The notes under the pieces are model-generated. The model had not been told where the DNA came from, did no database searches, and saw nothing but the letters and a program-made list of their open reading frames with translations. The translations under genes were made by a program, and so were the position numbers. This document shows, piece by piece, positions 1 through 36,354 of a stretch of 36,354 nucleotides of DNA. Position 1 is the stretch's first letter; each line of letters opens with the position of its first letter. This DNA comes from an uncultured Bdellovibrio sp. (GTDB lineage Bacteria; Bdellovibrionota; Bdellovibrionia; Bdellovibrionales; Bdellovibrionaceae): positions 1 through 36,354 of the forward strand of contig CALMPX010000206.1 in the NCBI GenBank assembly GCA_937871355.1, written 5' to 3'.

Positions 1-1
1 A

Positions 2-184
2 GAAATTACTCATTGGAAAGATATCGACCCTAATAAAAGAAGCGAAACTGAAATTACATTATATAAGATCTTTCGTTTAACTATGTTTCCTTTAGATTAC
101 AGATCGCAAAGTGAAATTGAGGCTATTTCTGGAAAGCCTATTGGCCCACCTGGGGCGTTTCCATTTATTGATTATGAATTGTAA
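2..184 (+). CDS. 3' end of an unidentified protein (partial, starts before the window)
   Basis: Frame 2 is open from position 2 to TAA at 182-184 (EITHWKDIDPNKRSE...PPGAFPFIDYEL*); no recognisable motif. Confidence 0.55.
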   Translation, partial: EITHWKDIDPNKRSETEITLYKIFRLTMFPLDYRSQSEIEAISGKPIGPPGAFPFIDYEL

Positions 185-226
185 TTTAAATCTATTGCTA
201 ACACTTCAGCATGGCAACTTCCCGCC

Positions 227-237
227 AGTCTATAGAA
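227..237 (+). repeat. Candidate attL core AGTCTATAGAA
   Basis: Identical to 12466-12476, which lies 60 bp after the integrase stop. Confidence 0.55.
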
Positions 238-262
238 CGATCTAAATATACAGAATTACTAC

Positions 263-314
263 AATCATTTCAAAAGAGTCTGACGGAAAATCGCCAGGCT
301 CTCTTGAATTGATT
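263..314. repeat. Long imperfect inverted repeat (23-nt arms, 6-nt loop)
   Basis: AATCATTTCAAAAGAGTCTGACG-gaaaat-CGCCAGGCTCTCTTGAATTGATT; 19/23 positions complementary. Confidence 0.8.
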
Positions 315-440
315 TATCTAAAATTATCTAAATTGAAAATACTTTCAAATACTTAGCCTAAAAAGTCTAACGTGCCACTCCAATTGCATTATCACTCCAG
401 CAAATAGCTCAATCACGAGCTTTTAACTAAGGAGTAAAAA

Positions 441-695
441 ATGAAATCCAATGCTGAGGCTTCTCGTCTATTCAATGAACTATACTTTAAATCTGAAGGT
501 CAAAAATTTCCTCGAAGAAAAATGTCTGAGACTTTAAACCGAATAAAAGATTGGTTTAACAAAGAACTTAGTTCGCCTGAAGTTTTACCCAAAGAGTTTA
601 ATGAAGTTATGCAGTCTCATAATTATCAGCCTCTTTCACAAAACCTGTCTTACGAAGTGATAAAAATGAATTTCTTATGGAGCAAAGCCTTATGA
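441..695 (+). CDS. Small hypothetical protein, first gene of the element operon
   Basis: Strong RBS AAGGAG at 429-434; ATGA overlap with the next ORF. Confidence 0.7.
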   Translation: MKSNAEASRLFNELYFKSEGQKFPRRKMSETLNRIKDWFNKELSSPEVLPKEFNEVMQSHNYQPLSQNLSYEVIKMNFLWSKAL

Positions 696-832
696 AATTT
701 TCTTTGAATCAACTTCGTCAGTCGTTTCGTGAGTTTTACGGGAACTTACCCATTGAAGAACTAGCCACAAATAGAAAACTAAGTGCTTCCATCGAAAGAA
801 TCGAATCCCTTTTTAGAAAGATTCTAGAATGA
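692..832 (+). CDS. Small hypothetical protein, 46 aa (absent from ORF track)
   Basis: MKFSLNQLRQSFREFYGNLPIEELATNRKLSASIERIESLFRKILE*; ATGA overlaps with both neighbours; resembles 829..1020. Confidence 0.7.
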   Translation: MKFSLNQLRQSFREFYGNLPIEELATNRKLSASIERIESLFRKILE

Positions 833-1020
833 CTTTATTGCTTAACAAAAAATTAAGCAGATTGAATATCATTTGTGAAATCAAAGAAGAGTTCTTGATC
901 TTATGGCGAGAGCTTTCACCTGCAACTAAACAAAATAAAAAATATCAGCAATCTATCGTTCGTTTATTAACTGATAGCGAAACTATCAAAAACAACCAAA
1001 ACAAGGAATTAGAAAAATGA
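829..1020 (+). CDS. Small hypothetical protein, 63 aa
   Basis: ATGA overlaps at both ends; similar to 692..832. Confidence 0.65.
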   Translation: MTLLLNKKLSRLNIICEIKEEFLILWRELSPATKQNKKYQQSIVRLLTDSETIKNNQNKELEK

Positions 1021-1391
1021 ACAAAAATGACAACACTGATCGCTTCCAAATTTATACCGGATTCAAAAAAGAAAACAATCTAGATGCTAGAATCCAAGTC
1101 GGAGCTGCCTTTAAAGATGAAAATGCCAGTCATTACACAGTTACACTTATGATGTTTCCTGGAATTAGATACTACCTGGTTAAAAACTTCAACCAAGTCG
1201 GAAAATACACAATTTTTGCGAAAATGATTTTTGATCCAACTCACCCCAGCAAGATGAAATTTTTAAATCCTGTAGGATACGGGCATTTAGACTCAAATCT
1301 TCAAAGCTATTTAGAGCTCAAGTTTCCACTTTTAAGATGCAGCCTATTTATGTCTCTATACCCTGATTCACTCAATCAGAAAGCGGCATAA
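1017..1391 (+). CDS. DUF736-like protein (putative ssDNA-binding)
   Basis: QVGAAF...HYTVTL and PVGYGH...YLELKFP...LFMSLY resemble the DUF736 IGAAW/Y-S-L-L-D-P pattern; RBS AAGGA upstream. Confidence 0.55.
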   Translation: MNKNDNTDRFQIYTGFKKENNLDARIQVGAAFKDENASHYTVTLMMFPGIRYYLVKNFNQVGKYTIFAKMIFDPTHPSKMKFLNPVGYGHLDSNLQSYLELKFPLLRCSLFMSLYPDSLNQKAA

Positions 1392-1675
1392 TGGTAAATT
1401 CAAGAAAATGGATTCCGTTTCTAGCCTCAGTGACAATTTTGATTTTACCTATGGTGGGTTTTTGCTCTGTTGAATCAAGTTTAGCTGCCGTGCAATCAAA
1501 ACTAATTGGAACTATTTTGCCTTTAGTTTCAATTATTGGATTAGTCATCGCTGCTATTTCATTCGTAGCAGGCTCCGCGAATGCTCGGGCCCATCTAACC
1601 TTAGCCATTATTGGCGCAGCTATTGGTTTTGGTGCTCCTAGCATCGTGAGCTGGATTCAGTCTCTAATTCACTAA
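1391..1675 (+). CDS. virB2: VirB2/TrbC-like T4SS pilin
   Basis: 94 aa, leader plus two hydrophobic helices (GTILPLVSIIGLVIAAISF; LAIIGAAIGFGAPSIV), first gene before virB3-virB4. Confidence 0.8.
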   Translation: MVNSRKWIPFLASVTILILPMVGFCSVESSLAAVQSKLIGTILPLVSIIGLVIAAISFVAGSANARAHLTLAIIGAAIGFGAPSIVSWIQSLIH

Positions 1676-1687
1676 CGTATTTCATAC

Positions 1688-1706
1688 GGGCGAGATTCAC
1701 TCGCCC
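1688..1706 (+). terminator. GC-rich stem-loop after the pilin gene (mRNA stabiliser or leaky terminator)
   Basis: GGGCGAG-attca-CTCGCCC followed by TCTT. Confidence 0.6.
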
Positions 1707-1724
1707 TCTTAAAAGGAAAAACTT

Positions 1725-2048
1725 ATGGAATTAAAGACTACTGAAGTCAGCCGGTGCTTAGATAAAAAAATGGAGATGCTAGGGTTTGAAGTCCCTGATC
1801 TGCTTATCATCTTTATAACTATCTCAGTTCTAAACTTTATTTTTAGTACCAGTGATATGAGATGGCTCTTTGTTTGGACGCCGAGCTTATTACTTACTGG
1901 AATCATAAAATGGAGTAAAAAAGGAAAACCCGATAACTACTTAGTCCATTGGCTCAGGTTTCAAATTAAGCCAGGCATTTTAAAAGCTTTTAATAATCCA
2001 ACCAATGATTTCCCCTCACCGTCTTTACAGAAAGAGAAAATTATATGA
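1725..2048 (+). CDS. virB3: VirB3/TraL/PrgI-like membrane protein
   Basis: 107 aa, two TM segments, LGFEVPD and KGKPDNYL; overlaps the virB4 start (ATGA). Confidence 0.7.
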   Translation: MELKTTEVSRCLDKKMEMLGFEVPDLLIIFITISVLNFIFSTSDMRWLFVWTPSLLLTGIIKWSKKGKPDNYLVHWLRFQIKPGILKAFNNPTNDFPSPSLQKEKII

Positions 2049-4465
2049 ATTCATCAAACTTAGCCGACTATTTACAAGTATGGGGATTAGAAGATCATCA
2101 TGTCATTTTTCGTGATGGAAGCTTTGGTTTTGGATTTTCCTTATTGCCTACAGATGCAAGCTGCTGGTCGTTAGATTTAGCTAACGAATACTCGTACAAG
2201 CTTATGAGTTTTTTAAATGGATTGAGTGTTGGTTTAGATTTGCAATTCATGGCCGATATTTCTCCTGGCAACGAATCTATTATTCAAAAACATAAAGATT
2301 CAAATCTATCCGCCGATCCTATTGTTTGCGAAATTACCCAAAACCGTGCAGATCGTTTCTTAGACTATGATCAAAAAGGACTTTTACCTTCACATGGTCT
2401 AAAATTATTTGTTCGACGTCAGCCTAAATCGGCTTTGATCGAAAAAACTAATCTGTTTAAGAAGAATCAAAACTTTTCAGAAATTTCAGATGAACGTTTA
2501 AAACAAGAACTTGCTATAAATGAAAGATTGATTTCCGATTTGACATCCGAACTCAACAGGCTTTCCCTTCGCCCTCAGTTATTAACTGCCGAAGAAATTT
2601 TAAATCTGATTTATAAACAATGGAACCCATCTCGTTCCATTGAACTCGGTCATGTAGATCCCCACTACATCCGAGAGGGGTTATTGTTTACCGATGTCGG
2701 TCTTTACAACACAGGCTTTGAATTAGGTGATTACAAATACAAAGTCATCTCGCTTAAGCTTTTACCAGAGCAAACCTTTGCAACTATGGCGAGTCGCTTA
2801 CGTGAACTTCCTTTCGACTCTCAGGTCTTTTTAACAATCCATGTTCCCGATCAAACAAAGGAAATTGAAAGTCTAAAAACACAACGTCGTATGGCGTATG
2901 CGATGGTAACGGGAAAAAGAACTGGCGTTTCAGATCTTGAATCAAGAGCTAAGCTTAACGACCTTGAAAAATTATTAGAACAAATGGTCGCAAGTGGAGA
3001 AAAAGTTTTCCAAATGAGTCTTCAAATAGTGCTGAAATCTCAAAATACAGACGAGCTTGACGCAAAAGTCTCTGAAACCTTATCAAAGCTTCGTGAAATG
3101 GCTGGTATCGAAGCTATGGAGGAAACTTTAGCGAGCTTCGATATTTTTAGTGAAATTGCCGTTCCTCATGCAAAAACTCATGAGCGTACTAAAAGGATTA
3201 AGTCGAGTAACCTCTGTGATCTATTACCTGTCTACGGTCCTTGGAAAGGCCATAGCGAGCCCAAGATCCTACTTCGCTCAAGATTAGGCTCACTAATGAG
3301 TTTTAATCCTTTTTCGAGTGATTTAGGAAATTTTAATCAAATCATAAGTGGTGGCTCCGGTAGTGGTAAATCCTATTTAACCAATCTTTTGATGATGCAA
3401 ATGTTTAAAGACAATCCAAAAGTTTTCATCATCGACATTGGCGGAAGCTATGAAAAATTATGTAACAACTTTAAAGGTCAGTACATTCACTTAGGTGTCG
3501 ATACAAAACTAAGCATTAATCCGTTTGATTTACCTGTTGGTGAAGCTGTACCAACAAGTCAAAAAATCAAGTTTTTATTGAGTTTAGTTGAAATTATGAC
3601 AAAAGAAAATGAACAGGAACAACTCGGAAAACTTGAGAAATCTCTCATAGAATCTGCCATTGAAGAAGTTTATGAAACATCGCAAGCTCCAAGGTTATCT
3701 GATTTAAAAAACATTCTTTTGAATCACCCAGAGAAATCATTAGTTCGTATTGGAAAAATATTAAATTCTTGGTGTGGAAACTCAGCTTACGGGAAATTTG
3801 TTGATCAACCTACTACCCTACAACTTAATTCCAATATAGTCAGTTTTGATTTGAAAGGCATGGATGACTACGAGGATCTTCAAGCAGCTTGTTTGTTTAT
3901 TATCACTGATTATGTTTGGCGTGAAGTTCAACAAGACCGATCAAAAATGAAATTTCTTGTATTTGATGAGTGTTGGAAATTAATGGAGAACGACTCAGCT
4001 CAAATTTTCATTAGTGAAGTTTTTAGGACTTTCCGAAAATATATGGCTTCAGTTATTGCGATTTCTCAAAATATGGATGATTTTGCCAAAAGTAAAATTG
4101 CTACAGCCATTCTTCCTAATTCTTCAATTAAATGGGTTCTAAAACAAAAGGGCTCTGACTTTGAAAGACTAAAAGATATTTTAAGTTTAAATCCGAATGA
4201 AATTCAATTAATTCAAAGCTTAAGTCAAGAGCGCGGAGTTTATTCTGAAGCTTTCCTCATGGCCGAAGATAATAAAGCTGTCGTATTAATCGAATCATCA
4301 CCTTTAGAGTATTGGCTAGCAACGACCGACGGCCGAGATTTAGGAAAGATTCAGGAATATAAAGCGAAGTACTCAGAACTTGACGAATTATCTCTTTTAA
4401 AGAAACTCGCTCAAGATTTTCCGATTGGATTTGCGGCGTCAAAAAACAATGGAGCAAAATTATAA
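2045..4465 (+). CDS. virB4: VirB4/TraC-family T4SS ATPase
   Basis: 806 aa; Walker A GGSGSGKS, IIDIGGSY, INPFD, Walker B LVFDECW, RTFRKY...ISQ. Confidence 0.93.
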   Translation: MNSSNLADYLQVWGLEDHHVIFRDGSFGFGFSLLPTDASCWSLDLANEYSYKLMSFLNGLSVGLDLQFMADISPGNESIIQKHKDSNLSADPIVCEITQNRADRFLDYDQKGLLPSHGLKLFVRRQPKSALIEKTNLFKKNQNFSEISDERLKQELAINERLISDLTSELNRLSLRPQLLTAEEILNLIYKQWNPSRSIELGHVDPHYIREGLLFTDVGLYNTGFELGDYKYKVISLKLLPEQTFATMASRLRELPFDSQVFLTIHVPDQTKEIESLKTQRRMAYAMVTGKRTGVSDLESRAKLNDLEKLLEQMVASGEKVFQMSLQIVLKSQNTDELDAKVSETLSKLREMAGIEAMEETLASFDIFSEIAVPHAKTHERTKRIKSSNLCDLLPVYGPWKGHSEPKILLRSRLGSLMSFNPFSSDLGNFNQIISGGSGSGKSYLTNLLMMQMFKDNPKVFIIDIGGSYEKLCNNFKGQYIHLGVDTKLSINPFDLPVGEAVPTSQKIKFLLSLVEIMTKENEQEQLGKLEKSLIESAIEEVYETSQAPRLSDLKNILLNHPEKSLVRIGKILNSWCGNSAYGKFVDQPTTLQLNSNIVSFDLKGMDDYEDLQAACLFIITDYVWREVQQDRSKMKFLVFDECWKLMENDSAQIFISEVFRTFRKYMASVIAISQNMDDFAKSKIATAILPNSSIKWVLKQKGSDFERLKDILSLNPNEIQLIQSLSQERGVYSEAFLMAEDNKAVVLIESSPLEYWLATTDGRDLGKIQEYKAKYSELDELSLLKKLAQDFPIGFAASKNNGAKL

Positions 4466-5151
4466 TGAAAAAACTATCTTTATATTTTTTAATTCCTATT
4501 TCGTTTTTGTTTCCTATGCAATCTAAAGCCGACTTTTTCGGTGGTGATCTTATCTACTTAGCTCAAATTTTAGAGAATGCTATTCGTCAATACAAAGAGC
4601 TTCAAGCTATTATGGAAAACAATAAAGATCAGTTAGAACTCATGCGTGCCATTAATCAGGGAATTAATGATTCCTTAAATCTGGTCAGAACCGTTTACCC
4701 TAATATCGACTCTGGGGTTTATAACGATTGGTCTAACGCTAGCGATTCAATCAAAAAGCTGACCGATATTTATGGAGAGATTACACAGTCTCCGATGAAA
4801 CGTATTTATCAAGACACCGATCAAAGCGTTGCTGAGGCTATTACGTTAAATAACGACATTTATAAATATACAAAAAACATCGACGAGCTTGGTGAAGTTA
4901 TAAAAGATGTCAGTCACGACGTTTCCCCCGGAGGAGCACAAAAGCTGACAGCACAAACTCTTGGCGTAGTTCTGCACGTGATGAATCAGACTTTAAGAAC
5001 TCAAGCCACTGGACTAAAGCTTCAAGCTCAAACCATCGCACTGAACAATAAAAAAGAAAAAGACTCAACCAGGCAATATTTAGATACGGCTAATACCCTT
5101 AAGCAAGCCATGAAATCAGATAACATCAAATTTCAATCACCACGATTTTAA
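4465..5151 (+). CDS. VirB5/TrbJ-like secreted helical T4SS protein
   Basis: Signal peptide (...QSKA), helical Q/L-rich body, position between virB4 and virB6. Confidence 0.6.
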   Translation: MKKLSLYFLIPISFLFPMQSKADFFGGDLIYLAQILENAIRQYKELQAIMENNKDQLELMRAINQGINDSLNLVRTVYPNIDSGVYNDWSNASDSIKKLTDIYGEITQSPMKRIYQDTDQSVAEAITLNNDIYKYTKNIDELGEVIKDVSHDVSPGGAQKLTAQTLGVVLHVMNQTLRTQATGLKLQAQTIALNNKKEKDSTRQYLDTANTLKQAMKSDNIKFQSPRF

Positions 5152-5162
5152 AGGAAAAAAGA

Positions 5163-6056
5163 ATGTTTACAGATATGAATTGGCTCGCCACCGAGTCACG
5201 GAAAATCCATGAGATTTTTAGCTCTTACTTTTACCTTTTAGTCACAGTGTTACTTTTGTTAGGTATTCTGGTTGAGTATTTTAAGTGGCCTTTAGGACAA
5301 GTACCACAATTCTCTCAATTGATCGGAAGAGCATTAGTCGCAGCCCTTTTGCTTCATGCCTACCCCGAAATTACAAATATCATTGCCGACGTAACCGATG
5401 CCGTGGCGCAAAGACTGGGAGATCTAAATAACTTTAAACTTATTCTTGATCGCATGGGAGATAAGCTTGGAGAACTCAGTTGGTCTTGGGTTTCTATAAA
5501 AGAATCAGTTATGTTACTTTTAAGTTTTTTAACTTTTTTCATACTGTATATATCCATTTATATTGCGGATAGCTTTTATATCTTCGTATGGGTCGTGCTT
5601 TACGTTTTCTCACCGCTGCTTATAGCATTGTATGTATTACCTGTTACAGCGCCCGCCACATCAGCTTTGTTTAGATCGCTTTTTGAAGTCGCCAGCTGGA
5701 AAATCGTTTGGAGCGTTATCGCGACATTACTTTGGAGTAGTGCTTTAAGTAAGATCAATCAAGATGGAAGTCAGATTAACTTCTTAACTGCTATTTGCTT
5801 TAATATCATTCTAGCAGGATCTCTTTTGCTTACTCCCTTCCTCGTACACGGATTGATGGGTTCAGGAGTGTCTCAAATGACTAAGGATCTAGGCTCTCTG
5901 GCTATTGGCGGATTAACTCTAAACCCTGGAACTGCTGTTTCAGCATCAAAAGCCATTATTGATAAGAGCCTACCAGGATCATCACCGAGTAATCCCCGTC
6001 AAAATTATAAATCTTCTGCCTCAAGTAATTCTCCTCGAAAAACAATTAAATCATAA
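5163..6056 (+). CDS. virB6: VirB6/TrbL-like polytopic membrane protein
   Basis: Multiple TM helices, SPLLIALYVLP motif, low-complexity Ser-rich tail. Confidence 0.72.
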   Translation: MFTDMNWLATESRKIHEIFSSYFYLLVTVLLLLGILVEYFKWPLGQVPQFSQLIGRALVAALLLHAYPEITNIIADVTDAVAQRLGDLNNFKLILDRMGDKLGELSWSWVSIKESVMLLLSFLTFFILYISIYIADSFYIFVWVVLYVFSPLLIALYVLPVTAPATSALFRSLFEVASWKIVWSVIATLLWSSALSKINQDGSQINFLTAICFNIILAGSLLLTPFLVHGLMGSGVSQMTKDLGSLAIGGLTLNPGTAVSASKAIIDKSLPGSSPSNPRQNYKSSASSNSPRKTIKS

Positions 6057-6068
6057 AGGATTTAGAAA

Positions 6069-6611
6069 ATGAAATACACAAATGCGTGGTCAGAAATGGC
6101 TTCACAAAATCGAACTCTTAAATTAGTCACTTTTTTCTTATTCGCAATCTGCCTCACTTTATCTGTAATCACTTTAAAAATAAGTTTTAAAGAAGCCTTG
6201 ATTATCGACCGTGGATGCTTTTCTTCTGCTTTGAATGCTGGGAAAGACGAAAGAACTTTTACTGAAATCGAAAGCTTTATCAAAGCAGCGTTGGCTGAAA
6301 GATTTGATTCAGATTCTTTACATAAGGGATTTATCACTGCTGATGAGAAAAAATTAAAAGACTTAGAGCAAAAAGAATTTTTATCCCGAAATATTAAGCA
6401 AAAAGTCATTGTCAACTCTGTCTCGCAGACAAAGGAAGGCTTTATAGTCAACTCTGACAGATTGATTTCAGTCGGCGATATCCGTTCTGCTTTTCGATTT
6501 CCCCTAAATATACAAATTCAGACCCAAAACCGTTCAGAATATAATCCTTATGGATTGATTCTTGTTTCAACCCAAACTTTTAATGAGAAAGTGAAAAAAG
6601 ATGAAAAATAG
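6069..6611 (+). CDS. VirB8/TraE-like protein
   Basis: Single N-terminal TM; C-terminal RSEYNPYGLIL matches the VirB8 NPxG motif. Confidence 0.75.
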   Translation: MKYTNAWSEMASQNRTLKLVTFFLFAICLTLSVITLKISFKEALIIDRGCFSSALNAGKDERTFTEIESFIKAALAERFDSDSLHKGFITADEKKLKDLEQKEFLSRNIKQKVIVNSVSQTKEGFIVNSDRLISVGDIRSAFRFPLNIQIQTQNRSEYNPYGLILVSTQTFNEKVKKDEK

Positions 6612-7086
6612 TTCTGTGGAAAAAAAGAAAAATTTTAAGTCACAAGTATTATGTTTCTTGTATGAGCTTATTAATATCTTAAGCATTACAACTTTGATTT
6701 GTTTGGTTATTTGGCTGTTGCTTCGAGGGGAAGATGTACACGCAAAAACAGGAGTCCGAGTATCTAAGCAACCAAAAATTAAAAATGTTTATTGCGATGA
6801 TTCTAAAATGGTTCCTATCCTAGTAAAGCCTACTTTTACAACCATACTGAATTTTCCAGTAAAACCTGATAGCGTTGTCTTAGGCAGTCAAAAACTATTT
6901 TCAGTTGATTACATCAAAAGCGACTTAGCCATAAATAGTTTAACGTCCAATTCTAAAACAAACCTTTTTGTTTACCTGTTCGGACGTAGATGTGGATTTG
7001 AGTTAAGGACTTCGCACGGAGATCATGACAATCTCGTTCTTGTACGAGATCCAGAAGAAAACAAAATCAAAGTGCAAATTCAGTAA
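6601..7086 (+). CDS. Short VirB9/TraK-like protein
   Basis: N-terminal hydrophobic segment, beta-rich domain (FTTILNFP, KTNLFVY); lies between virB8 and virB10. Confidence 0.6.
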   Translation: MKNSSVEKKKNFKSQVLCFLYELINILSITTLICLVIWLLLRGEDVHAKTGVRVSKQPKIKNVYCDDSKMVPILVKPTFTTILNFPVKPDSVVLGSQKLFSVDYIKSDLAINSLTSNSKTNLFVYLFGRRCGFELRTSHGDHDNLVLVRDPEENKIKVQIQ

Positions 7087-7091
7087 ATCTT

Positions 7092-7964
7092 ATGACAGAA
7101 GAAACACAAGTTAAACCTGCAAAAAATAAGGGAGCCAAGTCCCGCTGGGGACTTGGCTCCCTTATCTATAAAACTGAAGGTAAAAAAAGAAGTCTCAATA
7201 CTAAGCTCATCATTTTTTTGCTGGGAATTTTCGTTATATTAAGCACAACCTATTCATTGATATCAGCATTTTTCGATCCAGCTCAGATCGGGAATGAAAC
7301 TATTGGACTAAAAACTATTTTGAATGGCCAATCACAAAATGATGAATTAGTTCAATTAGATTCCAAAAATACAACTACGAAAAGAAAAGTAACAAGTAGT
7401 AAATATTTTGCGGGAGCACAGATTATCAATCGTCAAAATAAAGTCAAAATTCCGGGTGGAACATTGGTCAAGGCTCAAGTCCTAACTCAATCACCACAAG
7501 GACATATTCGCGCCGTATTGAGTGAGCCTGTCATTATACAAGGTGAAGAAATCATATCCTCAGGCTCAACTATTTCTGGCGTTGGTCTATCTAATGATGA
7601 CCGTCTGCATGTTAGGTTTAATAAAATGCTCGATAAGAGCGGTAAAACCTATACGATTGAAGCTTTAGCTTGTGATGAATCAGACCAAGCTCTCGGTATT
7701 AAAGGAAAAAAATCCACTCGAGCAGCGTGGCTTATGGCAACGAGTACAGGATTGAGTGTACTTTCACAAGTCTCACAAGGAATAAATAGCTACTCGACAC
7801 CAGAAGAAACTCTCGAAGAGCAACTCAAGAAACGCGCCGTCGGCGAAGCTTCAAAAAACACACTTGAACAGTCCCAAAACTACTTATCCGATTTCAAAAA
7901 CCAGAAAACTACAATCCAAGTCGATTCTGGAACTGCGATTTATATCTTATTTGAAGGTGAATAA
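7092..7964 (+). CDS. virB10: VirB10/TrbI/TraM-like core complex protein
   Basis: TM anchor, IPGGTLVKA, ISSGSTISG, RLHVRF, LGIKG, IQVDSGTAIYILF. Confidence 0.82.
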   Translation: MTEETQVKPAKNKGAKSRWGLGSLIYKTEGKKRSLNTKLIIFLLGIFVILSTTYSLISAFFDPAQIGNETIGLKTILNGQSQNDELVQLDSKNTTTKRKVTSSKYFAGAQIINRQNKVKIPGGTLVKAQVLTQSPQGHIRAVLSEPVIIQGEEIISSGSTISGVGLSNDDRLHVRFNKMLDKSGKTYTIEALACDESDQALGIKGKKSTRAAWLMATSTGLSVLSQVSQGINSYSTPEETLEEQLKKRAVGEASKNTLEQSQNYLSDFKNQKTTIQVDSGTAIYILFEGE

Positions 7965-9407
7965 ATGACTTCCAAACCCACTAAAGCCAAAAATGAAGCT
8001 TTCGATAATATTTTTAATGCTATTAAAAACATTATCTTTATTTTCTCTCAGGCATTGCTCGAAATATGTTATGGCATTAAAAATGGCGCGATCCCCTATG
8101 GACCACCCGTCATTTGGAGTGCTTTATTCAATCTAGCTGTGATTTTCAAAATTGATCAGAAGATATTTAGACTTTGCAAAATGGACTTTCTATATCCAGG
8201 TACATTTATTGTATTTGTAATCTATTCCATTACGGGCGCAAGTCTTGGTTTCATCGCATGGGGACTCATTCAATCAAAAAGAAAATCTCGTATGATGCAG
8301 AATTTAACTGAATGTTTTATCAACAGTGGTCTTAAAAGCGCTACCGGCAAGCTCCCTGGTTTTATTTCAGATCTTCCTGTGGATGAATTTGTACGTGAAC
8401 TGATCGTGACAAATGCCTTTCAGCCATTAAGTAAGTTTAAAGAAGTTCAAAATCAAATTGGCTCCGCTTTAAAGATTTATGTCGATGATATTACAGAGAA
8501 CCGTGCGAGTGGTACTATTCACATCTTATATTCGCATAAACAAATTCCACGGATGTTCGAGCTTGGAGAAAATATTTTCCAACCCAAGCACCAATTTGTT
8601 ATAGGAAAAAATAGAATAAAAACGGTCTTCACCGATTTAGTCCAAACTCCTCATTTATTAATCGGTGGCCAAACTGGTGGTGGTAAATCGACTTTTTTGA
8701 GATCCTTAATAGCAACACTTTATAAGCAAAATACAAACTACGAATTTATTCTGATTGATATGAAAGGTGGTTTAGAATTTCAGCTTTTTGAAAATCGAAA
8801 ACGGATTACAGTCATTTCAAATATTAAGAATGTTAAGGAAAGACTAACATCATTGGATAGATTACTGGAGGAAAGATTTCTGCTGCTCAAAGAAAACCAG
8901 TGCAAGGATTTAGAAGCGTATTCAAAAATTGATTCTGATAAAATTAAAGTTCCTAAATCTATCGCTAGCATTCATCACAGAGCCATGAATCGCCTAGTTG
9001 TTGTCATTGATGAGGCCGCAGAATTATTTTTATCAAGTTCCAGATCAACGATTTCAGATACACAAGATATGGTTCGGAAAGTTATTCGTTTAGCTGCTCA
9101 AGGACGTGCTGTTGGTATTCATTTGGTTATTGCAACACAAAAGCCTGATTCAAATGCCATCAACACTCAAATTAAAGCCAACTTAACTGGAATCATCTCG
9201 TTTCCCATGTCTACATTAGGTGCGAGTATGTCGATTCTTGGTAATGGGCGAGCTAAAGAACTTCCTAATATTCCAGGACGCGCCATTTGGAAAAATGGTT
9301 TAGACCAATTTGAAGTGCAGACACCTTATATTAGCCCTGATCAAGTAAAACTAGAGCTGGACAAAATCTCACCGCTTAAAGATGAAGAAACACATGAAAA
9401 AATCTAA
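7965..9407 (+). CDS. Membrane-anchored FtsK/SpoIIIE-family ATPase (candidate coupling protein / DNA translocase)
   Basis: N-terminal TM helices; PHLLIGGQTGGGKS, ILIDMKGG.EF, VVVIDEAAE, GRAVGIHLVIATQKP. Confidence 0.9.
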   Translation: MTSKPTKAKNEAFDNIFNAIKNIIFIFSQALLEICYGIKNGAIPYGPPVIWSALFNLAVIFKIDQKIFRLCKMDFLYPGTFIVFVIYSITGASLGFIAWGLIQSKRKSRMMQNLTECFINSGLKSATGKLPGFISDLPVDEFVRELIVTNAFQPLSKFKEVQNQIGSALKIYVDDITENRASGTIHILYSHKQIPRMFELGENIFQPKHQFVIGKNRIKTVFTDLVQTPHLLIGGQTGGGKSTFLRSLIATLYKQNTNYEFILIDMKGGLEFQLFENRKRITVISNIKNVKERLTSLDRLLEERFLLLKENQCKDLEAYSKIDSDKIKVPKSIASIHHRAMNRLVVVIDEAAELFLSSSRSTISDTQDMVRKVIRLAAQGRAVGIHLVIATQKPDSNAINTQIKANLTGIISFPMSTLGASMSILGNGRAKELPNIPGRAIWKNGLDQFEVQTPYISPDQVKLELDKISPLKDEETHEKI

Positions 9408-10287
9408 ATTTGCGATCACTGATGATGACTACACACTTTTAATGAATCTTTGGCGCTGGAAAATTTTAACCACTTCAATGATTCACTCGTCTATTTACAA
9501 GCACAGAACACTCACCGCCTGTTATAAAAGGCTGAACCGTCTGGAGCATAATAAATATATAGAATCCTTTAGCTCAAGAGATTCAAAAAGATGGTTTTGG
9601 CAATTAACAGATAAAGGTTACAAAGTTCTGAATTTTGAAGAGATACAAATAAATCAAGTTGGCTTCAAGTCTGAGCATAAAGATCACGATTTTCTAGTGA
9701 CGTTGTTTCACTTTGGAATCGAGCAGTCATTTTTAAACTCTGATAGTGGTATTTACTCTGAGCAGGAATTACGTCGAATAGAGCTTGAAAGTTATCCTGA
9801 TTGGGTTCCCCATACCCAACAACACCGACCCGATGGCTATTTTAAAACTGATTTATCACTTACTAATGATAAATCACTGGTAGCGATCGAAGTGGAACTC
9901 AATTTAAAATCGGCTCAAAACTACATAGATCTAGGCCGCTTTTACACAGATACATTAGGAATTCATCAGGTTCTTTGGCTTGTTAAAACCGAAGCCGAGG
10001 CTCTGTTTATACAGAAAAACTTAATGAAAGGCTCAAGTAATAAAGCTATTGAACATAGCTTTATTACTATAAGCCAATGGCTTCATCAGCTTTGGCAAAC
10101 CGAAATTACCCTTGGCAAAAACCACAAACAAAATATTGAAAATATATTTGGTACCATTCCGGTACTTCCACGGTCCCCTGTACCCGACAAGGTGCTTTTT
10201 GAATTTAGAAAAAAGCTAATGAATTCGACTGTTCATACAAATCAAATAAAATCGGTTTCAGCGGTCAATAAGATTATAGGTTACTAA
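9382..10287 (+). CDS. Replication-relaxation (Replic_Relax)-like protein: wHTH + PD-(D/E)XK-like domain
   Basis: N-terminal wHTH (YKRLNRLEHNKYI...WQLTDKG), HKDHD, RPDGY, VAIEVELNLKS; overlaps the FtsK gene. Confidence 0.72.
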   Translation: MKKHMKKSKFAITDDDYTLLMNLWRWKILTTSMIHSSIYKHRTLTACYKRLNRLEHNKYIESFSSRDSKRWFWQLTDKGYKVLNFEEIQINQVGFKSEHKDHDFLVTLFHFGIEQSFLNSDSGIYSEQELRRIELESYPDWVPHTQQHRPDGYFKTDLSLTNDKSLVAIEVELNLKSAQNYIDLGRFYTDTLGIHQVLWLVKTEAEALFIQKNLMKGSSNKAIEHSFITISQWLHQLWQTEITLGKNHKQNIENIFGTIPVLPRSPVPDKVLFEFRKKLMNSTVHTNQIKSVSAVNKIIGY

Positions 10288-10303
10288 TCAAAATGGAGAA
10301 AAT

Positions 10304-10552
10304 TTGAAAATAATAAAAAATGGTATTAACATAATACTATACTTGAATGTATTGGCACTTGTATCTTGTACGACACCTAATAAGGATACTCTTCCGAATG
10401 CTGGTCAACGTAACAAGAATGATAACAAATCACCTTTTCTAACCGCTCCCAAAGTCAGAAAAGTTTGGATTCCAGAAAAAATTGAAAATGATAAATTTAT
10501 TGAAGGTCATTATATGTGGATCTTAGAAAAAACTTCTTCATGGAGTCAGTAA
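10304..10552 (+). CDS. TraV/VirB7-like small lipoprotein
   Basis: Lipobox LVSC; PKVRKVWIP...GHYMW; TTG start with GGAG RBS. Confidence 0.65.
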   Translation: MKIIKNGINIILYLNVLALVSCTTPNKDTLPNAGQRNKNDNKSPFLTAPKVRKVWIPEKIENDKFIEGHYMWILEKTSSWSQ

Positions 10553-10554
10553 AT

Positions 10555-10977
10555 ATGGAAAACAAAAAACAAAATAAGAAAATAGACCGGATCTTAATTG
10601 ATCCAAGTAATATGCAAATACTTAATGATATTGCTCACCAGGTTCAACGAGAACTTGGTGAAACAATTAGTGTAAATTCAAAGATCATCTGTAACTTCTT
10701 AATTAAGCTTCGGATTAGCCCTCTTTCTCAGGAAGAACTCCAACTGCTTAGGACTGAAAATCAGGATATAGTTAAAACTTTGCGCAATGTTACTCAAGAA
10801 GCAATTAGAGCAAGAAAAAACGGACTGGACTTCAATTTAAATGATGTGAGCAAAATTCTTGAGACACTCAGTGTTAAAGACAAATCTATTGCGACAAAGA
10901 CCTTTAAATCGAAGAAATCTCAAAAACCGCAAAATTCAAAAGACTCAGGCGATTTGTCGCTACCAGAGCCAGGCTAG
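10555..10977 (+). CDS. Hypothetical protein (possible element regulator)
   Basis: ATG at 10555 directly after the previous stop is preferred over 10516; basic and helical. Confidence 0.6.
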   Translation: MENKKQNKKIDRILIDPSNMQILNDIAHQVQRELGETISVNSKIICNFLIKLRISPLSQEELQLLRTENQDIVKTLRNVTQEAIRARKNGLDFNLNDVSKILETLSVKDKSIATKTFKSKKSQKPQNSKDSGDLSLPEPG

Positions 10978-11065
10978 GAATAAAAATGATGGAATACGAG
11001 TTAACATTTAATGATGTAAATTCCATACGAATAATCTATAAAAAAATATCTTTTTTGTTTTCAAA

Positions 11066-11311
11066 TTGAGTAGTATAAATAAAGTAAATGATGAAGTTCA
11101 AACTTCATCATTGCTCTTTGAAAATAAAATAGAACCCATATGGGTTTCTACGAAGGTAGCCGCTAACATTCTAGGAATTTCTTCAAACGCTTTGCGAATT
11201 AGAAAATTCCGAAATCAAATTGAATGTCGGTATTTCGGAAATCAACTTAGATTTAATGTAGGTTATTTGAACTCCTTAATTCGCGTTGAGCGAAAAAAAG
11301 GAGAAGGTTAA
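11066..11311 (+). CDS. Excisionase-like (MerR/AlpA-type HTH) protein
   Basis: WVSTKVAANILGISSNALR...I...FGNQLRF; directly upstream of the integrase. Confidence 0.75.
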   Translation: MSSINKVNDEVQTSSLLFENKIEPIWVSTKVAANILGISSNALRIRKFRNQIECRYFGNQLRFNVGYLNSLIRVERKKGEG

Positions 11312-11314
11312 TCT

Positions 11315-12406
11315 ATGAGTATAAGAAAATTGATCGTCGATGGAAAGCCTACGTATGAAGTCTTTATCAAAATTCGAGATAAAGCAGGAAAACAGTTAGC
11401 AAAACGGAAACGCTTTGACACTGAAAAGGAAGCAAAAAGAGCTGAATTTGAAATCCTGCAAGAACTCGAAGGACACAAAACAAAAGTTACTTGGAAAGCC
11501 TGGGTAGAGCGAGTACTTGAAAAGTATAAAGTTGAATATGTAAATTCAACATACTTAAACTATAAGTATTGTTTGAATAAGTGGTTTGATCCGATTTGGA
11601 ATGATAAATTCCTTGAAGACATCAAGCCAAGCGATGTTCATTATGCAGTATTTGAAGGTTGTACTGTTTCCTCAAGTTATACAAAACGTGGTCTACTTAA
11701 AATTGTAAAAAGAGTTTTTGGTCTGGCTATTGTGGAAGGGATTCTCGTGCGGAATCCCGCTGTGGGAATTCGAGTAAAATGTGCGGAAGCAAACCAAGGT
11801 GTACTCAATCGAAAAGAAGTTGAAATTCTTCTTACGGAAGCCCGGCGCACTGACCATCGCTTTTTTCTACATTGGACACTGGCAATACTCACGGGGATGA
11901 GGTCTGGCGAATTGTTCAGCCTACGTTGGACTGATGTTGATTTCGTTTCAGGCATCATCAGCGTGAACAAAGCTTGGACAAGATATAATGGCGAGGGATC
12001 GACAAAAACTGCTAAAAACCGAATAGTGCCTATGTCGAAGGAGTGTCGAAAATTTCTTGAAGAAGTTAAACTTAAGTACTCAAGTTCTTCAGAATACGTT
12101 CTGCCTAAAATTTGGGAATGGATGCAAGGAGAGCAAGCTAAGGTACTAAAAAACTTCTGCAACGAGATTGGGATCACCCCTATCAAATTCCATGATTTGA
12201 GGGCTACTTTCATTACGCAGATGCTCAACAACGGTGTTCCATTGTCGAAGGTTATGGCCATAGTTGGACACTCTTCGATTAAGACAACTCAAGGGTACTT
12301 GAGACTCTCCGGAAAGGATGTCGAGGGAGCCACGGAAGATTTGAATATAACAGTACCAGCATTTCAAGAGCATTCAGACAATGTCGTCTCTTTATTTCCC
12401 GGCTAG
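11315..12406 (+). CDS. int: Tyrosine recombinase / integrase
   Basis: TGMRSGEL, TKT, FHDLRATF, VGHSS, TTQGY all present; N-terminal arm-binding-like domain. Confidence 0.96.
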   Translation: MSIRKLIVDGKPTYEVFIKIRDKAGKQLAKRKRFDTEKEAKRAEFEILQELEGHKTKVTWKAWVERVLEKYKVEYVNSTYLNYKYCLNKWFDPIWNDKFLEDIKPSDVHYAVFEGCTVSSSYTKRGLLKIVKRVFGLAIVEGILVRNPAVGIRVKCAEANQGVLNRKEVEILLTEARRTDHRFFLHWTLAILTGMRSGELFSLRWTDVDFVSGIISVNKAWTRYNGEGSTKTAKNRIVPMSKECRKFLEEVKLKYSSSSEYVLPKIWEWMQGEQAKVLKNFCNEIGITPIKFHDLRATFITQMLNNGVPLSKVMAIVGHSSIKTTQGYLRLSGKDVEGATEDLNITVPAFQEHSDNVVSLFPG

Positions 12407-12492
12407 ACAGTACAGGTAACATTATGGTAACATGGGTTTGATTTTTAACGTAATTTCAATGGGTTAGTCTATAGAAGACTTACCCATCCAAA
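12407..12492 (+). repeat. Candidate attR module: two GGTAACAT arm-type repeats, IHF-like site, palindromic core
   Basis: GGTAACAT at 12415-12422 and 12426-12433; TTTCAA-TGGG-TTA at 12454-12466; TGGGT-T-AGTCT-ataga-AGACT-T-ACCCA palindrome. Confidence 0.7.
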
Positions 12493-12512
12493 TTTCCTTC
12501 TCGAAATTTGGA
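12487..12512. terminator. Stem-loop between the convergent integrase and 12600..12917 genes
   Basis: TCCAAATTTC-cttctc-GAAATTTGGA, perfect 10-bp stem. Confidence 0.5.
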
Positions 12513-12599
12513 TAAAAAATAACCCAAAACAATGTCAAATAGATAGCGAATTTCCCCTCTGAAAACAAAACAAAGGTAGTTGTGGTTCTACGGTTCTAA

Positions 12600-12917
12600 C
12601 TATTCTTCTTCGCAAGTTAAATTAGCTTTAGGATGAGCATGGTTATATTCGTCTACTCGTGAGCTTAGAGTATCTTCACAAGTTGCTTGAGCTGCCTCAG
12701 CGTAGTCTGAAGCACCTACACAATCACTAATGTCTTCAAAGTCTCCATTTTCGATACCTTCGTCGCACATGAGAGATACGCAATCATCTTCGGCTAGCTG
12801 AACGAGCTTTTGACAGATAGCAGCCTTAGTCACTTTTTCTTTTGGTTGGTGTTTTGCTTTTTGTGCAAAGGCCGTTGTCGAAATTAATGCTAGGCCTATT
12901 AAAAATATTTTTTTCAT
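12600..12917 (-). CDS. Small secreted six-cysteine protein
   Basis: Signal peptide MKKIFLIGLALISTTAFA; 6 Cys; RBS AAGGA. Confidence 0.8.
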   Translation of the reverse strand: MKKIFLIGLALISTTAFAQKAKHQPKEKVTKAAICQKLVQLAEDDCVSLMCDEGIENGDFEDISDCVGASDYAEAAQATCEDTLSSRVDEYNHAHPKANLTCEEE

Positions 12918-13200
12918 AGTATTTCCTTAGTTAAATGATACCGCTCCAAAGTTTGTGGGATTAATTTCCCATGTTATTCAAACGAAACGATTCTTATTAT
13001 GGTGGTAATATAACTGAAATACTTTTAAATCATAGATGTCAGGATTTTTGACATGTAATGATTTCTAAAAGAACCGAATTGCACCCATATAAATCTGGCA
13101 TATTTTGCCCTTTTCTATACCCAGCATATCTATATTCCTGATCGCATTATGAGGTGTAGTTCGCTTAGCAAACGTCGTTCAGCATAAGCGAAAGTGATTT

Positions 13201-13286
13201 ACAGCCATGGCAACGCTTTGGTATCCTCGAATTAGGATATTCAACAAAATCAATGGGCTACTCGATAGGCGAGTAACCCCTCCAAA
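13201..13286 (+). repeat. Degenerate second copy of the 12407-12492 att-like module
   Basis: Same length and layout; 29/37 identity between 13250-13286 and 12456-12492; palindrome preserved. Confidence 0.7.
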
Positions 13287-13312
13287 ACCTCTCTCTTTTA
13301 GAAACTAAAAAA

Positions 13313-13627
13313 ATGTCAGACTCAAATTCAGACCGTAAATTACCAAAACCGCGTAATAATAAATATCCTCCGGCAAAAGTTACACTCGAAATGATGGTTC
13401 GTGCACTCGTTGAAGAGTACGGCTGGGCTGATCTTGGTCAGAAGATTTTTATTAAATGTTTCAACGAAAACCCGAGCTTGAAATCAAGTATGATTTTTTT
13501 AAAACAGACCGAATGGGCCCGGCTTACCGTTGAGGATTTGTATTACTGGCGCTTTGGTGGTCGACCGGCGGATTGGGTGGGGCCTGCGCCACGGCCCCAT
13601 GATGATGGGAATTCGGGGCGCGATTAG
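13313..13627 (+). CDS. VF530-family (DUF2132) DNA-binding protein
   Basis: VTLE....LVEEYGW..LG..I.IKCF..NPS.KSS..FL..T.WAR..VE.LY. Confidence 0.88.
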   Translation: MSDSNSDRKLPKPRNNKYPPAKVTLEMMVRALVEEYGWADLGQKIFIKCFNENPSLKSSMIFLKQTEWARLTVEDLYYWRFGGRPADWVGPAPRPHDDGNSGRD

Positions 13628-13677
13628 ATTTTGATGCGATCATTCTAAGAATCACCGCAGATAGAACCACTTCGCGA

Positions 13678-15003
13678 CTATTCGCAAAGTGGTTTTTCTA
13701 TTCCGTCATAACCTTTAAATTCATGCCAAGACAAAGGTGTGCAACGAAAACCAAGCAATTGTGATTTTAATACTTTAGCAAAATGAACAGCTTGAACATC
13801 ATCCGAGTACTTCGACAAGCGTTCGATCACTTGTAATATATCTGCAACACTCCAATCATCAATGGCGCGATAGTTAATTTTATAACGGTCGTTAAGATCA
13901 CTCCATTCTAGTCCCCACGTTAAATAAAAATTTTGCTTAACAGAAACGAAAAATCTCATGAAAAAGGCTTGGTCTTTTAATTTTTGAGCTAAAATAGGAC
14001 CCACTTTTTCATTCAGACAATGTTGGTTATTTTGAAAAGCTGTATAAATGTTTAATAAATCCTGATGGCCTTGCGCTGTCGTATCTAAACGCTTTCCCGT
14101 CAAATAAGATTGAAGCAAATCTTCCCAGGCATAAAAATCTTTATTATTAAAAGCTGCGCATGATTGAGATGAATCATCAAATGTTACAAACTTTTTCTCT
14201 GGCGCTGTTCCTAAATAAAGGTACTTCGCTCCATTGAGATTAATAAAGATTCCCAACTTCTTATCAGAAGCTTGAACTTTAATATTTTCCAACTCTGACT
14301 GCAATTGCGCGAACGATAATTTACTTTTCTGAACTTGATTCGACAAATTAAGAACATTCTGAATGTATCTCGAACCACTTAAATCAGAATCAAGGTATCC
14401 TGTACCGGCATACCCCGCTATGACGACAACTTGAGGAAAGCTCTGTATAATTTTGCTTATTTCTAACTTCGTTACACTATAACAGCCCGCTAAAATAATC
14501 GTTTTCACCGTGCGGTGAATGAAAGGATGCTGATCTGCGATTTGAGCCAAATAATTTGTCGGTAATCCTTCAGTTGACGTAATTCCGGCTCCGTACCATG
14601 ACCCATCGGTTGAATGATGACCCGAAATAATAAGAGTTGTTAAATTTCCCTGATTTTTTTCCAATTCTGACAAATACTGATCGACTTCAGTGACACCACT
14701 TTTTAAATTTCTCATCATTTCGCGATCGACTTCGATTTTTTGAGTGTACAAGGTCACGTGCTCATTCAGGCTGGTTTTATCCATTTTTTCTTTAAACTCA
14801 TCACTTTTATTTTTTAAATCCCATAAAGTCCGCGCATTACTGGGAACGATGGTCAAATTATAATTATTTTTCTGGGTCCAACGGTCTACCGTTTGCGCTT
14901 CATTTTGCGATAGATTAACATCGACAAACAACGCTTGTGGCGTGGTCTGCGAAAAGGCTTCTCGACAGAATATAAAGCTCAGACACAAAATCAATTTTTT
15001 CAT
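13678..15003 (-). CDS. Secreted protein with caspase/CHAT-like His-Cys motifs
   Basis: ATG at 15003 with GGAG RBS and signal peptide MKKLILCLSFIFCREAFS; LIISGHH and IILAGCYS motifs. Confidence 0.6.
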   Translation of the reverse strand: MKKLILCLSFIFCREAFSQTTPQALFVDVNLSQNEAQTVDRWTQKNNYNLTIVPSNARTLWDLKNKSDEFKEKMDKTSLNEHVTLYTQKIEVDREMMRNLKSGVTEVDQYLSELEKNQGNLTTLIISGHHSTDGSWYGAGITSTEGLPTNYLAQIADQHPFIHRTVKTIILAGCYSVTKLEISKIIQSFPQVVVIAGYAGTGYLDSDLSGSRYIQNVLNLSNQVQKSKLSFAQLQSELENIKVQASDKKLGIFINLNGAKYLYLGTAPEKKFVTFDDSSQSCAAFNNKDFYAWEDLLQSYLTGKRLDTTAQGHQDLLNIYTAFQNNQHCLNEKVGPILAQKLKDQAFFMRFFVSVKQNFYLTWGLEWSDLNDRYKINYRAIDDWSVADILQVIERLSKYSDDVQAVHFAKVLKSQLLGFRCTPLSWHEFKGYDGIEKPLCE

Positions 15004-15025
15004 AAAATTCTCCAGTCTCAATGAC

Positions 15026-15041
15026 TGCTAACTTTGTACCG
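15026..15041 (-). promoter_or_regulatory. Sigma54-like -24/-12 promoter for 13678..15003
   Basis: Minus strand CGGTACAAAGTTAGCA = GG-N10-GC, about 23 nt upstream of the ATG. Confidence 0.5.
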
Positions 15042-15058
15042 AACGAACTGAAATATAA

Positions 15059-15098
15059 GCGACTTCATCGTTTAAACATGTTTATGGTTTTTACACTC
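15059..15098. repeat. 40-bp direct repeat, copy 1 (copy 2 at 16172-16211)
   Basis: GCGACTTCATCGTTTAAACATGTTTATGGTTTTTACACTC; 35/40 identical to copy 2. Confidence 0.85.
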
Positions 15099-15192
15099 CT
15101 TTTACTTTTCGCCGGGATTGACATTCCGCGGCTCATTTTGATGCGCTTTAGACAGTTGATGGCCTTCATGTCGAATTAATTCAGTTTAATTC

Positions 15193-15208
15193 CGGAATTG
15201 GAATTGCT
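15193..15208 (+). promoter_or_regulatory. Sigma54-like promoter for 15284..15649
   Basis: CGGAATTGGAATTGCT = GG-N10-GC with TTGC. Confidence 0.45.
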
Positions 15209-15283
15209 TATATCAAATTCCAGGAGTCGTTCGTTTGCATAACAGGGAAATAAATTCCCCAAACAGAGGAACGGTATTATTTC

Positions 15284-15649
15284 ATGAAAACAATTATTGT
15301 ATCTAGTTTAGCAATTTTTTTCCTTTTCAATGTAAACATAGCCAACGCCTGTTCTTACAAGGTCGATAATGCGAAAAAATCAGTTGAATTAAAACAGGTT
15401 GCACTTGCAAGTCTAGGTGATTCAAAGGTGCTTTCATCTTCGATCAGCGATTTTTCATATATTGAAAGTAAACCAACCTTGGATTGTCCAGAGGAATTGA
15501 CTTATACTGCAATTGTTACTGTGTCGTATAAACATGGAATGAATACATGTACTGCCGAGCTTGCTGTAAAAAAAGTTGAAGCCCAAGGTGAAGCAGACCT
15601 AGATATTTATTCTGTGACAGGCAGAAAAAGTGCAAGCTGTAAAAAATAG
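15284..15649 (+). CDS. Secreted hypothetical protein (4 Cys)
   Basis: Signal peptide ending ANA; beta-rich mature part. Confidence 0.8.
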   Translation: MKTIIVSSLAIFFLFNVNIANACSYKVDNAKKSVELKQVALASLGDSKVLSSSISDFSYIESKPTLDCPEELTYTAIVTVSYKHGMNTCTAELAVKKVEAQGEADLDIYSVTGRKSASCKK

Positions 15650-15678
15650 ACAACATAATTTAAAATCAGGAGCATCAC

Positions 15679-16071
15679 ATGGATAAAAATTTTAAAAAAA
15701 TTATTTTAGTATCATCTTTTCTATTTCCAGCCATTTCATCAGCACAGTTAAAAGACGTTAATTTAGTCGTAAATATTTCTCCTCAGGTTGCTGGTCATTG
15801 TGAGGGAGGACTTTATGATTTAAATAAAAAATTTATAACTATTATAGGAAATGAAGATTTGAAAATTGACTTAGGAAGTACTCCTTTAAATGATCATGCT
15901 TTAAGAAGAACCTTAACTTTGACTTGCACCTACCCCGAAAAACACAAAGTTTCGTTTAAAATGAATGGTGAAAGTTCTGATCTTCACGAAGATGCTGTGA
16001 AATACCAAGGGACTCAAATACCAGATGGCCGATATGAACATGTTTATTATTTTACCAATTGGATAAAGTAG
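15679..16071 (+). CDS. Secreted hypothetical protein
   Basis: RBS AGGAG; signal peptide ending SSA; 2 Cys. Confidence 0.8.
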   Translation: MDKNFKKIILVSSFLFPAISSAQLKDVNLVVNISPQVAGHCEGGLYDLNKKFITIIGNEDLKIDLGSTPLNDHALRRTLTLTCTYPEKHKVSFKMNGESSDLHEDAVKYQGTQIPDGRYEHVYYFTNWIK

Positions 16072-16171
16072 CGAGACAGCCTCATTTGAGTTAGCTTTTC
16101 TTGGCTGTATACGTGAAATATAAAGCAATACCCATAGGGAAAAAAATCATGCCGAACTATATGAAATAGAG

Positions 16172-16211
16172 GCGATTTCGTCCTTTAAACGTGTTTATGG
16201 TTTATACACTC
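16172..16211. repeat. 40-bp direct repeat, copy 2
   Basis: GCGATTTCGTCCTTTAAACGTGTTTATGGTTTATACACTC, just beyond the mnmH stop. Confidence 0.85.
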
Positions 16212-16214
16212 TAT

Positions 16215-17306
16215 TCACTTATAGCTCGCCTGATTCGATAGTTCCGCAATAAATTTTCGACACTCATCATAGGATCCTTTAAAGGCTATTTTAACATTTC
16301 GTCTTTGGATACTTCCCAGGTATAACGGGTCATAATAATAAACCAGCAATTTTTCTATCCACAGCTTGTTACTTTGCAACTCACCGTTTGATAAAAAATC
16401 TTGCTCCGATTTATCCAACAAAGAAAGAATTTCCTGCGATCTTAATCCACCAAGTTTTTTTTGTATTGATTTTACTGATTTTTTAAATCCATTCATCAAC
16501 GTTGATTTATCTAAATGTGAATTTAAAATATAATCGGTAAAAATATTTTCGACCCTTTGAAACAAATTCTCTTGAATCCAAATAACCGAGGACTCTCTCA
16601 TTTTATCAAAAACTACTGTCGGTATGACGTTCTTTCCGATCAAACGGCTCTCGTCTTCAAATAAAATGACTTTTTTCGAACCTTGCCTAATCATCTTCAA
16701 GGCTAAAGCATTTTCAAAATTAATTTGCGTCGGTTGTGGTGTCTCACGAGAACCAAAGGCCGACCCCCGATGCAGAGCCAACTCTTCCAGATCAATCGAT
16801 AATTTTTTTCCTTCGGTACAATTGAGTAATTGTGTTTTACCACTGCCGGTGGGACCGCTCACGAGCATAAAATTTGATTCTTTAACAATTTGATTTGTTC
16901 GATCTAAGAAATGATTCCGTACAAATTTATACCCGCCTACAATCAAGGGCCGGTCAACACCCGCTTCTTTAAGCCATTGCTGGGTAATTTGCGAACGAAG
17001 GCCACCGCGAAAACAGTAAATGACGGCTTGTGGATTTTTTAAAATATAATCAGTCCAAGCTTTGATTCTTTGAGTCTTCACCGAACCGCTGATCAATTCA
17101 TATCCTAAACGAAGCGCTTCTTCGCGGCCTTTTTGTTTATAAGCTGTACCGACAGCGGCCCGTTCTTCATCGTTCATAATTGGCAAGTTCGCCGCATTTG
17201 GCAAAGATCCTAAATTAAATTCAACCGGAGCCCGCACATCAATCAGTGGCGTACCTTTTAAAAAAATTGAATCTAAATCTTCGTGGCTCACATTTTGTTT
17301 ATTCAA
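16215..17306 (-). CDS. mnmH: tRNA 2-selenouridine synthase
   Basis: IDVRAPVEF, rhodanese YCFRGGLRS, P-loop GPTGSGKT, HRGSAFG, EDESRLIG, YYDPLY; overlaps selD. Confidence 0.96.
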   Translation of the reverse strand: MNKQNVSHEDLDSIFLKGTPLIDVRAPVEFNLGSLPNAANLPIMNDEERAAVGTAYKQKGREEALRLGYELISGSVKTQRIKAWTDYILKNPQAVIYCFRGGLRSQITQQWLKEAGVDRPLIVGGYKFVRNHFLDRTNQIVKESNFMLVSGPTGSGKTQLLNCTEGKKLSIDLEELALHRGSAFGSRETPQPTQINFENALALKMIRQGSKKVILFEDESRLIGKNVIPTVVFDKMRESSVIWIQENLFQRVENIFTDYILNSHLDKSTLMNGFKKSVKSIQKKLGGLRSQEILSLLDKSEQDFLSNGELQSNKLWIEKLLVYYYDPLYLGSIQRRNVKIAFKGSYDECRKFIAELSNQASYK

Positions 17307-18348
17307 AAATCACCGATTTGTAATCAAGGCTTTGAACCTGACCGATGATTGTAGTCGATGGAAATCTGACTTTTAAAGCTTCGACGATTTTTTGGCTGTA
17401 TTGTGGATCAACAGATAACAGTAACCCACCGCTTGTCTGCGGATCATGAATGAGAGATTTAAATAAAGGCGACAACTTTTCAGTCTCGATCGAAGCTGAA
17501 GTATAATCTGCATTGGTGCGATGAGCTTTGGTCAAAAAGTTTTTCTCTAAACATTTCATGGCCATCGGAAAAAGAGGCAAATTTTGGCTTTCTATTTTCA
17601 AAGTGACTTCACTAGCCTTGGCTAATTGCATGCAGTGACCGGACAGTCCAAAACCGGTAATATCTGTCGCGGCATGAACAGCTTTTTTTTGATCGTCGGA
17701 TAAAAAATCAATCGCATTATTAATTTGCGACATACTTTTTATGACATCCATCATGTCGAACTCTTTGATTTCCTGACGTTTAAGTGCAGCGGTAATCGTT
17801 CCCGTTCCGAGCGCTTTAGTTAAGATAAGATGATCTCTGACTTTGGCTCCGGTATTGGTCCATATTTTTTGCGGATCAACAAATCCCGTGACAGAAAGAC
17901 CAAACTTTAAAGTGTCATCATCAATAGAATGTCCTCCGACAAAATTAGCGCCGGCTTCGGCCACCACATCACTGGCCCCTTGCATGACTTCAACAATTGT
18001 TTCAGCGCTCATGGTGGCCAAAGGAAAGGCTAATATTCCCATCGCTGTTTTAGGACGACCGCCCATCGCATAAACATCACTCAAGGCATTGGTCGCGGCC
18101 ACAGCGTCGAAGTGGCGAGGCGAATCTAAAATAGGCGTAAAGAAATCTAAAGTCTGAACCATGGCAATGGAATCATTAATTTTATAAACTCCTGCATCGT
18201 CAAAGAATCGACCATCCACTAAAAGCTCAGGATGAGGCTTGGGAAAATGTACTTGAGATAAAATAGTTCGCAATTCTGTCGCCGAAACTTTAGCGGCACA
18301 TCCACCTTTTTGAACGGTCTGAGTTAAAGACGTTTCGATTTTATTCAC
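17299..18348 (-). CDS. selD: Selenide, water dikinase (Cys form)
   Basis: GGCAAK, DDAGVY, TLDFFTP, NALSDVYAMGG, GGHSI, TDITGFGL, DPQTSGGLL. Confidence 0.96.
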   Translation of the reverse strand: MNKIETSLTQTVQKGGCAAKVSATELRTILSQVHFPKPHPELLVDGRFFDDAGVYKINDSIAMVQTLDFFTPILDSPRHFDAVAATNALSDVYAMGGRPKTAMGILAFPLATMSAETIVEVMQGASDVVAEAGANFVGGHSIDDDTLKFGLSVTGFVDPQKIWTNTGAKVRDHLILTKALGTGTITAALKRQEIKEFDMMDVIKSMSQINNAIDFLSDDQKKAVHAATDITGFGLSGHCMQLAKASEVTLKIESQNLPLFPMAMKCLEKNFLTKAHRTNADYTSASIETEKLSPLFKSLIHDPQTSGGLLLSVDPQYSQKIVEALKVRFPSTTIIGQVQSLDYKSVIFE

Positions 18349-18392
18349 CTAACACTCCTAGTTAATGCTTTCAAGATTTGACCACAAAAAAG

Positions 18393-19121
18393 TCAATTTG
18401 ATGAACTTTTCTTAGCCGTATAGGAAAAATAAATAGCTAAACTCATTGGGAAAAGAAATCCAATATACTGGAACTTCGCGAAAATAAAAGCACCGACTAT
18501 TGACCCCATCGTAAAAGAAAAAATTGCGGCCAATCTAAGTAGATTGGCCCTGCGTTCTATTCGTTTTTCCTGGTCAGATAATTTTTTGAATTCGGCGCGA
18601 ACCAACCCAATGCCAAGATCAGTTGTAAGACCTGTTAAATGAGTAGTTCTTATCGTAAAGCCTGAGGCTGTTGTAATAGCTCCATTTTGTAAACCGCAAG
18701 CACCACACAAACAGGCCAGAAGTATAAAATCGTGTTTAAGATCGGCCGGTTTTCCAAAAACTCCAAAAAAATTAAAGTAGCCCCCGACGGCTACAAAGGC
18801 TAACAGAACTGCAACAATTCCCATGACCGGAGCATATTTTTCACCATGCAGCTTATGAGCGAATTGCTTTTCCGTCAGATAGCCAGAAACAACAACGCCA
18901 ATTAAAAAAAATAATGGTATTAATAGTGATCCTAATGCCTCTAGAAATTCAAAGCGTTCGATGGATATACCTGATAGAGTCGCAAAACCCGTCACATGAG
19001 ATACAAATCTATGACAGGCAAGATAACCGCCGGAGTTTATAGATCCCGCTAAAAAACTAAGAATAAACCAATCCGTGTAAGTTTTAAATGATACATTCTC
19101 TTGAAACTTATGCTGAAACAT
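18393..19121 (-). CDS. YoaK/DUF1275-family membrane protein
   Basis: LSFLAGSINS, FVSHVTG, GLQNG, IRTTHLTGLTTDLG; multiple TM helices. Confidence 0.9.
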   Translation of the reverse strand: MFQHKFQENVSFKTYTDWFILSFLAGSINSGGYLACHRFVSHVTGFATLSGISIERFEFLEALGSLLIPLFFLIGVVVSGYLTEKQFAHKLHGEKYAPVMGIVAVLLAFVAVGGYFNFFGVFGKPADLKHDFILLACLCGACGLQNGAITTASGFTIRTTHLTGLTTDLGIGLVRAEFKKLSDQEKRIERRANLLRLAAIFSFTMGSIVGAFIFAKFQYIGFLFPMSLAIYFSYTAKKSSSN

Positions 19122-19279
19122 GAATTGATCATAGCCTATTTTTTCAAACGTGGCCTTTAAATTAAGAGAGAATCGCCTAGATACAAGACCAGATTTTAAT
19201 CCAGCATCACTTTGGTCCTGCCGTTCGCTTTATGAACATGTTCTCCTATTGTCACGAACAATTACAATATGGAGACATC

Positions 19280-19939
19280 ATGAAGCCCATTTTTTTAATC
19301 CTATTATCTGCCACGTTCCTATCTCAGGTGACCTTGGCTCAAGAACCTGCTTACTGCGACCCAAAAACATTTCTATCTAAAGAGGTCGATCCCCACGAAA
19401 AAATTTGGAGAGATCGCGCTTTTCGTTTAGGTGATGTACTTCTGATTGGCGGCGCGCTTGGCTACAGCCGTTCAAAAAAAGTTGTCGAATTTGTCGAAGA
19501 TTATTCCAATGCCGATAGTTCTGATAAATATTGCACCTGGTACTTAAATCAAAGAAATGACCATGCCGCAGACAAGTTCAATTACTTTCCACTCCCTCAT
19601 CCAAAAAATTTGACCGTCGAGACCGGCCCTCAAGAATTCGGTTCAATCCTTAAGGATCAGTTCTCCAAATCAAAAACAAGTTTCTTATCTTGTATCGAAA
19701 AACATAAATTTTTACTGATGGGATGCGACGGGCAAATGCACCGCGGACCCAGCGTATTTGGCATGATGCTGAGCTTTTCTGGATGCAGCGCTGCCAATTC
19801 AGCAAAGATCGTCAATGGCCTCTGGGGGCTTAACGGCGTCAAACCTGAAGTTCGTTTAGCCATTATCGAGGAAGGCCGGAAATTCGGCGATCAAGATCCA
19901 CAAGCTCGTCGTCGTATGCAAAAAGCTTTTGGTTATTAG
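19280..19939 (+). CDS. Secreted protein with CX5R (PTP/DSP-like) active-site loop
   Basis: ATG at 19280 with GGAG RBS and signal peptide; FLLMG-CDGQMHR-GP following a hydrophobic strand. Confidence 0.65.
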   Translation: MKPIFLILLSATFLSQVTLAQEPAYCDPKTFLSKEVDPHEKIWRDRAFRLGDVLLIGGALGYSRSKKVVEFVEDYSNADSSDKYCTWYLNQRNDHAADKFNYFPLPHPKNLTVETGPQEFGSILKDQFSKSKTSFLSCIEKHKFLLMGCDGQMHRGPSVFGMMLSFSGCSAANSAKIVNGLWGLNGVKPEVRLAIIEEGRKFGDQDPQARRRMQKAFGY

Positions 19940-20027
19940 AAATTGAATATTAAAAATGGATACAGTCTTTTAGGCTCTTTAACGAGAAAATTGTACAAAC
20001 AAAAAAGAAAGAAAATTTAAATCACCA

Positions 20028-20603
20028 ATGAAACGCAAAATTATTTCATTATTTGTTAAAATAGGAATATCACCCAATTCTTTAACTTTAATCGGACTTG
20101 GACTCGGAGTTTTCTCTTGCCTCAGTTTCATTTTAACAAAAAATTGGTTGCTGTTTATCATTCTACTGAGCTTGAGCGTTTGCTTCGATTTTCTTGATGG
20201 AGGCGTTGCTCGTGCCAGCAACAAAGTTACAAAATTTGGGTCTTATCTTGATGCGATAAGTGATCGCGTATTAGATGGCTTAATTTTAATAACAACGGCT
20301 TACATAACTGGGTATTGGATGTTGTGCAGTCTACTTATGCTTCTTACTTTAAGCGTTAGTTATGCTAAAGCGCGCGCAGCACTCGAAGTTCCAATTTTGA
20401 ATACGGAATGGCCCGACCTGATGCAAAGGCCGCAAAGAATTATTTTTATTATTATAGGTCTTAGCGCAAATCAAATAATCCCTTTTTTAATAGGGGGACA
20501 AGATATTTTATTTTGGACGCTTTTTTCAATGAATGGACTTGTTGGTTTTACACTTTTACAAAGAATATATCGAGCTTATATCATTATAAAAGAAAGAAGC
20601 TAA
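20028..20603 (+). CDS. CDP-alcohol phosphatidyltransferase (PI-phosphate synthase-like)
   Basis: SPNSLT; DFLDGGVAR...KFGSYLDAISDR signature; VSYAKARA; next to the inositol-phosphate synthase. Confidence 0.9.
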   Translation: MKRKIISLFVKIGISPNSLTLIGLGLGVFSCLSFILTKNWLLFIILLSLSVCFDFLDGGVARASNKVTKFGSYLDAISDRVLDGLILITTAYITGYWMLCSLLMLLTLSVSYAKARAALEVPILNTEWPDLMQRPQRIIFIIIGLSANQIIPFLIGGQDILFWTLFSMNGLVGFTLLQRIYRAYIIIKERS

Positions 20604-20781
20604 AACGTCATCTTTTGCCTATATCTCTAAATAAATATTATCATGGCTAAAAATTTAATGACTCTAAATTGACTAATACCTCGAAAATTTGTCATTGCTA
20701 AGGTTCTATAGGAGGTCTCACTCTTTATGATATGTTGACTTTGATCATATAATCAATTCTGATCTTGAAAAAGGAATCATT

Positions 20782-22077
20782 ATGTTAGCCGATTCAAAAA
20801 AAAACAGTCAAAGTATACCCCAAGGTAAACTGGCTGTGCTGACACCGGGAATGGGTGCTGTGGCAACAACTCTATATGCCGGCGTAGAGGCCATTAAAAA
20901 AGGCTTGGCTTTACCTATTGGTTCGTACACTCAGCTCGGAAAAATTAAAGTCGATTTAGAAAATCAAGAAACTTTTAGACTCGTCAAAGATCTCCTTCCA
21001 CTTTACAATTTAAACCAAATTGTTTTTGGGGGATGGGATATTTTTCCGGAAAATGCATTCGAAGCGGCCTGCCATGCTCAAGTCATAAATAGGGAACTTC
21101 TCAATCAAGTTGAAAAGTCTTTATCCGAAATTAAACCGATGAAAGCTGTATTTGATCCCGATTTTGTAAGACGTTTAAATGGCACACATATAAAACAAGG
21201 ACCAAATAAAATGAATCTTGCAGATCAGCTTCGGCAAGATATTAAAGATTTTATGAAAAATCACAATTGTGAAAGAGCGGTCATCGTTTGGTGTGCTTCA
21301 ACAGAAAAATATAATGAGCCCACAGAAATTCACTCCAATATTAAATCTTTCGAAGAAGGCCTCCGACAAAACAACCCTTCCATCAGCCCTTCTCAAATCT
21401 ATGCCTATGCCGCTCTAATGGAAGGGGTCCCCTTCTGCAACGGATCACCTAATATTTCAGTCGAAATTCCTTGTATACAAGAGCTCGCTGCAGAAATGAA
21501 AGTTCCGATCTGCGGCTCTGATTTCAAAACTGGACAAACCTTAATCAAGACTGCGATCGCTCCGGCCTTGCGATCTCGTCAATTAGGTCTAGCCGGCTGG
21601 TTTAGTACAAATATACTTGGAAATCGAGATGGTGAAGTTTTAGAAGATCCGGAATCATTTAAATCAAAAGAAGTCACTAAATCAGGCGTGCTCAATAATA
21701 TTTTAGACAAAGATCTCTATCCTGAGCTTTACAGTAAAATAGATCATGTTGTTCGAATTAATTACTACCCACCTCGAGGTGATAATAAAGAAGGTTGGGA
21801 TAATATAGACATCTTTGGTTGGTTGGGTTACCCGATGCAAATTAAAATTAATTTTTTATGTCGCGATTCCATTTTGGCTGCCCCACTAGTTCTCGATTTA
21901 GCTTTACTGATGGATCTGGCTAGTCGCTCTGGACTATCAGGACCACAAGAATGGCTATCTTTCTATTTTAAAATGCCTTTGAATAATAAAAATCAAAAAA
22001 CAGAACACGATTTATTTGTTCAGATGCAAATGCTAGAAAAAACTGTCAAAAAATTATCGGAAAAAAATAATAAATAG
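20782..22077 (+). CDS. ino1: myo-inositol-3-phosphate synthase
   Basis: GMGAVATT, FGGWD, VWCASTE, NGSPN, GSDFKTGQT, NILGNRDG, GDNKEGWD, RDSILAAPLVLDL, LSFYFK. Confidence 0.95.
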   Translation: MLADSKKNSQSIPQGKLAVLTPGMGAVATTLYAGVEAIKKGLALPIGSYTQLGKIKVDLENQETFRLVKDLLPLYNLNQIVFGGWDIFPENAFEAACHAQVINRELLNQVEKSLSEIKPMKAVFDPDFVRRLNGTHIKQGPNKMNLADQLRQDIKDFMKNHNCERAVIVWCASTEKYNEPTEIHSNIKSFEEGLRQNNPSISPSQIYAYAALMEGVPFCNGSPNISVEIPCIQELAAEMKVPICGSDFKTGQTLIKTAIAPALRSRQLGLAGWFSTNILGNRDGEVLEDPESFKSKEVTKSGVLNNILDKDLYPELYSKIDHVVRINYYPPRGDNKEGWDNIDIFGWLGYPMQIKINFLCRDSILAAPLVLDLALLMDLASRSGLSGPQEWLSFYFKMPLNNKNQKTEHDLFVQMQMLEKTVKKLSEKNNK

Positions 22078-22102
22078 CTCATAGAATTCGAAAAAAATTA
22101 TT

Positions 22103-25100
22103 TTAAAAGCCGCTAACTGTTCTTATGGTTGGCGTACTTCCCGATTTTCCATTTGTTGTATCTCCGGTACAGTAGACATCTCCTGCTTGATTTACACCGC
22201 AGCTGATTTTATTTTTTCCTAGATAAATACCATATTCATAATCATCACCAACTGAAATATTTTGAAAACCGGATTGATTTAATGCAAAGGACACACCTAC
22301 CGGAACATCATCTGTCGTTCCAATACCAAGCTGTCCCGCCTGATTATTTCCCCAACATTTCACTTTTCCGCTATCCACACCACTTCCGATCAGGGCACAA
22401 GTGTGAAAACTACCCACAGAAACTTTAGTAATTAAATTTAAATTATCTATAGTTTGTAAGTTTACTCCATAGCCATAGCCCCAGCATTTGACTTTTCCAA
22501 CATCAACGCCACTGCCTATCACTGCACAGCTTTTGTAATTTGAAATTTCAACTTGAGAAGCCTGTGTTAAGCCTGCGACCTCAACGGGAGTATTACTTGA
22601 AGTAGTTGTGCCATCGCCTAGTTGTCTTTGAGCATTATATCCCCAACATTTCACTTTTCCCGCATCAATTCCACTTCCGATAACAGCACACGTATGTTGC
22701 CCTCGCGCGGCTATGTAAGACACTTCGCTTAAACCACTCACAAAAACGGCATTATATTGACTTACGTTCGTTCCATTGCCTAGTTGGCCTTCTCCGTTAT
22801 AGCCCCAACATTTCACTTTTCCTGCATCAATGCCACTACCGATTAACGCACAACTATGAGTGGAGCCAGAAGAAACTTGAATCGAATTTAATACATTATT
22901 TACTAAAACAGGATTAACCCTAACTGCTGTTGTTCCGTCACCGAGCTGACCATATCCATTAAAACCCCAACATTTTACTTTTCCGGCGTCAATACCGCTT
23001 CCAATCAAGGCACAAGTATGAAATACACCCATAGAAAATTGCGTGCTATTATCGATTCCAATAATTGCGGTAGGAAGAGCAACGACATTACCGGTTGAAA
23101 GCGGAGTTGCATTTGGTCTTCCCCAACATTTGACTTTTCCGCTATCGACACCAGCGCTAATCAAAGCACAAACAGAATAACCATTTGTCGAGACTTGTGA
23201 CGCCGAATCTATACTATTAATTTTTTGAAAAGTTGTTTTAAAGGCCTGAGTTCCATCACCAAGTTTTCCTTTAACATCATCTCCCCAACATTTCACTTTT
23301 CCCGTTTCGACACCAGAGCCAATGTACGCGCAGGTATTAATTGCACCAGAGGATACTTGTGATGCATTCGTTAAACCGTTCACAAATACGGGATTCAATT
23401 GCAATGTCGTGGTACCGTCACCCAACTGACCCATTTCATTATTTCCCCAGCATTTTACTTTTCCTAAATCTGGTCCACTTCCGATTAAGGCACAAGTGTG
23501 ATATGCACCAGATGAAACTTGCGATACATTTGTTAAACCATTCACAAATACGGGTGTTACTCGAGATGTGGTCGTCCCATCTCCTAACTGACTATTAACA
23601 TTCCAGCCCCAGCATTTCACTTTGCCTGTATCAATTCCACTTCCGATCACAGCACAAGTATGGTATGCACCAGCTGAAATTTGTGATACGTTATCTAAAT
23701 TGACAACTAAATTAGGAGAATTAGTATCATGACCACTGTTATCCCCGTTACCAAGACTTCCATGATAATTGCTACCCCAACATTTCACTTTCCCAGCATC
23801 AACTCCACCTCCACTTAAGGCGCAACTGTAGCCAGCTCCAGCGACAACTTGAATTATATCGGTTAAACCACTCACAAAAACAGGATTGGCATAGGAGCTC
23901 GTGTTAGTTCCATCTCCAAGTCCACCATAATAATTTGATCCCCAACATTTCACTTTTCCAGTATCAACTCCGGACCCAATCAAAGCACACTTATGTGAAT
24001 CTCCCACGGCAACTTGATTTACGTTGTTTAAATTACTTACCCAAGTTTGACCACTATTAATGGGAAACTCTGCTAAACTACTTCTACAGGTTACTTTTCC
24101 TGCGTTAACGCCCACTCCACCAATAACAGCGCAAAAATATTCATCACTACCATTAGAATATAAATTCATAGAAATATTCACGACATCAGACAAACTGTTT
24201 CCAGATATGTTCTCTGGTAAAGAAATTGTAGAAATTTCTCCACCACCAGGATCATGCGTAAAATCACCCCAACATAAAACTTTACCGTACTGAGTTAAAA
24301 AACAATTGTGATTTAATCCCGCTAATATCTGCGGCGGAGTGAAGGCTCCAGGGTTAGGATCTATACCCGTCGCCTCAATATTATAAATCTTATCACCACC
24401 GATTTCACCACACGATCGGTGAATCGCCGTATTTTTAATTCCAGGACTTGTTGGATGAGCCCTAACGGTAACAAAACACGAACTTTGAGAGGCTTGTCCG
24501 CCGGCACTGCATGTGTAATTTGTTAAAGTAAAATCTGATGAATTATCTATTGTAGGTGTTGTGCAATTTATTAGCGGCTGCGAATTTGGATTTCTAAAAA
24601 ATAAAGTCATTTCGATCGAAGATTTATTCGGCTGCACGACTCCTAAATTTGTCAATCCATATTCCTGCTGCCAGTCAGCCAACAACACTCCATTAACACT
24701 TATATTCGTAGTCACAGAAGCGCCGACGCAAGATCTAGATAATGTTGTCGTTTTCAAACCTGTGCCCGTTGGGTTCGCTTGAATTTCAATCGCGCAACTA
24801 TTACTGTTTTCTAAATCATTCAGATCACAACCATCGTATAATATTGAAAAATCAGTGGTGTTCGATAAAACCGGAGCCGTACAACCTGTTGCATCCGCAC
24901 CGTCATTTTGTATATAAAACCATTCCGAGCTGGAATTGTTTCCCACATAAATATTATTAAAATTATAATTCGTTGGACTGATGCTTAACACCGGTCCAAG
25001 AGCCGTCACTGTGATTTGATTTGCGGTGGTGCTGACTGTTCCACCGTAAACACATGTTCGTGACAACGTCGTCGTTTTTAATCCTATCGATTGTGGAATA

Positions 25101-26076
25101 GGCTCAACACTGACCATACAATTCGAACTGACCAGTAAGTCATTTGTCCCACAGTTATCACTTAATAATTGAAAATCAATCGCATTAGATAAAACAGGCG
25201 CAGAACAACTGCTGGCTCTGGCTAATGAACTGCTGTTACTGATTGTAAAAGCCTGCGCTCCGATCACATCTCCTATGTCGATCGTTCCAAAATCATAACT
25301 CAAAGGCGCGATCGCCAGTGTTGGTGTTAGTCCGGTGACTTTATTTTATCTATTTTCGTACTGACCGTACCACCACTCGAACAGCTTCTCGATAACGTGG
25401 CTTTTTTTACCCCGCCTGATTGCGGATTAGCAACGACAGTAACGCTGCATGATCCATTTAATCCCAAATCTAAAACACCACAACTATCTGCTGTGATAGT
25501 AAAATCCAAAGTGTTACTCAATGTAACTAAACCACACCCCGTCACAGCCGTTTGACTTCCGGACGATAAAGTAAAAATCTGTGCGCTAGAATTGCTGTTG
25601 ACCGACATACTATTAAAATTTTTCGTATCAGGACTCCATGCCATAGCGGCCGGAACAACCACAGCCGTAATGAGACTTTGACTGGTACGAACCTCTGTTT
25701 CGTAATTACATGAACGACTTAACGTTAAACTGTATGTTCCTACGGTTGAGGGATTAATGGCTACTTGCACATCACAAGTTTCATTGGGCTGCATACTTGA
25801 GGAGGTACAACCATCACTGACCAAAGTAAAATTAGTCGTATCCGATAAAGTCACACTACTACATAAAGTGGCCTGCCTACTTCCCAAGTTTTGATAGGTA
25901 AATGTTTGTGTCGTATTCGAACCTAGATTAACACTTCCATAATCGTAAGCTCCTTTATCCCAAGTCAAATTATCGACAGAAGCTAAAGTGACTTCAGAAT
26001 AATTTCCAAAAGGAACGCATCCGCTGAAAAGCAAAATGATTCCATACAAAAAAAATGTATTTGAAGCGCGGTTCAT
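22103..26076 (-). pseudogene. Large surface lipoprotein: five ASH/Ig-like domains + 14 RCC1-like repeats, split by a 1-bp frameshift near 25340 (ORF-track pieces 25327..26076 and 22103..25303)
   Basis: Lipobox FSGC; repeated TLSRSC Ig units; 11 x GKVKCWG plus 3 variants; adding one A restores IKVTGLTPTLAIAPLSYDFG. May be a sequencing error rather than a true pseudogene. Confidence 0.8.
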
Positions 26077-26083
26077 GGCTTAT

Positions 26084-26110
26084 TTATCGGTTAAAAAAAT
26101 GAACTTCTGA
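26084..26110 (-). promoter_or_regulatory. Sigma28 (FliA)-like promoter of the Ig/RCC1 gene
   Basis: Minus strand TCAG-N15-ACCGATAA versus consensus TAAA-N15-GCCGATAA. Confidence 0.45.
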
Positions 26111-26165
26111 AGTTTAACAATGTCTCAATCTGAAACAAGGTTGTTAGTTATTTGCGTTCACTCAA

Positions 26166-27278
26166 CTAGAACGTTTTACAGTTTTTATCCGGAGTCGCTT
26201 TTTGTACATCAACTGCCTGTTGCCAATCGGCATTAAAAGTAGATGATAAGAATTGCGCCGTGGGAACTGAAGAAAGTATAATGCCAATTTCACGCGCTTT
26301 CGTCAGTGAGTTTAAAGAGTAGTTTTCAGATCCCACAAAGCTTGATTTCCCATCTACAATCATCATTTTTTGATGCATATAGGGAATGGTGGCACTGGCC
26401 GGAGAAACTAAAACACGACTTTGTACACCGGATTTTTCCATCAAAGCTAACACGGGAAAATTAAATGCAGGGTTCGGAGTAAGATCACATCCTGGCGCGA
26501 TCACTTTAACCTGAATACCTTTTTGAGCTGCTGCGATCAGGTGTTCGCTCATGGCTCCACGAGAAAAATTTTCTACAGTGACTTGAATGGATGTTTGAGC
26601 TGAGTCAATAAATTCAAGAAGTTTAGCTTCTGAATTGGTCGGGCTAATCACAAGATTCGGGCTGACCGGAGCTGTTGTTCGCGCCCCATGATCACCTGCA
26701 TTTAAAATATCATCTGAAAATAATTTTAATAAATCAGAAATAACAAGGGGATCTTCTATTTTTAAACCTGCATCTCGTTGGACTTTAAAATTCATAGTTA
26801 AATTCATAGTCGTGATCCAAGCATAGGTGTCATCGACAATCATCGTTTTAGCATGACTGATGGAAAACGCATCACTACTTTTATAAACAGTTAAATCGGC
26901 GGCTTTTAAAGCATAAACGGTTTCAGCACTACTCAATCCTTTTTTTGATAGATCGACTGTTGATACAGCGTCGATATTCGAAAACATATCCTTATTTAAA
27001 ATGATTCGTATATCTAAACCACGTTGGCGTGCAGCAATGAGTTCTTTAACAACCGCGGCATCTGTTAAATTAAACATCCATAGCTTAATCGATGCCTTGG
27101 CATTATGAATGGCGTCGATAATGACTTTATGACCTTGAATATCCGGAGTGGTAAAAAATTGAACCGATGTACTTTCATTAATTTTGAGGTCTGCATTTTT
27201 ATGATTGTCATTATTGTTTTGAGCAGAACAACTTAAAATGACAAGAAATAGCGTGTAAATTATATATTTCATATTCAT
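26166..27278 (-). CDS. Phospholipase D-family lipoprotein
   Basis: Lipobox ILSC; two HKD motifs HAKTMIVD and HQKMMIVD...GSEN. Confidence 0.9.
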   Translation of the reverse strand: MNMKYIIYTLFLVILSCSAQNNNDNHKNADLKINESTSVQFFTTPDIQGHKVIIDAIHNAKASIKLWMFNLTDAAVVKELIAARQRGLDIRIILNKDMFSNIDAVSTVDLSKKGLSSAETVYALKAADLTVYKSSDAFSISHAKTMIVDDTYAWITTMNLTMNFKVQRDAGLKIEDPLVISDLLKLFSDDILNAGDHGARTTAPVSPNLVISPTNSEAKLLEFIDSAQTSIQVTVENFSRGAMSEHLIAAAQKGIQVKVIAPGCDLTPNPAFNFPVLALMEKSGVQSRVLVSPASATIPYMHQKMMIVDGKSSFVGSENYSLNSLTKAREIGIILSSVPTAQFLSSTFNADWQQAVDVQKATPDKNCKTF

Positions 27279-27531
27279 TTTCTACCCCGTTGGTTATTGA
27301 TCACGGGTTCAATTATAAGTCATATAATTAACAGGTCACCTGTTTTTTCAGGCTTTATCTCCTGTATAAATTAAGGCCATTTCTTCTATATTACTTAATA
27401 AAAATAAATTATGAATTTATTTGCCAAAAATGTAAAAAATGAACTAGGTCATCGCGGATTAACGAATCACGCCGTCAGATAGAATTGGCGGAGATTCAGC
27501 AAACAAATTTAAAAATTAAGTAATTAAATTT

Positions 27532-28215
27532 TTATAATTTAGAAATACGACGGTTTAACTTAATTTTCTCTAGGTCCTTATAAATACTTAAGTAATTATA
27601 AAGAACCTTGGAAAAATAAACGTTTTTCTTCACTTCTGATGCCGGAACTCGGTTTAAATTATTAATACCCATATTGTAGGCAGAAATATAGGACGCCGCT
27701 TTGGATCTTAATGATTTCTTTAAATATTTAAAATACAAGGCTCCCACTTCGATATTGTAATGAGGATCCTTAAGTGAATTTTTACCTTTCCACTTAATTC
27801 CTTTCTTGTCGCAAATCCACTTAGCTGTATCGGGTTTAATTTGCATGAGACCTATCTCGCCGGCTGATCCAATGGCATAGGGATTAAAATGACTTTCTGT
27901 CTTAATGATAGCCATTAAAAAAATAGGATCATACTGATTCTTTCGACTTTCCTCGATCAAAGTTTCGACGACGTCCCGGCTTGCCAACTGACGACTATTA
28001 TTTTTTAAGTACTCTTCAATATAAGAGGACAGAAAAGGATCTTTTTCAAACCGTGAGGCCGCTGATGATGAATAGGCACCACTCAAAATCTCACGAGCCT
28101 GTTGTTGTCGGTCCTCTTCGTTATGACGAGACTGTGGACTTTGACAGGAGTTAAAATAAGACACCCCGACAAGCAAAAAAACTAAAAAGTGTATTTTCGA
28201 ATGAAATGTTCTCAT
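27532..28215 (-). CDS. Lytic transglycosylase (SLT domain), probable lipoprotein
   Basis: IKTESHFNPYA, GLMQI, AYNMG; ATG at 28215 gives a signal peptide ending NSC (start uncertain). Confidence 0.9.
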   Translation of the reverse strand: MRTFHSKIHFLVFLLVGVSYFNSCQSPQSRHNEEDRQQQAREILSGAYSSSAASRFEKDPFLSSYIEEYLKNNSRQLASRDVVETLIEESRKNQYDPIFLMAIIKTESHFNPYAIGSAGEIGLMQIKPDTAKWICDKKGIKWKGKNSLKDPHYNIEVGALYFKYLKKSLRSKAASYISAYNMGINNLNRVPASEVKKNVYFSKVLYNYLSIYKDLEKIKLNRRISKL

Positions 28216-28478
28216 AAATAAATATATTGCGAAAAAAGGACCAAAACACATGATCTCCAAAGCCAAATAACGGGTATAGCAAAGATCAAAAGGCCACCGT
28301 TTTATTTGAAAACAGTATTTAGGTATTAGTGTCGAAAATATTTTTTACAGTGAGTAAAACTTCGGCGTAAGGTATTGGTACAAAAAATATGTCCTAAATT
28401 GAGATCAAATGAGTGCGAAGTTAGGTGACATTATGATCGGATTCACCTAGGATTGCCAAAATCTTACAAGGAAATAAA

Positions 28479-28814
28479 ATGCCGCTATTTATCGTGAAAG
28501 CCATGCTCCAAGAAGTCGAGTCAGAAGACATTTACAACGAATTCGATCAGGCCATGGCCGCTGAAGGTGGCTATGCTTACACCACCGGTGCCAATAACAA
28601 AATATTTGCTTTACCTCCGGACGAATTTGAATTTGACGTCGAAGAAACAGCTGACAGTTTACTCAAAGCCGTCAAACTAATCTGCGACCAAACAGAGAAA
28701 AAATATAAACTACCCAAAACACCGATCGTTGTCGTAGAACCCAAAGTCATCCGTTTTGCCAACTTAGAAGAATACACCGAAGACGACGAAGATCTCGACG
28801 AAGACGAAAACTAA
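28479..28814 (+). CDS. GhoS/DUF2622-like protein with acidic tail
   Basis: F.V...L...DIY..FD.AM...G...T....KIFALP..EF pattern. Confidence 0.55.
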   Translation: MPLFIVKAMLQEVESEDIYNEFDQAMAAEGGYAYTTGANNKIFALPPDEFEFDVEETADSLLKAVKLICDQTEKKYKLPKTPIVVVEPKVIRFANLEEYTEDDEDLDEDEN

Positions 28815-28832
28815 ATATTAACGACCACATTT

Positions 28833-29684
28833 ATGACGACAATTGATGACGGAATTAAATATTTCCTTAATTCTGAAACCCAGGTCTTAAGTGAAATTCT
28901 TTATGATACCTTCGATATCAATGCCAAAGACTTCGAATATCTTCTTAAATTTGGAGCTATCTACGTAAACAATGAACGCCAAACAAAAGACGGATGGATC
29001 CACCCCTCAAGTCAACTGCGCGTTCATACAAAACCGCGTCGATATAATTGTCATTACAATTGGAACGCGTTGGTCGTTTTCGAAAATGACTTTTGTTTAG
29101 TGCTCAACAAGCCCTCCGGCATTCCGAGTCATCCGTCAGTAGATAATATCATCGAAAATGCACTGACTCAAATGAGTATGGTGCGAAAAATTCCGCTTTT
29201 CGTGACTCATCGATTAGACACTCTCACTTCAGGTTTAATTGTTTACGGGAAGAAACAATCTTTTGTAAAAAGTTTTAATATTCAAATACAGGAACGCACC
29301 ATCCATAAAAAATATGTGGCCTTAGTAGAAAGTCATCAGACCTTCTCTAAGAAGTTGACTCATTATATGAATCCTACTGCGGGAACGCCAAAAAAATTAT
29401 CTGATTCTGTCATCGATGGTTGGTCTATTTGTGAATTGGAAATTTTAGAGCAAAAAGAATTTTCACCTCAGCTCAGTTGGATCAAAATTAATTTACTTAC
29501 GGGACGTACCCATCAGATTCGATCACAGCTCTCACAAATTGGAGCTCCTATAATAGGAGATACGCTGTATGGATCGCAAAGACCGTTTCAACCAAATGCC
29601 ATAGCGCTGAGATCTTGCGAAATCCAATTCAAATGTGGCGAGGAACATATGAAATTTAATATTCACGAGGATTTTGAATTTTGA
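28833..29684 (+). CDS. RluA-family pseudouridine synthase
   Basis: LNKPSG, HRLD..TSG, GRTHQIR, IIGD.LYG. Confidence 0.93.
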   Translation: MTTIDDGIKYFLNSETQVLSEILYDTFDINAKDFEYLLKFGAIYVNNERQTKDGWIHPSSQLRVHTKPRRYNCHYNWNALVVFENDFCLVLNKPSGIPSHPSVDNIIENALTQMSMVRKIPLFVTHRLDTLTSGLIVYGKKQSFVKSFNIQIQERTIHKKYVALVESHQTFSKKLTHYMNPTAGTPKKLSDSVIDGWSICELEILEQKEFSPQLSWIKINLLTGRTHQIRSQLSQIGAPIIGDTLYGSQRPFQPNAIALRSCEIQFKCGEEHMKFNIHEDFEF

Positions 29685-29704
29685 AATCTGCTCAAGCAGC
29701 TAAA

Positions 29705-30259
29705 TTATTTACTTCGGCTTTTTAAAATTTCCATCATCATGGCATTTTCTGATTTTTTATTCGCTTTTGGCTTTTTAACTGGCTTTGATATAGGTTTCTT
29801 TAATGGTCCTGTATTAAATAAACTGGGCCGACTTGTATCAACTTCGTCATTGCTATGTTGTCGTCGGGCTTGCTTTTGTGGGTTGGTCTCTTTGATCATT
29901 AAACCAAATAAGGGGTTCCCTTTATTAATCTCTCGAATCACCGACTTCATCAGCGATTCAAAATCCTCATTTTCTGCTGGCAAATACAAAGCTTCTTTTC
30001 TTCCTGGATGATTTTCTAAGAATGGAAATTTCGCGCACACGGCGCTCTGTTTTATTTTTTCAATGGGAAAAAAAGCGCCGTACCACAATTCAAAAGGATA
30101 GGCTCGACCACGGTACTCTGTCGTCTTGCTGTCTTCAGTTAAAACAAGAATCAGCTTTTCATTTAAATAATAGCCTACACCGCCCCACATTCGTTTTTGC
30201 TCAACTGTGGGCGGTAGCAATTCTTCGATCCATAAAAGATGCTGAAGATCTTGGGACAT
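29705..30259 (-). CDS. TfoX N-terminal-like protein
   Basis: KRMWGGVGYYLNEKLIL resembles TfoX_N; basic tail. Confidence 0.55.
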   Translation of the reverse strand: MSQDLQHLLWIEELLPPTVEQKRMWGGVGYYLNEKLILVLTEDSKTTEYRGRAYPFELWYGAFFPIEKIKQSAVCAKFPFLENHPGRKEALYLPAENEDFESLMKSVIREINKGNPLFGLMIKETNPQKQARRQHSNDEVDTSRPSLFNTGPLKKPISKPVKKPKANKKSENAMMMEILKSRSK

Positions 30260-30273
30260 GTTTTAAATATAAA

Positions 30274-31014
30274 CTAAAAATCTTTAGCTTTAAGCTGAAT
30301 ACTTTTTCTGAACTTAATAGTTGATTGAGTTAAACCAGTATCCGGCGTTCCATACAGAACTGAGCCCAATACCACGCGAATGTCATCACTCACTTTTTTA
30401 GGCGCTAAGATTTCAAGTCCGGCACCCCAACCGTTAACAACTTGAAAGCCCGTTGATTCAAATCCTTTTTTCAAAGTGAGGGCTTGGTAATCGGAATAAT
30501 CATTACCCCACGAGTAACCCATAGTTACTCCAACTGTTCCCGACAATGAAAGTAACTCGTCGAGATTAAGAACTGATAATCCTTTTTCGATGATTTTATT
30601 GAAACTATCTAAGATTTTCGATCTTTCTGATCTTAATTCAAAATCAGTTCCATAGGCCCATAAAAAATGGCTTTTTCCTAATTGTTTGTTCACGACATCA
30701 AAAACTTCGCAGGCATAAAGTTTACCTTTGGCTAAAATCATTCCGGCGCCAACTTCTGCACAAAAAATCAAACCTTTACTTTTAACAACATCATCATTAG
30801 CCGTCATGGGGCTGTAATTCGCCAAGCGATAACGAAGCCCACTGAAGATTTCTTGCGCCAAGGGATATGTGCTTTCACGCTGATTAAAAATCGAGTATAA
30901 TTTTGAATTTTGTTCCAGATAGCGTTGAAGTTGTAAATCATTTTTGACCTGAGCTACGGATACTGTCGACAAACCTACTGACACGCAAAATAATAATAAA
31001 GCTATTTTTTTCAT
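30274..31014 (-). CDS. Secreted hypothetical protein
   Basis: Signal peptide MKKIALLLFCVSVGLSTVSVA (ATG 31014; GTG 31023 possible). Confidence 0.75.
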   Translation of the reverse strand: MKKIALLLFCVSVGLSTVSVAQVKNDLQLQRYLEQNSKLYSIFNQRESTYPLAQEIFSGLRYRLANYSPMTANDDVVKSKGLIFCAEVGAGMILAKGKLYACEVFDVVNKQLGKSHFLWAYGTDFELRSERSKILDSFNKIIEKGLSVLNLDELLSLSGTVGVTMGYSWGNDYSDYQALTLKKGFESTGFQVVNGWGAGLEILAPKKVSDDIRVVLGSVLYGTPDTGLTQSTIKFRKSIQLKAKDF

Positions 31015-31170
31015 TAACCCCACCTTTATTCATTTATTGGAGCATCAAAAATACTTCGTTTCAACGAATAAAATGCCGGTTAAGAATCATTGCGGCATTT
31101 CTTTATTGTTCTATACAAAGCATTTTTTTGAATCCTATAATTTAAGAGCCTCATACGTGCAAGGAGTCTT

Positions 31171-32124
31171 ATGTTTTTAGCTCGATTTATTCTGTTCGGG
31201 TTTATGATCAGTTTTGCGGCCCAGATCGCTTTAGCACAAAATCCGCCTGCGAATTCTTACACCCTCGTTACGTTTGAAAATTCACATTTTCGTGATTGGA
31301 CGTATGCTGAATTAAAATCTAAAATCACGATCAATCAAGATATGATCGATTTAAATATTTGCAACGGTCTTGAAAAAATGCTTTTGCCTGATCTGGTCAA
31401 ATCTAATCCGCAAAAAAATTCCTTCCGTATTCTTAATGCCGCCACATCAAAAAAAATCACTTTTATCGATGGAACACTCTTTAACGAAGCTGGACAAAAA
31501 ATTTCTCCCTCTACGATTTCCGACAGCTATACCATCGCTATCCTTGGCTTGGTGAAGCAACTTCGCCAATACCCTGAAGGCCGGCGTCTTATTTCTTTGA
31601 TCCAACAAGGAATTTATCCAATCACATTGGCTAAAACAGGAGGTCCTCGATTTGAATTTGTCGGTAACACCGGCAAAGCCAACTCTGGTTACGAAGAAGC
31701 AACGATCATGCAGTCCTTCTCATCTTTAAGAAAAAGTGCAGAAACGGATACAAACTTTAAACAATTTGGCGCTGGCGGCTTCGTCCGCTTTGATCCCAAT
31801 ATCAAAAATATTTCCAATATCGAAAGCGACAACGTTACTCGCTCGTCACCTGTCTTGGCGGCTTTCGCTCATGAGCTTTATCATGCTTTTGATAGCGTTC
31901 GCGGTTTATTGGATCGGCGTCATGTCGTCGGAGACAAAATGGAGTTCATGGAGGTCGCCGAATTCCGCGGAGTATACTTTGAAAATGTTATCCGCAAAAA
32001 CTTAGGTCGCAAATTTCGCAAGTACTATGGTCGTGTTGATTTAAATAACCCCGCACAAGCAGAAAAAACCATGTTAGACAAACAAGGTCAACCCTACTTG
32101 ATGCCTACACCGTGTTTGAAGTAA
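31171..32124 (+). CDS. Secreted zinc metallopeptidase, M91-like
   Basis: Signal peptide; FAHELYHAFD...G, downstream E, ENVIR...R..Y; RBS AAGGAG. Confidence 0.75.
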   Translation: MFLARFILFGFMISFAAQIALAQNPPANSYTLVTFENSHFRDWTYAELKSKITINQDMIDLNICNGLEKMLLPDLVKSNPQKNSFRILNAATSKKITFIDGTLFNEAGQKISPSTISDSYTIAILGLVKQLRQYPEGRRLISLIQQGIYPITLAKTGGPRFEFVGNTGKANSGYEEATIMQSFSSLRKSAETDTNFKQFGAGGFVRFDPNIKNISNIESDNVTRSSPVLAAFAHELYHAFDSVRGLLDRRHVVGDKMEFMEVAEFRGVYFENVIRKNLGRKFRKYYGRVDLNNPAQAEKTMLDKQGQPYLMPTPCLK

Positions 32125-32127
32125 CCG

Positions 32128-32592
32128 ATGAACAATTTCATTATTTTTTCAATACTTATTTTCGCATTCACACTGGTTTCTTGTGGCTCTAAAGAAACTG
32201 AACCACAACCACTCGCGACCGCCACAGAAGAAATTTTTACCACCCATACTTTTGTTGTAAAATGGATAGGTGATGAATCTTTAAAAACAAAAACGATGAA
32301 CGATCTGACTTTAAAAAAATGCTGGATCTTAAAAGACGTCGCTCCTTTATCTCATGTTTCATCGACAGATTGTCATGAATTCGTTGAATATAAAAACAAA
32401 TCCGATGTTCACGGCGCTTATAAAAAAATAGGATCCAGCTATTTGATGGAAATCAAAGCCAGTAAAAATGATACATTCAGCGTACAGATTTTTGCTCAAG
32501 AAGGAAAAAAATTACGTCGCATTTTGAAGCCGGGAAAATTTATTGATCCCGACGACTTCGCTGAAACTTTACGACGAATGACTTTTAAATAA
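32128..32592 (+). CDS. Hypothetical lipoprotein
   Basis: Lipobox LVSC; starts 3 bp after the peptidase stop. Confidence 0.8.
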   Translation: MNNFIIFSILIFAFTLVSCGSKETEPQPLATATEEIFTTHTFVVKWIGDESLKTKTMNDLTLKKCWILKDVAPLSHVSSTDCHEFVEYKNKSDVHGAYKKIGSSYLMEIKASKNDTFSVQIFAQEGKKLRRILKPGKFIDPDDFAETLRRMTFK

Positions 32593-32594
32593 AT

Positions 32595-33122
32595 TTATTG
32601 ATGCGGCACGACTGTTTCAATCGTCGCATCGTAACCTTTTTTATTCAGACGCTGAACGACTTCCGCAATGACTTCTTGGGCTTTTTTAGGATCTCGAGCC
32701 ATAATCCATAGGTATTTTTGATTCGGAGTACCCACGGCCGTCCAGCTATAATCTTCAGCCACGTCCACGATCAAGTAGTCAAACTTCAAAGGCCATAATG
32801 GCGACACTTTCCAGTACGCATTGGTGGTATGATTTTCGACCCAGGCTTTTTGAGGAATCGATTTTTTTATCCCGTCGAAAGACCCCTTATTGTAATTGAA
32901 ACTCACATCAATACGCTTTTCATCTTCATTCCAGGTGTATTGCTCGACGGCGTTAAAAACATCTTTCTCTAGGAAAGTAAACCGACCTGCTAGCACGTAC
33001 CACGAACCCATAAAATTTTTCAATTTGACGTCCGTTGCGGTATCCATAAATCGGGGCGTACTACATGACGATATCAATAACGAAAAAAAATAACAAAGAC
33101 TGCCTTTAGATAACGTTCTCAT
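32595..33122 (-). CDS. blc: Lipocalin (Blc-like) lipoprotein
   Basis: ISSC lipobox; FMGSWY, DYSW..VG.P...YLWIMAR. Confidence 0.88.
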   Translation of the reverse strand: MRTLSKGSLCYFFSLLISSCSTPRFMDTATDVKLKNFMGSWYVLAGRFTFLEKDVFNAVEQYTWNEDEKRIDVSFNYNKGSFDGIKKSIPQKAWVENHTTNAYWKVSPLWPLKFDYLIVDVAEDYSWTAVGTPNQKYLWIMARDPKKAQEVIAEVVQRLNKKGYDATIETVVPHQ

Positions 33123-33298
33123 TTTACATCCGTTACTGGGGATTTTTGACCCGATTTTTCAGAACTGAATATAAGCGGATAATATGAAATGATCGTGAAG
33201 AAAATAGCCACGACGACAATAACTGACACGAGAACAGTTTTACGCGACACTAACCCCTGAGTGTGCACTTCACTGTGCCCGGTACTTTTTGCTGACAT
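33119..33298 (-). CDS. Small single-TM protein, 59 aa (absent from ORF track)
   Basis: MSAKSTGHSEVHTQGLVSRKTVLVSVIVVVAIFFTIISYYPLIFSSEKSGQKSPVTDVK*; RBS AAGGAG; ATGA overlap with the lipocalin. Confidence 0.75.
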   Translation of the reverse strand: MSAKSTGHSEVHTQGLVSRKTVLVSVIVVVAIFFTIISYYPLIFSSEKSGQKSPVTDVK

Positions 33299-33414
33299 TA
33301 TTTCTCCTTTGTTAAATATTTATGCTTGCCAAAAAGAGGCCAGCCCCTTTTTACATAGAAAATGACTTTGTTTTTTGCTATAGTAACACTTATTTTTAAC
33401 GAAAGAAGTCCAAA

Positions 33415-33624
33415 ATGGAATTTAAACTAGAAGGCGAAGAGTTTATCCTTTTACAAGCATTACTCAAAGCCAGCGGTCTTTGTGAAACCGGTGGCGATGC
33501 AAAATCAGCTATTATTGATGGTCATGTTAAGGTCGATAACGAAGTCGAAACTCGCCGCGGAAAGAAAATACGTGATGGACAAGTGGTGACCTTTAACGGA
33601 AAGATAATTAAAGTTACATCTTAA
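33415..33624 (+). CDS. S4-domain RNA-binding protein (YbcJ/YaaA family)
   Basis: FI.L..LLK..GL..TGG.AK..I..G.VKVD.EVETRRGKKI. Confidence 0.92.
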   Translation: MEFKLEGEEFILLQALLKASGLCETGGDAKSAIIDGHVKVDNEVETRRGKKIRDGQVVTFNGKIIKVTS

Positions 33625-33650
33625 TTTTGACGCCTAAGAGCCTGTATTGA

Positions 33651-34106
33651 TTATGTATTGTCTACAGATGGCTCTTCCTTGCTTTTTTGCTCGATAACTC
33701 GCTTAACATCTTCAACACGATCTTCTGTGATTTTCTGAGCCAGACAAAGTTCTTCGTGAAGCGAGTCTAATTCTTGATCTGATAATCGCTGTAAATCAAT
33801 CAAATGATTTCTGGCATGCGAACTGGCTCGAATCAGTTCATCTAACTTAAGATGAATGGCTCGTGCATCACGATTTTGGGTATTTTGAATAAGGAACACC
33901 ATAAGAAAAGTAATAATCGTCGTAGATGTATTTATAATTAACTGCCAGGTGTCTGAGAATTTAAACATCGGTCCAGACACCCCCCAAAGCAAAATAGTTG
34001 TGGTTGAAAACACAAAGGCGTAGGGGCTGCCAACCCAGTTGGACATCTTCTGAGCCACCACATGAAATTTTTCCGACAGGTCATTTTTTTTCACATATTC
34101 ACCCAT
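33651..34106 (-). CDS. Low-affinity iron permease family protein
   Basis: FSDTWQLIINTSTTIITFLMVFLIQNTQNRD..AIHLKLDELI; start uncertain (34106 or 34115). Confidence 0.9.
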   Translation of the reverse strand: MGEYVKKNDLSEKFHVVAQKMSNWVGSPYAFVFSTTTILLWGVSGPMFKFSDTWQLIINTSTTIITFLMVFLIQNTQNRDARAIHLKLDELIRASSHARNHLIDLQRLSDQELDSLHEELCLAQKITEDRVEDVKRVIEQKSKEEPSVDNT

Positions 34107-34337
34107 GTTATACACAAAACACTACTTCTTAGGACTACGATCATTTTACATTATAACTGCCCTGAAGGGTTAGCAAGATGAATTACAGGCCAATTTTCAA
34201 ACGTGTCATTAAAAGCTGTAAAATAATTAGCAGCTTTTTTTATTAATACAGATGAGATTCTCGGGGCATTTTTCTAAAAATGAGGTCCCAGAAATCACTA
34301 AATATCGTCTCAATTAGCTCATAGAGTTTCTCAAGCA

Positions 34338-34353
34338 TGGCTCTGTGTTTGCA
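34338..34353 (+). promoter_or_regulatory. Sigma54-like promoter of the stress-protein cluster
   Basis: TGGCTCTGTGTTTGCA, close to TGGCAC-N5-TTGCW. Confidence 0.6.
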
Positions 34354-34409
34354 AATATGTGATTTATGATTAACGAGTTTACTCAAACACAACCCATTAA
34401 GGAGTTCAC

Positions 34410-34592
34410 ATGATACGTGCCGCTATTTCATTTTTTATTATCGCTTTAGTCGCCTACTTTCTCGGTGCTAACGGTATAGCTGGACTATCCATCGAAGTCG
34501 GAAAAATATTGCTCTTCGTCTTTTTAGCACTCTCAGTAATTTCATTCCTTGTGGTCGCTGTCACTGGAAAAAATCCACGTCCCTTGCCTTAA
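34410..34592 (+). CDS. DUF1328 (UPF0391/YtjA-like) small membrane protein
   Basis: MIRAAISFFIIALVA..LG..GIAG.S....KIL.FVFL. Confidence 0.9.
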   Translation: MIRAAISFFIIALVAYFLGANGIAGLSIEVGKILLFVFLALSVISFLVVAVTGKNPRPLP

Positions 34593-34625
34593 TAAAAATC
34601 ACAACCAAATCTAAAGGAGATCTAT

Positions 34626-34883
34626 ATGAATTCAGCAAACGAAAATACAATCAAAGGAAAATGGTTAGAAATCAAAGGCGATGTACAAAAAGCCTGGGGT
34701 AAACTAACTGATGACGAATTAGAGCAAACTAAAGGTGACATGAAATCGATTGGTGGTTTAATCCAGCAAAGATACGGTCAAGAACAAGGCGCCTACGGCA
34801 AAAAATTAGAAGATATCTTTAAACGCTTTGAAGCTAATAAAGACACAGCCGTAAATTCAATTAAAACGTCACTTCAAAAATAA
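34626..34883 (+). CDS. CsbD/YjbJ-family stress protein
   Basis: IKGKW.EIKG.VQ..WGKLTDDEL....G.....G.IQQRYG. Confidence 0.92.
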   Translation: MNSANENTIKGKWLEIKGDVQKAWGKLTDDELEQTKGDMKSIGGLIQQRYGQEQGAYGKKLEDIFKRFEANKDTAVNSIKTSLQK

Positions 34884-34893
34884 GGATATTATT

Positions 34894-35181
34894 ATGTCAA
34901 ATGTCACAAATGAAAAAATGAATAAAGTAAATGGTGCTGCAAATAATTTTTTGAACAAACTTCCAACATCACCAGATCAATTGGAAAACATGGTTCATAA
35001 AGCAGGAGAAAAAGCAGGCGAACTAACTTCAAATTTTGCCGAAACAGCGACCAGCAAATTTGAAAGCGGACGTAGTTATGTCAAAGAAAACCCAATCAAA
35101 GGGGTCGCCATCGCTGCTGCTGCGGGAATTGCCACTGGTAGCTTATTAACGATGATGTTTCGTGGAAACAAAAATAATTAA
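34894..35181 (+). CDS. DUF883 (ElaB/YqjD-like) tail-anchored protein
   Basis: YVKENP.KGVAIAAAAG...G.LL at the C-terminus. Confidence 0.85.
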   Translation: MSNVTNEKMNKVNGAANNFLNKLPTSPDQLENMVHKAGEKAGELTSNFAETATSKFESGRSYVKENPIKGVAIAAAAGIATGSLLTMMFRGNKNN

Positions 35182-35199
35182 AAAATGAATTAACATTTC

Positions 35200-35238
35200 T
35201 AAGCAGGAAAACTTTTTGATCAGTTTCCTGCTTATTTT
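35200..35238 (+). terminator. Intrinsic terminator-like hairpin after the DUF883 gene
   Basis: TAAGCAGGAAA(A)CT...AGTTTCCTGCTTA followed by TTTT. Confidence 0.6.
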
Positions 35239-35589
35239 ATGCGAGAGACTTCTATGAATTTTAAAGCTTTGGTTAAAAGTTTACTTAATAAATTGATCAT
35301 CGGCATGATCTTGTCTGCTACTCTAGTTATAGCTTTGATTTATTTCTTACACTTGTTTCACGTTTACATAACCGAATTTTCCAATGGCGCAAGCATTGAA
35401 ACAACAATTTATGCAGCCATGTTTATAGTCGGAATCGTCGGAATTTATTTTCTACAGGTCGAGCCACCTCAACTTAAAAAAAGTCAACCTCAAGCCTCTC
35501 CCTTTTCACATCAGGTTGACATAGAAACACTCGGACTTACGTTTTTAGAAGGATTTTTAGATGGAATGGGGAAAAAATCGGTTACCTAA
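35239..35589 (+). CDS. Two-TM membrane protein
   Basis: Two hydrophobic helices; C-terminal FLEGFLDG; start may be ATG at 35254. Confidence 0.7.
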   Translation: MRETSMNFKALVKSLLNKLIIGMILSATLVIALIYFLHLFHVYITEFSNGASIETTIYAAMFIVGIVGIYFLQVEPPQLKKSQPQASPFSHQVDIETLGLTFLEGFLDGMGKKSVT

Positions 35590-35590
35590 C

Positions 35591-36352
35591 CTACATCTTA
35601 ATTTTTTTAATAAAAAGAACTTGTCGGTATATCAAAAAAAAGCAAATGATAAAAAATGGGGTTGCTGGCATGACCGGCAAAATCGCTCCGACAAGGCCTA
35701 ACAGAAAAAATACCAATGCGCCAAATAGCCGAAGTAAACTATAAAATTTATTTCTGTTGTTATCTTCTTGATACGTGAGCGTCACAGACATGTTCGCCAC
35801 GACGGACAAAATAATATAAAAGAAAAACCTTAAAGCTTTAATTCTTAAAGTCGATTTGCGTTCAAAGTTTTTATAAATAATTCTCTCGCAACCCGTTTCA
35901 ATAAGTTCATTTAAAACCGTATCGAAATGCTTTGTTTCTCTGGTGGACATGATATCAATATTCATCTCTAGATTTTGTTGATAGCTGGTATAATTCAAAT
36001 TAAAAGAACCAATCGTTGCAAAATGACCATCAACCGAAGCCACTTTTCCATGAAGAACTGATTTTTTCCAAAGGTAAATGTCGATGTTATGTTTTAAAAA
36101 ATAAGAATAGAGGTGTTCAGAAGCTAAGATATAGCTTGGCCAATCTGAAATTTTAGGCAAAATCAATCTGACCTTAACTCCTCTTCGCGCCGCTTGGACT
36201 AATTGTTGTTTGAATTTATGACTTGGAAAAAAATAGGCATTGACGATCGTTATTTCTTTTTGAGCTTCTTTAATTAATTTTGAATAATTTTTTGAGATCT
36301 GCCAACGACGATAGATCCAGTCGTTAATCGAAATCTTTAAAACGATATCACT
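35591..36352 (-). CDS. clsB: Cardiolipin synthase (ClsB-like), C-terminal part, with a DUF454/YbaN-like membrane tail (partial, starts beyond the window)
   Basis: Frame open to the window edge: NAYFFP, AARRGVKVRLILP, HGKVASVD, IGSFNL, NLEMN; tail LGLVGAILPVMPATPFF. Confidence 0.8.
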   Translation of the reverse strand, partial: SDIVLKISINDWIYRRWQISKNYSKLIKEAQKEITIVNAYFFPSHKFKQQLVQAARRGVKVRLILPKISDWPSYILASEHLYSYFLKHNIDIYLWKKSVLHGKVASVDGHFATIGSFNLNYTSYQQNLEMNIDIMSTRETKHFDTVLNELIETGCERIIYKNFERKSTLRIKALRFFFYIILSVVANMSVTLTYQEDNNRNKFYSLLRLFGALVFFLLGLVGAILPVMPATPFFIICFFLIYRQVLFIKKIKM

Positions 36353-36354
36353 GG

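Follow-up and report, generated by a model that had tools for sequence, protein, structure and literature searches.

The window, a 36,354-nucleotide stretch of contig CALMPX010000206.1 from an uncultured Bdellovibrio sp., contains the core of an element at tRNA-Gln(TTG) that likely (probability roughly 0.78) conjugates with an FtsK/TcpA-type ATPase as coupling protein and a MOBC-like nuclease as relaxase. The order of the genes, how far it is conserved, the protein families and the attachment site on the right were observed directly; judged from the genes, self-transmission between cells is likely. Seventeen co-oriented open reading frames (ORFs) on the plus strand, to which all coordinates below refer, span positions 441 to 12406. 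Direct profile matches were obtained for VirB4, VirB10, FtsK_SpoIIIE, Replic_Relax and a tyrosine integrase, in agreement with the original prediction of an uninterrupted virB operon followed by an FtsK gene, a nuclease gene and an integrase gene. The predicted host was likewise borne out: the element core belongs to the Bdellovibrionota, in an assembly that is 79 % complete.

The operon opens with two small leader ORFs of 84 and 63 amino acids (441 to 695 and 829 to 1020; 76 % and 66 % identity to a second copy on contig C450) and a conserved 124-amino-acid ORF upstream of virB2 (1017 to 1391; family in 32 of 62 mapped loci, no Pfam match in 16 relatives), all three unassigned in function. 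The channel genes start with a VirB2-like pilin (1391 to 1675) that has three hydrophobic segments and a TrbC/VirB2 match below the cut-off (E 2.7e-5), a VirB3/TraL-like protein placed by position and a TraL match below the cut-off (1725 to 2048; E 0.0045), and the VirB4 ATPase (2045 to 4465), matched by the F-type TraC model with 332 bits (E 7e-99) and by VirB4_CagE with 205 bits, both under their own cut-offs. A probable VirB5/TrbJ-like minor pilin (4465 to 5151) was assigned from its position and an Atlas lead: PF07996 occurs on 20 % of the members among its Atlas neighbours (score 0.92), a TrbJ-named cluster scored 0.91, and none of 41 family members matched Pfam. The VirB6-like polytopic membrane protein (5163 to 6056) has four hydrophobic segments, and 8 of 47 family members matched TrbL/VirB6 (best E 1e-6). 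For the VirB8-like protein (6069 to 6611), the assignment comes from the fold; a predicted model (pLDDT 90) found VirB8/TraE/CagV as top Foldseek matches (E 5e-4 to 1e-3, probability 1.0). The VirB9-like protein (6601 to 7086) is short, 161 amino acids, and comprises by length and match only the N-terminal domain (VirB9 E 0.0056, model positions 3-114); CagX was matched below its cut-off by 5 of 14 tested relatives, and lengths are 123-161 amino acids in 41 of 57 relatives and 230-279 in the other 16. VirB10/TrbI, the outer-membrane core protein (7092 to 7964), passed the TrbI cut-off of 35 with 49.9 bits (E 4.5e-13). Behind the nuclease gene lie a TraV/VirB7-like lipoprotein (10304 to 10552; TraV E 0.024), in whose family 1 of 13 relatives passed the TraV cut-off and 12 of 13 have a glycine zipper, and a conserved ORF of unassigned function (10516 to 10977; family in 49 of 62 mapped loci, no Pfam match in 9 relatives). 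A mating-pair gene set with VirB4 is thus present: of the predicted gene labels, the five direct matches and VirB8 stood, VirB2, VirB3, VirB6, VirB9 and the TraV-like protein have weak matches, and VirB5 and xis are largely positional, VirB5 with the lead described.

The channel shares with F-type (MPF_F) systems TraC as best VirB4 model, a TraL-like VirB3, a TraV-like lipoprotein and the lack of VirB11. It differs by VirB5- and VirB6-like genes instead of a TraD ORF and of TraW, TraU, TraN, TraF, TraH and TraG, for which the module has neither matches nor spare ORFs. Its VirB4 has only about 24 % identity to F-type VirB4 and is placed by the tree closer to VirB4s of Myxococcus and Thermus plasmids. 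MPF_T systems differ in having VirB11; no ORF for this ATPase was found in the module, nor did the cargo of three delimited relatives (29 ORFs) contain one.

The ATPase gene (7965 to 9407; PF01580, FtsK_SpoIIIE, E 1e-25) directly follows virB10. Searched against solved structures, the family profile had TcpA of Clostridium perfringens pCW3 (PDB 6o1z) as best match with 241 bits, aligned at profile positions 104-448 over the alpha and motor domains, followed by FtsK with 163 bits; no VirD4 or TrwB structure appeared at E<=0.01. In full-length alignment pCW3 TcpA reached 259 bits (positions 11-465) versus 17 bits for R388 TrwB. Against VirD4-type profiles the window ATPase itself gave TraD at E 0.015 and TrwB_AAD at E 0.004 over about 45 residues, nothing beyond Walker A. 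Walker A, Walker B, R381 and Q392 are invariant in all 59 sequences, a hydrophobic segment at residues 80-98 forms the N-terminal membrane segment, and a gamma domain was not matched by Pfam. The element ATPases fall into a clade of their own (SH-aLRT 95; 94/96 in a second tree) in trees that took in chromosomal FtsK, Firmicute FtsK-RR and only two TcpA references, with no actinomycete TraB sequence. In domains, the protein thus agrees with the TcpA family, including the couplers of Tn916 and ICEBs1: an FtsK-type alpha and motor domain, a membrane anchor and no gamma domain, encoded beside T4SS genes and a relaxase of non-HUH type, in place of VirD4. This is a likeness of sequence and domains with pCW3 TcpA as best solved and best plasmid match, not a statement of common descent. 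The setting is different: TcpA is restricted to Firmicutes with MPF_FA channels (PMC3548315, PMC4027160, PMC12857230) and is accompanied by MOBT or MOBM, whereas here the host is a diderm, the channel includes VirB9 and VirB10 as well as a pilin and a lipoprotein, and the relaxase is PF13814-type and MOBC-like. According to the classifications, Gram-negative T4SSs use VirD4-family coupling proteins throughout (PMC12857230, PMC3548315, PMC4027160). The translocase of actinomycete TraB elements (AICE) is also FtsK-type and on an integrative element, but works without a T4SS or relaxase (PMC12857230), while here the gene immediately before that of the ATPase is virB10 in 53 of 60 related loci from Bdellovibrionota.

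The adjoining gene (9382 to 10287) encodes a winged-helix/PD-(D/E)XK protein matched by PF13814 (Replic_Relax; E 1.7e-6, 28.7 bits against a cut-off of 25.3), as were 25 of 58 family members at E<=0.01. NCBIfam MobC_subf was matched by 38 of the 58 (best E 2.8e-9), although the window protein, with 18.4 bits, is far below the curated cut-off of 200. The D...ExE...K motif is conserved (D151 in 58, E170 in 57, E172 in 55 and K176 in 57 of 58) and H102 is invariant too; fold comparison found MarR-type helices and restriction nucleases at Z 5-6 only. The N-terminal winged helix, the nuclease domain and the place beside a coupling protein are shared with the MOBC relaxases CloDF13 MobC and pAD1 TraX, and the PF13814 proteins are the MOBC class of CONJscan (PMC5357655). 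The protein is therefore a candidate MOBC-like relaxase and no substitute for a MOB relaxase, as had been proposed. In streptococcal MobC elements the coupler is VirD4, and in no case was MobC accompanied by TcpA there (PMC5357655); here the partner is the FtsK-type ATPase.

This pairing is conserved. The Replic_Relax gene stands right after the FtsK-type ATPase gene in 60 of 60 loci, and the complete order from virB2 to the relaxase, the synteny that had been expected, is kept in 45 of them and in 7 of 7 further element loci. The ATPase family occurs in 96 of 401 sampled Bdellovibrionota genomes, a figure in which a few matches to host FtsK are counted too, with a patchy and multi-copy distribution. 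Integrases at FtsK-type loci are of the tyrosine (31 of 47) or serine type (16 of 47), and element ends lie at tRNA or tmRNA genes. One element is common to two genera (91.9 % over 12.3 kb); the genomes are mostly metagenome bins, so this identity may be due to misbinning.

As predicted, profile searches of the module found no VirD4 gene and no HUH relaxase. Sister elements (one in the source genome, on contig C315; loci L218 and L223) have the same virB2-B10 chassis, lipoprotein, nuclease, xis and integrase, but a canonical VirD4 (PF12696) in the ATPase slot; one has the tRNA-Gln site in common and an integrase 71 % identical to that of the window. In 7 of 21 mapped VirD4 loci, VirD4 comes immediately after the VirB10 position, with the nuclease gene kept, and no mapped module contains both motors. 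In the VirB4 tree, VirD4-type L223 groups with the 49 main FtsK-type VirB4s (support 93). FtsK-type ATPase and VirD4 are hence exchanged one for one among sister elements, for which no description was found in the literature searched. Among 42 carrier genomes, thirteen gave neither a match to PF12696 nor a long one to PF10412 or PF02534, and nine of these VirD4-free genomes have the full gene order; MOBP, MOBF, MOBQ, MOBV and MOBH families were matched in none of five genomes. Because TcpA is the best match, VirD4 takes the same slot beside the same nuclease in sisters and 13 of 42 carriers are VirD4-free, the FtsK-type ATPase is most likely the coupling protein.

The tyrosine integrase (11315 to 12406; PF00589 E 8e-29) has an arm-binding domain (Arm-DNA-bind_4) and belongs to a tRNA-Gln(TTG)-targeting group; the ORF ahead of it (11066 to 11311; family in 27 of 62 loci) is by size and place a probable excisionase, xis, with no match in the profile libraries. 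Two direct GGTAACA repeats (12415 to 12432), the sole such pair found in the assembly, are probable integrase arm sites, and similar repeats are present at both ends of the G040 element. The right attachment site, at 12483 to 12490, is a 3' tail of tRNA-Gln(TTG) that has been displaced, with the host hairpin behind it; in G408 and G419 an intact tRNA-Gln is continued by this same tail and the sequence downstream of it, and the partner tRNA is absent from the window. Empty tRNA-Gln sites occur in G408, G419, G343 and G415. A second, degenerate att-like scar (13254 to 13284) ahead of the VF530 gene resembles element ends of G433 and G417 and is a sign of a tandem array; VF530 directly follows tRNA-Gln in G343 and G415. 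On contig C381, tRNA-Gln is followed by a serine-recombinase-like 3' end. The original prediction had placed att cores at 227 and 12466. This 11-bp repeat, AGTCTATAGAA (227 to 237, matching 12466-12476), is at chance level, with an 11-mer or longer shared with window positions 1-440 in 91 of 1000 random same-genome stretches. The 3' end of an ORF truncated by the contig start (2 to 184; no Pfam match) is probably cargo, as the element extends leftwards and its left end lies beyond the contig. Since the att pair fails and the element in fact ends on the right at the tRNA-Gln tail, the 12 kb described as a compact element are its conserved transfer and integration core; delimited relatives measure 22-34 kb. 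The left part is missing from the 79 %-complete assembly, so the left arm may contain an extra gene; the 29 cargo ORFs of the three delimited relatives had no VirD4 or relaxase matches. As in integrative conjugative elements, the integrase is site-specific and the element is inserted at a target in the host.

In the proposed mechanism, integrase and excisionase would release a circle, in which the winged-helix/PD-(D/E)XK protein would cut a putative origin of transfer. The membrane-anchored ATPase, presumably a hexamer, would bring the DNA, once processed, to a VirB2-VirB10 channel of reduced form that works without VirB11; after passing both membranes, the DNA would re-integrate at a gene for tRNA or tmRNA. 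As the VirD4 sisters use the same nuclease family, the substrate is by default expected to be single-stranded.

With the same element and channel, the motor might instead pump double-stranded DNA like FtsK and Streptomyces TraB, the restriction-like nuclease opening the excised circle. The alignment with TcpA over alpha and motor domains fits this, the pCW3 TcpA hexamer is close enough to FtsK that double-stranded transfer was suggested, and for MOBC relaxases no covalent DNA intermediate was detected (PMC12857230). That the same nuclease family partners VirD4 in sisters with a related channel, and that MOBT-associated TcpA systems are interpreted as transferring single strands (PMC3548315), makes this reading unlikely. 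Just as doubtful is its extension, by which Bdellovibrionota acquired such a pump as coupling protein independently of Firmicute TcpA, fitted it to two or more unrelated T4SS chassis of the two-membrane kind and, together with a restriction-like nuclease that acts non-covalently, send double-stranded DNA across both membranes; if true, this mode of conjugation would be undescribed in diderms, and the VirD4 sisters would be natural controls.

The ATPase-nuclease pair could also replicate or segregate the excised circle, transfer borrowing the VirD4 of another element or never occurring. By its name, PF13814 takes in proteins for replication and not only for relaxation, and some VirD4 is found elsewhere in 29 of 42 carrier genomes, the source genome included. 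On the Firmicute plasmids Bacillus pFR55 and Thermoanaerobacterium pTHETHE01, FtsK is likewise followed by a replication-relaxation gene and the family profile gives their ATPases about 210 bits, but these have about 395 amino acids, lack the N-terminal part and have no T4SS genes in the adjacent annotations. These plasmids, and 3 of 60 loci where no T4SS adjoins the pair, show that it need not be accompanied by a channel. The ATPase of the elements, however, has a membrane segment, occupies the exact VirD4 slot without ever sharing a module with VirD4, and occurs in nine full-order genomes with no VirD4 match, so that this alternative is quite improbable compared with a role as coupler. Delivery of proteins or interaction with prey through a co-opted channel, the ATPase acting as a substrate motor like EccC/EssC, is very improbable: the ATPase matches EssC and EccC models and the Bdellovibrionota are largely predatory, but it groups apart from EccC/EssC in the tree, and the module, patchy and multi-copy, is always with the nuclease, mostly with an integrase and at tRNA genes.

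The combination of a T4SS, an FtsK-type coupler and a MOBC-like nuclease is not described in the papers searched, in keeping with the predicted, possibly undescribed class of a diderm-type T4SS with an FtsK-type ATPase instead of VirD4. An ATPase family in about a quarter of the sampled genomes breaks the rule that couplers of Gram-negative T4SSs are VirD4 only and TcpA is confined to Firmicutes, and scans based on VirD4 would miscall such elements. As VirD4 and the FtsK-type motor occur on nearly the same chassis, exchanging this single gene could test whether TcpA-type motors transport single- or double-stranded DNA; it could also address how DNA delivery by MOBC-type relaxases proceeds with no covalent bond. 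The FtsK-type elements could be used as native tools for gene delivery in predatory bacteria.

The window covers contig C206 in full length, in an assembly that is 79 % complete. The main ORFs between 441 and 12406 all lie on its plus strand and are co-oriented in the order of the original prediction from virB2 to the integrase. Direct library support was strong for VirB4, VirB10, the FtsK-type ATPase (7965..9407), the Replic_Relax nuclease (9382..10287) and the integrase, and weak for VirB2, VirB3, VirB9 and the lipoprotein. VirB8, VirB6 and VirB5 candidates gave no direct match and were assessed through relatives and a structural model. The model of the VirB8 candidate (pLDDT 90) matched structures of VirB8, TraE and CagV, eight of 47 VirB6 candidates matched TrbL/VirB6, and the VirB5 candidate, with Pfam matches in none of 41 family members, had an Atlas lead as support. 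Library searches of the ORFs found no VirD4, VirB11 or HUH relaxase within the module, in line with the predicted absence of VirD4 and HUH relaxase. The VirB9 family (6601-7086 in the window) comprised 41 proteins of 123-161 aa and 16 of 230-279 aa among 57; the C-terminal domain, which wraps VirB10 in structures of the outer-membrane core, seems to be missing from the short form. At 1686-1706, in the gap separating virB2 from virB3, lies a short inverted repeat rich in G+C that possibly tunes pilin against downstream transcript levels. Rfam gave no match over the gathering score, and a single-protein locus scan found nothing. Upstream of virB2, within at most about 5 kb, a sigma-54 activator gene was present in 20 of 47 elements (including the loci L032, L040-L042, L044, L045, L047-L050 and L052); none of the 47 had one downstream of the integrase. 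The upstream sequences were enriched in the motif TGGCAC, which occurred in 31 of 47 in forward and in 16 in reverse orientation, where 12.6 would be expected. A sigma-54 promoter remains a lead: consensus spacing occurred in just one of the 47, and the motif did not track with nearby activators.

Of the best 150 clusters in a profile search, about 140 were full-length or nearly so. A scan that took a single genome from each species gave 210 loci, of which the best 80 were by title mostly Bdellovibrionales, Pseudobdellovibrionaceae, Bacteriovoracaceae and Oligoflexales, some being labelled more broadly or discordantly (Pseudomonadota, Deltaproteobacteria, one Chlamydiae and one Streptomyces bin, labels as titled); the closest among these 80 was a Pseudobdellovibrionaceae bin with 75 % identity. 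Matches at E<=1e-30 were obtained for 96 of 401 genomes of a Bdellovibrionota phylum sample, at least one match being the host FtsK. From these matches, 60 loci were picked for contig room and score spread. The nuclease gene followed the ATPase in all 60, VirB10 preceded the ATPase in 53, and the complete order virB2-3-4-5-6-8-9-10-ATPase-nuclease was present in 45; seven additional loci had the same pattern, so that the predicted synteny is indeed conserved. According to the maps, the remaining 15 loci were cut by a contig end (3), interrupted or decayed (6), joined to a different, larger T4SS (3) or without an adjacent T4SS (3). Since kin are not independent, these counts have to be seen as conservation rather than statistics. 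The window's genome carried a second copy with about 78 % DNA identity (contigs C450 and C49) and a third, distant element on contig C315. Among 47 complete modules, the integrase was of the tyrosine type in 31 and of the serine type in 16, and many modules adjoined tRNA or tmRNA genes. Large serine recombinase genes with 3' ends overlapping an antisense tRNA or tmRNA were seen in loci L038-L041, L058, L060, L065-L067, L071, L074-L077 and L080, and in the window's genome at C381:5004-5657. Loci L072, L079 and L090 combined the same ATPase-nuclease-integrase module with a different, larger T4SS. The putative coupling protein, nuclease and integrase stood without adjacent T4SS in L070, L084 and L086, as did VirD4, nuclease and integrase in the VirD4 versions L210, L212, L220 and L225; these seven are possible mobilisable elements. 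The Myxococcus plasmid NZ_CP123279 (L206) had a related VirB4 gene and related genes resembling virB5 and virB10, of which the VirB10-like one is annotated as a protein kinase of 795 aa. A DUF2381 gene adjoins them, and DUF2381 was also a weak match from one VirB9 relative.

Among solved structures, pCW3 TcpA ranked first for the ATPase, with 101 bits for the single sequence and 241 bits for the family profile, above FtsK structures (68 and 163 bits); no VirD4/TrwB structure was among the matches listed for either query. In our own reference set, the family profile scored 259 bits against pCW3 TcpA (positions 11-465), about 210 bits against a Firmicute plasmid FtsK adjoining a replication-relaxation gene, 157-173 bits against chromosomal FtsK and 17 bits against R388 TrwB; with 17 bits for TrwB versus 259 for TcpA, the clustering with VirD4/TraD that would have refuted the original prediction is not supported. 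Atlas neighbours beyond the protein's own cluster were mostly Bacillota proteins of 430-510 aa. Walker A, Walker B, Q392 and R381, which we take to be the arginine finger, were invariant (59/59). The element ATPases formed one clade, separate from a Bdellovibrionota chromosomal FtsK, in a quick-search tree of 60 rows (SH-aLRT 95) and in one of 12 rows (94/96); TcpB was omitted from the second tree and L032 from both, and neither included a Streptomyces TraB. By architecture and position the ATPase is predicted to work like TcpA, a resemblance that may, but need not, reflect common descent. An apparent ATPase-nuclease fusion in 785-aa frames was dismissed, since these turned out to be two-gene loci of the ordinary kind (three) or the host FtsK (one).

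A natural control is provided by sister elements with VirD4. On C315 the same chassis carries VirD4 (PF12696, E 3e-14) right after VirB10. Maps were made of 21 regions that surround VirD4 matches or neighbouring elements: seven had VirD4 right behind the VirB10 position and kept the nuclease gene (in three of them VirB10 was assigned by profile, in four the position is taken by an ORF of equal size that has no assignment), most others paired VirD4 and nuclease in a different arrangement, and in none of the 21 did both ATPases occur together in one module. The PD...ExE...K motif was found in 20 of the 21 nuclease matches of VirD4 regions. In a FastTree of 67 VirB4 proteins, one VirD4-type VirB4 grouped with the 49 main FtsK-type proteins (93), and the VirB4s of the FtsK-type elements with a larger T4SS, L072, L079 and L090, formed a separate lineage. 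Several points count against reading the FtsK-type ATPase as the coupling protein: VirD4 is present, and thus available in trans, in the window's genome and 28 others of 42 carrier genomes, the ATPase-nuclease pair is also found without an adjoining channel, and the left arm of the window element lies outside the contig. The other 13 carrier genomes had no PF12696 match, their PF10412 and PF02534 matches were of Walker A length only, and nine of them hold the complete gene order. The families MOBP, MOBF, MOBQ, MOBV and MOBH gave no match in any of the five genomes searched.

The window nuclease scored over the PF13814 cut-off, and a match to this family was obtained for 25 of 58 members; MobC_subf was matched by 38 of the 58, far under that model's cut-off. 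The structural model combined a winged helix with a restriction-nuclease-like domain at a modest Z of 5-6. One paper equates CONJscan MobC with PF13814 (PMC5357655), and another describes MOBC as being of the PD-(D/E)XK type and carrying a winged helix at the N-terminus (PMC12857230). The nuclease is therefore MOBC-like, and the original wording, a replacement of the MOB relaxase, was wrong in substance. A plasmid search with the nuclease gave matches at E 0.3-0.9 only, the CloDF13 record a lone fragment too weak to use (E 0.035), and no oriT was located.

The proposed att cores, an 11-mer at 227 and 12466, were at chance level; the right end instead matches a tRNA-Gln tail. The sequence from 12483 matches that 3' of the intact tRNA-Gln(TTG) in two compared genomes (G408, G419). 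In two others (G343, G415) this tRNA is directly followed by the VF530 gene, located at 13313 in the window. One VirD4-type element, whose integrase is 71 % identical, starts at tRNA-Gln and ends some 28 kb further on in a tail of this kind. In the window's genome, tRNA-Gln lies on C381, where the 3' end of a gene resembling serine recombinases comes next, and a second att-like scar is present at 13254-13284; most likely, therefore, the site holds a tandem array and the left end of the window element is unassembled. Between the two att-like tails, at 12600-13284, a minus-strand ORF encodes a secreted-looking protein of 105 aa, probably the remnant of an earlier element. Repeats of the left arm were not found elsewhere in the assembly. 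A direct-repeat search in about 5 kb upstream of virB2 gave two matches at E<=0.003 in 47 loci, and 20 kb more sequence yielded convincing tRNA-linked ends in three of 20. The lengths of these three delimited FtsK-type relatives, about 22 kb, about 29 kb and 34 kb or more, do not support the predicted compact element of about 12 kb. Their cargo includes two-component systems, resolvases and a methylase; its 29 ORFs (>=130 aa) had no match to VirD4, VirB11 or a relaxase at E<=1e-6. Beyond the element, the window encodes adjacent genes at 16215-18348 (minus strand), presumably tRNA 2-selenouridine synthase and selenophosphate synthetase, a gene pair at 20028-22077 (plus strand) which we take to be CDP-alcohol phosphatidyltransferase-like and myo-inositol-1-phosphate synthase-like, and a 1066-aa surface protein at 22103-25303 (minus strand) with about 12 repeats, one every 162 nt or so, which by eye look similar to the RCC1 type.

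One of 11 pairs compared was an element common to two genera (91.9 % over 12.3 kb; others 66-83 %). Such cross-genus sharing and the exchange of integrases suggest, at the sequence level, that the elements may be mobile. Shares in public contigs were 0.06-0.24, too thin for a circle junction. Three papers confine TcpA to Firmicutes or MPF_FA (PMC12857230, PMC3548315, PMC4027160). The combination was not described in the literature searched; subscription journals and supplements, outside this scope, could list such elements. What is new is the putative coupling protein, together with the fact that its partner is a MOBC-like enzyme. Judged from gene content, the element would represent a real and widespread ICE variant, with a diderm T4SS without VirB11, a putative FtsK/TcpA-type coupling protein and a MOBC-like relaxase.
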